In this document: positions 1-64,000 of the stretch, piece by piece
How positions within the stretch are numbered: the stretch's first letter is position 1
Layout of the letters: each line of letters begins with the position of its first letter
Origin: Balanoglossus misakiensis
Lineage: Eukaryota > Animalia > Hemichordata
Reading direction: 5' to 3'
DNA: 64,000 nucleotides
Assembly (NCBI GenBank): GCA_040954595.2
Contig: CM082587.2
Span: forward strand, 11,835,262-11,899,261
Program-made: the position numbers and the translations under genes
The notes under the pieces: generated by a model
The model's input: only the letters and a program-made list of their open reading frames with translations
What the model was told of the DNA's origin: nothing
Database searches by the model: none

Positions 1-145
1 GTGGGCCAGTTTATTGGTGGCAGTTGAGCTGAGAAGAGCACCTTCCTTCCCGGCACGCCACCAAGTAAAGTTCCACGCCGCCCACCACAGATGCCAGCAT
101 TCATTCATGCGAGTGAGTGTAATTGCAAATTTGCCTATTCTAGAT

Positions 146-322
146 CTGTAATGGAAATGGAGAAAGTACCTTATATTTTCTGTAAAATAGACATTTAATT
201 GGCAAGCCGTCCTGCATCAATTATGAATTGTGTACATGCACTAAAGCGCCCTCACTGCTGGGTGTGTTGTATGGTCTTTAACCCTGTTTCAAATTAGAGT
301 ACTTTCTGCAATTTCAAGACAG
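146..322. mobile_element. 177-bp MITE (representative copy; one in every 452-bp monomer, ~95 complete copies)
   Basis: Left end CTGTAATGGAAATGGAGAAAGTAC (146-169) vs reverse complement of right end CTGTCTTGAAATTGCAGAAAGTAC (299-322): 19/24 match. Flanked by AT on both sides within AGATCT palindromes. Cleanly absent from short monomers. The TSD/TIR boundary is ambiguous (AT, GATC or AGATCT) because the site is palindromic. Confidence 0.88.
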
Positions 323-1947
323 ATCTTACGTGCCATTGGAGAGCTCCATTGACTGGTCATTCATACTGTTTTCATTCATTCATTGCGGCATCAATATATT
401 TTATCTATTCTAGCCAAAGAGCTTGGCACCTGTTGAAATGAACTCATCTGCTGTGGGCCAGTTTATTGGTGGCAGTTGAGCTGAGGAGAGCACCTTCCTT
501 CCCGGCACGCCACCAAGTAAAGTTCCACGCCGCCCACCACAGATGCCAGCATTCATTCATGCGAGTGAGTGTAATTGCAAATTTGCCTATTCTAGATCTG
601 TAATGGAAATGGAGAAAGTACCTTATATTTTCTGTAAAATAGACATTTAATTGGCAAGCCGTCCTGCATCAATTATGAATTGTGTACATGCACTAAAGCG
701 CCCTCACTGCTGGGTGTGTTGTATGGTCTTTAACCCTGTTTCAAATTAGAGTACTTTCTGCAATTTCAAGACAGATCTTACGTGCCATTGGAGAGCTCCA
801 TTGACTGGTCATTCATACTGTTTTCATTCATTCATTGCGGCATCAATATATTTTATCTATTCTAGCCAAAGAGCTTGGCACCTGTTGAAATGAACTCATC
901 TGCTGTGGGCCAGTTTATTGGTGGCAGTTGAGCTGAGGAGAGCACCTTCCTTCCCGGCACGCCACCAAGTAAAGTTCCACGCCGCCCACCACAGATGCCA
1001 GCATTCATTCATGCGAGTGAGTGTAATTGCAAATTTGCCTATTCTAGATCTGTAATGGAAATGGAGAAAGTACCTTATATTTTCTGTAAAATAGACATTT
1101 AATTGGCAAGCCGTCCTGCATCAATTATGAATTGTGTACATGCACTAAAGCGCCCTCACTGCTGGGTGTGTTGTATGGTCTTTAACCCTGTTTCAAATTA
1201 GAGTACTTTCTGCAATTTCAAGACAGATCTTACGTGCCATTGGAGAGCTCCATTGACTGGTCATTCATACTGTTTTCATTCATTCATTGCGGCATCAATA
1301 TATTTTATCTATTCTAGCCAAAGAGCTTGGCACCTGTTGAAATGAACTCATCTGCTCTGGGCCAGTTTATTGGTGGCAGTTGAGCTGAGGAGAGCACCTT
1401 CCTTCCCGGCACGCCACCAAGTAAAGTTCCACGCCGCCCACCACAGATGCCAGCATTCATTCATGCGAGTGAGTGTAATTGCAAATTTGCCTATTCTAGA
1501 TCTGTAATGGAAATGGAGAAAGTACCTTATATTTTCTGTAAAATAGACATTTAATTGGCAAGCCGTCCTGCATCAATTATGAATTGTGTACATGCACTAA
1601 AGCGCCCTCACTGCTGGGTGTGTTGTATGGTCTTTAACCCTGTTTCAAATTAGAGTACTTTCTGCAATTTCAAGACAGATCTTACGTGCCATTGGAGAGC
1701 TCCATTGACTGGTCATTCATACTGTTTTCATTCATTCATTGCGGCATCAATATATTTTATCTATTCTAGCCAAAGAGCTTGGCACCTGTTGAAATGAACT
1801 CATCTGCTGTGGGCCAGTTTATTGGTGGCAGTTGAGCTGAGAAGAGCACCTTCCTTCCCGGCACGCCACCAAGTAAAGTTCCACGCCGCCCACCACAGAT
1901 GCCAGCATTCATTCATGCGAGTGAGTGTAATTGCAAATTTGCCTATT

Positions 1948-1960
1948 CTAGAATCTTACG
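1948..1960. other. MITE-loss scar type A, CTAGAATCTTACG (274-bp monomer, 12 copies)
   Basis: Read directly. Copies are marked by the 73-aa '...ILESY...' ORFs. Confidence 0.85.
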
Positions 1961-2221
1961 TGCCATTGGAGAGCTCCATTGACTGGTCATTCATACTGTT
2001 TTCATTCATTCATTGCGGCATCAATATATTTTATCTATTCTAGCCAAAGAGCTTGGCACCTGTTGAAATGAACTCATCTGCTGTGGGCCAGTTTATTGGT
2101 GGCAGTTGAGCTGAGGAGAGCACCTTCCTTCCCGGGACGCCACCAAGTAAAGTTCCACGCCGCCCACCACAGATGCCAGCATTCATTCATGCGAGTGAGT
2201 GTAATTGCAAATTTGCCTATT

Positions 2222-2234
2222 CTAGATTCTTACG
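2222..2234. other. MITE-loss scar type B, CTAGATTCTTACG (274-bp monomer, 13 copies)
   Basis: Read directly. Copies are marked by the 73-aa '...ILDSY...' ORFs, and most are linked to the CCCGGGAC SNP. Confidence 0.85.
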
Positions 2235-2947
2235 TGCCATTGGAGAGCTCCATTGACTGGTCATTCATACTGTTTTCATTCATTCATTGCGGCATCAATA
2301 TATTTTATCTATTCTAGCCAAAGAGCTTGGCACCTGTTGAAATGAACTCATCTGCTGTGGGCCAGTTTATTGGTGGCAGTTGAGCTGAGGAGAGCACCTT
2401 CCTTCCCGGCACGCCACCAAGTAAAGTTCCACGCCGCCCACCACAGATGCCAGCATTCATTCATGCGAGTGAGTGTAATTGCAAATTTGCCTATTCTAGA
2501 TCTGTAATGGAAATGGAGAAAGTACCTTATATTTTCTGTAAAATAGACATTTAATTGGCAAGCCGTCCTGCATCAATTATTAATTGTGTACATGCACTAA
2601 AGCGCCCTCACTGCTGGGTGTGTTGTATGGTCTTTAACCCTGTTTCAAATTAGAGTACTTTCTGCAATTTCAAGACAGATCTTACGTGCCATTGGAGAGC
2701 TCCATTGACTGGTCATTCATACTGTTTTCATTCATTCATTGCGGCATCAATATATTTTATCTATTCTAGCCAAAGAGCTTGGCACCTGTTGAAATGAACT
2801 CATCTGCTGTGGGCCAGTTTATTGGTGGCAGTTGAGCTGAGGAGAGCACCTTCCTTCCCGGCACGCCACCAAGTAAAGTTCCACGCCGCCCACCACAGAT
2901 GCCAGCATTCATTCATGCGAGTGAGTGTAATTGCAAATTTGCCTATT

Positions 2948-2958
2948 CTAGAATTACG
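2948..2958. other. MITE-loss scar type C, CTAGAATTACG (272-bp monomer, 17 copies)
   Basis: Read directly. Copies are marked by the 62-aa minus-strand ORFs. Confidence 0.85.
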
Positions 2959-5900
2959 TGCCATTGGAGAGCTCCATTGACTGGTCATTCATACTGTTTT
3001 CATTCATTCATTGCGGCATCAATATATTTTATCTATTCTAGCCAAAGAGCTTGGCACCTGTTGAAATGAACTCATCTGCTGTGGGCCAGTTTATTGGTGG
3101 CAGTTGAGCTGAGGAGAGCACCTTCCTTCCCGGCACGCCACCAAGTAAAGTTCCACGCCGCCCACCACAGATGCCAGCATTCATTCATGCGAGTGAGTGT
3201 AATTGCAAATTTGCCTATTCTAGATCTGTAATGGAAATGGAGAAAGTACCTTATATTTTCTGTAAAATAGACATTTAATTGGCAAGCCGTCCTGCATCAA
3301 TTATGAATTGTGTACATGCACTAAAGCGCCCTCACTGCTGGGTGTGTTGTATGGTCTTTAACCCTGTTTCAAATTAGAGTACTTTCTGCAATTTCAAGAC
3401 AGATCTTACGTGCCATTGGAGAGCTCCATTGACTGGTCATTCATACTGTTTTCATTCATTCATTGCGGCATCAATATATTTTATCTATTCTAGCCAAAGA
3501 GCTTGGCACCTGTTGAAATGAACTCATCTGCTGTGGGCCAGTTTATTGGTGGCAGTTGAGCTGAGGAGAGCACCTTCCTTCCCGGCACGCCACCAAGTAA
3601 AGTTCCACGCCGCCCACCACAGATGCCAGCATTCATTCATGCGAGTGAGTGTAATTGCAAATTTGCCTATTCTAGATCTGTAATGGAAATGGAGAAAGTA
3701 CCTTATATTTTCTGTAAAATAGACATTTAATTGGCAAGCCGTCCTGCATCAATTATGAATTGTGTACATGCACTAAAGCGCCCTCACTGCTGGGTGTGTT
3801 GTATGGTCTTTAACCCTGTTTCAAATTAGAGTACTTTCTGCAATTTCAAGACAGATCTTACGTGCCATTGGAGAGCTCCATTGACTGGTCATTCATACTG
3901 TTTTCATTCATTCATTTCGGCATCAATATATTTTATCTATTCTAGCCAAAGAGCTTGGCACCTGTTGAAATGAACTCATCTGCTGTGGGCCAGTTTATTG
4001 GTGGCAGTTGAGCTGAGAAGAGCACCTTCCTTCCCGGCACGCCACCAAGTAAAGTTCCACGCCGCCCACCACAGATGCCAGCATTCATTCATGCGAGTGA
4101 GTGTAATTGCAAATTTGCCTATTCTAGAATCTTACGTGCCATTGGAGAGCTCCATTGACTGGTCATTCATACTGTTTTCATTCATTCATTGCGGCATCAA
4201 TATATTTTATCTATTCTAGCCAAAGAGCTTGGCACCTGTTGAAATGAACTCATCTGCTGTGGGCCAGTTTATTGGTGGCAGTTGAGCTGAGGAGAGCACC
4301 TTCCTTCCCGGGACGCCACCAAGTAAAGTTCCACGCCGCCCACCACAGATGCCAGCATTCATTCATGCGAGTGAGTGTAATTGCAAATTTGCCTATTCTA
4401 GATTCTTACGTGCCATTGGAGAGCTCCATTGACTGGTCATTCATACTGTTTTCATTCATTCATTGCGGCATCAATATATTTTATCTATTCTAGCCAAAGA
4501 GCTTGGCACCTGTTGAAATGAACTCATCTGCTGTGGGCCAGTTTATTGGTGGCAGTTGAGCTGAGGAGAGCACCTTCCTTCCCGGCACGCCACCAAGTAA
4601 AGTTCCACGCCGCCCACCACAGATGCCAGCATTCATTCATGCGAGTGAGTGTAATTGCAAATTTGCCTATTCTAGATCTGTAATGGAAATGGAGAAAGTA
4701 CCTTATATTTTCTGTAAAATAGACATTTAATTGGCAAGCCGTCCTGCATCAATTATTAATTGTGTACATGCACTAAAGCGCCCTCACTGCTGGGTGTGTT
4801 GTATGGTCTTTAACCCTGTTTCAAATTAGAGTACTTTCTGCAATTTCAAGACAGATCTTACGTGCCATTGGAGAGCTCCATTGACTGGTCATTCATACTG
4901 TTTTCATTCATTCATTGCGGCATCAATATATTTTATCTATTCTAGCCAAAGAGCTTGGCACCTGTTGAAATGAACTCATCTGCTGTGGGCCAGTTTATTG
5001 GTGGCAGTTGAGCTGAGGAGAGCACCTTCCTTCCCGGCACGCCACCAAGTAAAGTTCCACGCCGCCCACCACAGATGCCAGCATTCATTCATGCGAGTGA
5101 GTGTAATTGCAAATTTGCCTATTCTAGAATTACGTGCCATTGGAGAGCTCCATTGACTGGTCATTCATACTGTTTTCATTCATTCATTGCGGCATCAATA
5201 TATTTTATCTATTCTAGCCAAAGAGCTTGGCACCTGTTGAAATGAACTCATCTGCTGTGGGCCAGTTTATTGGTGGCAGTTGAGCTGAGGAGAGCACCTT
5301 CCTTCCCGGCACGCCACCAAGTAAAGTTCCACGCCGCCCACCACAGATGCCAGCATTCATTCATGCGAGTGAGTGTAATTGCAAATTTGCCTATTCTAGA
5401 TCTGTAATGGAAATGGAGAAAGTACCTTATATTTTCTGTAAAATAGACATTTAATTGGCAAGCCGTCCTGCATCAATTATGAATTGTGTACATGCACTAA
5501 AGCGCCCTCACTGCTGGGTGTGTTGTATGGTCTTTAACCCTGTTTCAAATTAGAGTACTTTCTGCAATTTCAAGACAGATCTTACGTGCCATTGGAGAGC
5601 TCCATTGACTGGTCATTCATACTGTTTTCATTCATTCATTGCGGCATCAATATATTTTATCTATTCTAGCCAAAGAGCTTGGCACCTGTTGAAATGAACT
5701 CATCTGCTGTGGGCCAGTTTATTGGTGGCAGTTGAGCTGAGGAGAGCACCTTCCTTCCCGGCACGCCACCAAGTAAAGTTCCACGCCGCCCACCACAGAT
5801 GCCAGCATTCATTCATGCGAGTGAGTGTAATTGCAAATTTGCCTATTCTAGATCTGTAATGGAAATGGAGAAAGTACCTTATATTTTCTGTAAAATAGAC

Positions 5901-8900
5901 ATTTAATTGGCAAGCCGTCCTGCATCAATTATTAATTGTGTACATGCACTAAAGCGCCCTCACTGCTGGGTGTGTTGTATGGTCTTTAACCCTGTTTCAA
6001 ATTAGAGTACTTTCTGCAATTTCAAGACAGATCTTACGTGCCATTGGAGAGCTCCATTGACTGGTCATTCATACTGTTTTCATTCATTCATTGCGGCATC
6101 AATATATTTTATCTATTCTAGCCAAAGAGCTTGGCACCTGTTGAAATGAACTCATCTGCTGTGGGCCAGTTTATTGGTGGCAGTTGAGCTGAGAAGAGCA
6201 CCTTCCTTCCCGGCACGCCACCAAGTAAAGTTCCACGCCGCCCACCACAGATGCCAGCATTCATTCATGCGAGTGAGTGTAATTGCAAATTTGCCTATTC
6301 TAGATCTGTAATGGAAATGGAGAAAGTACCTTATATTTTCTGTAAAATAGACATTTAATTGGCAAGCCGTCCTGCATCAATTATGAATTGTGTACATGCA
6401 CTAAAGCGCCCTCACTGCTGGGTGTGTTGTATGGTCTTTAACCCTGTTTCAAATTAGAGTACTTTCTGCAATTTCAAGACAGATCTTACGTGCCATTGGA
6501 GAGCTCCATTGACTGGTCATTCATACTGTTTTCATTCATTCATTGCGGCATCAATATATTTTATCTATTCTAGCCAAAGAGCTTGGCACCTGTTGAAATG
6601 AACTCATCTGCTGTGGGCCAGTTTATTGGTGGCAGTTGAGCTGAGGAGAGCACCTTCCTTCCCGGCACGCCACCAAGTAAAGTTCCACGCCGCCCACCAC
6701 AGATGCCAGCATTCATTCATGCGAGTGAGTGTAATTGCAAATTTGCCTATTCTAGATCTGTAATGGAAATGGAGAAAGTACCTTATATTTTCTGTAAAAT
6801 AGACATTTAATTGGCAAGCCGTCCTGCATCAATTATGAATTGTGTACATGCACTAAAGCGCCCTCACTGCTGGGTGTGTTGTATGGTCTTTAACCCTGTT
6901 TCAAATTAGAGTACTTTCTGCAATTTCAAGACAGATCTTACGTGCCATTGGAGAGCTCCATTGACTGGTCATTCATACTGTTTTCATTCATTCATTGCGG
7001 CATCAATATATTTTATCTATTCTAGCCAAAGAGCTTGGCACCTGTTGAAATGAACTCATCTGCTGTGGGCCAGTTTATTGGTGGCAGTTGAGCTGAGGAG
7101 AGCACCTTCCTTCCCGGCACGCCACCAAGTAAAGTTCCACGCCGCCCACCACAGATGCCAGCATTCATTCATGCGAGTGAGTGTAATTGCAAATTTGCCT
7201 ATTCTAGATCTGTAATGGAAATGGAGAAAGTACCTTATATTTTCTGTAAAATAGACATTTAATTGGCAAGCCGTCCTGCATCAATTATGAATTGTGTACA
7301 TGCACTAAAGCGCCCTCACTGCTGGGTGTGTTGTATGGTCTTTAACCCTGTTTCAAATTAGAGTACTTTCTGCAATTTCAAGACAGATCTTACGTGCCAT
7401 TGGAGAGCTCCATTGACTGGTCATTCATACTGTTTTCATTCATTCATTGCGGCATCAATATATTTTATCTATTCTAGCCAAAGAGCTTGGCACCTGTTGA
7501 AATGAACTCATCTGCTGTGGGCCAGTTTATTGGTGGCAGTTGAGCTGAGGAGAGCACCTTCCTTCCCGGCACGCCACCAAGTAAAGTTCCACGCCGCCCA
7601 CCACAGATGCCAGCATTCATTCATGCGAGTGAGTGTAATTGCAAATTTGCCTATTCTAGATCTGTAATGGAAATGGAGAAAGTACCTTATATTTTCTGTA
7701 AAATAGACATTTAATTGGCAAGCCGTCCTGCATCAATTATGAATTGTGTACATGCACTAAAGCGCCCTCACTGCTGGGTGTGTTGTATGGTCTTTAACCC
7801 TGTTTCAAATTAGAGTACTTTCTGCAATTTCAAGACAGATCTTACGTGCCATTGGAGAGCTCCATTGACTGGTCATTCATACTGTTTTCATTCATTCATT
7901 GCGGCATCAATATATTTTATCTATTCTAGCCAAAGAGCTTGGCACCTGTTGAAATGAACTCATCTGCTGTGGGCCAGTTTATTGGTGGCAGTTGAGCTGA
8001 GAAGAGCACCTTCCTTCCCGGCACGCCACCAAGTAAAGTTCCACGCCGCCCACCACAGATGCCAGCATTCATTCATGCGAGTGAGTGTAATTGCAAATTT
8101 GCCTATTCTAGAATCTTACGTGCCATTGGAGAGCTCCATTGACTGGTCATTCATACTGTTTTCATTCATTCATTGCGGCATCAATATATTTTATCTATTC
8201 TAGCCAAAGAGCTTGGCACCTGTTGAAATGAACTCATCTGCTGTGGGCCAGTTTATTGGTGGCAGTTGAGCTGAGGAGAGCACCTTCCTTCCCGGGACGC
8301 CACCAAGTAAAGTTCCACGCCGCCCACCACAGATGCCAGCATTCATTCATGCGAGTGAGTGTAATTGCAAATTTGCCTATTCTAGATTCTTACGTGCCAT
8401 TGGAGAGCTCCATTGACTGGTCATTCATACTGTTTTCATTCATTCATTGCGGCATCAATATATTTTATCTATTCTAGCCAAAGAGCTTGGCACCTGTTGA
8501 AATGAACTCATCTGCTGTGGGCCAGTTTATTGGTGGCAGTTGAGCTGAGGAGAGCACCTTCCTTCCCGGCACGCCACCAAGTAAAGTTCCACGCCGCCCA
8601 CCACAGATGCCAGCATTCATTCATGCGAGTGAGTGTAATTGCAAATTTGCCTATTCTAGATCTGTAATGGAAATGGAGAAAGTACCTTATATTTTCTGTA
8701 AAATAGACATTTAATTGGCAAGCCGTCCTGCATCAATTATGAATTGTGTACATGCACTAAAGCGCCCTCACTGCTGGGTGTGTTGTATGGTCTTTAACCC
8801 TGTTTCAAATTAGAGTACTTTCTGCAATTTCAAGACAGATCTTACGTGCCATTGGAGAGCTCCATTGACTGGTCATTCATACTGTTTTCATTCATTCATT

Positions 8901-10011
8901 GCGGCATCAATATATTTTATCTATTCTAGCCAAAGAGCTTGGCACCTGTTGAAATGAACTCATCTGCTGTGGGCCAGTTTATTGGTGGCAGTTGAGCTGA
9001 GGAGAGCACCTTCCTTCCCGGCACGCCACCAAGTAAAGTTCCACGCCGCCCACCACAGATGCCAGCATTCATTCATGCGAGTGAGTGTAATTGCAAATTT
9101 GCCTATTCTAGATCTGTAATGGAAATGGAGAAAGTACCTTATATTTTCTGTAAAATAGACATTTAATTGGCAAGCCGTCCTGCATCAATTATGAATTGTG
9201 TACATGCACTAAAGCGCCCTCACTGCTGGGTGTGTTGTATGGTCTTTAACCCTGTTTCAAATTAGAGTACTTTCTGCAATTTCAAGACAGATCTTACGTG
9301 CCATTGGAGAGCTCCATTGACTGGTCATTCATACTGTTTTCATTCATTCATTGCGGCATCAATATATTTTATGTATTCTAGCCAAAGAGCTTGGCACCTG
9401 TTGAAATGAACTCATCTGCTGTGGGCCAGTTTATTGGTGGCAGTTGAGCTGAGGAGAGCACCTTCCTTCCCGGCACGCCACCAAGTAAAGTTCCACGCCG
9501 CCCACCACAGATGCCAGCATTCATTCATGCGAGTGAGTGTAATTGCAAATTTGCCTATTCTAGATCTGTAATGGAAATGGAGAAAGTACCTTATATTTTC
9601 TGTAAAATAGACATTTAATTGGCAAGCCGTCCTGCATCAATTATTAATTGTGTACATGCACTAAAGCGCCCTCACTGCTGGGTGTGTTGTATGGTCTTTA
9701 ACCCTGTTTCAAATTAGAGTACTTTCTGCAATTTCAAGACAGATCTTACGTGCCATTGGAGAGCTCCATTGACTGGTCATTCATACTGTTTTCATTCATT
9801 CATTGCGGCATCAATATATTTTATCTATTCTAGCCAAAGAGCTTGGCACCTGTTGAAATGAACTCATCTGCTGTGGGCCAGTTTATTGGTGGCAGTTGAG
9901 TTGAGGAGAGCACCTTCCTTCCCGGCACGCCACCAAGTAAAGTTCCACGCCGCCCACCACAGATGCCAGCATTCATTCATGCGAGTGAGTGTAATTGCAA
10001 ATTTGCCTATT

Positions 10012-10025
10012 CTAGAATTCTTACG
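10012..10025. other. MITE-loss scar type D, CTAGAATTCTTACG (275-bp monomer, 3 copies near 10.0, 38.0 and 51.4 kb)
   Basis: Read directly. Copies are marked by the 63-aa minus-strand ORFs and linked to the GAGTTGAGG SNP. Confidence 0.85.
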
Positions 10026-13000
10026 TGCCATTGGAGAGCTCCATTGACTGGTCATTCATACTGTTTTCATTCATTCATTGCGGCATCAATATATTTTATG
10101 TATTCTAGCCAAAGAGCTTGGCACCTGTTGAAATGAACTCATCTGCTGTGGGCCAGTTTATTGGTGGCAGTTGAGCTGAGGAGAGCACCTTCCTTCCCGG
10201 CACGCCACCAAGTAAAGTTCCACGCCGCCCACCACAGATGCCAGCATTCATTCATGCGAGTGAGTGTAATTGCAAATTTGCCTATTCTAGATCTGTAATG
10301 GAAATGGAGAAAGTACCTTATATTTTCTGTAAAATAGACATTTAATTGGCAAGCCGTCCTGCATCAATTATGAATTGTGTACATGCACTAAAGCGCCCTC
10401 ACTGCTGGGTGTGTTGTATGGTCTTTAACCCTGTTTCAAATTAGAGTACTTTCTGCAATTTCAAGACAGATCTTACGTGCCATTGGAGAGCTCCATTGAC
10501 TGGTCATTCATACTGTTTTCATTCATTCATTGTGGCATCAATATATTTTATCTATTCTAGCCAAAGAGCTTGGCACCTGTTGAAATGAACTCATCTGCTG
10601 TGGGCCAGTTTATTGGTGGCAGTTGAGCTGAGGAGAGCACCTTCCTTCCCGGCACGCCACCAAGTAAAGTTCCACGCCGCCCACCACAGATGCCAGCATT
10701 CATTCATGCGAGTGAGTGTAATTGCAAATTTGCCTATTCTAGAATTACGTGCCATTGGAGAGCTCCATTGACTGGTCATTCATACTGTTTTCATTCATTC
10801 ATTGCGGCATCAATATATTTTATCTATTCTAGCCAAAGAGCTTGGCACCTGTTGAAATGAACTCATCTGCTGTGGGCCAGTTTATTGGTGGCAGTTGAGC
10901 TGAGGAGAGCACCTTCCTTCCCGGCACGCCACCAAGTAAAGTTCCACGCCGCCCACCACAGATGCCAGCATTCATTCATGCGAGTGAGTGTAATTGCAAA
11001 TTTGCCTATTCTAGATCTGTAATGGAAATGGAGAAAGTACCTTATATTTTCTGTAAAATAGACATTTAATTGGCAAGCCGTCCTGCATCAATTATTAATT
11101 GTGTACATGCACTAAAGCGCCCTCACTGCTGGGTGTGTTGTATGGTCTTTAACCCTGTTTCAAATTAGAGTACTTTCTGCAATTTCAAGACAGATCTTAC
11201 GTGCCATTGGAGAGCTCCATTGACTGGTCATTCATACTGTTTTCATTCATTCATTGCGGCATCAATATATTTTATCTATTCTAGCCAAAGAGCTTGGCAC
11301 CTGTTGAAATGAACTCATCTGCTGTGGGCCAGTTTATTGGTGGCAGTTGAGCTGAGAAGAGCACCTTCCTTCCCGGCACGCCACCAAGTAAAGTTCCACG
11401 CCGCCCACCACAGATGCCAGCATTCATTCATGCGAGTGAGTGTAATTGCAAATTTGCCTATTCTAGATCTGTAATGGAAATGGAGAAAGTACCTTATATT
11501 TTCTGTAAAATAGACATTTAATTGGCAAGCCGTCCTGCATCAATTATGAATTGTGTACATGCACTAAAGCGCCCTCACTGCTGGGTGTGTTGTATGGTCT
11601 TTAACCCTGTTTCAAATTAGAGTACTTTCTGCAATTTCAAGACAGATCTTACGTGCCATTGGAGAGCTCCATTGACTGGTCATTCATACTGTTTTCATTC
11701 ATTCATTGCGGCATCAATATATTTTATCTATTCTAGCCAAAGAGCTTGGCACCTGTTGAAATGAACTCATCTGCTGTGGGCCAGTTTATTGGTGGCAGTT
11801 GAGCTGAGGAGAGCACCTTCCTTCCCGGCACGCCACCAAGTAAAGTTCCACGCCGCCCACCACAGATGCCAGCATTCATTCATGCGAGTGAGTGTAATTG
11901 CAAATTTGCCTATTCTAGATCTGTAATGGAAATGGAGAAAGTACCTTATATTTTCTGTAAAATAGACATTTAATTGGCAAGCCGTCCTGCATCAATTATG
12001 AATTGTGTACATGCACTAAAGCGCCCTCACTGCTGGGTGTGTTGTATGGTCTTTAACCCTGTTTCAAATTAGAGTACTTTCTGCAATTTCAAGACAGATC
12101 TTACGTGCCATTGGAGAGCTCCATTGACTGGTCATTCATACTGTTTTCATTCATTCATTGCGGCATCAATATATTTTATCTATTCTAGCCAAAGAGCTTG
12201 GCACCTGTTGAAATGAACTCATCTGCTGTGGGCCAGTTTATTGGTGGCAGTTGAGCTGAGGAGAGCACCTTCCTTCCCGGCACGCCACCAAGTAAAGTTC
12301 CACGCCGCCCACCACAGATGCCAGCATTCATTCATGCGAGTGAGTGTAATTGCAAATTTGCCTATTCTAGATCTGTAATGGAAATGGAGAAAGTACCTTA
12401 TATTTTCTGTAAAATAGACATTTAATTGGCAAGCCGTCCTGCATCAATTATGAATTGTGTACATGCACTAAAGCGCCCTCACTGCTGGGTGTGTTGTATG
12501 GTCTTTAACCCTGTTTCAAATTAGAGTACTTTCTGCAATTTCAAGACAGATCTTACGTGCCATTGGAGAGCTCCATTGACTGGTCATTCATACTGTTTTC
12601 ATTCATTCATTGCGGCATCAATATATTTTATGTATTCTAGCCAAAGAGCTTGGCACCTGTTGAAATGAACTCATCTGCTGTGGGCCAGTTTATTGGTGGC
12701 AGTTGAGCTGAGGAGAGCACCTTCCTTCCCGGCACGCCACCAAGTAAAGTTCCACGCCGCCCACCACAGATGCCAGCATTCATTCATGCGAGTGAGTGTA
12801 ATTGCAAATTTGCCTATTCTAGATCTGTAATGGAAATGGAGAAAGTACCTTATATTTTCTGTAAAATAGACATTTAATTGGCAAGCCGTCCTGCATCAAT
12901 TATTAATTGTGTACATGCACTAAAGCGCCCTCACTGCTGGGTGTGTTGTATGGTCTTTAACCCTGTTTCAAATTAGAGTACTTTCTGCAATTTCAAGACA

Positions 13001-16000
13001 GATCTTACGTGCCATTGGAGAGCTCCATTGACTGGTCATTCATACTGTTTTCATTCATTCATTGCGGCATCAATATATTTTATCTATTCTAGCCAAAGAG
13101 CTTGGCACCTGTTGAAATGAACTCATCTGCTGTGGGCCAGTTTATTGGTGGCAGTTGAGCTGAGGAGAGCACCTTCCTTCCCGGCACGCCACCAAGTAAA
13201 GTTCCACGCCGCCCACCACAGATGCCAGCATTCATTCATGCGAGTGAGTGTAATTGCAAATTTGCCTATTCTAGAATTACGTGCCATTGGAGAGCTCCAT
13301 TGACTGGTCATTCATACTGTTTTCATTCATTCATTGCGGCATCAATATATTTTATCTATTCTAGCCAAAGAGCTTGGCACCTGTTGAAATGAACTCATCT
13401 GCTGTGGGCCAGTTTATTGGTGGCAGTTGAGCTGAGGAGAGCACCTTCCTTCCCGGCACGCCACCAAGTAAAGTTCCACGCCGCCCACCACAGATGCCAG
13501 CATTCATTCATGCGAGTGAGTGTAATTGCAAATTTGCCTATTCTAGATCTGTAATGGAAATGGAGAAAGTACCTTATATTTTCTGTAAAATAGACATTTA
13601 ATTGGCAAGCCGTCCTGCATCAATTATGAATTGTGTACATGCACTAAAGCGCCCTCACTGCTGGGTGTGTTGTATGGTCTTTAACCCTGTTTCAAATTAG
13701 AGTACTTTCTGCAATTTCAAGACAGATCTTACGTGCCATTGGAGAGCTCCATTGACTGGTCATTCATACTGTTTTCATTCATTCATTGCGGCATCAATAT
13801 ATTTTATCTATTCTAGCCAAAGAGCTTGGCACCTGTTGAAATGAACTCATCTGCTGTGGGCCAGTTTATTGGTGGCAGTTGAGCTGAGGAGAGCACCTTC
13901 CTTCCCGGCACGCCACCAAGTAAAGTTCCACGCCGCCCACCACAGATGCCAGCATTCATTCATGCGAGTGAGTGTAATTGCAAATTTGCCTATTCTAGAA
14001 TCTTACGTGCCATTGGAGAGCTCCATTGACTGGTCATTCATACTGTTTTCATTCATTCATTGCGGCATCAATATATTTTATCTATTCTAGCCAAAGAGCT
14101 TGGCACCTGTTGAAATGAACTCATCTGCTGTGGGCCAGTTTATTGGTGGCAGTTGAGCTGAGGAGAGCACCTTCCTTCCCGGCACGCCACCAAGTAAAGT
14201 TCCACGCCGCCCACCACAGATGCCAGCATTCATTCATGCGAGTGAGTGTAATTGCAAATTTGCCTATTCTAGATCTGTAATGGAAATGGAGAAAGTACCT
14301 TATATTTTCTGTAAAATAGACATTTAATTGGCAAGCCGTCCTGCATCAATTATTAATTGTGTACATGCACTAAAGCGCCCTCACTGCTGGGTGTGTTGTA
14401 TGGTCTTTAACCCTGTTTCAAATTAGAGTACTTTCTGCAATTTCAAGACAGATCTTACGTGCCATTGGAGAGCTCCATTGACTGGTCATTCATACTGTTT
14501 TCATTCATTCATTGCGGCATCAATATATTTTATCTATTCTAGCCAAAGAGCTTGGCACCTGTTGAAATGAACTCATCTGCTGTGGGCCAGTTTATTGGTG
14601 GCAGTTGAGCTGAGAAGAGCACCTTCCTTCCCGGCACGCCACCAAGTAAAGTTCCACGCCGCCCACCACAGATGCCAGCATTCATTCATGCGAGTGAGTG
14701 TAATTGCAAATTTGCCTATTCTAGATCTGTAATGGAAATGGAGAAAGTACCTTATATTTTCTGTAAAATAGACATTTAATTGGCAAGCCGTCCTGCATCA
14801 ATTATGAATTGTGTACATGCACTAAAGCGCCCTCACTGCTGGGTGTGTTGTATGGTCTTTAACCCTGTTTCAAATTAGAGTACTTTCTGCAATTTCAAGA
14901 CAGATCTTACGTGCCATTGGAGAGCTCCATTGACTGGTCATTCATACTGTTTTCATTCATTCATTGCGGCATCAATATATTTTATCTATTCTAGCCAAAG
15001 AGCTTGGCACCTGTTGAAATGAACTCATCTGCTGTGGGCCAGTTTATTGGTGGCAGTTGAGCTGAGGAGAGCACCTTCCTTCCCGGCACGCCACCAAGTA
15101 AAGTTCCACGCCGCCCACCACAGATGCCAGCATTCATTCATGCGAGTGAGTGTAATTGCAAATTTGCCTATTCTAGATCTGTAATGGAAATGGAGAAAGT
15201 ACCTTATATTTTCTGTAAAATAGACATTTAATTGGCAAGCCGTCCTGCATCAATTATGAATTGTGTACATGCACTAAAGCGCCCTCACTGCTGGGTGTGT
15301 TGTATGGTCTTTAACCCTGTTTCAAATTAGAGTACTTTCTGCAATTTCAAGACAGATCTTACGTGCCATTGGAGAGCTCCATTGACTGGTCATTCATACT
15401 GTTTTCATTCATTCATTGCGGCATCAATATATTTTATCTATTCTAGCCAAAGAGCTTGGCACCTGTTGAAATGAACTCATCTGCTGTGGGCCAGTTTATT
15501 GGTGGCAGTTGAGCTGAGGAGAGCACCTTCCTTCCCGGCACGCCACCAAGTAAAGTTCCACGCCGCCCACCACAGATGCCAGCATTCATTCATGCGAGTG
15601 AGTGTAATTGCAAATTTGCCTATTCTAGATCTGTAATGGAAATGGAGAAAGTACCTTATATTTTCTGTAAAATAGACATTTAATTGGCAAGCCGTCCTGC
15701 ATCAATTATGAATTGTGTACATGCACTAAAGCGCCCTCACTGCTGGGTGTGTTGTATGGTCTTTAACCCTGTTTCAAATTAGAGTACTTTCTGCAATTTC
15801 AAGACAGATCTTACGTGCCATTGGAGAGCTCCATTGACTGGTCATTCATACTGTTTTCATTCATTCATTGCGGCATCAATATATTTTATCTATTCTAGCC
15901 AAAGAGCTTGGCACCTGTTGAAATGAACTCATCTGCTGTGGGCCAGTTTATTGGTGGCAGTTGAGCTGAGAAGAGCACCTTCCTTCCCGGCACGCCACCA

Positions 16001-19000
16001 AGTAAAGTTCCACGCCGCCCACCACAGATGCCAGCATTCATTCATGCGAGTGAGTGTAATTGCAAATTTGCCTATTCTAGAATCTTACGTGCCATTGGAG
16101 AGCTCCATTGACTGGTCATTCATACTGTTTTCATTCATTCATTGCGGCATCAATATATTTTATCTATTCTAGCCAAAGAGCTTGGCACCTGTTGAAATGA
16201 ACTCATCTGCTGTGGGCCAGTTTATTGGTGGCAGTTGAGCTGAGGAGAGCACCTTCCTTCCCGGGACGCCACCAAGTAAAGTTCCACGCCGCCCACCACA
16301 GATGCCAGCATTCATTCATGCGAGTGAGTGTAATTGCAAATTTGCCTATTCTAGATTCTTACGTGCCATTGGAGAGCTCCATTGACTGGTCATTCATACT
16401 GTTTTCATTCATTCATTGCGGCATCAATATATTTTATCTATTCTAGCCAAAGAGCTTGGCACCTGTTGAAATGAACTCATCTGCTGTGGGCCAGTTTATT
16501 GGTGGCAGTTGAGCTGAGGAGAGCACCTTCCTTCCCGGCACGCCACCAAGTAAAGTTCCACGCCGCCCACCACAGATGCCAGCATTCATTCATGCGAGTG
16601 AGTGTAATTGCAAATTTGCCTATTCTAGATCTGTAATGGAAATGGAGAAAGTACCTTATATTTTCTGTAAAATAGACATTTAATTGGCAAGCCGTCCTGC
16701 ATCAATTATTAATTGTGTACATGCACTAAAGCGCCCTCACTGCTGGGTGTGTTGTATGGTCTTTAACCCTGTTTCAAATTAGAGTACTTTCTGCAATTTC
16801 AAGACAGATCTTACGTGCCATTGGAGAGCTCCATTGACTGGTCATTCATACTGTTTTCATTCATTCATTGCGGCATCAATATATTTTATCTATTCTAGCC
16901 AAAGAGCTTGGCACCTGTTGAAATGAACTCATCTGCTGTGGGCCAGTTTATTGGTGGCAGTTGAGCTGAGGAGAGCACCTTCCTTCCCGGCACGCCACCA
17001 AGTAAAGTTCCACGCCGCCCACCACAGATGCCAGCATTCATTCATGCGAGTGAGTGTAATTGCAAATTTGCCTATTCTAGATCTGTAATGGAAATGGAGA
17101 AAGTACCTTATATTTTCTGTAAAATAGACATTTAATTGGCAAGCCGTCCTGCATCAATTATGAATTGTGTACATGCACTAAAGCGCCCTCACTGCTGGGT
17201 GTGTTGTATGGTCTTTAACCCTGTTTCAAATTAGAGTACTTTCTGCAATTTCAAGACAGATCTTACGTGCCATTGGAGAGCTCCATTGACTGGTCATTCA
17301 TACTGTTTTCATTCATTCATTGCGGCATCAATATATTTTATGTATTCTAGCCAAAGAGCTTGGCACCTGTTGAAATGAACTCATCTGCTGTGGGCCAGTT
17401 TATTGGTGGCAGTTGAGCTGAGGAGAGCACCTTCCTTCCCGGCACGCCACCAAGTAAAGTTCCACGCCGCCCACCACAGATGCCAGCATTCATTCATGCG
17501 AGTGAGTGTAATTGCAAATTTGCCTATTCTAGATCTGTAATGGAAATGGAGAAAGTACCTTATATTTTCTGTAAAATAGACATTTAATTGGCAAGCCGTC
17601 CTGCATCAATTATTAATTGTGTACATGCACTAAAGCGCCCTCACTGCTGGGTGTGTTGTATGGTCTTTAACCCTGTTTCAAATTAGAGTACTTTCTGCAA
17701 TTTCAAGACAGATCTTACGTGCCATTGGAGAGCTCCATTGACTGGTCATTCATACTGTTTTCATTCATTCATTGCGGCATCAATATATTTTATCTATTCT
17801 AGCCAAAGAGCTTGGCACCTGTTGAAATGAACTCATCTGCTGTGGGCCAGTTTATTGGTGGCAGTTGAGCTGAGGAGAGCACCTTCCTTCCCGGCACGCC
17901 ACCAAGTAAAGTTCCACGCCGCCCACCACAGATGCCAGCATTCATTCATGCGAGTGAGTGTAATTGCAAATTTGCCTATTCTAGAATTACGTGCCATTGG
18001 AGAGCTCCATTGACTGGTCATTCATACTGTTTTCATTCATTCATTGCGGCATCAATATATTTTATCTATTCTAGCCAAAGAGCTTGGCACCTGTTGAAAT
18101 GAACTCATCTGCTGTGGGCCAGTTTATTGGTGGCAGTTGAGCTGAGGAGAGCACCTTCCTTCCCGGCACGCCACCAAGTAAAGTTCCACGCCGCCCACCA
18201 CAGATGCCAGCATTCATTCATGCGAGTGAGTGTAATTGCAAATTTGCCTATTCTAGATCTGTAATGGAAATGGAGAAAGTACCTTATATTTTCTGTAAAA
18301 TAGACATTTAATTGGCAAGCCGTCCTGCATCAATTATGAATTGTGTACATGCACTAAAGCGCCCTCACTGCTGGGTGTGTTGTATGGTCTTTAACCCTGT
18401 TTCAAATTAGAGTACTTTCTGCAATTTCAAGACAGATCTTACGTGCCATTGGAGAGCTCCATTGACTGGTCATTCATACTGTTTTCATTCATTCATTGCG
18501 GCATCAATATATTTTATCTATTCTAGCCAAAGAGCTTGGCACCTGTTGAAATGAACTCATCTGCTGTGGGCCAGTTTATTGGTGGCAGTTGAGCTGAGGA
18601 GAGCACCTTCCTTCCCGGCACGCCACCAAGTAAAGTTCCACGCCGCCCACCACAGATGCCAGCATTCATTCATGCGAGTGAGTGTAATTGCAAATTTGCC
18701 TATTCTAGATCTGTAATGGAAATGGAGAAAGTACCTTATATTTTCTGTAAAATAGACATTTAATTGGCAAGCCGTCCTGCATCAATTATGAATTGTGTAC
18801 ATGCACTAAAGCGCCCTCACTGCTGGGTGTGTTGTATGGTCTTTAACCCTGTTTCAAATTAGAGTACTTTCTGCAATTTCAAGACAGATCTTACGTGCCA
18901 TTGGAGAGCTCCATTGACTGGTCATTCATACTGTTTTCATTCATTCATTGCGGCATCAATATATTTTATCTATTCTAGCCAAAGAGCTTGGCACCTGTTG

Positions 19001-19080
19001 AAATGAACTCATCTGCTGTGGGCCAGTTTATTGGTGGCAGTTGAGCTGAGGAGAGCACCTTCCTTCCCGGCACGCCACCA

Positions 19081-20884
19081 AGTAAAGTTCCACGTGCATT
19101 CCTGGCCCTGGTTTTATTTATGTTTACAGACAATATTGCATTTTTGTACAAGTATTTTAATCAACTATAAATTTTGAATGTGTCATTTACCTGAACCGGT
19201 CATGTTGACCAGAATGATACATTTCTGCCTTCACTCACCCTATAAATATGTGATTGAGACATAGGTCATTTGCATAAGCTAACATACCAGAAAGTAAGCA
19301 TATCTGTTGTTTTCCCTGTGTCACTGCCATCAAAGTAAAAATTAGACGTTGTGTAGAGCAAACTCCAATTTTTTGTTCTCAATAAACATGGATGAATTAC
19401 ATAGAATGTGTTTGTTGTTTACAGTCTTTAAATGACACATTAGATTATGCACTTTACAAAACGTTTCTGAGAAACAAGTGACTAACTAGTTTCTTTCCAC
19501 TGTGGCCAACGTGGTTCACTGTTTGTGTCAGAATCTCTCTGTTTTGCAAGGATTTTGAAATCATAGTGGTGACATGCATAGTGAAAATCAGCTACTTTCA
19601 AATGTCCGTCATGTTCATGCTGTAATTGAATTTTCAAAGCTGGGCTGGCGTGTTTTTTCTTATTTACATAAGTATCACACTTTATACATGTATCTTCATG
19701 GGGTTTTTTGAGTCCCGTATTTAGGTCCTCTCTCACAATTTTACGAAATATCGTATAACTGACAGTTGTTCTTCCCAGAAGAGATTGGTTGGTTATGAAC
19801 TCTCGGTGTAACTGCGATATACTGTGGTCCGGCGCCAGGTACGGTTTAAATCGAGGATTCCTGCAGTAGTGAGATTCTACAATTCTGTGCCTGCGTACGT
19901 GTTCAGTGATATCAGTCAGCAAATTTGGATTGAGTTTCCGACGATGCCCTTTGTGTCGGCCCCTTGCATCTGGCATCAGACCAGTAAAGTTCCATGTGCA
20001 TTCCTGGCCCTGGTTTTATTTATGTTTACAGACAATATTGCATTTTTGTACAAGTATTTTAATCAACTATAAATTTTGAATGTGTCATTTACCTGAACCG
20101 GTCATGTTGACCAGAATGATACATTTCTGCCTTCACTCACCCTATAAATATGTGATTGAGACATAGGTCATTTGCATAAGCTAACATACCAGAAAGTAAG
20201 CATATCTGTTGTTTTCCCTGTGTCACTGCCATCAAAGTAAAAATTAGACGTTGTGTAGAGCAAACTCCAATTTTTTGTTCTCAATAAACATGGATGAATT
20301 ACATAGAATGTGTTTGTTGTTTACAGTCTTTAAATGACACATTAGATTATGCACTTTACAAAACGTTTCTGAGAAACAAGTGACTAACTAGTTTCTTTCC
20401 ACTGTGGCCAACGTGGTTCACTGTTTGTGTCAGAATCTCTCTGTTTTGCAAGGATTTTGAAATCATAGTGGTGACATGCATAGTGAAAATCAGCTACTTT
20501 CAAATGTCCGTCATGTTCATGCTGTAATTGAATTTTCAAAGCTGGGCTGGCGTGTTTTTTCTTATTTACATAAGTATCACACTTTATACATGTATCTTCA
20601 TGGGGTTTTCTGAGTCCCGTATTTAGGTCCTCTCTCACAATTTTACGAAATATCGTATAACTGACAGTTGTTCTTCCCAGAAGAGATTGGTTGGTTATGA
20701 ACTCTCGGTGTAACTGCGATATACTGTGGTCCGGCGCCAGGTACGGTTTAAATCGAGGATTCCTGCAGTAGTGAGATTCTACAATTCTGTGCCTGCGTAC
20801 GTGTTCAGTGATATCAGTCAGCAAATTTGGATTGAGTTTCCGACGATGCCCTTTGTGTCGGCCCCTTGCATCTGGCATCAGACC
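19081..20884. repeat. 902-bp direct tandem duplication (19081-19982 / 19983-20884)
   Basis: Same sequence at offset 902 (ORF stops at 19482 and 20384). Two differences seen: 19093 C/19995 T and 19708 T/20610 C. Confidence 0.97.
19482..19976 (-). pseudogene. 5'-truncated duplicate of the transposase N-half gene (164 aa from an internal Met)
   Basis: Identical to the last 164 aa of 20384-21340 except GLKKP vs GLRKP. Created by the 902-bp duplication. Confidence 0.85.
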
Positions 20885-21340
20885 AGTTGAACAGTGCATC
20901 ATTTTGCTTAGAACGGTTCTAGTCCGCCTCTCACTAATGCCAAATAATTTCAGGAATGCATTTTTGCAGACAGTAACCGTTTCACCGCCTTCATTCACCA
21001 GGTGATAACGAACCGATTTCTTGTGTGACTTCATCTGTATATCCATCAGTTTGTAGAGCATCAAGTTCTGTTCATTATACACGCGACCATCAAAATATTT
21101 TCTCGTGGTGCCTAAAACATGCGTACTCCCAAGCTTCCGCAGACAATTCCCTTGAACGCAGGCGCATTCCAAGGAAAGACTGTCAATATCTGGAAAAGGG
21201 CGATTTTTCCTTGGTTTTTGTCTCGGACACGTCTTTTTAGAATTCCTACGTGGCTTGTTGGCTCGAGCTGACAGTTCGGTTCTGCGTTGCTGCCACACAG
21301 GAATGGGTTCCCACGCATAAGCAACTCCCCGGCAGGCCAT
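20384..21340 (-). CDS. Transposase N-terminal half (Cys/His-rich DNA-binding region, Sola1-like), 318 aa
   Basis: Motifs CACVQGNC, VTVCKNAFLKLFGISERR, DARGRH, ESHYCR, YL..., KPHEDTCIKCD and H..H occur in the order typical of the N-terminal part of this transposase family. True ATG at 21340 in ACCATGG context; the ORF track start at 21346 is GTG. Confidence 0.8.
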   Translation of the reverse strand: MACRGVAYAWEPIPVWQQRRTELSARANKPRRNSKKTCPRQKPRKNRPFPDIDSLSLECACVQGNCLRKLGSTHVLGTTRKYFDGRVYNEQNLMLYKLMDIQMKSHKKSVRYHLVNEGGETVTVCKNAFLKLFGISERRTRTVLSKMMHCSTGLMPDARGRHKGHRRKLNPNLLTDITEHVRRHRIVESHYCRNPRFKPYLAPDHSISQLHREFITNQSLLGRTTVSYTIFRKIVREDLNTGLRKPHEDTCIKCDTYVNKKKHASPALKIQLQHEHDGHLKVADFHYACHHYDFKILAKQRDSDTNSEPRWPQWKETS

Positions 21341-21511
21341 GGTCACAGCTGAAGTATTTGTTCAAGTACTGACTGACTAAACGCGGCATGGAACAAACGA
21401 ACGAACGAACGAACGACTTCACGTTCGGAAAAAAAATCGTTGCGAGCTGTTGGGTGCCTCTATAGTTGTCGGCAACCGTTCTTTTTTATTGCTAAACAAT
21501 GCTGTCAGAGC
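21341..21511. promoter_or_regulatory. 171-bp divergent intergenic region (putative bidirectional promoter) with (AACG)5 at 21396-21415
   Basis: Lies between two divergent ATGs that both have good Kozak context. Promoter function is inferred only from geometry. Confidence 0.5.
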
Positions 21512-22525
21512 ATGGAAGGTGTGGTGGAAAACGAACAGAGGTTTTGTACGACCAACGATTGGATGGTGCTACATATGGACTTCCACAAGTCATTGCCGGT
21601 TCCTAAACTCAGCTCTGAAGACTTTTACTTTAAATCGAAATTGCAAATGAAGCTCCTTGGAATTTACAACGGGACAACGGAAAAGATGCATTGTTATGTA
21701 TGGACAGAGCTCGATAGCAGAAAGTCTCCCGATGAAGTTATTACCTGTCTAAATCACTTTTTTTATAACTCGGGTGTGACCAGCAGACATGCAGTTATTT
21801 ACAGCGACAACTGCCGTGCCGAATTCAAGTGTGGGAAGTTAATGTTTTACTATGACTATCTGTTACGAAAGGGCGTGTTTCGACGAATTGACTATAAAAC
21901 TCTTGTGGCTGGACACACGTACTCCACCTGTGACCGAGTTTTTGCGTCCATTGAAAGGCATGCAAGTCGTTTCCAGAGTATAGAGACACCTCACGATTGG
22001 ACATCTGTGATTCGAGGATCTTCTCTGAATGGGAACATTGGAGTTACGGAGATGACTCACAGAGACTTTTTCAATTATTCTGATTTCCTGAAAAATGAGT
22101 ACGTTGTGCGTTATGCAGATACAAACAATGTAACTTTTTACTACCAAGCCATGCACTATTTTAATTTTGGAGAAGGAGAAAGGCTTGATACCGACGGCAA
22201 CCTCAGAACATTTAGTCATGCAGATAAAGTTTGGGTGAGAACATCTCTAGATCCAAGCGAGACCCCGATTGTAGTCGACTTTAGAAAGAAGAAGCAGAAC
22301 CGGCGTTTACAAGATTGTACGCTGAACAAACTTTATCAGGAACGTCGACCACTGGCGAGCAAAGTTTGGCGGGATCTTCAGAGTTTAGCCAAAAATTACC
22401 TGTCTCCGGAGGCAATAGAATTTTATAGGAATCTACCGCTTCAGGAGAGTAGTGGCACCTCTGCAGACCCGTACGCCTTTCATGATGATGACGACGACGA
22501 TGATGATGATATGGGCGGTGGTTGA
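21512..22525 (+). CDS. Transposase catalytic half (RNase H-fold DDD, Sola1-like), 337 aa with acidic C-terminal tail
   Basis: Motifs VLHMDFHKSLPVP, FYFKSKL, CYVWTE, DEVITCL, IYSDNCRAEFK and VAGHTYSTCDRVFASIE give the D, D, H-x4-D signature. ATG at 21512 in AGCATGG. Tail HDDDDDDDDDMGGG. Confidence 0.88.
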   Translation: MEGVVENEQRFCTTNDWMVLHMDFHKSLPVPKLSSEDFYFKSKLQMKLLGIYNGTTEKMHCYVWTELDSRKSPDEVITCLNHFFYNSGVTSRHAVIYSDNCRAEFKCGKLMFYYDYLLRKGVFRRIDYKTLVAGHTYSTCDRVFASIERHASRFQSIETPHDWTSVIRGSSLNGNIGVTEMTHRDFFNYSDFLKNEYVVRYADTNNVTFYYQAMHYFNFGEGERLDTDGNLRTFSHADKVWVRTSLDPSETPIVVDFRKKKQNRRLQDCTLNKLYQERRPLASKVWRDLQSLAKNYLSPEAIEFYRNLPLQESSGTSADPYAFHDDDDDDDDDMGGG

Positions 22526-22685
22526 ACAAACTGTCCTTTTCATGACGACAGTGATTTTGGATATTTGATGTGCGTGCACAGTTTATATGTAATATTTTCA
22601 CACGAACGAGTTTTGACTGAATTTGATTAAAGAATGTACTCGATAATTAACAAATGTGCTGAATCGTGGTTATTATGTTGTTAAT

Positions 22686-22711
22686 TTTTGTTTGTTTGTT
22701 TGTTTGTTTGT
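22686..22711. repeat. (TTTG)n microsatellite downstream of the catalytic gene
   Basis: TTTTGTTTGTTTGTTTGTTTGTTTGT read directly. An ATTAAA poly(A)-signal candidate lies at 22626-22631. Confidence 0.8.
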
Positions 22712-23008
22712 AAACAATTTCCGTTCATTCAACTGGCTACAAAGTTGGATTTTTGTACTGGGAAGCGATAAACTCGCACATCAAAACCGGGGAGACTCGA
22801 TCATTTTTCCCTGCAGGTAGCCTGAAAAGCACCCGGGCAGAGATTACGTCATATATGGTCCACTTTAATACGAAATTATGCAAATGTGACATTTCACGGA
22901 AACGGCGTATATAAAAGCGACCCTGGGCTATTGTTCGGAATGCGTCATCGACGAGAGAGTGACTGATAATTCTTCTACCTCGAGTCAACCATTCTGTATA
23001 TACTGAAC

Positions 23009-24335
23009 ATGGCTAGCTGGCGCAGGAAGAGACAAGGCAATGTGCGGTCTGTAATCAACGAACGGCACCGCTCAGTTCAGTGTCCCTTTCTTCAAAAGTG
23101 GATCGGTGAGCAATTGGTATTTTCAGGTCGTTCAGAGGATGAAGTCCAGTCCAGTACTGTATTTGAGAGCTACAAATGTTGGGTTGAAAACTATTCGTCG
23201 GCGGACAATCAAGTAATGATTATGGTTACTAAAGCTCGATTTTTCAAGGTGAGAATGATCGCATTTTTCTTCCCCCCCCCCCTCCCTCCCCCAAGGGACT
23301 CGTTTTCTGTCTCTTTTAAACCTGTAACTTAACGAAAAGGAAGTTTTTCACATATCTCTTTGTTGACACTATAGCAATTTGGAGCGCGGATGCTTCAAGA
23401 GAATAGCGTTACCAAATCAAAGTCGGCCGGGGTTAATATTTATAGAGGTGTTCGTCTGAAAGCTGGTTCGCGAAGAATCTCAACGGGGAAACCTGAGCAC
23501 AGTGTACTTCAGACCAGGGCAAGGGCATTTCTTGATGACGCCAGCGTGACCGTTCCGATCGAGGTAAGAATGGTGTTTTGTTTGGACTAGGACAATAGAA
23601 CGTTGCAATGAGTGTGTCAATGGGTGTCCAAGTGCAAACGTGGTCGGCTTCTGTCCACAAATGCCATTAATTTTAGGCAGGATTTATAAAATTGTCAATG
23701 AAGAATACAAAAATGAAAAACAATAGTTAATAGCAAACGGGTAGGATTGCAAGGGCTTGTAAAACGGTACACACTGTACCAGGAAGTTTGCAACACTAAT
23801 GAAGAATGTATATGATATATTTAGGTGAGAACTGTTCGCGATCGCCGGGACGCAGGACGGTGCGCGTTTTCGACGAGGGATCTTCAAGCCTGGAACGTCG
23901 TCTGCGAATACCGGGGCACGGTTATTAGCGTTGAAGAAGCTAGTCGGCGTGATGAACTTTACAGGGCAGAGGGGAAACGACCACGCATGTTTCATCTCTA
24001 CATTGGAAAGAGACACGTTGTGTGAGTGTATCACTTAGTCGAATATATGGTCATATATTGCAAAGCATCTGTCGAAATAGAAAACGTAATATTGTCTATA
24101 TTTTCCTCATTAACGCAGCATTGACGGATACGATGTCCCAGCCGGTGAAGAAAATTTAGCGGGCCTAATAAATCACAGTCAGCAGAACGCCAACTTGGTA
24201 CCGGTTCGGATCGGAGAGCGCCTGGTTTTCTTTGCAACCAGGAATCTTTGTCAGGGAGTAGAGCTTTTGTATGATTACGGTGACGGGGGTGAAGAGGATT
24301 TCTTCAGTGGTTCTCAAACTTTTCCTGAAAATTAA
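23009..24335 (+). CDS. Spliced gene, 280 aa: N-terminal winged-helix-like domain + PR-Set7/SETD8-like SET methyltransferase; exons 23009-23248, 23375-23563, 23825-24021, 24119-24335
   Basis: Three GT-AG introns (AAG|GTGAGA, GAG|GTAAGA, GT|GTGAGT; acceptors ATAG, TTAG, GCAG) join in frame (843 nt). SET motifs GRCAFSTRD, VCEYRG, IDG, LAGLINHS and ELLYDYGD. N-terminus FLQKWI...VFESYKCW...FFKQFG...IYRGVRLK resembles RFX/D5-primase C-terminal winged helices. Confidence 0.88.
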
Positions 24336-25242
24336 GGCATTAACACATCAACGCTTCGGGATGTCGTAACGGCGGCAAGGCGGGGGGGGGGGGGGGGGGG
24401 CGTGAAAATGTTTGTATCAGGAACAAAATTCCCGTGCAAATCACCTTGATCCGGGTGGGTGGACTATTCGCGACAAATGTTGAAATCATACAAAGCATTT
24501 TACTTAATTAACCCATTTTTTTCATTTATTTGTTTACAGTTTACAACGTCATAGAGAAGTTGAACTAGAGACTGGATCAGCGTGGGTGACACCATAGTAC
24601 ACCAATGTTTTCTTCAGTTTGATTCAATTGTAATTTAAAACTGAGATTGCCTAACGCTTTCCCAGATTTTTTTAACCACTGAGAAACTGTGGGTTTTTTT
24701 CTGGGTTTTGGTGCGAGGTGATCTCAGTCAGTGGTGTTAATTTAATTAATCATTTTCTTTTCCTATTTACGTCGACTGAAATGTATTTTGATAGGTGATA
24801 GTCATACCATAAAAAAATCTTACGGCGCGACTGCCAAAATGTACATTTATTTGTCCGTTCCAAGTTATTTTGTGTATGTGTGATGGGTGCCGGTGACTGT
24901 GCAGGGTTGATTTCCCTAGAGCGACTGTTATATTCGTTTTCCAACGATGATGAATTTACATGTTATTTGCTTGGCATTTTGACGCAGAGACACTTCTGAA
25001 AACACAAACCTATTAATTATGCCACGGGTGTAAATTGATCACATTAAAAGAGGCTTTAGACGTTTGCCGCGAGCTCCTGGTGGGCAGAATCTTGTCAGCC
25101 CAAATTTGACTATAAGTACATAGCCAATGATGTGACGCTCTCCCACATCCTTCGCCGCGCCTTTTCGCTGATTTACAGCATCTTGCGTAAACACTGTCAT
25201 TTGATCTTGCTTGGCAGAAGTCAACTTGCTCTATACTACATT

Positions 25243-25608
25243 ATGGCGGCCAAGCTCAACTGCATATCAGATAATGCCAAGGAGCGTTTGAGAGGCATCC
25301 TCGCCAGAAGGAGTCGCGTTTCCGGTGACTGTGTGCTCTGGACGGGTGCAGCTTGTCGAAACGGCTATGGCTCTATTACGTTCAGAGATGAGAACACTCT
25401 AACCGCCTATGTCCATCACATTGCACTCCTAATTAACGGAGTGCAATTGGTGGGCAGGCGGTTAGAGTGTTCTCATCTTTGCAACGAAAAGCTATGCATC
25501 CGCCCAGAGCACATTGTCCAGGAAACGCGACTCCTAAACATTTCACGAAAGACGTGCTTTAAATCCCCAAAAGGGGAGTGTCACCACGATCCCAGGTGCC
25601 TAAGGTGA
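25243..25608 (+). CDS. His-Cys box / His-Me finger (HNH-like) endonuclease, 121 aa
   Basis: Motifs DCVLWTGA, NGYG, YVHH, ECSHLCNEKLCIRPEHIVQE, NISRKTC and ECHHDPRC match the zinc-binding loop of I-PpoI-like homing endonucleases. ATG at 25243 (ATTATGG). The stop overlaps a possible AG|GTGAGT donor, so a further exon is possible. Confidence 0.85.
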   Translation: MAAKLNCISDNAKERLRGILARRSRVSGDCVLWTGAACRNGYGSITFRDENTLTAYVHHIALLINGVQLVGRRLECSHLCNEKLCIRPEHIVQETRLLNISRKTCFKSPKGECHHDPRCLR

Positions 25609-26592
25609 GTAATCCTCTTCTCATTTGATATGTATTGTGTGACCCTGCAGTTGAAACGCTTTCATCAATAATTTGCGGCGCGTGGGTAATCTCGGTGTTA
25701 TTGACAATGCAGCCGGCCCAAACATTTTTAAATTAACACTGTTTCTGACTGTATTAACGAAATGTCCAATTTGCAAGTAGCCTATAGACAACCCTTTTGA
25801 ATGAGTTTTGTCTCGTTGAGATTTTATACATAAGGAACAATCTAGATTTATTTTAGAAGACACTGTTCTTTTAAAACAGCTAGCATAATACAGCTAAATT
25901 TCGGAATTTCCGGACAATTTTCGGAATTCCTTTTAAATTTGAGAAATTTTTCATCAGATATAAGTGTTACTATTTATTGGACATGTTTTTATCATTGTTT
26001 ACTTTTTAAGGTCATTCTCATCCCCCCCCCCCCCCCCCAAAAAAAAAGCCGCTTTAGGCTTCATGTTCAGTAAAAAATCTGGAAAGTTCAGCTGAATTTT
26101 ACACTGATCACACATTTTTGGGAAGGTCTGGCGCAAAATAAAGGATGACAAATGTAAATCTAATGTCACATTTGTAAACCTCTAAGTATTGTACACTCAT
26201 TCTATTAAGTATATGCAAATAGTACGGATAATTTTTTCGGAATGTGGAATTCCGAAATTAGTTCGGAACGTGTTAGCAGTGAAGAGATCACCACTGAGGG
26301 TTGGAAGGCCTTGCCAGAAATTAACGCGTAAAGTACGCCCTCACAGGCCATGTAAACAAGGTCAAATAAGGCCGTCTGGCAAACGAATGATTAATTCAAC
26401 GCGCCATTTGAGCCGAGCTGAGTTGGTCTGAGTTGCGTATCACACAGACTTAGGCTGAATGTCAGTGGAGTAACCAGTCCGTTTTAGATTTACCAATGAT
26501 GTGAATTTAATTTCTTCACCCAGAAAAACAGAACACAACTTGTCTGCAACATGATGCTGGAGGTGACACATGACAGAGAAGTGGATCCGCGT

Positions 26593-26930
26593 TGTCAACA
26601 CAGATGCCAGCATTCAAAAGGGGAGTGCCACCTGCTAAAATCAACTCATCTGCTGTTGGCCCATTTTACCTGTGGCAACTGTTCAGAGGAGACAACGTTT
26701 ATTCCGTGCAAGCCAACACGCAATGTTGGGGTCTACCTGTCAACACAGATGCAAGCATTCATGTGAGTGAGTATCAGGACTGACCTTGTTTTGCTGAATA
26801 ATTCATAATGCCTATTTTAGAATTCTTAGAGGCATTTGGAGTTCATTGCCTGGTCAACCAAACTACACCCCTTAACAGCTGAAACAAAATGCGTATTGTG
26901 TTCATTCATTCATTGCTTCAATATATATAG
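26593..26930 (+). repeat. Diverged, MITE-free homolog of the satellite monomer inside the element
   Basis: Collinear blocks: CACCTGCTAAAATCAACTCATCTGCTGTTGGCC, GTGGCA, GAGGAGA, ACACAGATGCAAGCATTCATGTGAGTGAGT, TGCCTATTTTAGAATTCTTA, CATTGCCTGGTCA and TTCATTCATTCATTGC..TCAATATAT. Same orientation as the array. Confidence 0.9.
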
Positions 26931-27241
26931 GCAACATGAGTATCAAGTAGCACTATTTGTTTACGATTGTATTCATGAAAACTTCCCACTAACAATTCCA
27001 CAGTTAATATTGAACACATTTATCCAACAAGGTCAAAAGAAAAAGGGAATCTTCTGGTTCCAAAATACGCCACAAATGTGGGTCAACATACAGTGAAATA
27101 TTATGGTGCTCAAATATGCAACATATCAAATCTGTCTCATCAAAGTCATGCTTTAAAAAAGAATTGAAAAGGTATTATTTATCCATTTGACTGCTGTATT
27201 TTCAGAAGGAAAACAAACTGAATTTGGTTTTTCATGTACAA

Positions 27242-30200
27242 ATATTTTCTGTAAAATAGACATTTAATTGGCAAGCCGTCCTGCATCAATTATTAATTGT
27301 GTACATGCACTAAAGCGCCCTCACTGCTGGGTGTGTTGTATGGTCTTTAACCCTGTTTCAAATTAGAGTACTTTCTGCAATTTCAAGACAGATCTTACGT
27401 GCCATTGGAGAGCTCCATTGACTGGTCATTCATACTGTTTTCATTCATTCATTGCGGCATCAATATATTTTATGTATTCTAGCCAAAGAGCTTGGCACCT
27501 GTTGAAATGAACTCATCTGCTGTGGGCCAGTTTATTGGTGGCAGTTGAGCTGAGGAGAGCACCTTCCTTCCCGGCACGCCACCAAGTAAAGTTCCACGCC
27601 GCCCACCACAGATGCCAGCATTCATTCATGCGAGTGAGTGTAATTGCAAATTTGCCTATTCTAGATCTGTAATGGAAATGGAGAAAGTACCTTATATTTT
27701 CTGTAAAATAGACATTTAATTGGCAAGCCGTCCTGCATCAATTATTAATTGTGTACATGCACTAAAGCGCCCTCACTGCTGGGTGTGTTGTATGGTCTTT
27801 AACCCTGTTTCAAATTAGAGTACTTTCTGCAATTTCAAGACAGATCTTACGTGCCATTGGAGAGCTCCATTGACTGGTCATTCATACTGTTTTCATTCAT
27901 TCATTGCGGCATCAATATATTTTATCTATTCTAGCCAAAGAGCTTGGCACCTGTTGAAATGAACTCATCTGCTGTGGGCCAGTTTATTGGTGGCAGTTGA
28001 GCTGAGGAGAGCACCTTCCTTCCCGGCACGCCACCAAGTAAAGTTCCACGCCGCCCACCACAGATGCCAGCATTCATTCATGCGAGTGAGTGTAATTGCA
28101 AATTTGCCTATTCTAGAATTACGTGCCATTGGAGAGCTCCATTGACTGGTCATTCATACTGTTTTCATTCATTCATTGCGGCATCAATATATTTTATCTA
28201 TTCTAGCCAAAGAGCTTGGCACCTGTTGAAATGAACTCATCTGCTGTGGGCCAGTTTATTGGTGGCAGTTGAGCTGAGGAGAGCACCTTCCTTCCCGGCA
28301 CGCCACCAAGTAAAGTTCCACGCCGCCCACCACAGATGCCAGCATTCATTCATGCGAGTGAGTGTAATTGCAAATTTGCCTATTCTAGATCTGTAATGGA
28401 AATGGAGAAAGTACCTTATATTTTCTGTAAAATAGACATTTAATTGGCAAGCCGTCCTGCATCAATTATTAATTGTGTACATGCACTAAAGCGCCCTCAC
28501 TGCTGGGTGTGTTGTATGGTCTTTAACCCTGTTTCAAATTAGAGTACTTTCTGCAATTTCAAGACAGATCTTACGTGCCATTGGAGAGCTCCATTGACTG
28601 GTCATTCATACTGTTTTCATTCATTCATTGCGGCATCAATATATTTTATCTATTCTAGCCAAAGAGCTTGGCACCTGTTGAAATGAACTCATCTGCTGTG
28701 GGCCAGTTTATTGGTGGCAGTTGAGCTGAGGAGAGCACCTTCCTTCCCGGGACGCCACCAAGTAAAGTTCCACGCCGCCCACCACAGATGCCAGCATTCA
28801 TTCATGCGAGTGAGTGTAATTGCAAATTTGCCTATTCTAGATTCTTACGTGCCATTGGAGAGCTCCATTGACTGGTCATTCATACTGTTTTCATTCATTC
28901 ATTGCGGCATCAATATATTTTATCTATTCTAGCCAAAGAGCTTGGCACCTGTTGAAATGAACTCATCTGCTGTGGGCCAGTTTATTGGTGGCAGTTGAGC
29001 TGAGGAGAGCACCTTCCTTCCCGGCACGCCACCAAGTAAAGTTCCACGCCGCCCACCACAGATGCCAGCATTCATTCATGCGAGTGAGTGTAATTGCAAA
29101 TTTGCCTATTCTAGATCTGTAATGGAAATGGAGAAAGTACCTTATATTTTCTGTAAAATAGACATTTAATTGGCAAGCCGTCCTGCATCAATTATTAATT
29201 GTGTACATGCACTAAAGCGCCCTCACTGCTGGGTGTGTTGTATGGTCTTTAACCCTGTTTCAAATTAGAGTACTTTCTGCAATTTCAAGACAGATCTTAC
29301 GTGCCATTGGAGAGCTCCATTGACTGGTCATTCATACTGTTTTCATTCATTCATTGCGGCATCAATATATTTTATCTATTCTAGCCAAAGAGCTTGGCAC
29401 CTGTTGAAATGAACTCATCTGCTGTGGGCCAGTTTATTGGTGGCAGTTGAGCTGAGGAGAGCACCTTCCTTCCCGGCACGCCACCAAGTAAAGTTCCACG
29501 CCGCCCACCACAGATGCCAGCATTCATTCATGCGAGTGAGTGTAATTGCAAATTTGCCTATTCTAGAATTACGTGCCATTGGAGAGCTCCATTGACTGGT
29601 CATTCATACTGTTTTCATTCATTCATTGCGGCATCAATATATTTTATCTATTCTAGCCAAAGAGCTTGGCACCTGTTGAAATGAACTCATCTGCTGTGGG
29701 CCAGTTTATTGGTGGCAGTTGAGCTGAGGAGAGCACCTTCCTTCCCGGCACGCCACCAAGTAAAGTTCCACGCCGCCCACCACAGATGCCAGCATTCATT
29801 CATGCGAGTGAGTGTAATTGCAAATTTGCCTATTCTAGATCTGTAATGGAAATGGAGAAAGTACCTTATATTTTCTGTAAAATAGACATTTAATTGGCAA
29901 GCCGTCCTGCATCAATTATGAATTGTGTACATGCACTAAAGCGCCCTCACTGCTGGGTGTGTTGTATGGTCTTTAACCCTGTTTCAAATTAGAGTACTTT
30001 CTGCAATTTCAAGACAGATCTTACGTGCCATTGGAGAGCTCCATTGACTGGTCATTCATACTGTTTTCATTCATTCATTGCGGCATCAATATATTTTATC
30101 TATTCTAGCCAAAGAGCTTGGCACCTGTTGAAATGAACTCATCTGCTGTGGGCCAGTTTATTGGTGGCAGTTGAGCTGAGGAGAGCACCTTCCTTCCCGG

Positions 30201-33200
30201 CACGCCACCAAGTAAAGTTCCACGCCGCCCACCACAGATGCCAGCATTCATTCATGCGAGTGAGTGTAATTGCAAATTTGCCTATTCTAGATCTGTAATG
30301 GAAATGGAGAAAGTACCTTATATTTTCTGTAAAATAGACATTTAATTGGCAAGCCGTCCTGCATCAATTATTAATTGTGTACATGCACTAAAGCGCCCTC
30401 ACTGCTGGGTGTGTTGTATGGTCTTTAACCCTGTTTCAAATTAGAGTACTTTCTGCAATTTCAAGACAGATCTTACGTGCCATTGGAGAGCTCCATTGAC
30501 TGGTCATTCATACTGTTTTCATTCATTCATTGCGGCATCAATATATTTTATCTATTCTAGCCAAAGAGCTTGGCACCTGTTGAAATGAACTCATCTGCTG
30601 TGGGCCAGTTTATTGGTGGCAGTTGAGCTGAGAAGAGCACCTTCCTTCCCGGCACGCCACCAAGTAAAGTTCCACGCCGCCCACCACAGATGCCAGCATT
30701 CATTCATGCGAGTGAGTGTAATTGCAAATTTGCCTATTCTAGATCTGTAATGGAAATGGAGAAAGTACCTTATATTTTCTGTAAAATAGACATTTAATTG
30801 GCAAGCCGTCCTGCATCAATTATGAATTGTGTACATGCACTAAAGCGCCCTCACTGCTGGGTGTGTTGTATGGTCTTTAACCCTGTTTCAAATTAGAGTA
30901 CTTTCTGCAATTTCAAGACAGATCTTACGTGCCATTGGAGAGCTCCATTGACTGGTCATTCATACTGTTTTCATTCATTCATTGCGGCATCAATATATTT
31001 TATCTATTCTAGCCAAAGAGCTTGGCACCTGTTGAAATGAACTCATCTGCTGTGGGCCAGTTTATTGGTGGCAGTTGAGCTGAGGAGAGCACCTTCCTTC
31101 CCGGCACGCCACCAAGTAAAGTTCCACGCCGCCCACCACAGATGCCAGCATTCATTCATGCGAGTGAGTGTAATTGCAAATTTGCCTATTCTAGATCTGT
31201 AATGGAAATGGAGAAAGTACCTTATATTTTCTGTAAAATAGACATTTAATTGGCAAGCCGTCCTGCATCAATTATGAATTGTGTACATGCACTAAAGCGC
31301 CCTCACTGCTGGGTGTGTTGTATGGTCTTTAACCCTGTTTCAAATTAGAGTACTTTCTGCAATTTCAAGACAGATCTTACGTGCCATTGGAGAGCTCCAT
31401 TGACTGGTCATTCATACTGTTTTCATTCATTCATTGCGGCATCAATATATTTTATCTATTCTAGCCAAAGAGCTTGGCACCTGTTGAAATGAACTCATCT
31501 GCTGTGGGCCAGTTTATTGGTGGCAGTTGAGCTGAGGAGAGCACCTTCCTTCCCGGCACGCCACCAAGTAAAGTTCCACGCCGCCCACCACAGATGCCAG
31601 CATTCATTCATGCGAGTGAGTGTAATTGCAAATTTGCCTATTCTAGATCTGTAATGGAAATGGAGAAAGTACCTTATATTTTCTGTAAAATAGACATTTA
31701 ATTGGCAAGCCGTCCTGCATCAATTATGAATTGTGTACATGCACTAAAGCGCCCTCACTGCTGGGTGTGTTGTATGGTCTTTAACCCTGTTTCAAATTAG
31801 AGTACTTTCTGCAATTTCAAGACAGATCTTACGTGCCATTGGAGAGCTCCATTGACTGGTCATTCATACTGTTTTCATTCATTCATTTCGGCATCAATAT
31901 ATTTTATCTATTCTAGCCAAAGAGCTTGGCACCTGTTGAAATGAACTCATCTGCTGTGGGCCAGTTTATTGGTGGCAGTTGAGCTGAGAAGAGCACCTTC
32001 CTTCCCGGCACGCCACCAAGTAAAGTTCCACGCCGCCCACCACAGATGCCAGCATTCATTCATGCGAGTGAGTGTAATTGCAAATTTGCCTATTCTAGAA
32101 TCTTACGTGCCATTGGAGAGCTCCATTGACTGGTCATTCATACTGTTTTCATTCATTCATTGCGGCATCAATATATTTTATCTATTCTAGCCAAAGAGCT
32201 TGGCACCTGTTGAAATGAACTCATCTGCTGTGGGCCAGTTTATTGGTGGCAGTTGAGCTGAGGAGAGCACCTTCCTTCCCGGGACGCCACCAAGTAAAGT
32301 TCCACGCCGCCCACCACAGATGCCAGCATTCATTCATGCGAGTGAGTGTAATTGCAAATTTGCCTATTCTAGATTCTTACGTGCCATTGGAGAGCTCCAT
32401 TGACTGGTCATTCATACTGTTTTCATTCATTCATTGCGGCATCAATATATTTTATCTATTCTAGCCAAAGAGCTTGGCACCTGTTGAAATGAACTCATCT
32501 GCTGTGGGCCAGTTTATTGGTGGCAGTTGAGCTGAGGAGAGCACCTTCCTTCCCGGCACGCCACCAAGTAAAGTTCCACGCCGCCCACCACAGATGCCAG
32601 CATTCATTCATGCGAGTGAGTGTAATTGCAAATTTGCCTATTCTAGATCTGTAATGGAAATGGAGAAAGTACCTTATATTTTCTGTAAAATAGACATTTA
32701 ATTGGCAAGCCGTCCTGCATCAATTATTAATTGTGTACATGCACTAAAGCGCCCTCACTGCTGGGTGTGTTGTATGGTCTTTAACCCTGTTTCAAATTAG
32801 AGTACTTTCTGCAATTTCAAGACAGATCTTACGTGCCATTGGAGAGCTCCATTGACTGGTCATTCATACTGTTTTCATTCATTCATTGCGGCATCAATAT
32901 ATTTTATCTATTCTAGCCAAAGAGCTTGGCACCTGTTGAAATGAACTCATCTGCTGTGGGCCAGTTTATTGGTGGCAGTTGAGCTGAGGAGAGCACCTTC
33001 CTTCCCGGCACGCCACCAAGTAAAGTTCCACGCCGCCCACCACAGATGCCAGCATTCATTCATGCGAGTGAGTGTAATTGCAAATTTGCCTATTCTAGAA
33101 TTACGTGCCATTGGAGAGCTCCATTGACTGGTCATTCATACTGTTTTCATTCATTCATTGCGGCATCAATATATTTTATCTATTCTAGCCAAAGAGCTTG

Positions 33201-36200
33201 GCACCTGTTGAAATGAACTCATCTGCTGTGGGCCAGTTTATTGGTGGCAGTTGAGCTGAGGAGAGCACCTTCCTTCCCGGCACGCCACCAAGTAAAGTTC
33301 CACGCCGCCCACCACAGATGCCAGCATTCATTCATGCGAGTGAGTGTAATTGCAAATTTGCCTATTCTAGATCTGTAATGGAAATGGAGAAAGTACCTTA
33401 TATTTTCTGTAAAATAGACATTTAATTGGCAAGCCGTCCTGCATCAATTATGAATTGTGTACATGCACTAAAGCGCCCTCACTGCTGGGTGTGTTGTATG
33501 GTCTTTAACCCTGTTTCAAATTAGAGTACTTTCTGCAATTTCAAGACAGATCTTACGTGCCATTGGAGAGCTCCATTGACTGGTCATTCATACTGTTTTC
33601 ATTCATTCATTGCGGCATCAATATATTTTATCTATTCTAGCCAAAGAGCTTGGCACCTGTTGAAATGAACTCATCTGCTGTGGGCCAGTTTATTGGTGGC
33701 AGTTGAGCTGAGGAGAGCACCTTCCTTCCCGGCACGCCACCAAGTAAAGTTCCACGCCGCCCACCACAGATGCCAGCATTCATTCATGCGAGTGAGTGTA
33801 ATTGCAAATTTGCCTATTCTAGATCTGTAATGGAAATGGAGAAAGTACCTTATATTTTCTGTAAAATAGACATTTAATTGGCAAGCCGTCCTGCATCAAT
33901 TATTAATTGTGTACATGCACTAAAGCGCCCTCACTGCTGGGTGTGTTGTATGGTCTTTAACCCTGTTTCAAATTAGAGTACTTTCTGCAATTTCAAGACA
34001 GATCTTACGTGCCATTGGAGAGCTCCATTGACTGGTCATTCATACTGTTTTCATTCATTCATTGCGGCATCAATATATTTTATCTATTCTAGCCAAAGAG
34101 CTTGGCACCTGTTGAAATGAACTCATCTGCTGTGGGCCAGTTTATTGGTGGCAGTTGAGCTGAGAAGAGCACCTTCCTTCCCGGCACGCCACCAAGTAAA
34201 GTTCCACGCCGCCCACCACAGATGCCAGCATTCATTCATGCGAGTGAGTGTAATTGCAAATTTGCCTATTCTAGATCTGTAATGGAAATGGAGAAAGTAC
34301 CTTATATTTTCTGTAAAATAGACATTTAATTGGCAAGCCGTCCTGCATCAATTATGAATTGTGTACATGCACTAAAGCGCCCTCACTGCTGGGTGTGTTG
34401 TATGGTCTTTAACCCTGTTTCAAATTAGAGTACTTTCTGCAATTTCAAGACAGATCTTACGTGCCATTGGAGAGCTCCATTGACTGGTCATTCATACTGT
34501 TTTCATTCATTCATTGCGGCATCAATATATTTTATCTATTCTAGCCAAAGAGCTTGGCACCTGTTGAAATGAACTCATCTGCTGTGGGCCAGTTTATTGG
34601 TGGCAGTTGAGCTGAGGAGAGCACCTTCCTTCCCGGCACGCCACCAAGTAAAGTTCCACGCCGCCCACCACAGATGCCAGCATTCATTCATGCGAGTGAG
34701 TGTAATTGCAAATTTGCCTATTCTAGATCTGTAATGGAAATGGAGAAAGTACCTTATATTTTCTGTAAAATAGACATTTAATTGGCAAGCCGTCCTGCAT
34801 CAATTATGAATTGTGTACATGCACTAAAGCGCCCTCACTGCTGGGTGTGTTGTATGGTCTTTAACCCTGTTTCAAATTAGAGTACTTTCTGCAATTTCAA
34901 GACAGATCTTACGTGCCATTGGAGAGCTCCATTGACTGGTCATTCATACTGTTTTCATTCATTCATTGCGGCATCAATATATTTTATCTATTCTAGCCAA
35001 AGAGCTTGGCACCTGTTGAAATGAACTCATCTGCTGTGGGCCAGTTTATTGGTGGCAGTTGAGCTGAGGAGAGCACCTTCCTTCCCGGCACGCCACCAAG
35101 TAAAGTTCCACGCCGCCCACCACAGATGCCAGCATTCATTCATGCGAGTGAGTGTAATTGCAAATTTGCCTATTCTAGATCTGTAATGGAAATGGAGAAA
35201 GTACCTTATATTTTCTGTAAAATAGACATTTAATTGGCAAGCCGTCCTGCATCAATTATGAATTGTGTACATGCACTAAAGCGCCCTCACTGCTGGGTGT
35301 GTTGTATGGTCTTTAACCCTGTTTCAAATTAGAGTACTTTCTGCAATTTCAAGACAGATCTTACGTGCCATTGGAGAGCTCCATTGACTGGTCATTCATA
35401 CTGTTTTCATTCATTCATTGCGGCATCAATATATTTTATCTATTCTAGCCAAAGAGCTTGGCACCTGTTGAAATGAACTCATCTGCTGTGGGCCAGTTTA
35501 TTGGTGGCAGTTGAGCTGAGGAGAGCACCTTCCTTCCCGGCACGCCACCAAGTAAAGTTCCACGCCGCCCACCACAGATGCCAGCATTCATTCATGCGAG
35601 TGAGTGTAATTGCAAATTTGCCTATTCTAGATCTGTAATGGAAATGGAGAAAGTACCTTATATTTTCTGTAAAATAGACATTTAATTGGCAAGCCGTCCT
35701 GCATCAATTATGAATTGTGTACATGCACTAAAGCGCCCTCACTGCTGGGTGTGTTGTATGGTCTTTAACCCTGTTTCAAATTAGAGTACTTTCTGCAATT
35801 TCAAGACAGATCTTACGTGCCATTGGAGAGCTCCATTGACTGGTCATTCATACTGTTTTCATTCATTCATTGCGGCATCAATATATTTTATCTATTCTAG
35901 CCAAAGAGCTTGGCACCTGTTGAAATGAACTCATCTGCTGTGGGCCAGTTTATTGGTGGCAGTTGAGCTGAGAAGAGCACCTTCCTTCCCGGCACGCCAC
36001 CAAGTAAAGTTCCACGCCGCCCACCACAGATGCCAGCATTCATTCATGCGAGTGAGTGTAATTGCAAATTTGCCTATTCTAGAATCTTACGTGCCATTGG
36101 AGAGCTCCATTGACTGGTCATTCATACTGTTTTCATTCATTCATTGCGGCATCAATATATTTTATCTATTCTAGCCAAAGAGCTTGGCACCTGTTGAAAT

Positions 36201-39200
36201 GAACTCATCTGCTGTGGGCCAGTTTATTGGTGGCAGTTGAGCTGAGGAGAGCACCTTCCTTCCCGGGACGCCACCAAGTAAAGTTCCACGCCGCCCACCA
36301 CAGATGCCAGCATTCATTCATGCGAGTGAGTGTAATTGCAAATTTGCCTATTCTAGATTCTTACGTGCCATTGGAGAGCTCCATTGACTGGTCATTCATA
36401 CTGTTTTCATTCATTCATTGCGGCATCAATATATTTTATCTATTCTAGCCAAAGAGCTTGGCACCTGTTGAAATGAACTCATCTGCTGTGGGCCAGTTTA
36501 TTGGTGGCAGTTGAGCTGAGGAGAGCACCTTCCTTCCCGGCACGCCACCAAGTAAAGTTCCACGCCGCCCACCACAGATGCCAGCATTCATTCATGCGAG
36601 TGAGTGTAATTGCAAATTTGCCTATTCTAGATCTGTAATGGAAATGGAGAAAGTACCTTATATTTTCTGTAAAATAGACATTTAATTGGCAAGCCGTCCT
36701 GCATCAATTATGAATTGTGTACATGCACTAAAGCGCCCTCACTGCTGGGTGTGTTGTATGGTCTTTAACCCTGTTTCAAATTAGAGTACTTTCTGCAATT
36801 TCAAGACAGATCTTACGTGCCATTGGAGAGCTCCATTGACTGGTCATTCATACTGTTTTCATTCATTCATTGCGGCATCAATATATTTTATCTATTCTAG
36901 CCAAAGAGCTTGGCACCTGTTGAAATGAACTCATCTGCTGTGGGCCAGTTTATTGGTGGCAGTTGAGCTGAGGAGAGCACCTTCCTTCCCGGCACGCCAC
37001 CAAGTAAAGTTCCACGCCGCCCACCACAGATGCCAGCATTCATTCATGCGAGTGAGTGTAATTGCAAATTTGCCTATTCTAGATCTGTAATGGAAATGGA
37101 GAAAGTACCTTATATTTTCTGTAAAATAGACATTTAATTGGCAAGCCGTCCTGCATCAATTATGAATTGTGTACATGCACTAAAGCGCCCTCACTGCTGG
37201 GTGTGTTGTATGGTCTTTAACCCTGTTTCAAATTAGAGTACTTTCTGCAATTTCAAGACAGATCTTACGTGCCATTGGAGAGCTCCATTGACTGGTCATT
37301 CATACTGTTTTCATTCATTCATTGCGGCATCAATATATTTTATGTATTCTAGCCAAAGAGCTTGGCACCTGTTGAAATGAACTCATCTGCTGTGGGCCAG
37401 TTTATTGGTGGCAGTTGAGCTGAGGAGAGCACCTTCCTTCCCGGCACGCCACCAAGTAAAGTTCCACGCCGCCCACCACAGATGCCAGCATTCATTCATG
37501 CGAGTGAGTGTAATTGCAAATTTGCCTATTCTAGATCTGTAATGGAAATGGAGAAAGTACCTTATATTTTCTGTAAAATAGACATTTAATTGGCAAGCCG
37601 TCCTGCATCAATTATTAATTGTGTACATGCACTAAAGCGCCCTCACTGCTGGGTGTGTTGTATGGTCTTTAACCCTGTTTCAAATTAGAGTACTTTCTGC
37701 AATTTCAAGACAGATCTTACGTGCCATTGGAGAGCTCCATTGACTGGTCATTCATACTGTTTTCATTCATTCATTGCGGCATCAATATATTTTATCTATT
37801 CTAGCCAAAGAGCTTGGCACCTGTTGAAATGAACTCATCTGCTGTGGGCCAGTTTATTGGTGGCAGTTGAGTTGAGGAGAGCACCTTCCTTCCCGGCACG
37901 CCACCAAGTAAAGTTCCACGCCGCCCACCACAGATGCCAGCATTCATTCATGCGAGTGAGTGTAATTGCAAATTTGCCTATTCTAGAATTCTTACGTGCC
38001 ATTGGAGAGCTCCATTGACTGGTCATTCATACTGTTTTCATTCATTCATTGCGGCATCAATATATTTTATGTATTCTAGCCAAAGAGCTTGGCACCTGTT
38101 GAAATGAACTCATCTGCTGTGGGCCAGTTTATTGGTGGCAGTTGAGCTGAGGAGAGCACCTTCCTTCCCGGCACGCCACCAAGTAAAGTTCCACGCCGCC
38201 CACCACAGATGCCAGCATTCATTCATGCGAGTGAGTGTAATTGCAAATTTGCCTATTCTAGATCTGTAATGGAAATGGAGAAAGTACCTTATATTTTCTG
38301 TAAAATAGACATTTAATTGGCAAGCCGTCCTGCATCAATTATGAATTGTGTACATGCACTAAAGCGCCCTCACTGCTGGGTGTGTTGTATGGTCTTTAAC
38401 CCTGTTTCAAATTAGAGTACTTTCTGCAATTTCAAGACAGATCTTACGTGCCATTGGAGAGCTCCATTGACTGGTCATTCATACTGTTTTCATTCATTCA
38501 TTGTGGCATCAATATATTTTATCTATTCTAGCCAAAGAGCTTGGCACCTGTTGAAATGAACTCATCTGCTGTGGGCCAGTTTATTGGTGGCAGTTGAGCT
38601 GAGGAGAGCACCTTCCTTCCCGGCACGCCACCAAGTAAAGTTCCACGCCGCCCACCACAGATGCCAGCATTCATTCATGCGAGTGAGTGTAATTGCAAAT
38701 TTGCCTATTCTAGAATTACGTGCCATTGGAGAGCTCCATTGACTGGTCATTCATACTGTTTTCATTCATTCATTGCGGCATCAATATATTTTATCTATTC
38801 TAGCCAAAGAGCTTGGCACCTGTTGAAATGAACTCATCTGCTGTGGGCCAGTTTATTGGTGGCAGTTGAGCTGAGGAGAGCACCTTCCTTCCCGGCACGC
38901 CACCAAGTAAAGTTCCACGCCGCCCACCACAGATGCCAGCATTCATTCATGCGAGTGAGTGTAATTGCAAATTTGCCTATTCTAGATCTGTAATGGAAAT
39001 GGAGAAAGTACCTTATATTTTCTGTAAAATAGACATTTAATTGGCAAGCCGTCCTGCATCAATTATTAATTGTGTACATGCACTAAAGCGCCCTCACTGC
39101 TGGGTGTGTTGTATGGTCTTTAACCCTGTTTCAAATTAGAGTACTTTCTGCAATTTCAAGACAGATCTTACGTGCCATTGGAGAGCTCCATTGACTGGTC

Positions 39201-42200
39201 ATTCATACTGTTTTCATTCATTCATTGCGGCATCAATATATTTTATCTATTCTAGCCAAAGAGCTTGGCACCTGTTGAAATGAACTCATCTGCTGTGGGC
39301 CAGTTTATTGGTGGCAGTTGAGCTGAGAAGAGCACCTTCCTTCCCGGCACGCCACCAAGTAAAGTTCCACGCCGCCCACCACAGATGCCAGCATTCATTC
39401 ATGCGAGTGAGTGTAATTGCAAATTTGCCTATTCTAGATCTGTAATGGAAATGGAGAAAGTACCTTATATTTTCTGTAAAATAGACATTTAATTGGCAAG
39501 CCGTCCTGCATCAATTATGAATTGTGTACATGCACTAAAGCGCCCTCACTGCTGGGTGTGTTGTATGGTCTTTAACCCTGTTTCAAATTAGAGTACTTTC
39601 TGCAATTTCAAGACAGATCTTACGTGCCATTGGAGAGCTCCATTGACTGGTCATTCATACTGTTTTCATTCATTCATTGCGGCATCAATATATTTTATCT
39701 ATTCTAGCCAAAGAGCTTGGCACCTGTTGAAATGAACTCATCTGCTGTGGGCCAGTTTATTGGTGGCAGTTGAGCTGAGGAGAGCACCTTCCTTCCCGGC
39801 ACGCCACCAAGTAAAGTTCCACGCCGCCCACCACAGATGCCAGCATTCATTCATGCGAGTGAGTGTAATTGCAAATTTGCCTATTCTAGATCTGTAATGG
39901 AAATGGAGAAAGTACCTTATATTTTCTGTAAAATAGACATTTAATTGGCAAGCCGTCCTGCATCAATTATGAATTGTGTACATGCACTAAAGCGCCCTCA
40001 CTGCTGGGTGTGTTGTATGGTCTTTAACCCTGTTTCAAATTAGAGTACTTTCTGCAATTTCAAGACAGATCTTACGTGCCATTGGAGAGCTCCATTGACT
40101 GGTCATTCATACTGTTTTCATTCATTCATTGCGGCATCAATATATTTTATCTATTCTAGCCAAAGAGCTTGGCACCTGTTGAAATGAACTCATCTGCTGT
40201 GGGCCAGTTTATTGGTGGCAGTTGAGCTGAGGAGAGCACCTTCCTTCCCGGCACGCCACCAAGTAAAGTTCCACGCCGCCCACCACAGATGCCAGCATTC
40301 ATTCATGCGAGTGAGTGTAATTGCAAATTTGCCTATTCTAGATCTGTAATGGAAATGGAGAAAGTACCTTATATTTTCTGTAAAATAGACATTTAATTGG
40401 CAAGCCGTCCTGCATCAATTATGAATTGTGTACATGCACTAAAGCGCCCTCACTGCTGGGTGTGTTGTATGGTCTTTAACCCTGTTTCAAATTAGAGTAC
40501 TTTCTGCAATTTCAAGACAGATCTTACGTGCCATTGGAGAGCTCCATTGACTGGTCATTCATACTGTTTTCATTCATTCATTGCGGCATCAATATATTTT
40601 ATGTATTCTAGCCAAAGAGCTTGGCACCTGTTGAAATGAACTCATCTGCTGTGGGCCAGTTTATTGGTGGCAGTTGAGCTGAGGAGAGCACCTTCCTTCC
40701 CGGCACGCCACCAAGTAAAGTTCCACGCCGCCCACCACAGATGCCAGCATTCATTCATGCGAGTGAGTGTAATTGCAAATTTGCCTATTCTAGATCTGTA
40801 ATGGAAATGGAGAAAGTACCTTATATTTTCTGTAAAATAGACATTTAATTGGCAAGCCGTCCTGCATCAATTATTAATTGTGTACATGCACTAAAGCGCC
40901 CTCACTGCTGGGTGTGTTGTATGGTCTTTAACCCTGTTTCAAATTAGAGTACTTTCTGCAATTTCAAGACAGATCTTACGTGCCATTGGAGAGCTCCATT
41001 GACTGGTCATTCATACTGTTTTCATTCATTCATTGCGGCATCAATATATTTTATCTATTCTAGCCAAAGAGCTTGGCACCTGTTGAAATGAACTCATCTG
41101 CTGTGGGCCAGTTTATTGGTGGCAGTTGAGCTGAGGAGAGCACCTTCCTTCCCGGCACGCCACCAAGTAAAGTTCCACGCCGCCCACCACAGATGCCAGC
41201 ATTCATTCATGCGAGTGAGTGTAATTGCAAATTTGCCTATTCTAGAATTACGTGCCATTGGAGAGCTCCATTGACTGGTCATTCATACTGTTTTCATTCA
41301 TTCATTGCGGCATCAATATATTTTATCTATTCTAGCCAAAGAGCTTGGCACCTGTTGAAATGAACTCATCTGCTGTGGGCCAGTTTATTGGTGGCAGTTG
41401 AGCTGAGGAGAGCACCTTCCTTCCCGGCACGCCACCAAGTAAAGTTCCACGCCGCCCACCACAGATGCCAGCATTCATTCATGCGAGTGAGTGTAATTGC
41501 AAATTTGCCTATTCTAGATCTGTAATGGAAATGGAGAAAGTACCTTATATTTTCTGTAAAATAGACATTTAATTGGCAAGCCGTCCTGCATCAATTATGA
41601 ATTGTGTACATGCACTAAAGCGCCCTCACTGCTGGGTGTGTTGTATGGTCTTTAACCCTGTTTCAAATTAGAGTACTTTCTGCAATTTCAAGACAGATCT
41701 TACGTGCCATTGGAGAGCTCCATTGACTGGTCATTCATACTGTTTTCATTCATTCATTGCGGCATCAATATATTTTATCTATTCTAGCCAAAGAGCTTGG
41801 CACCTGTTGAAATGAACTCATCTGCTGTGGGCCAGTTTATTGGTGGCAGTTGAGCTGAGGAGAGCACCTTCCTTCCCGGCACGCCACCAAGTAAAGTTCC
41901 ACGCCGCCCACCACAGATGCCAGCATTCATTCATGCGAGTGAGTGTAATTGCAAATTTGCCTATTCTAGAATCTTACGTGCCATTGGAGAGCTCCATTGA
42001 CTGGTCATTCATACTGTTTTCATTCATTCATTGCGGCATCAATATATTTTATCTATTCTAGCCAAAGAGCTTGGCACCTGTTGAAATGAACTCATCTGCT
42101 GTGGGCCAGTTTATTGGTGGCAGTTGAGCTGAGGAGAGCACCTTCCTTCCCGGCACGCCACCAAGTAAAGTTCCACGCCGCCCACCACAGATGCCAGCAT

Positions 42201-45200
42201 TCATTCATGCGAGTGAGTGTAATTGCAAATTTGCCTATTCTAGATCTGTAATGGAAATGGAGAAAGTACCTTATATTTTCTGTAAAATAGACATTTAATT
42301 GGCAAGCCGTCCTGCATCAATTATTAATTGTGTACATGCACTAAAGCGCCCTCACTGCTGGGTGTGTTGTATGGTCTTTAACCCTGTTTCAAATTAGAGT
42401 ACTTTCTGCAATTTCAAGACAGATCTTACGTGCCATTGGAGAGCTCCATTGACTGGTCATTCATACTGTTTTCATTCATTCATTGCGGCATCAATATATT
42501 TTATCTATTCTAGCCAAAGAGCTTGGCACCTGTTGAAATGAACTCATCTGCTGTGGGCCAGTTTATTGGTGGCAGTTGAGCTGAGAAGAGCACCTTCCTT
42601 CCCGGCACGCCACCAAGTAAAGTTCCACGCCGCCCACCACAGATGCCAGCATTCATTCATGCGAGTGAGTGTAATTGCAAATTTGCCTATTCTAGATCTG
42701 TAATGGAAATGGAGAAAGTACCTTATATTTTCTGTAAAATAGACATTTAATTGGCAAGCCGTCCTGCATCAATTATGAATTGTGTACATGCACTAAAGCG
42801 CCCTCACTGCTGGGTGTGTTGTATGGTCTTTAACCCTGTTTCAAATTAGAGTACTTTCTGCAATTTCAAGACAGATCTTACGTGCCATTGGAGAGCTCCA
42901 TTGACTGGTCATTCATACTGTTTTCATTCATTCATTGCGGCATCAATATATTTTATCTATTCTAGCCAAAGAGCTTGGCACCTGTTGAAATGAACTCATC
43001 TGCTGTGGGCCAGTTTATTGGTGGCAGTTGAGCTGAGGAGAGCACCTTCCTTCCCGGCACGCCACCAAGTAAAGTTCCACGCCGCCCACCACAGATGCCA
43101 GCATTCATTCATGCGAGTGAGTGTAATTGCAAATTTGCCTATTCTAGATCTGTAATGGAAATGGAGAAAGTACCTTATATTTTCTGTAAAATAGACATTT
43201 AATTGGCAAGCCGTCCTGCATCAATTATGAATTGTGTACATGCACTAAAGCGCCCTCACTGCTGGGTGTGTTGTATGGTCTTTAACCCTGTTTCAAATTA
43301 GAGTACTTTCTGCAATTTCAAGACAGATCTTACGTGCCATTGGAGAGCTCCATTGACTGGTCATTCATACTGTTTTCATTCATTCATTGCGGCATCAATA
43401 TATTTTATCTATTCTAGCCAAAGAGCTTGGCACCTGTTGAAATGAACTCATCTGCTGTGGGCCAGTTTATTGGTGGCAGTTGAGCTGAGGAGAGCACCTT
43501 CCTTCCCGGCACGCCACCAAGTAAAGTTCCACGCCGCCCACCACAGATGCCAGCATTCATTCATGCGAGTGAGTGTAATTGCAAATTTGCCTATTCTAGA
43601 TCTGTAATGGAAATGGAGAAAGTACCTTATATTTTCTGTAAAATAGACATTTAATTGGCAAGCCGTCCTGCATCAATTATGAATTGTGTACATGCACTAA
43701 AGCGCCCTCACTGCTGGGTGTGTTGTATGGTCTTTAACCCTGTTTCAAATTAGAGTACTTTCTGCAATTTCAAGACAGATCTTACGTGCCATTGGAGAGC
43801 TCCATTGACTGGTCATTCATACTGTTTTCATTCATTCATTGCGGCATCAATATATTTTATCTATTCTAGCCAAAGAGCTTGGCACCTGTTGAAATGAACT
43901 CATCTGCTGTGGGCCAGTTTATTGGTGGCAGTTGAGCTGAGAAGAGCACCTTCCTTCCCGGCACGCCACCAAGTAAAGTTCCACGCCGCCCACCACAGAT
44001 GCCAGCATTCATTCATGCGAGTGAGTGTAATTGCAAATTTGCCTATTCTAGAATCTTACGTGCCATTGGAGAGCTCCATTGACTGGTCATTCATACTGTT
44101 TTCATTCATTCATTGCGGCATCAATATATTTTATCTATTCTAGCCAAAGAGCTTGGCACCTGTTGAAATGAACTCATCTGCTGTGGGCCAGTTTATTGGT
44201 GGCAGTTGAGCTGAGGAGAGCACCTTCCTTCCCGGGACGCCACCAAGTAAAGTTCCACGCCGCCCACCACAGATGCCAGCATTCATTCATGCGAGTGAGT
44301 GTAATTGCAAATTTGCCTATTCTAGATTCTTACGTGCCATTGGAGAGCTCCATTGACTGGTCATTCATACTGTTTTCATTCATTCATTGCGGCATCAATA
44401 TATTTTATCTATTCTAGCCAAAGAGCTTGGCACCTGTTGAAATGAACTCATCTGCTGTGGGCCAGTTTATTGGTGGCAGTTGAGCTGAGGAGAGCACCTT
44501 CCTTCCCGGCACGCCACCAAGTAAAGTTCCACGCCGCCCACCACAGATGCCAGCATTCATTCATGCGAGTGAGTGTAATTGCAAATTTGCCTATTCTAGA
44601 TCTGTAATGGAAATGGAGAAAGTACCTTATATTTTCTGTAAAATAGACATTTAATTGGCAAGCCGTCCTGCATCAATTATTAATTGTGTACATGCACTAA
44701 AGCGCCCTCACTGCTGGGTGTGTTGTATGGTCTTTAACCCTGTTTCAAATTAGAGTACTTTCTGCAATTTCAAGACAGATCTTACGTGCCATTGGAGAGC
44801 TCCATTGACTGGTCATTCATACTGTTTTCATTCATTCATTGCGGCATCAATATATTTTATCTATTCTAGCCAAAGAGCTTGGCACCTGTTGAAATGAACT
44901 CATCTGCTGTGGGCCAGTTTATTGGTGGCAGTTGAGCTGAGGAGAGCACCTTCCTTCCCGGCACGCCACCAAGTAAAGTTCCACGCCGCCCACCACAGAT
45001 GCCAGCATTCATTCATGCGAGTGAGTGTAATTGCAAATTTGCCTATTCTAGAATTACGTGCCATTGGAGAGCTCCATTGACTGGTCATTCATACTGTTTT
45101 CATTCATTCATTGCGGCATCAATATATTTTATCTATTCTAGCCAAAGAGCTTGGCACCTGTTGAAATGAACTCATCTGCTGTGGGCCAGTTTATTGGTGG

Positions 45201-48200
45201 CAGTTGAGCTGAGGAGAGCACCTTCCTTCCCGGCACGCCACCAAGTAAAGTTCCACGCCGCCCACCACAGATGCCAGCATTCATTCATGCGAGTGAGTGT
45301 AATTGCAAATTTGCCTATTCTAGATCTGTAATGGAAATGGAGAAAGTACCTTATATTTTCTGTAAAATAGACATTTAATTGGCAAGCCGTCCTGCATCAA
45401 TTATGAATTGTGTACATGCACTAAAGCGCCCTCACTGCTGGGTGTGTTGTATGGTCTTTAACCCTGTTTCAAATTAGAGTACTTTCTGCAATTTCAAGAC
45501 AGATCTTACGTGCCATTGGAGAGCTCCATTGACTGGTCATTCATACTGTTTTCATTCATTCATTGCGGCATCAATATATTTTATCTATTCTAGCCAAAGA
45601 GCTTGGCACCTGTTGAAATGAACTCATCTGCTGTGGGCCAGTTTATTGGTGGCAGTTGAGCTGAGGAGAGCACCTTCCTTCCCGGCACGCCACCAAGTAA
45701 AGTTCCACGCCGCCCACCACAGATGCCAGCATTCATTCATGCGAGTGAGTGTAATTGCAAATTTGCCTATTCTAGATCTGTAATGGAAATGGAGAAAGTA
45801 CCTTATATTTTCTGTAAAATAGACATTTAATTGGCAAGCCGTCCTGCATCAATTATGAATTGTGTACATGCACTAAAGCGCCCTCACTGCTGGGTGTGTT
45901 GTATGGTCTTTAACCCTGTTTCAAATTAGAGTACTTTCTGCAATTTCAAGACAGATCTTACGTGCCATTGGAGAGCTCCATTGACTGGTCATTCATACTG
46001 TTTTCATTCATTCATTTCGGCATCAATATATTTTATCTATTCTAGCCAAAGAGCTTGGCACCTGTTGAAATGAACTCATCTGCTGTGGGCCAGTTTATTG
46101 GTGGCAGTTGAGCTGAGGAGAGCACCTTCCTTCCCGGCACGCCACCAAGTAAAGTTCCACGCCGCCCACCACAGATGCCAGCATTCATTCATGCGAGTGA
46201 GTGTAATTGCAAATTTGCCTATTCTAGATCTGTAATGGAAATGGAGAAAGTACCTTATATTTTCTGTAAAATAGACATTTAATTGGCAAGCCGTCCTGCA
46301 TCAATTATGAATTGTGTACATGCACTAAAGCGCCCTCACTGCTGGGTGTGTTGTATGGTCTTTAACCCTGTTTCAAATTAGAGTACTTTCTGCAATTTCA
46401 AGACAGATCTTACGTGCCATTGGAGAGCTCCATTGACTGGTCATTCATACTGTTTTCATTCATTCATTGCGGCATCAATATATTTTATCTATTCTAGCCA
46501 AAGAGCTTGGCACCTGTTGAAATGAACTCATCTGCTGTGGGCCAGTTTATTGGTGGCAGTTGAGCTGAGGAGAGCACCTTCCTTCCCGGCACGCCACCAA
46601 GTAAAGTTCCACGCCGCCCACCACAGATGCCAGCATTCATTCATGCGAGTGAGTGTAATTGCAAATTTGCCTATTCTAGATTCTTACGTGCCATTGGAGA
46701 GCTCCATTGACTGGTCATTCATACTGTTTTCATTCATTCATTGCGGCATCAATATATTTTATCTATTCTAGCCAAAGAGCTTGGCACCTGTTGAAATGAA
46801 CTCATCTGCTGTGGGCCAGTTTATTGGTGGCAGTTGAGCTGAGGAGAGCACCTTCCTTCCCGGCACGCCACCAAGTAAAGTTCCACGCCGCCCACCACAG
46901 ATGCCAGCATTCATTCATGCGAGTGAGTGTAATTGCAAATTTGCCTATTCTAGATCTGTAATGGAAATGGAGAAAGTACCTTATATTTTCTGTAAAATAG
47001 ACATTTAATTGGCAAGCCGTCCTGCATCAATTATTAATTGTGTACATGCACTAAAGCGCCCTCACTGCTGGGTGTGTTGTATGGTCTTTAACCCTGTTTC
47101 AAATTAGAGTACTTTCTGCAATTTCAAGACAGATCTTACGTGCCATTGGAGAGCTCCATTGACTGGTCATTCATACTGTTTTCATTCATTCATTGCGGCA
47201 TCAATATATTTTATCTATTCTAGCCAAAGAGCTTGGCACCTGTTGAAATGAACTCATCTGCTGTGGGCCAGTTTATTGGTGGCAGTTGAGCTGAGAAGAG
47301 CACCTTCCTTCCCGGCACGCCACCAAGTAAAGTTCCACGCCGCCCACCACAGATGCCAGCATTCATTCATGCGAGTGAGTGTAATTGCAAATTTGCCTAT
47401 TCTAGATCTGTAATGGAAATGGAGAAAGTACCTTATATTTTCTGTAAAATAGACATTTAATTGGCAAGCCGTCCTGCATCAATTATGAATTGTGTACATG
47501 CACTAAAGCGCCCTCACTGCTGGGTGTGTTGTATGGTCTTTAACCCTGTTTCAAATTAGAGTACTTTCTGCAATTTCAAGACAGATCTTACGTGCCATTG
47601 GAGAGCTCCATTGACTGGTCATTCATACTGTTTTCATTCATTCATTGCGGCATCAATATATTTTATCTATTCTAGCCAAAGAGCTTGGCACCTGTTGAAA
47701 TGAACTCATCTGCTGTGGGCCAGTTTATTGGTGGCAGTTGAGCTGAGGAGAGCACCTTCCTTCCCGGCACGCCACCAAGTAAAGTTCCACGCCGCCCACC
47801 ACAGATGCCAGCATTCATTCATGCGAGTGAGTGTAATTGCAAATTTGCCTATTCTAGATCTGTAATGGAAATGGAGAAAGTACCTTATATTTTCTGTAAA
47901 ATAGACATTTAATTGGCAAGCCGTCCTGCATCAATTATGAATTGTGTACATGCACTAAAGCGCCCTCACTGCTGGGTGTGTTGTATGGTCTTTAACCCTG
48001 TTTCAAATTAGAGTACTTTCTGCAATTTCAAGACAGATCTTACGTGCCATTGGAGAGCTCCATTGACTGGTCATTCATACTGTTTTCATTCATTCATTGC
48101 GGCATCAATATATTTTATCTATTCTAGCCAAAGAGCTTGGCACCTGTTGAAATGAACTCATCTGCTGTGGGCCAGTTTATTGGTGGCAGTTGAGCTGAGG

Positions 48201-51200
48201 AGAGCACCTTCCTTCCCGGCACGCCACCAAGTAAAGTTCCACGCCGCCCACCACAGATGCCAGCATTCATTCATGCGAGTGAGTGTAATTGCAAATTTGC
48301 CTATTCTAGATCTGTAATGGAAATGGAGAAAGTACCTTATATTTTCTGTAAAATAGACATTTAATTGGCAAGCCGTCCTGCATCAATTATGAATTGTGTA
48401 CATGCACTAAAGCGCCCTCACTGCTGGGTGTGTTGTATGGTCTTTAACCCTGTTTCAAATTAGAGTACTTTCTGCAATTTCAAGACAGATCTTACGTGCC
48501 ATTGGAGAGCTCCATTGACTGGTCATTCATACTGTTTTCATTCATTCATTGCGGCATCAATATATTTTATCTATTCTAGCCAAAGAGCTTGGCACCTGTT
48601 GAAATGAACTCATCTGCTGTGGGCCAGTTTATTGGTGGCAGTTGAGCTGAGGAGAGCACCTTCCTTCCCGGCACGCCACCAAGTAAAGTTCCACGCCGCC
48701 CACCACAGATGCCAGCATTCATTCATGCGAGTGAGTGTAATTGCAAATTTGCCTATTCTAGATCTGTAATGGAAATGGAGAAAGTACCTTATATTTTCTG
48801 TAAAATAGACATTTAATTGGCAAGCCGTCCTGCATCAATTATGAATTGTGTACATGCACTAAAGCGCCCTCACTGCTGGGTGTGTTGTATGGTCTTTAAC
48901 CCTGTTTCAAATTAGAGTACTTTCTGCAATTTCAAGACAGATCTTACGTGCCATTGGAGAGCTCCATTGACTGGTCATTCATACTGTTTTCATTCATTCA
49001 TTTCGGCATCAATATATTTTATCTATTCTAGCCAAAGAGCTTGGCACCTGTTGAAATGAACTCATCTGCTGTGGGCCAGTTTATTGGTGGCAGTTGAGCT
49101 GAGAAGAGCACCTTCCTTCCCGGCACGCCACCAAGTAAAGTTCCACGCCGCCCACCACAGATGCCAGCATTCATTCATGCGAGTGAGTGTAATTGCAAAT
49201 TTGCCTATTCTAGAATCTTACGTGCCATTGGAGAGCTCCATTGACTGGTCATTCATACTGTTTTCATTCATTCATTGCGGCATCAATATATTTTATCTAT
49301 TCTAGCCAAAGAGCTTGGCACCTGTTGAAATGAACTCATCTGCTGTGGGCCAGTTTATTGGTGGCAGTTGAGCTGAGGAGAGCACCTTCCTTCCCGGGAC
49401 GCCACCAAGTAAAGTTCCACGCCGCCCACCACAGATGCCAGCATTCATTCATGCGAGTGAGTGTAATTGCAAATTTGCCTATTCTAGATTCTTACGTGCC
49501 ATTGGAGAGCTCCATTGACTGGTCATTCATACTGTTTTCATTCATTCATTGCGGCATCAATATATTTTATCTATTCTAGCCAAAGAGCTTGGCACCTGTT
49601 GAAATGAACTCATCTGCTGTGGGCCAGTTTATTGGTGGCAGTTGAGCTGAGGAGAGCACCTTCCTTCCCGGCACGCCACCAAGTAAAGTTCCACGCCGCC
49701 CACCACAGATGCCAGCATTCATTCATGCGAGTGAGTGTAATTGCAAATTTGCCTATTCTAGATCTGTAATGGAAATGGAGAAAGTACCTTATATTTTCTG
49801 TAAAATAGACATTTAATTGGCAAGCCGTCCTGCATCAATTATTAATTGTGTACATGCACTAAAGCGCCCTCACTGCTGGGTGTGTTGTATGGTCTTTAAC
49901 CCTGTTTCAAATTAGAGTACTTTCTGCAATTTCAAGACAGATCTTACGTGCCATTGGAGAGCTCCATTGACTGGTCATTCATACTGTTTTCATTCATTCA
50001 TTGCGGCATCAATATATTTTATCTATTCTAGCCAAAGAGCTTGGCACCTGTTGAAATGAACTCATCTGCTGTGGGCCAGTTTATTGGTGGCAGTTGAGCT
50101 GAGGAGAGCACCTTCCTTCCCGGCACGCCACCAAGTAAAGTTCCACGCCGCCCACCACAGATGCCAGCATTCATTCATGCGAGTGAGTGTAATTGCAAAT
50201 TTGCCTATTCTAGAATTACGTGCCATTGGAGAGCTCCATTGACTGGTCATTCATACTGTTTTCATTCATTCATTGCGGCATCAATATATTTTATCTATTC
50301 TAGCCAAAGAGCTTGGCACCTGTTGAAATGAACTCATCTGCTGTGGGCCAGTTTATTGGTGGCAGTTGAGCTGAGGAGAGCACCTTCCTTCCCGGCACGC
50401 CACCAAGTAAAGTTCCACGCCGCCCACCACAGATGCCAGCATTCATTCATGCGAGTGAGTGTAATTGCAAATTTGCCTATTCTAGATCTGTAATGGAAAT
50501 GGAGAAAGTACCTTATATTTTCTGTAAAATAGACATTTAATTGGCAAGCCGTCCTGCATCAATTATGAATTGTGTACATGCACTAAAGCGCCCTCACTGC
50601 TGGGTGTGTTGTATGGTCTTTAACCCTGTTTCAAATTAGAGTACTTTCTGCAATTTCAAGACAGATCTTACGTGCCATTGGAGAGCTCCATTGACTGGTC
50701 ATTCATACTGTTTTCATTCATTCATTGCGGCATCAATATATTTTATGTATTCTAGCCAAAGAGCTTGGCACCTGTTGAAATGAACTCATCTGCTGTGGGC
50801 CAGTTTATTGGTGGCAGTTGAGCTGAGGAGAGCACCTTCCTTCCCGGCACGCCACCAAGTAAAGTTCCACGCCGCCCACCACAGATGCCAGCATTCATTC
50901 ATGCGAGTGAGTGTAATTGCAAATTTGCCTATTCTAGATCTGTAATGGAAATGGAGAAAGTACCTTATATTTTCTGTAAAATAGACATTTAATTGGCAAG
51001 CCGTCCTGCATCAATTATTAATTGTGTACATGCACTAAAGCGCCCTCACTGCTGGGTGTGTTGTATGGTCTTTAACCCTGTTTCAAATTAGAGTACTTTC
51101 TGCAATTTCAAGACAGATCTTACGTGCCATTGGAGAGCTCCATTGACTGGTCATTCATACTGTTTTCATTCATTCATTGCGGCATCAATATATTTTATCT

Positions 51201-54200
51201 ATTCTAGCCAAAGAGCTTGGCACCTGTTGAAATGAACTCATCTGCTGTGGGCCAGTTTATTGGTGGCAGTTGAGTTGAGGAGAGCACCTTCCTTCCCGGC
51301 ACGCCACCAAGTAAAGTTCCACGCCGCCCACCACAGATGCCAGCATTCATTCATGCGAGTGAGTGTAATTGCAAATTTGCCTATTCTAGAATTCTTACGT
51401 GCCATTGGAGAGCTCCATTGACTGGTCATTCATACTGTTTTCATTCATTCATTGCGGCATCAATATATTTTATGTATTCTAGCCAAAGAGCTTGGCACCT
51501 GTTGAAATGAACTCATCTGCTGTGGGCCAGTTTATTGGTGGCAGTTGAGCTGAGGAGAGCACCTTCCTTCCCGGCACGCCACCAAGTAAAGTTCCACGCC
51601 GCCCACCACAGATGCCAGCATTCATTCATGCGAGTGAGTGTAATTGCAAATTTGCCTATTCTAGATCTGTAATGGAAATGGAGAAAGTACCTTATATTTT
51701 CTGTAAAATAGACATTTAATTGGCAAGCCGTCCTGCATCAATTATGAATTGTGTACATGCACTAAAGCGCCCTCACTGCTGGGTGTGTTGTATGGTCTTT
51801 AACCCTGTTTCAAATTAGAGTACTTTCTGCAATTTCAAGACAGATCTTACGTGCCATTGGAGAGCTCCATTGACTGGTCATTCATACTGTTTTCATTCAT
51901 TCATTGTGGCATCAATATATTTTATCTATTCTAGCCAAAGAGCTTGGCACCTGTTGAAATGAACTCATCTGCTGTGGGCCAGTTTATTGGTGGCAGTTGA
52001 GCTGAGGAGAGCACCTTCCTTCCCGGCACGCCACCAAGTAAAGTTCCACGCCGCCCACCACAGATGCCAGCATTCATTCATGCGAGTGAGTGTAATTGCA
52101 AATTTGCCTATTCTAGAATTACGTGCCATTGGAGAGCTCCATTGACTGGTCATTCATACTGTTTTCATTCATTCATTGCGGCATCAATATATTTTATCTA
52201 TTCTAGCCAAAGAGCTTGGCACCTGTTGAAATGAACTCATCTGCTGTGGGCCAGTTTATTGGTGGCAGTTGAGCTGAGGAGAGCACCTTCCTTCCCGGCA
52301 CGCCACCAAGTAAAGTTCCACGCCGCCCACCACAGATGCCAGCATTCATTCATGCGAGTGAGTGTAATTGCAAATTTGCCTATTCTAGATCTGTAATGGA
52401 AATGGAGAAAGTACCTTATATTTTCTGTAAAATAGACATTTAATTGGCAAGCCGTCCTGCATCAATTATTAATTGTGTACATGCACTAAAGCGCCCTCAC
52501 TGCTGGGTGTGTTGTATGGTCTTTAACCCTGTTTCAAATTAGAGTACTTTCTGCAATTTCAAGACAGATCTTACGTGCCATTGGAGAGCTCCATTGACTG
52601 GTCATTCATACTGTTTTCATTCATTCATTGCGGCATCAATATATTTTATCTATTCTAGCCAAAGAGCTTGGCACCTGTTGAAATGAACTCATCTGCTGTG
52701 GGCCAGTTTATTGGTGGCAGTTGAGCTGAGAAGAGCACCTTCCTTCCCGGCACGCCACCAAGTAAAGTTCCACGCCGCCCACCACAGATGCCAGCATTCA
52801 TTCATGCGAGTGAGTGTAATTGCAAATTTGCCTATTCTAGATCTGTAATGGAAATGGAGAAAGTACCTTATATTTTCTGTAAAATAGACATTTAATTGGC
52901 AAGCCGTCCTGCATCAATTATGAATTGTGTACATGCACTAAAGCGCCCTCACTGCTGGGTGTGTTGTATGGTCTTTAACCCTGTTTCAAATTAGAGTACT
53001 TTCTGCAATTTCAAGACAGATCTTACGTGCCATTGGAGAGCTCCATTGACTGGTCATTCATACTGTTTTCATTCATTCATTGCGGCATCAATATATTTTA
53101 TCTATTCTAGCCAAAGAGCTTGGCACCTGTTGAAATGAACTCATCTGCTGTGGGCCAGTTTATTGGTGGCAGTTGAGCTGAGGAGAGCACCTTCCTTCCC
53201 GGCACGCCACCAAGTAAAGTTCCACGCCGCCCACCACAGATGCCAGCATTCATTCATGCGAGTGAGTGTAATTGCAAATTTGCCTATTCTAGATCTGTAA
53301 TGGAAATGGAGAAAGTACCTTATATTTTCTGTAAAATAGACATTTAATTGGCAAGCCGTCCTGCATCAATTATGAATTGTGTACATGCACTAAAGCGCCC
53401 TCACTGCTGGGTGTGTTGTATGGTCTTTAACCCTGTTTCAAATTAGAGTACTTTCTGCAATTTCAAGACAGATCTTACGTGCCATTGGAGAGCTCCATTG
53501 ACTGGTCATTCATACTGTTTTCATTCATTCATTGCGGCATCAATATATTTTATCTATTCTAGCCAAAGAGCTTGGCACCTGTTGAAATGAACTCATCTGC
53601 TGTGGGCCAGTTTATTGGTGGCAGTTGAGCTGAGGAGAGCACCTTCCTTCCCGGCACGCCACCAAGTAAAGTTCCACGCCGCCCACCACAGATGCCAGCA
53701 TTCATTCATGCGAGTGAGTGTAATTGCAAATTTGCCTATTCTAGATCTGTAATGGAAATGGAGAAAGTACCTTATATTTTCTGTAAAATAGACATTTAAT
53801 TGGCAAGCCGTCCTGCATCAATTATGAATTGTGTACATGCACTAAAGCGCCCTCACTGCTGGGTGTGTTGTATGGTCTTTAACCCTGTTTCAAATTAGAG
53901 TACTTTCTGCAATTTCAAGACAGATCTTACGTGCCATTGGAGAGCTCCATTGACTGGTCATTCATACTGTTTTCATTCATTCATTGCGGCATCAATATAT
54001 TTTATCTATTCTAGCCAAAGAGCTTGGCACCTGTTGAAATGAACTCATCTGCTGTGGGCCAGTTTATTGGTGGCAGTTGAGCTGAGGAGAGCACCTTCCT
54101 TCCCGGCACGCCACCAAGTAAAGTTCCACGCCGCCCACCACAGATGCCAGCATTCATTCATGCGAGTGAGTGTAATTGCAAATTTGCCTATTCTAGATCT

Positions 54201-57200
54201 GTAATGGAAATGGAGAAAGTACCTTATATTTTCTGTAAAATAGACATTTAATTGGCAAGCCGTCCTGCATCAATTATGAATTGTGTACATGCACTAAAGC
54301 GCCCTCACTGCTGGGTGTGTTGTATGGTCTTTAACCCTGTTTCAAATTAGAGTACTTTCTGCAATTTCAAGACAGATCTTACGTGCCATTGGAGAGCTCC
54401 ATTGACTGGTCATTCATACTGTTTTCATTCATTCATTGTGGCATCAATATATTTTATCTATTCTAGCCAAAGAGCTTGGCACCTGTTGAAATGAACTCAT
54501 CTGCTGTGGGCCAGTTTATTGGTGGCAGTTGAGCTGAGGAGAGCACCTTCCTTCCCGGCACGCCACCAAGTAAAGTTCCACGCCGCCCACCACAGATGCC
54601 AGCATTCATTCATGCGAGTGAGTGTAATTGCAAATTTGCCTATTCTAGAATTACGTGCCATTGGAGAGCTCCATTGACTGGTCATTCATACTGTTTTCAT
54701 TCATTCATTGCGGCATCAATATATTTTATCTATTCTAGCCAAAGAGCTTGGCACCTGTTGAAATGAACTCATCTGCTGTGGGCCAGTTTATTGGTGGCAG
54801 TTGAGCTGAGGAGAGCACCTTCCTTCCCGGCACGCCACCAAGTAAAGTTCCACGCCGCCCACCACAGATGCCAGCATTCATTCATGCGAGTGAGTGTAAT
54901 TGCAAATTTGCCTATTCTAGATCTGTAATGGAAATGGAGAAAGTACCTTATATTTTCTGTAAAATAGACATTTAATTGGCAAGCCGTCCTGCATCAATTA
55001 TTAATTGTGTACATGCACTAAAGCGCCCTCACTGCTGGGTGTGTTGTATGGTCTTTAACCCTGTTTCAAATTAGAGTACTTTCTGCAATTTCAAGACAGA
55101 TCTTACGTGCCATTGGAGAGCTCCATTGACTGGTCATTCATACTGTTTTCATTCATTCATTGCGGCATCAATATATTTTATCTATTCTAGCCAAAGAGCT
55201 TGGCACCTGTTGAAATGAACTCATCTGCTGTGGGCCAGTTTATTGGTGGCAGTTGAGCTGAGAAGAGCACCTTCCTTCCCGGCACGCCACCAAGTAAAGT
55301 TCCACGCCGCCCACCACAGATGCCAGCATTCATTCATGCGAGTGAGTGTAATTGCAAATTTGCCTATTCTAGATCTGTAATGGAAATGGAGAAAGTACCT
55401 TATATTTTCTGTAAAATAGACATTTAATTGGCAAGCCGTCCTGCATCAATTATGAATTGTGTACATGCACTAAAGCGCCCTCACTGCTGGGTGTGTTGTA
55501 TGGTCTTTAACCCTGTTTCAAATTAGAGTACTTTCTGCAATTTCAAGACAGATCTTACGTGCCATTGGAGAGCTCCATTGACTGGTCATTCATACTGTTT
55601 TCATTCATTCATTGCGGCATCAATATATTTTATCTATTCTAGCCAAAGAGCTTGGCACCTGTTGAAATGAACTCATCTGCTGTGGGCCAGTTTATTGGTG
55701 GCAGTTGAGCTGAGGAGAGCACCTTCCTTCCCGGCACGCCACCAAGTAAAGTTCCACGCCGCCCACCACAGATGCCAGCATTCATTCATGCGAGTGAGTG
55801 TAATTGCAAATTTGCCTATTCTAGATCTGTAATGGAAATGGAGAAAGTACCTTATATTTTCTGTAAAATAGACATTTAATTGGCAAGCCGTCCTGCATCA
55901 ATTATGAATTGTGTACATGCACTAAAGCGCCCTCACTGCTGGGTGTGTTGTATGGTCTTTAACCCTGTTTCAAATTAGAGTACTTTCTGCAATTTCAAGA
56001 CAGATCTTACGTGCCATTGGAGAGCTCCATTGACTGGTCATTCATACTGTTTTCATTCATTCATTGCGGCATCAATATATTTTATCTATTCTAGCCAAAG
56101 AGCTTGGCACCTGTTGAAATGAACTCATCTGCTGTGGGCCAGTTTATTGGTGGCAGTTGAGCTGAGGAGAGCACCTTCCTTCCCGGCACGCCACCAAGTA
56201 AAGTTCCACGCCGCCCACCACAGATGCCAGCATTCATTCATGCGAGTGAGTGTAATTGCAAATTTGCCTATTCTAGATCTGTAATGGAAATGGAGAAAGT
56301 ACCTTATATTTTCTGTAAAATAGACATTTAATTGGCAAGCCGTCCTGCATCAATTATGAATTGTGTACATGCACTAAAGCGCCCTCACTGCTGGGTGTGT
56401 TGTATGGTCTTTAACCCTGTTTCAAATTAGAGTACTTTCTGCAATTTCAAGACAGATCTTACGTGCCATTGGAGAGCTCCATTGACTGGTCATTCATACT
56501 GTTTTCATTCATTCATTGCGGCATCAATATATTTTATGTATTCTAGCCAAAGAGCTTGGCACCTGTTGAAATGAACTCATCTGCTGTGGGCCAGTTTATT
56601 GGTGGCAGTTGAGCTGAGGAGAGCACCTTCCTTCCCGGCACGCCACCAAGTAAAGTTCCACGCCGCCCACCACAGATGCCAGCATTCATTCATGCGAGTG
56701 AGTGTAATTGCAAATTTGCCTATTCTAGATCTGTAATGGAAATGGAGAAAGTACCTTATATTTTCTGTAAAATAGACATTTAATTGGCAAGCCGTCCTGC
56801 ATCAATTATTAATTGTGTACATGCACTAAAGCGCCCTCACTGCTGGGTGTGTTGTATGGTCTTTAACCCTGTTTCAAATTAGAGTACTTTCTGCAATTTC
56901 AAGACAGATCTTACGTGCCATTGGAGAGCTCCATTGACTGGTCATTCATACTGTTTTCATTCATTCATTGCGGCATCAATATATTTTATCTATTCTAGCC
57001 AAAGAGCTTGGCACCTGTTGAAATGAACTCATCTGCTGTGGGCCAGTTTATTGGTGGCAGTTGAGCTGAGGAGAGCACCTTCCTTCCCGGCACGCCACCA
57101 AGTAAAGTTCCACGCCGCCCACCACAGATGCCAGCATTCATTCATGCGAGTGAGTGTAATTGCAAATTTGCCTATTCTAGAATTACGTGCCATTGGAGAG

Positions 57201-60200
57201 CTCCATTGACTGGTCATTCATACTGTTTTCATTCATTCATTGCGGCATCAATATATTTTATCTATTCTAGCCAAAGAGCTTGGCACCTGTTGAAATGAAC
57301 TCATCTGCTGTGGGCCAGTTTATTGGTGGCAGTTGAGCTGAGGAGAGCACCTTCCTTCCCGGCACGCCACCAAGTAAAGTTCCACGCCGCCCACCACAGA
57401 TGCCAGCATTCATTCATGCGAGTGAGTGTAATTGCAAATTTGCCTATTCTAGATCTGTAATGGAAATGGAGAAAGTACCTTATATTTTCTGTAAAATAGA
57501 CATTTAATTGGCAAGCCGTCCTGCATCAATTATGAATTGTGTACATGCACTAAAGCGCCCTCACTGCTGGGTGTGTTGTATGGTCTTTAACCCTGTTTCA
57601 AATTAGAGTACTTTCTGCAATTTCAAGACAGATCTTACGTGCCATTGGAGAGCTCCATTGACTGGTCATTCATACTGTTTTCATTCATTCATTGCGGCAT
57701 CAATATATTTTATCTATTCTAGCCAAAGAGCTTGGCACCTGTTGAAATGAACTCATCTGCTGTGGGCCAGTTTATTGGTGGCAGTTGAGCTGAGGAGAGC
57801 ACCTTCCTTCCCGGCACGCCACCAAGTAAAGTTCCACGCCGCCCACCACAGATGCCAGCATTCATTCATGCGAGTGAGTGTAATTGCAAATTTGCCTATT
57901 CTAGATTCTTACGTGCCATTGGAGAGCTCCATTGACTGGTCATTCATACTGTTTTCATTCATTCATTGCGGCATCAATATATTTTATCTATTCTAGCCAA
58001 AGAGCTTGGCACCTGTTGAAATGAACTCATCTGCTGTGGGCCAGTTTATTGGTGGCAGTTGAGCTGAGGAGAGCACCTTCCTTCCCGGCACGCCACCAAG
58101 TAAAGTTCCACGCCGCCCACCACAGATGCCAGCATTCATTCATGCGAGTGAGTGTAATTGCAAATTTGCCTATTCTAGATCTGTAATGGAAATGGAGAAA
58201 GTACCTTATATTTTCTGTAAAATAGACATTTAATTGGCAAGCCGTCCTGCATCAATTATGAATTGTGTACATGCACTAAAGCGCCCTCACTGCTGGGTGT
58301 GTTGTATGGTCTTTAACCCTGTTTCAAATTAGAGTACTTTCTGCAATTTCAAGACAGATCTTACGTGCCATTGGAGAGCTCCATTGACTGGTCATTCATA
58401 CTGTTTTCATTCATTCATTGCGGCATCAATATATTTTATCTATTCTAGCCAAAGAGCTTGGCACCTGTTGAAATGAACTCATCTGCTGTGGGCCAGTTTA
58501 TTGGTGGCAGTTGAGCTGAGAAGAGCACCTTCCTTCCCGGCACGCCACCAAGTAAAGTTCCACGCCGCCCACCACAGATGCCAGCATTCATTCATGCGAG
58601 TGAGTGTAATTGCAAATTTGCCTATTCTAGATCTGTAATGGAAATGGAGAAAGTACCTTATATTTTCTGTAAAATAGACATTTAATTGGCAAGCCGTCCT
58701 GCATCAATTATGAATTGTGTACATGCACTAAAGCGCCCTCACTGCTGGGTGTGTTGTATGGTCTTTAACCCTGTTTCAAATTAGAGTACTTTCTGCAATT
58801 TCAAGACAGATCTTACGTGCCATTGGAGAGCTCCATTGACTGGTCATTCATACTGTTTTCATTCATTCATTGCGGCATCAATATATTTTATCTATTCTAG
58901 CCAAAGAGCTTGGCACCTGTTGAAATGAACTCATCTGCTGTGGGCCAGTTTATTGGTGGCAGTTGAGCTGAGGAGAGCACCTTCCTTCCCGGCACGCCAC
59001 CAAGTAAAGTTCCACGCCGCCCACCACAGATGCCAGCATTCATTCATGCGAGTGAGTGTAATTGCAAATTTGCCTATTCTAGATCTGTAATGGAAATGGA
59101 GAAAGTACCTTATATTTTCTGTAAAATAGACATTTAATTGGCAAGCCGTCCTGCATCAATTATGAATTGTGTACATGCACTAAAGCGCCCTCACTGCTGG
59201 GTGTGTTGTATGGTCTTTAACCCTGTTTCAAATTAGAGTACTTTCTGCAATTTCAAGACAGATCTTACGTGCCATTGGAGAGCTCCATTGACTGGTCATT
59301 CATACTGTTTTCATTCATTCATTGCGGCATCAATATATTTTATCTATTCTAGCCAAAGAGCTTGGCACCTGTTGAAATGAACTCATCTGCTGTGGGCCAG
59401 TTTATTGGTGGCAGTTGAGCTGAGGAGAGCACCTTCCTTCCCGGCACGCCACCAAGTAAAGTTCCACGCCGCCCACCACAGATGCCAGCATTCATTCATG
59501 CGAGTGAGTGTAATTGCAAATTTGCCTATTCTAGATCTGTAATGGAAATGGAGAAAGTACCTTATATTTTCTGTAAAATAGACATTTAATTGGCAAGCCG
59601 TCCTGCATCAATTATGAATTGTGTACATGCACTAAAGCGCCCTCACTGCTGGGTGTGTTGTATGGTCTTTAACCCTGTTTCAAATTAGAGTACTTTCTGC
59701 AATTTCAAGACAGATCTTACGTGCCATTGGAGAGCTCCATTGACTGGTCATTCATACTGTTTTCATTCATTCATTGCGGCATCAATATATTTTATCTATT
59801 CTAGCCAAAGAGCTTGGCACCTGTTGAAATGAACTCATCTGCTCTGGGCCAGTTTATTGGTGGCAGTTGAGCTGAGGAGAGCACCTTCCTTCCCGGCACG
59901 CCACCAAGTAAAGTTCCACGCCGCCCACCACAGATGCCAGCATTCATTCATGCGAGTGAGTGTAATTGCAAATTTGCCTATTCTAGATCTGTAATGGAAA
60001 TGGAGAAAGTACCTTATATTTTCTGTAAAATAGACATTTAATTGGCAAGCCGTCCTGCATCAATTATGAATTGTGTACATGCACTAAAGCGCCCTCACTG
60101 CTGGGTGTGTTGTATGGTCTTTAACCCTGTTTCAAATTAGAGTACTTTCTGCAATTTCAAGACAGATCTTACGTGCCATTGGAGAGCTCCATTGACTGGT

Positions 60201-63200
60201 CATTCATACTGTTTTCATTCATTCATTGCGGCATCAATATATTTTATCTATTCTAGCCAAAGAGCTTGGCACCTGTTGAAATGAACTCATCTGCTGTGGG
60301 CCAGTTTATTGGTGGCAGTTGAGCTGAGAAGAGCACCTTCCTTCCCGGCACGCCACCAAGTAAAGTTCCACGCCGCCCACCACAGATGCCAGCATTCATT
60401 CATGCGAGTGAGTGTAATTGCAAATTTGCCTATTCTAGAATCTTACGTGCCATTGGAGAGCTCCATTGACTGGTCATTCATACTGTTTTCATTCATTCAT
60501 TGCGGCATCAATATATTTTATCTATTCTAGCCAAAGAGCTTGGCACCTGTTGAAATGAACTCATCTGCTGTGGGCCAGTTTATTGGTGGCAGTTGAGCTG
60601 AGGAGAGCACCTTCCTTCCCGGGACGCCACCAAGTAAAGTTCCACGCCGCCCACCACAGATGCCAGCATTCATTCATGCGAGTGAGTGTAATTGCAAATT
60701 TGCCTATTCTAGATTCTTACGTGCCATTGGAGAGCTCCATTGACTGGTCATTCATACTGTTTTCATTCATTCATTGCGGCATCAATATATTTTATCTATT
60801 CTAGCCAAAGAGCTTGGCACCTGTTGAAATGAACTCATCTGCTGTGGGCCAGTTTATTGGTGGCAGTTGAGCTGAGGAGAGCACCTTCCTTCCCGGCACG
60901 CCACCAAGTAAAGTTCCACGCCGCCCACCACAGATGCCAGCATTCATTCATGCGAGTGAGTGTAATTGCAAATTTGCCTATTCTAGATCTGTAATGGAAA
61001 TGGAGAAAGTACCTTATATTTTCTGTAAAATAGACATTTAATTGGCAAGCCGTCCTGCATCAATTATTAATTGTGTACATGCACTAAAGCGCCCTCACTG
61101 CTGGGTGTGTTGTATGGTCTTTAACCCTGTTTCAAATTAGAGTACTTTCTGCAATTTCAAGACAGATCTTACGTGCCATTGGAGAGCTCCATTGACTGGT
61201 CATTCATACTGTTTTCATTCATTCATTGCGGCATCAATATATTTTATCTATTCTAGCCAAAGAGCTTGGCACCTGTTGAAATGAACTCATCTGCTGTGGG
61301 CCAGTTTATTGGTGGCAGTTGAGCTGAGGAGAGCACCTTCCTTCCCGGCACGCCACCAAGTAAAGTTCCACGCCGCCCACCACAGATGCCAGCATTCATT
61401 CATGCGAGTGAGTGTAATTGCAAATTTGCCTATTCTAGAATTACGTGCCATTGGAGAGCTCCATTGACTGGTCATTCATACTGTTTTCATTCATTCATTG
61501 CGGCATCAATATATTTTATCTATTCTAGCCAAAGAGCTTGGCACCTGTTGAAATGAACTCATCTGCTGTGGGCCAGTTTATTGGTGGCAGTTGAGCTGAG
61601 GAGAGCACCTTCCTTCCCGGCACGCCACCAAGTAAAGTTCCACGCCGCCCACCACAGATGCCAGCATTCATTCATGCGAGTGAGTGTAATTGCAAATTTG
61701 CCTATTCTAGATCTGTAATGGAAATGGAGAAAGTACCTTATATTTTCTGTAAAATAGACATTTAATTGGCAAGCCGTCCTGCATCAATTATGAATTGTGT
61801 ACATGCACTAAAGCGCCCTCACTGCTGGGTGTGTTGTATGGTCTTTAACCCTGTTTCAAATTAGAGTACTTTCTGCAATTTCAAGACAGATCTTACGTGC
61901 CATTGGAGAGCTCCATTGACTGGTCATTCATACTGTTTTCATTCATTCATTGCGGCATCAATATATTTTATCTATTCTAGCCAAAGAGCTTGGCACCTGT
62001 TGAAATGAACTCATCTGCTGTGGGCCAGTTTATTGGTGGCAGTTGAGCTGAGGAGAGCACCTTCCTTCCCGGCACGCCACCAAGTAAAGTTCCACGCCGC
62101 CCACCACAGATGCCAGCATTCATTCATGCGAGTGAGTGTAATTGCAAATTTGCCTATTCTAGATCTGTAATGGAAATGGAGAAAGTACCTTATATTTTCT
62201 GTAAAATAGACATTTAATTGGCAAGCCGTCCTGCATCAATTATGAATTGTGTACATGCACTAAAGCGCCCTCACTGCTGGGTGTGTTGTATGGTCTTTAA
62301 CCCTGTTTCAAATTAGAGTACTTTCTGCAATTTCAAGACAGATCTTACGTGCCATTGGAGAGCTCCATTGACTGGTCATTCATACTGTTTTCATTCATTC
62401 ATTTCGGCATCAATATATTTTATCTATTCTAGCCAAAGAGCTTGGCACCTGTTGAAATGAACTCATCTGCTGTGGGCCAGTTTATTGGTGGCAGTTGAGC
62501 TGAGAAGAGCACCTTCCTTCCCGGCACGCCACCAAGTAAAGTTCCACGCCGCCCACCACAGATGCCAGCATTCATTCATGCGAGTGAGTGTAATTGCAAA
62601 TTTGCCTATTCTAGAATCTTACGTGCCATTGGAGAGCTCCATTGACTGGTCATTCATACTGTTTTCATTCATTCATTGCGGCATCAATATATTTTATCTA
62701 TTCTAGCCAAAGAGCTTGGCACCTGTTGAAATGAACTCATCTGCTGTGGGCCAGTTTATTGGTGGCAGTTGAGCTGAGGAGAGCACCTTCCTTCCCGGGA
62801 CGCCACCAAGTAAAGTTCCACGCCGCCCACCACAGATGCCAGCATTCATTCATGCGAGTGAGTGTAATTGCAAATTTGCCTATTCTAGATTCTTACGTGC
62901 CATTGGAGAGCTCCATTGACTGGTCATTCATACTGTTTTCATTCATTCATTGCGGCATCAATATATTTTATCTATTCTAGCCAAAGAGCTTGGCACCTGT
63001 TGAAATGAACTCATCTGCTGTGGGCCAGTTTATTGGTGGCAGTTGAGCTGAGGAGAGCACCTTCCTTCCCGGCACGCCACCAAGTAAAGTTCCACGCCGC
63101 CCACCACAGATGCCAGCATTCATTCATGCGAGTGAGTGTAATTGCAAATTTGCCTATTCTAGATCTGTAATGGAAATGGAGAAAGTACCTTATATTTTCT

Positions 63201-64000
63201 GTAAAATAGACATTTAATTGGCAAGCCGTCCTGCATCAATTATTAATTGTGTACATGCACTAAAGCGCCCTCACTGCTGGGTGTGTTGTATGGTCTTTAA
63301 CCCTGTTTCAAATTAGAGTACTTTCTGCAATTTCAAGACAGATCTTACGTGCCATTGGAGAGCTCCATTGACTGGTCATTCATACTGTTTTCATTCATTC
63401 ATTGCGGCATCAATATATTTTATCTATTCTAGCCAAAGAGCTTGGCACCTGTTGAAATGAACTCATCTGCTGTGGGCCAGTTTATTGGTGGCAGTTGAGC
63501 TGAGGAGAGCACCTTCCTTCCCGGCACGCCACCAAGTAAAGTTCCACGCCGCCCACCACAGATGCCAGCATTCATTCATGCGAGTGAGTGTAATTGCAAA
63601 TTTGCCTATTCTAGAATTACGTGCCATTGGAGAGCTCCATTGACTGGTCATTCATACTGTTTTCATTCATTCATTGCGGCATCAATATATTTTATCTATT
63701 CTAGCCAAAGAGCTTGGCACCTGTTGAAATGAACTCATCTGCTGTGGGCCAGTTTATTGGTGGCAGTTGAGCTGAGGAGAGCACCTTCCTTCCCGGCACG
63801 CCACCAAGTAAAGTTCCACGCCGCCCACCACAGATGCCAGCATTCATTCATGCGAGTGAGTGTAATTGCAAATTTGCCTATTCTAGATCTGTAATGGAAA
63901 TGGAGAAAGTACCTTATATTTTCTGTAAAATAGACATTTAATTGGCAAGCCGTCCTGCATCAATTATGAATTGTGTACATGCACTAAAGCGCCCTCACTG
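27242..64000. repeat. Satellite array, right arm (same monomer family)
   Basis: Resumes at monomer position 173 (ATATTTTCTGTAAAATAG). Contains 62 full long monomers plus short types A-D and runs off the window end. Confidence 0.99.

Follow-up and report, generated by a model that had tools for sequence, protein, structure and literature searches.

A satellite array occupies positions 1–19094 (left part) and 27392–64000 (right part) of the window, by which we mean the whole 64-kb stretch of DNA that was analysed, and comprises 141 monomer anchors. The intervals between anchors measure 452 bp in 94 cases, 274 bp in 25, 272 bp in 17 and 275 bp in three, and a single gap of 8,504 bp is the site of a compact segment with four open genes, as described in an earlier note: the N-half and the C-half of a transposase, a four-exon SET gene and a His-Me endonuclease. 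The monomer is 272–275 bp long without, and 452 bp long with, a 177-bp MITE that is present at 96 of the 141 sites, and hence in most monomers, as that note had stated. The MITE (for example the copy at 18711–18887) has the termini CTGT...ACAG (CT...AG ends), 24-bp imperfect TIRs matching at 19 of 24 positions, and AT on either side. The MITE flanks have only AT in common, and dispersed relatives of the MITE on contigs of sequencing run X1 have AT-run flanks; we infer a 2-bp AT target duplication. A 4-bp GATC duplication was considered and ruled out, a dispersed relative having TATC at that place. Because all 96 copies sit at one site in the monomer, with one SNP, they represent a single insertion amplified in tandem, and repeated targeted insertion is ruled out on the same grounds. 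The array also holds several excision-like MITE footprints, events that can be ordered relative to the growth of the satellite. That the MITE is the element's own has, in our estimate, about an even chance.

The transposase N-subunit gene (20384–21340, minus strand) encodes a protein of 318 residues; in one-piece DUF7869 transposases its homologue is the N-terminal half. The protein contains a CxxC motif and a long C-terminal helix, has no Pfam match, and is likely to bind DNA. The catalytic C-subunit gene lies on the plus strand (21512–22525). Its start codon and that of the N-subunit gene face away from each other, and the 171 bp that separate them (21341–21511) are likely to act as a shared promoter. 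The C-subunit comprises 337 residues with a DUF7869 domain of RNase H/integrase fold, an acidic tail and a D-D-D triad at D23, D99 and D141 (numbered from Met). Its match to Pfam PF25273 (DUF7869) has an E-value of 1.4e-14 and 54.6 bits, against a gathering score of 26. The second and third aspartates are at least 90% conserved across 79 rows, and the first is present in full-length rows. The structure model of the C-subunit has a pLDDT of 90; at E about 1e-4 and TM about 0.3, its best Foldseek matches are integrases and IstA. A Pfam match above the gathering score and three acidic residues on an RNase H/integrase fold bear out the earlier description of a DDD transposase. With the N-subunit model (pLDDT 75, pTM 0.46) as query, Foldseek found nothing with an E-value of 0.001 or lower, and neither the viral-contig scans with the C, N and nuclease queries nor the first genome-contig scan returned anything.

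The model of the N–C complex scored 0.69, against 0.01 for the best of three controls, and passed a mark that is reached by 51 of 78 solved pairs and 2 of 108 mismatched pairs. At least 70% of the contacts were common to the model runs, and the partner pLDDT was at least 62. The two halves are thus predicted to re-assemble, with the last helix of the N-subunit docking onto the RNase H sheet of the C-subunit; a shared zinc site could form from C251, C254 and a helix histidine of the N-subunit together with the invariant GH histidine of the C-subunit. The pass may reflect memory of one-piece homologues, a risk that the modelling tool flags when the two chains come from a split gene.

The split does not represent damage: it is an old feature, conserved within a single clade of DUF7869 (Sola-like) DDD transposases. 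Among 24 relative loci, 11 belong to the split clade and 13 are distant. Both halves are found at five of the 11 split-clade loci (L001, L002, L004, L022 and L023), in all five as separate ORFs on opposite strands; at eight of the 13 distant loci both parts lie in line on one strand. The loci with the split include coral-type ones. The closest relatives of the C-half are stand-alone proteins of about 310 residues that form one clade, and in a tree of 57 chosen rows the 16 split-labelled rows and P0028 fall on one side of a branch with an SH-aLRT of 99. Stand-alone length by itself may result from faulty gene calling, and 22 of 138 distant matches also look as if they held the C part only. In the representatives search the N-half was found in none of 13 top matches, and 10 of 12 top matches start just before the first aspartate, while 80 of the 137 remaining matches are fused (Fisher p 3e-5, with matches that are not independent of one another). 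The split point is itself conserved: N-subunits end a few residues past one motif, and C-subunits begin just before the first catalytic strand. The N family comprises 111 clusters, none of which contains a match to the C profile; the end motif is present in 71 and absent from 40, and all 71 that have it stop within 25 residues past it. The N alignment corresponds to residues 114–374 of the one-piece protein P0032 (hhalign probability 98.9), in which the catalytic part runs from about residue 380. It would appear that an ancestral one-piece gene was cut in a short linker and that both pieces were kept. Values of dN/dS are 0.21 for the C-half (L004/L005) and 0.14–0.18 for the N-half, most other pairs having saturated dS and the near-identical pair L022/L023 giving 0.9–1.6 on too few changes; both pieces appear to be under purifying selection.

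A word-based search with the window's N-half alone found no relative within 0.55–1.75 times its length, as would be expected of a one-off transposase broken by inversion in a chance nest of fragments. The conserved split point, the single clade, the purifying selection and the conserved introns of the SET gene described below leave that explanation with next to no probability. The opposite strands at all five loci would also suit halves that are exons of one transposase chain, joined by trans-splicing or DNA inversion, and there is an AG ahead of the C start in the window and in L001 and L006, while in L022 the C gene lies between the arms of a 36-bp inverted repeat. Yet the N frames stop at a matching place with no common donor site, the C frames have their own in-frame Met, the inverted repeat occurs at one locus, and the orientation varies between lineages, being divergent in the window and convergent in coral-type loci; we regard such joining as very unlikely.

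The SET methyltransferase gene (23009–24335, plus strand) has four exons, at 23009–23248, 23375–23563, 23825–24021 and 24119–24335, with GT/AG introns, and encodes 280 residues; the Pfam SET domain falls on exons 3 and 4. In the coral-type loci L002 and L006 the gene has the same three intron sites and phases, and it is cargo of the family. The recurrence of the split transposase together with a SET gene of conserved introns in coral-type loci supports a single transposon family over a chance nest. The gene order differs in those loci, and the nuclease was found at none of the 24. The SET gene is absent within 5.3 kb upstream of the C-half of L022. Among the best matches of exon 4, KMT5A (E 8e-4) ranks behind a different SET protein, and exon 3 matches KMT2C best (E 2e-4, against 0.03 for KMT5A), which leaves the proposed likeness to SET8 a tentative assignment. 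The N-terminal domain of the protein is conserved in L002 and L006. For the winged helix-turn-helix named in the earlier note, single-exon queries gave no Pfam, PHROGs or PDB match. The protein is likely to be a histone-marking enzyme and would probably modify the chromatin of the element itself. Rfam gave no match in 17500–28500; in six relative loci it gave one tRNA, in L023.

The fourth gene (25243–25608, plus strand) encodes an I-PpoI-like His-Cys box (His-Me) endonuclease of 121 residues, with a match to PF05551 at E 6.7e-13. In an alignment to I-PpoI (E 0.002) its residues match S97, H98, H110, E114 and N119, the active-site residues listed for I-PpoI-like enzymes in PMC9587614. The earlier identification as a His-Cys endonuclease is thereby upheld. 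A word-based search found no relative within 0.55–1.75 times its length, and the gene was not found at any of the 24 relative loci, although the two SET-bearing contigs stop about 185–310 bp past the SET stop codon. It is probably a lineage-specific passenger.

The left edge of the segment is abrupt, at monomer position 198 (array join 19094/19095); the MITE site lies only about 65 bp downstream of this join. No left TIR was found in the segment, so that this copy does not have the two TIRs of an intact TIR transposon. The same left join is present in one diverged contig (depth 69) and may be old and structural rather than a recent deletion. A 905-bp tandem duplicate of 19983–20887 lies at 19081–19985; it shows two differences, begins with 14 satellite bases and includes a truncated copy of the 3' part of the N-half gene (19482–19985, minus strand). 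Both the joint and the doubled depth of this duplication are seen in run X1, in which contig depth, a quantity distinct from copy number, reaches 70,000–150,000 on the array, against about 1,560 in the duplication and about 600–1,100 across the genes for the transposase and the SET protein. Since the depth suggests that many copies share the one duplication, passive amplification with the array is indicated. Loose ends in run X2 join at GATC, likely reflecting a proximity-ligation library, and depths from that run were left out; runs X3 and X4 (share 0.06) gave short exact pieces only, at a depth of about 2, and were not taken as a second species.

Right of 24830 the depth rises and varies more, and variant contigs and loose ends are numerous; in X1 a baseline of about 700 is common to all parts of the segment. 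A patchwork of host repeats here includes a loose inverted repeat (26309–26535, 71% self-match). A diverged relic of about 1.3 satellite monomers follows (26593–26926, plus strand); over 137 bp (26626–26762) its similarity to the monomer is 72%, with further short matches, and the earlier observation that the segment carries a diverged array monomer is correct. Other diverged subfamilies of the monomer are present in the same sequencing run. The last 150 bp (27242–27391) are identical to the right 150 bp of a MITE, its right TIR included, as had been claimed, but the identity is partly circular because nothing but ordinary array lies right of 27242 and the join falls within a MITE. This stretch may be the true right end of the element; alternatively, it belongs to an array monomer whose join falls at the inner edge of the left TIR. 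The join at that edge shows 4–5 bases of microhomology (X2 contig), and in another copy a low-depth X1/X2 joint connects SET exon 4 to sequence on the upstream side of the nuclease.

The change in depth and contig structure at 24830 is what would be seen if the split transposase and SET gene were a real family and the right third (nuclease, patchwork and relic) and the MITE were unrelated to it, having been joined to a broken element by deletions between the array and the heterochromatin beside it. Microhomology at both joins, a target duplication unlike that of Sola2 in length, and the failure to find a nuclease relative in the word-based search, the viral-contig scans or the 24 loci agree with this reading, whereas the fall of the right join at a TIR edge, the common baseline depth and the joint from SET to upstream of the nuclease in another copy do not. 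We rate it as possible, though short of an even chance; its core is the same as in the explanation that we prefer, the difference being confined to the right arm.

The earlier note had proposed a system that targets, cuts and marks a satellite. In an extended form of that reading, an element with a split transposase, a chromatin writer and a lineage-specific homing endonuclease would have founded the satellite from its own MITE and target; array-borne copies would still supply transposase, hence the footprints, and the nuclease would break the array, so that expansion by unequal exchange also copies the element, while the SET enzyme marks the array. If true, the element would spread selfishly by enlarging a satellite rather than by transposing. 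The right join is where an internal-deletion MITE would place it, the left join is close to the MITE site, the nuclease active site is intact, and another copy shows the joint between SET exon 4 and DNA upstream of the nuclease. L022, moreover, sits between copies of a 1.05-kb tandem unit, and KolobokP offers a published model of endonuclease-driven multimerisation (PMC9587614). Against these stand the one site and one SNP of a single MITE insertion, a 2-bp AT duplication where 4-bp AWWT is given for Sola2, the missing left TIR, and a monomer relic from an older repeat family of which further subfamilies are present in the run. Two of the 11 split-clade loci, L022 and its near copy L023, are beside a tandem-repeat cluster, and nine show no flanking array within their contigs; the nuclease was found at none of the 24 loci. 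Taken as a whole, this reading is unlikely.

The explanation that we consider probable is that the segment is a damaged copy of an element of the animal split-transposase DUF7869 (Sola-like) clade, with halves predicted to re-assemble and a SET cargo, passively multiplied with the satellite. One MITE, and perhaps a full element at the same AT site, would have entered a founder monomer, after which the array expanded; transposase may later have excised the MITE three or four times, and the long copy would have lost its left end, gained the 905-bp duplication and then spread solely within the array. Searches for TIRs and ends in L001, L002, L004, L006, L021 and L022 found no element ends and no target duplication, and the case for mobility of the family therefore rests on many near-identical cluster members rather than on an insertion site.

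Throughout this clade, a cut-and-paste transposase has naturally divided into one subunit for DNA binding and one for catalysis, which provides a testable two-part transposase. The one-piece form survives in sister groups, allowing a direct comparison for the rise of two-component transposases such as that of Harbinger, and annotation that expects one ORF will miss the split form or call it broken. A literature search of titles and abstract openings, to the exclusion of Repbase, Dfam and most subscription papers, found no description of a split Sola/DUF7869 transposase; within the literature searched, and with Repbase outside its scope, a two-gene DUF7869 transposase with SET cargo is an undescribed variant.

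DUF7869 is a domain that we take to be Sola1, and the element shares with the Sola group (Sola1/Sola2) a DUF7869 match above the cut-off and a D-D-D triad on an RNase H fold. By eye, its motif order is like that of the first part of the Sola2 alignment in PMC3627910 (supplement S10), though motif detail differs. Sola elements have one ORF, whereas here the transposase is in two opposite-strand genes accompanied by a SET cargo, and the 4-bp AWWT duplication of Sola2 differs from the 2-bp AT of the MITE. Two-gene transposons such as PIF/Harbinger (a transposase and a Myb-like protein), CACTA and ProtoRAG likewise place DNA binding and catalysis in separate genes, often on opposite strands, with a second gene of separate origin; in the present element, by contrast, the two genes correspond collinearly to the two halves of a single ancestral protein. 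Neither transposase half matches a Harbinger-type Pfam family. SET genes are carried by HarbingerS and by oomycete MuDR elements (Kojima and Jurka 2014, as cited in PMC12730594), which resemble the present element as DNA transposons with a SET methyltransferase passenger and differ in transposase superfamily and host group. The SET-bearing cases in PMC12730594 are oomycete, whereas the clade described here is an animal case of a transposon with a predicted histone methyltransferase, and its SET gene is intron-bearing with a conserved extra N-terminal domain. KolobokP elements of marine invertebrates (PMC9587614) combine a DDD/E transposase with an I-PpoI-like His-Cys nuclease for which nuclease-driven multimers are proposed; the nuclease residues and repeats of about 450 bp are points of likeness. 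The Kolobok transposase, the LTDR-INT-LTDR layout and the RR...YY ends given there were not seen in the segment, of which the joins fall inside monomers, the MITE ends are CT...AG and the transposase is DUF7869; the 452-bp monomer consists of target plus MITE rather than of a terminal repeat that itself has TIRs. Transposon-derived satellites, as outlined in PMC5932611 and PMC12628747, are tandem arrays with TE sequence in their monomers, and the present array differs from those in that its monomer combines a host unit with a MITE and in that several excision-like footprints have become fixed in it.

The satellite array fills the window and is interrupted once, by an 8.3-kb segment at 19095–27391. 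Counting by anchor motif gave 141 monomers, at intervals of 452 bp (n = 94), 274 bp (n = 25), 272 bp (n = 17), 275 bp (n = 3) and 8,504 bp (n = 1). Only 15 monomer sequence types occur in the window. They differ in individual bases and in the MITE, a 177-bp insert bounded by imperfect TIRs of 24 bp, which is present at 96 of the 141 monomer sites. A tandem duplication of 905 bp marks the left edge of the segment, which contains four open genes: the transposase N-half (20384–21340, minus strand, 318 residues), the transposase C-half (21512–22525, plus strand, a DUF7869 ORF of 337 residues starting 171 bp from the N-half), a four-exon SET gene (23009–24335, 280 residues) and a His-Cys box nuclease (25243–25608, 121 residues). 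A monomer relic inside it is 72% identical to the array monomer. The earlier note had this inventory right, with four open genes, a MITE in most monomers and a diverged monomer within the segment. CpG observed/expected is 1.03 over the genes (20384–24335), which are not CpG-depleted, versus 0.45 in the array (1–19000). A run of 35 monomer types near 3412 recurs exactly 27,971 bp downstream (near 31383), and the element is absent from both block copies.

Scans of metagenomes and of genome contigs yielded 20 and 4 related loci, respectively, of which 11 are close relatives (L001–L007 and L021–L024). Loci L021–L024 hold an animal-type element on contigs filed in bacterial genome bins, likely host DNA or contamination. 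In all five close loci holding both halves, these are separate ORFs that converge tail to tail from opposite strands, unlike the head-to-head halves of the window; the halves of L001 contain one stop and frameshifts. Among the 13 more distant loci, both parts lie in line on one strand in 8, and the C part alone is seen in 5. In L022, a 36-bp inverted repeat (6187–6222 and 7415–7450) brackets the C-subunit gene, with one arm directly before the start codon, and is possibly the scar of an inversion that reoriented this gene. Related inserts (84–87% identity), each bounded by TIRs of 25 bp and ending in TTAA-like sequence, lie upstream of the C gene at L002:3663–4715 and L022:7929–8549. Degenerate partial C-gene duplicates directly follow the C gene at L001:2733–2992, and at L024:2109–4098 a truncated N gene is followed by a foldback of 2 kb with 79% self-complementarity.

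Querying 1.84 billion representatives with the C-half returned 3,052 matches at E 0.001 or better. Among the best 150 of these, which were examined, none of the top 13 contains the N-half, 10 of the top 12 start directly before the first catalytic strand (36–52% identity), and 80 of the 137 below the top 13 are one-piece proteins. Because 22 of 138 distant matches in the same set also look C-only, stand-alone length is possibly a gene-calling artefact, and the DNA loci were therefore needed. Among proteins of 170–543 residues, the N-half of L002 retrieved 111 clusters, with the end motif in 71 and absent from 40; all 71 terminate at most 25 residues past the motif, and a C profile matched none of the 111. 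Species named among the members are Acropora millepora, Porites lobata and Nematostella vectensis, the last of these for a C-half. The N alignment corresponds to residues 114–374 of a one-piece relative; in that protein the catalytic part starts near 380, which places the cut in a short linker. In a quick unrooted tree of 57 chosen rows (48 proteins picked by hand from the 150, 8 loci and the window), the 16 split-labelled rows and the related protein P0028 share one branch with SH-aLRT 99. The dN/dS ratio is 0.21 for one C pair and 0.14–0.18 for two N pairs, is saturated in most other pairs, and at 0.9–1.6 is uninformative for the near-identical L022 and L023. Judged from these sequences, the split is an old, conserved trait. 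In the protein P0007, sister to the split clade, the catalytic domain is directly preceded by a domain resembling a PHD finger (Pfam E 0.001, under the cut-off), located at the linker that the cut in the split clade interrupts.

The C-half model is confident (pLDDT 90), with the three aspartates in place and integrases and IstA as structural matches. For the N-half, the model is less strong and matches nothing in the PDB; the position of this half in the one-piece protein suggests that it would bind DNA. The two halves together gave a complex prediction score of 0.69 versus 0.01 for the best control; 51 of 78 solved pairs and 2 of 108 mismatched ones reach this mark. Contact agreement between runs is 70% or more, and partner pLDDT is at least 62. 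This score is support rather than proof, since the halves of a split gene can pass through likeness to intact homologues. In the predicted complex, the last helix and CxxC of the N-half lie against the RNase H sheet of the C-half, next to its invariant GH motif, suggesting that CxxC and GH may form a shared zinc site. Joining of the halves by trans-splicing is less likely, as the N frames terminate in stops and the C frames have their own Met.

A SET gene lies on the upstream side of the C gene, at 3.0 kb in L002 and 1.6 kb in L006, in divergent orientation to it. Its four exons and the positions and phases of its introns match those of the SET gene in the window, which is therefore family cargo. 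No SET gene occurs within the 5.3-kb flank of L022, and the remaining 8 close loci have less than 2 kb of relevant flank, or none. The best human match differs by exon, being KMT5A for exon 4 and KMT2C for exon 3, and 7 of 9 listed lower-depth variants of exon 4 are silent. Single-exon searches gave no support for the winged helix ascribed to this protein in the earlier note. The nuclease retains the I-PpoI active-site residues (residue list from PMC9587614). No relatives of it were found in the 24 loci or two further searches, and both SET-bearing contigs end too soon to show linkage. In another copy, SET exon 4 is linked to sequence upstream of the nuclease, as seen from a low-depth joint in sequencing runs X1 and X2.

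All MITE copies share one site and one SNP and so are a single insertion amplified in tandem, and repeated targeted insertion was rejected on the same grounds. The MITE ends in CTGT...ACAG with AT on both sides, flanks also seen in dispersed relatives in X1. A clean single-AT empty site is absent from all 45 MITE-less monomers, whose junctions are of four types (17, 13, 12 and 3). All four are compatible with replacement of the adjoining nucleotide by its complement, on one side of the element or on both; excision by way of hairpins in the flanking DNA leaves such footprints, as for hAT and RAG. Two types are also compatible with plain loss of one base, and the 275-bp type could be ancestral since it is identical to the relic monomer's sequence. 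From these junctions we infer three or four MITE excisions. Each empty junction was amplified several times, and the four mark distinct excision-like events during array growth. Derivation of the MITE from the four-gene element itself is about an even question: the right join coincides with the inner border of the left TIR, where an X2 contig shows microhomology of 4–5 bases, and some 65 bp separate the left join from the MITE site, but DNA right of 27242 is ordinary array throughout and Sola2 target duplications are 4-bp AWWT (PMC3627910).

X1 contig depth is about 600–1,100 across the transposase and SET genes, twice this baseline over the duplication and roughly a hundredfold higher on the array, as contig depth rather than copy number. 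This depth pattern suggests that most segment copies share the 905-bp duplication, which contains satellite bases, and therefore probably spread with the array. A diverged X1 contig (depth 69) has an identical left join, which may thus be old. At 26496–26926, other diverged monomer subfamilies and a 395-bp deletion form of the stretch occur in X1 and X2. Among relatives, tandem units (1.05 kb) adjoin only L022 and its near copy L023, the L022 element lying between short arrays of this unit with its 158-bp sub-repeat (L022:493–2317 and 9329–11564; L023:444–2006). The system proposed earlier, in which the segment builds the satellite, is possible but unlikely.

There is good support for a conserved transposase encoded by two genes and accompanied by SET cargo, and the full account, a two-gene DUF7869 transposon with SET cargo amplified passively with the satellite, is probable. 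The element works like a Sola-type DDD transposon and may belong to Sola1. A split Sola is absent from the passages covered of PMC5751038, PMC4455052, PMC3985635 and PMC10294476, and the literature searched contained no split Sola/DUF7869 transposase; Repbase/Dfam, the defining Sola paper and the KolobokP and bivalve supplements, outside this scope, could hold two-ORF families. The element differs from Sola2 in having two ORFs in place of one and, judged by the MITE, in lacking the 4-bp duplication (PMC3627910). KolobokP has a His-Cys nuclease in common with the segment, with a proposed role in multimer growth, but its layout is absent from the segment (PMC9587614). SET cargo is shared with oomycete HarbingerS and MuDR, for which it is documented in PMC12730594.

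What the first reader, a model, noticed from the sequence alone, without database searches (positions are those of the whole stretch)
20384..22525. Transposase split into two intact head-to-head genes exactly at the DNA-binding/catalytic boundary
Seen: the - strand ORF carries the N-terminal motifs through DTCIKCD...H...H and stops where the catalytic domain should begin. The + strand ORF starts about 20 aa before the first catalytic Asp (VLHMDF). Each has its own Kozak ATG and clean stop, the two ATGs are 171 bp apart, and neither has frameshifts. Known: in this family these motifs normally lie in one polypeptide. Inference: a two-subunit transposase co-expressed from a bidirectional promoter, rather than a decayed inversion.
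Basis: partly seen in the sequence, partly recalled or inferred. Interest (0 to 1): 0.85.

Follow-up and report, generated by a model that had tools for sequence, protein, structure and literature searches.

The report
Transposase family split into two genes
A transposase-like protein that is one chain in its distant relatives is encoded here as two intact, divergent genes; the same cut recurs in proteins from a coral, an acorn worm and unnamed contigs, so the halves likely reassemble into a natural two-part jumping-gene enzyme.

Summary
There are two intact ORFs (318 aa minus strand, 337 aa plus strand) with ATGs 171 bp apart; together they cover one DUF7869-type DDD transposase. The cut lies in the ~16-residue linker before the first catalytic Asp. 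Contigs of the source sample chain across the junction, so it is not a misassembly. The split is lineage-wide. The eight best N-half hits among 1.84 billion proteins lack the catalytic domain, and the six full-length ones end at the same place. Catalytic-half relatives start at the same place. Each half forms its own clade with no fused member among 48 tested. The orientation is not shared: metagenome contig L001 carries the same split in tandem on one strand (stop, 42 bp, new ATG). So the fission is old, and one half was inverted in one of the two lineages; a bidirectional promoter is not the defining feature. The catalytic triad and Cys/His sites are intact. Binding, expression and mobility are untested, and no terminal inverted repeats were found. 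The pair sits in an 8.1-kb island in satellite DNA, beside a SET gene and a His-Me nuclease gene containing a 227-nt hairpin.

The parts
20384..21340 (-). N-half gene, 318 aa: Cys/His-rich, predicted DNA-binding part of a DUF7869-type transposase, ending in a long predicted helix (266-303) and a clade-specific tail
   Evidence: ORF; homologues; model pLDDT 83.6; no Pfam family at E 0.1, no PDB fold match at E 0.001
21512..22525 (+). C-half gene, 337 aa: catalytic part with D23, D99, D141, predicted RNase H-like fold, acidic tail
   Evidence: PF25273 DUF7869 E 1.1e-14; triad columns; model pLDDT 89.8; Foldseek to retroviral integrase cores E 2.5e-4 and IstA transposase E 7.3e-4
21341..21511 (.). 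171-bp intergenic region between the two ATGs; inferred shared promoter, small length variants among copies
   Evidence: promoter activity not tested
19081..20887 (.). 902-bp-period tandem duplication (19081-19985 and 19983-20887, 2 differences in 905 bp) of the 3' part of the N-half gene
   Evidence: one collapsed contig at about twice the depth of its neighbours in X1 (1564 against 754-770)
19482..19976 (-). 5'-truncated second copy of the N-half ORF (164 aa) made by the duplication
19095..27241 (.). 8.1-kb island of non-satellite DNA inside a 452/272-274-bp satellite array; holds all genes named here; no terminal inverted repeats or target duplication found
23009..24335 (+). predicted four-exon gene (280 aa) with a C-terminal SET domain; link to the transposase pair not established
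   Evidence: PF00856 E 1.6e-7 on the last exon and 0.003 on the third; one open GT-AG solution among the sites tried
25243..25608 (+). His-Me finger (His-Cys box type) endonuclease ORF, 121 aa, holding a 227-nt near-perfect hairpin at 25309-25535; link to the transposase pair not established
   Evidence: PF05551 E 2e-13; hairpin -154.5 kcal/mol, z -17.3

Best explanation
The two genes are the two halves of one DUF7869-type DDD transposase, cut at the same linker as in their closest relatives, and they likely make two proteins that reassemble into a working cut-and-paste enzyme. Shown: both ORFs are intact; the cut removes no conserved sequence; relatives end and start at the same points; one relative has the halves in tandem, this copy has them divergent. 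Inferred: the fission happened once, probably in the tandem state (stop plus new start inside the ancestral ORF), and one half was later inverted in this lineage so that both genes would be read from the 171-bp interval. Inferred: the N-half binds the element's ends, the C-half cuts and joins DNA with D23/D99/D141, and the conserved new ends of both halves would form the contact that replaces the covalent linker. It would work like PIF/Harbinger, with separate DNA-binding and catalytic proteins, but would have arisen by fission of one transposase.
For: N-half search without length limit: ranks 1-8 of 150 listed lack the catalytic domain, ranks 1-6 are 306-347 aa and match nearly end to end, and the first fused protein is rank 9. 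A tail motif within 21 residues of the C-terminus is in 13 of 14 clade proteins tried and 0 of 48 fused ones (motif drawn from the clade alignment). P0001, P0002 (Saccoglossus XP_002739486.1) and L001 all start 15 residues before the first Asp with an FC[ST][ST][ND]D motif. A coral NCBI protein (Oculina XP_078355980.1, 359 aa) ends at the N-half end. Trees: 6 C-halves form one side of a branch at 100/100 against 48 fused; 16 N-halves and fragments do so at SH-aLRT 100 against 48 fused and P0013. In both trees L001 lies in a supported subgroup that excludes the window and its best hit. In fused relatives D293-equivalent to D23-equivalent is 16 residues (12-17, 30 of 36 rows). Triad D23/D99/D141 in 48/50/51 of 51 rows, the rest gaps. 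L001 shows both halves adjacent but separated by two in-frame stops. The best hits of the two halves (P0001, P0004) each come from one Logan contig of 2400 bp, possibly the same one; not verified.
Against: Only two loci show both halves on DNA (window, L001), and L001 is cut off inside the N-half. No terminal inverted repeats or target duplication were found at the island's edges, and the duplication at doubled depth suggests that copies spread as a block with the satellite, not by transposition. For the cnidarian-type N-halves no partner C-half was found (word-limited searches). The C-half searches covered 185-590 and 168-590 aa only and no 'longer' search was run, so a close fused C-half would be seen only through. 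Many database rows are ORF calls on eukaryotic contigs and can end at introns. The later Saccoglossus model XP_002739486.2 adds 38 N-terminal residues, with no match to the N-half profile. Both clades sit on long stems, and their members were found by likeness to the query.
Confidence: 0.66

Rival explanations
1. The split is real and old, but the pair is no longer a transposase of a mobile element. The genes are domesticated or carried passively in a satellite-embedded block amplified by unequal crossing-over, and they keep a host or chromatin role.
For: No terminal inverted repeats or target duplication; the island replaces about 95 bp of a satellite unit. Depth is near flat over the island and doubled over the duplication, with few variants. 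A SET gene lies beside the pair.
Against: The catalytic triad is intact here and in P0001, P0002 and L001. Relatives are scattered over cnidarians, a hemichordate and unnamed contigs, and one 90% cluster holds shorter, apparently broken versions, which fits a mobile family.
Confidence: 0.16
2. The halves are kept as neighbours but act separately, for example the N-half as a repressor or DNA-binding factor and the C-half as a nuclease with another targeting partner.
For: N-half clade members (16 rows) outnumber C-half members found (6 rows); each half is predicted to fold alone.
Against: They are adjacent in both loci read, in two different orientations; the two trees agree where they can be compared. 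The N-half search was more sensitive than the C-half searches, which may explain the counts.
Confidence: 0.09
3. The halves are joined at RNA level (cis-splicing in tandem members, trans-splicing here), so the protein is still one chain.
For: The lineage has introns: L001 has a 312-bp GT-AG intron in the C-half, and four in-frame GT-AG joins of the halves are formally possible in L001. Trans-splicing of opposite-strand exons is known in Drosophila mod(mdg4) (recalled).
Against: None of the four L001 donors is GTRAG, unlike its real intron, and one join is only 15 nt. No consensus-like donor was found in the last 137 nt of the window's N-half. A join would remove part of the conserved N-half tail or the conserved C-half start motif.
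Confidence: 0.06
4. A copy-specific inversion or a misassembly broke an ordinary single-ORF transposase.
For: The locus lies in repetitive DNA with a local duplication.
Against: Contig chain across the junction with no strand switch; same breakpoints in relatives at 30-51% identity; both halves have their own start, stop and conserved new ends.
Confidence: 0.03

Closest known systems
Single-chain DUF7869 (PF25273) transposase-like proteins, recalled as Sola1-type
   Same: Both halves match the same proteins in the same order: 76 of 163 proteins examined carry both. Same D-D-D triad, GH motif and Cys/His sites.
   Different: One chain there (a Sola1 ORF of 630 aa is reported in PMC3845634, passages seen). 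Two genes with clade-specific new ends here. Terminal inverted repeats and the AWWT target duplication were not found.
PIF/Harbinger (ORF1 plus TPase)
   Same: DNA binding and catalysis lie on two proteins that form the transposition complex (PMC10288884, passages seen).
   Different: Harbinger ORF1 is a Myb/SANT-like protein (recalled), not a severed piece of the transposase. Here both genes align to one ancestral chain. The C-half hit no Harbinger Pfam family at E 0.1.
KolobokP
   Same: DDD/E transposase with a downstream small His-Me finger nuclease, marine invertebrate hosts, ~450-bp terminal repeats and multimers by unequal crossover (PMC9587614, abstract, background, start of results and passages seen). 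The satellite unit here is 452 bp.
   Different: The transposase here is DUF7869-type and split. No rotation of the satellite unit has terminal inverted repeats better than 10 of 12, and the island is not bounded by complete direct repeats.

Membership tests
DDD/E transposase (RNase H fold) | three catalytic acidic residues | tested here: met
   D23, D99, D141 in 48, 50, 51 of 51 aligned rows, the rest gaps
DDD/E transposase (RNase H fold) | RNase H-like fold | tested here: met
   model pLDDT 89.8; 30 PDB matches at E 0.001 or better, those listed being integrases and IstA; TM-scores are modest (0.25-0.32 over the query)
Sola1 | sequence kinship to curated Sola1 transposases | not testable with these tools
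Pfam gives DUF7869 only
Sola1 | one transposase ORF holding DNA-binding and catalytic parts | tested here: not met
   two ORFs in the window and in L001
Sola1 | terminal inverted repeats | tested here: inconclusive
   none joins the island's two ends; the element's true ends are unknown and may be lost
Sola1 | 4-bp AWWT target site duplication (PMC3845634) | tested here: inconclusive
   the island replaces about 95 bp of a satellite unit and no duplication flanks it
PIF/Harbinger | Harbinger-type DDE domain plus Myb-like ORF1 | tested here: not met
   no DDE_Tnp_4, Plant_tran or Myb family at E 0.1 for either half
KolobokP | His-Me finger nuclease downstream of the transposase | tested here: met
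   PF05551 E 2e-13 at 25243-25608; that it belongs to the same element is not shown
KolobokP | long terminal direct repeats with their own 11-18-bp inverted ends | tested here: not met
   left and right junctions fall at different phases of the satellite unit
KolobokP | Kolobok-type transposase | tested here: not met
   the halves align to DUF7869-type proteins; no Kolobok reference was compared directly

The most novel reading that the evidence does not exclude
The whole 8-kb island is one undescribed multi-gene mobile element of marine animals. It would carry a two-subunit transposase born by fission, a SET-domain chromatin writer and a His-Me nuclease whose hairpin-folded message holds it in check, and it would live in satellite DNA and drive that satellite's amplification by cutting it.
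Probability: 0.18. Interest if true: 0.9.

Novelty: new variant of a known kind. Interest (0 to 1): 0.72.

Why it matters
Two-protein eukaryotic transposons such as Harbinger are known, but how a separate DNA-binding partner arises is not; here a whole lineage appears to have got there by cutting one transposase in two, and the pair survives a change of gene orientation. That gives a natural map of the domain boundary in a family with no solved relative found by sequence. It is also a directly testable case of a transposase whose targeting and catalytic parts can be expressed, swapped or dosed separately. Such elements are easily mis-annotated as two broken pseudogenes.

Tried and rejected
No whole genome is held for this window, so copies and ends elsewhere could not be read. 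The wide VIA fold search stayed busy. The word-based search with the N-half found 0 of 276 candidates. Viral contigs: no relative of either half or of the nuclease. First metagenome scan: 0 of 188 stretches; second: 1 of 165. The genome scan hit L002 is a chance match on the antisense strand of an unrelated bacterial gene and was dropped. No RNA holder was listed. Run X3 laid nothing. The two halves are not homologous to each other. No Rfam family at E 0.1 in 19000-27800. PHROGs gave only HNH families for the nuclease. ESM Atlas gave unnamed eukaryotic clusters for the N-half and DUF7869 clusters for the C-half, leads only. dN/dS was not computed: no relative is close enough at DNA level. Earlier findings of this scan: none. 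Eight paper searches listed no title describing a split Sola or DUF7869 transposase; Repbase and subscription journals are not covered.

Full report
Setting. The window is a satellite array of 452-bp and 272-274-bp units with one island of other DNA at 19095-27241. Spliceosomal-type introns and the named relatives point to an animal genome. No whole genome is held.

Observation. Both ORFs are as described: 20384-21340 on the minus strand (318 aa) and 21512-22525 on the plus strand (337 aa). The ATGs are 171 bp apart, each with A at -3 and G at +4. None of 1000 shuffles gave a frame of 318 codons. Contigs of runs X1 and X2 overlap in a chain across the interval, and no joint or strand switch is listed at a 1% threshold. 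These runs are one sample and may be the source of the window, so they exclude misassembly but are not independent support. Inside the two ORFs the only listed difference is one missense change at 21038. The 3' part of the N-half gene is duplicated in tandem (2 differences in 905 bp).

What the halves are. The plus-strand protein matches DUF7869 (E 1.1e-14). Its model is confident (pLDDT 89.8) and resembles retroviral integrase cores and the IstA transposase (E 2.5e-4 to 7e-4, TM-scores 0.25-0.32 over the query). D23, D99 and D141 are present in 48, 50 and 51 of 51 aligned rows. The minus-strand protein has no Pfam family and no PDB fold match, but 2597 proteins match it at E 0.001. Of 163 proteins examined, 76 carry both halves in one chain, 81 the N part only, 5 the C part only and 1 neither. 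Many N-only rows are plain fragments and prove nothing alone. In fused proteins the residue equivalent to D293 of the N-half lies 16 residues (12-17; 30 of 36 rows) before the first catalytic Asp. The N-half runs 25 residues past D293 and the C-half starts 22 before D23, so the cut is in the loop between the long helix and the first strand of the catalytic fold, and nothing conserved is lost. The label Sola1-like is recalled; no Sola1 reference could be compared.

The split is shared. In the unrestricted N-half search, ranks 1-8 of the 150 listed lack the catalytic domain, ranks 1-6 are 306-347 aa and match nearly end to end, and the first fused protein is rank 9. The clade proteins end shortly after a motif found in 13 of 14 of them and 0 of 48 fused proteins (the motif was drawn from the clade alignment). 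One is an NCBI protein of the coral Oculina patagonica; a fragment-length member is from the sea anemone Actinostola. On the other side, P0001 (51%) and the Saccoglossus protein XP_002739486.1 (47%) start 15 residues before the first Asp with the same motif as the window's protein. A later model of that gene adds 38 residues with no match to the N-half profile. In trees, the 6 C-halves form one side of a branch at 100/100 and 16 N-halves and fragments do so at SH-aLRT 100. No fused protein falls inside either group. The fused rows were 48 of the 76, kept for a C-profile score of at least 60 and near-full core coverage. Limits: both stems are long, members were found by likeness to the query, and the C-half searches covered lengths up to 590 aa only.

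The orientation is not shared. L001, a 2136-bp metagenome contig and the only confirmed locus among 165 candidate stretches, holds the last 102 codons of an N-half, a stop, 42 bp with a second in-frame stop, and then the ATG of a C-half on the same strand. Its C-half has a 312-bp intron after the first catalytic strand; P0162 and P0169 begin at about that point, consistent with the same intron. Four in-frame GT-AG joins of the halves are formally possible in L001, none with a GTRAG donor. The simplest order is fission in the tandem state, then inversion of one half in the window's lineage; this order is inferred from ancestry in a single ORF, not from a rooted set of loci. The best hits of the two halves, P0004 and P0001, each come from one 2400-bp Logan contig. 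They may be neighbours, but their DNA could not be read.

Mechanism. Most likely (0.66) two proteins are made and reassemble: the N-half binds element ends, the C-half cuts and joins, and the conserved new ends replace the linker. Intact ORFs, intact triad and adjacency in two layouts are shown; expression, binding and mobility are inferred. Against present-day mobility, no terminal inverted repeats or target duplication were found, and X1 depth is roughly flat over the island and doubled over the duplication, which fits amplification as a block with the satellite. Depth is not a copy number.

Neighbours. A predicted four-exon SET gene (23009-24335) and a His-Me finger nuclease (25243-25608) follow on the plus strand. 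The nuclease ORF holds a 227-nt hairpin (z -17.3 against 200 shuffles; -154.5 against a mean of -69.7 for 200 synonymous recodings, and -140.6 on the other strand). Whether these genes belong to the same element is open; L001 is too short to tell.

Comparison. It would work like PIF/Harbinger, where ORF1 binds DNA and the TPase cuts (PMC10288884, passages), but it is not a member. It shares a His-Me nuclease with KolobokP (PMC9587614; abstract, background, start of results and passages) but lacks its terminal repeats. It descends from single-chain DUF7869 proteins; Sola1 has AWWT target duplications and a 630-aa ORF in one report (PMC3845634, passages). Passages of PMC5751038, PMC3985635 (one supplement not searchable, one cut), PMC10294476, PMC11071193 and bioRxiv 10.1101/2021.09.26.461848 (supplements closed, not seen) described no split form. 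Eight searches listed no title on it; Repbase was not available and could hold such entries.

Verdict. A real, conserved gene fission in a transposase lineage of marine animals, with a variable gene layout: a new variant of a known kind, interest 0.72.

Noticed in passing
window 25309-25535: A 227-nt near-perfect hairpin (92 Watson-Crick and 7 G-U pairs) lies wholly inside the His-Me nuclease ORF; z -17.3, strong on both strands. It could be a foldback event or a brake on the nuclease's message.
   Followed up: partly
window 23009-24335 (+): Predicted four-exon SET-domain gene. Its first two exons resemble the winged-helix tail of D5-type primases (recalled, no library hit). Diverged copies in run X1 differ mostly at synonymous sites in the last exon (7 of 9 listed).
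   Followed up: partly
window 26593-26930: A diverged copy (about 71%) of the flanking satellite unit lies inside the island, possibly an older form of the satellite.
   Followed up: partly
window 25861-26281: A short element from CACTG to CAGTG with internal inverted arms (25908-25930 / 26246-26268) and loose ends in reads; looks like a non-autonomous CACTA-type insertion (recalled).
   Followed up: no
window 26960-27240: Degraded 3' end of a LINE reverse transcriptase by eye (recalled motif; no Pfam hit), next to the right junction with the satellite.
   Followed up: no
window 8388-16630 and 36359-44601: The pattern of satellite sub-arrays repeats at a distance of 27,971 bp: a very large higher-order repeat.
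   Followed up: no
window 19095-19120: An AATAAA on the minus strand lies about 20 bases inside the left junction (20020 in the second copy), so the island begins near the likely 3' end of the N-half transcript.
   Followed up: no
protein P0050 (HAS44388.1): A clade N-half is filed under a Microscillaceae bacterial MAG but groups with the coral protein; likely host DNA in the bin.
   Followed up: no
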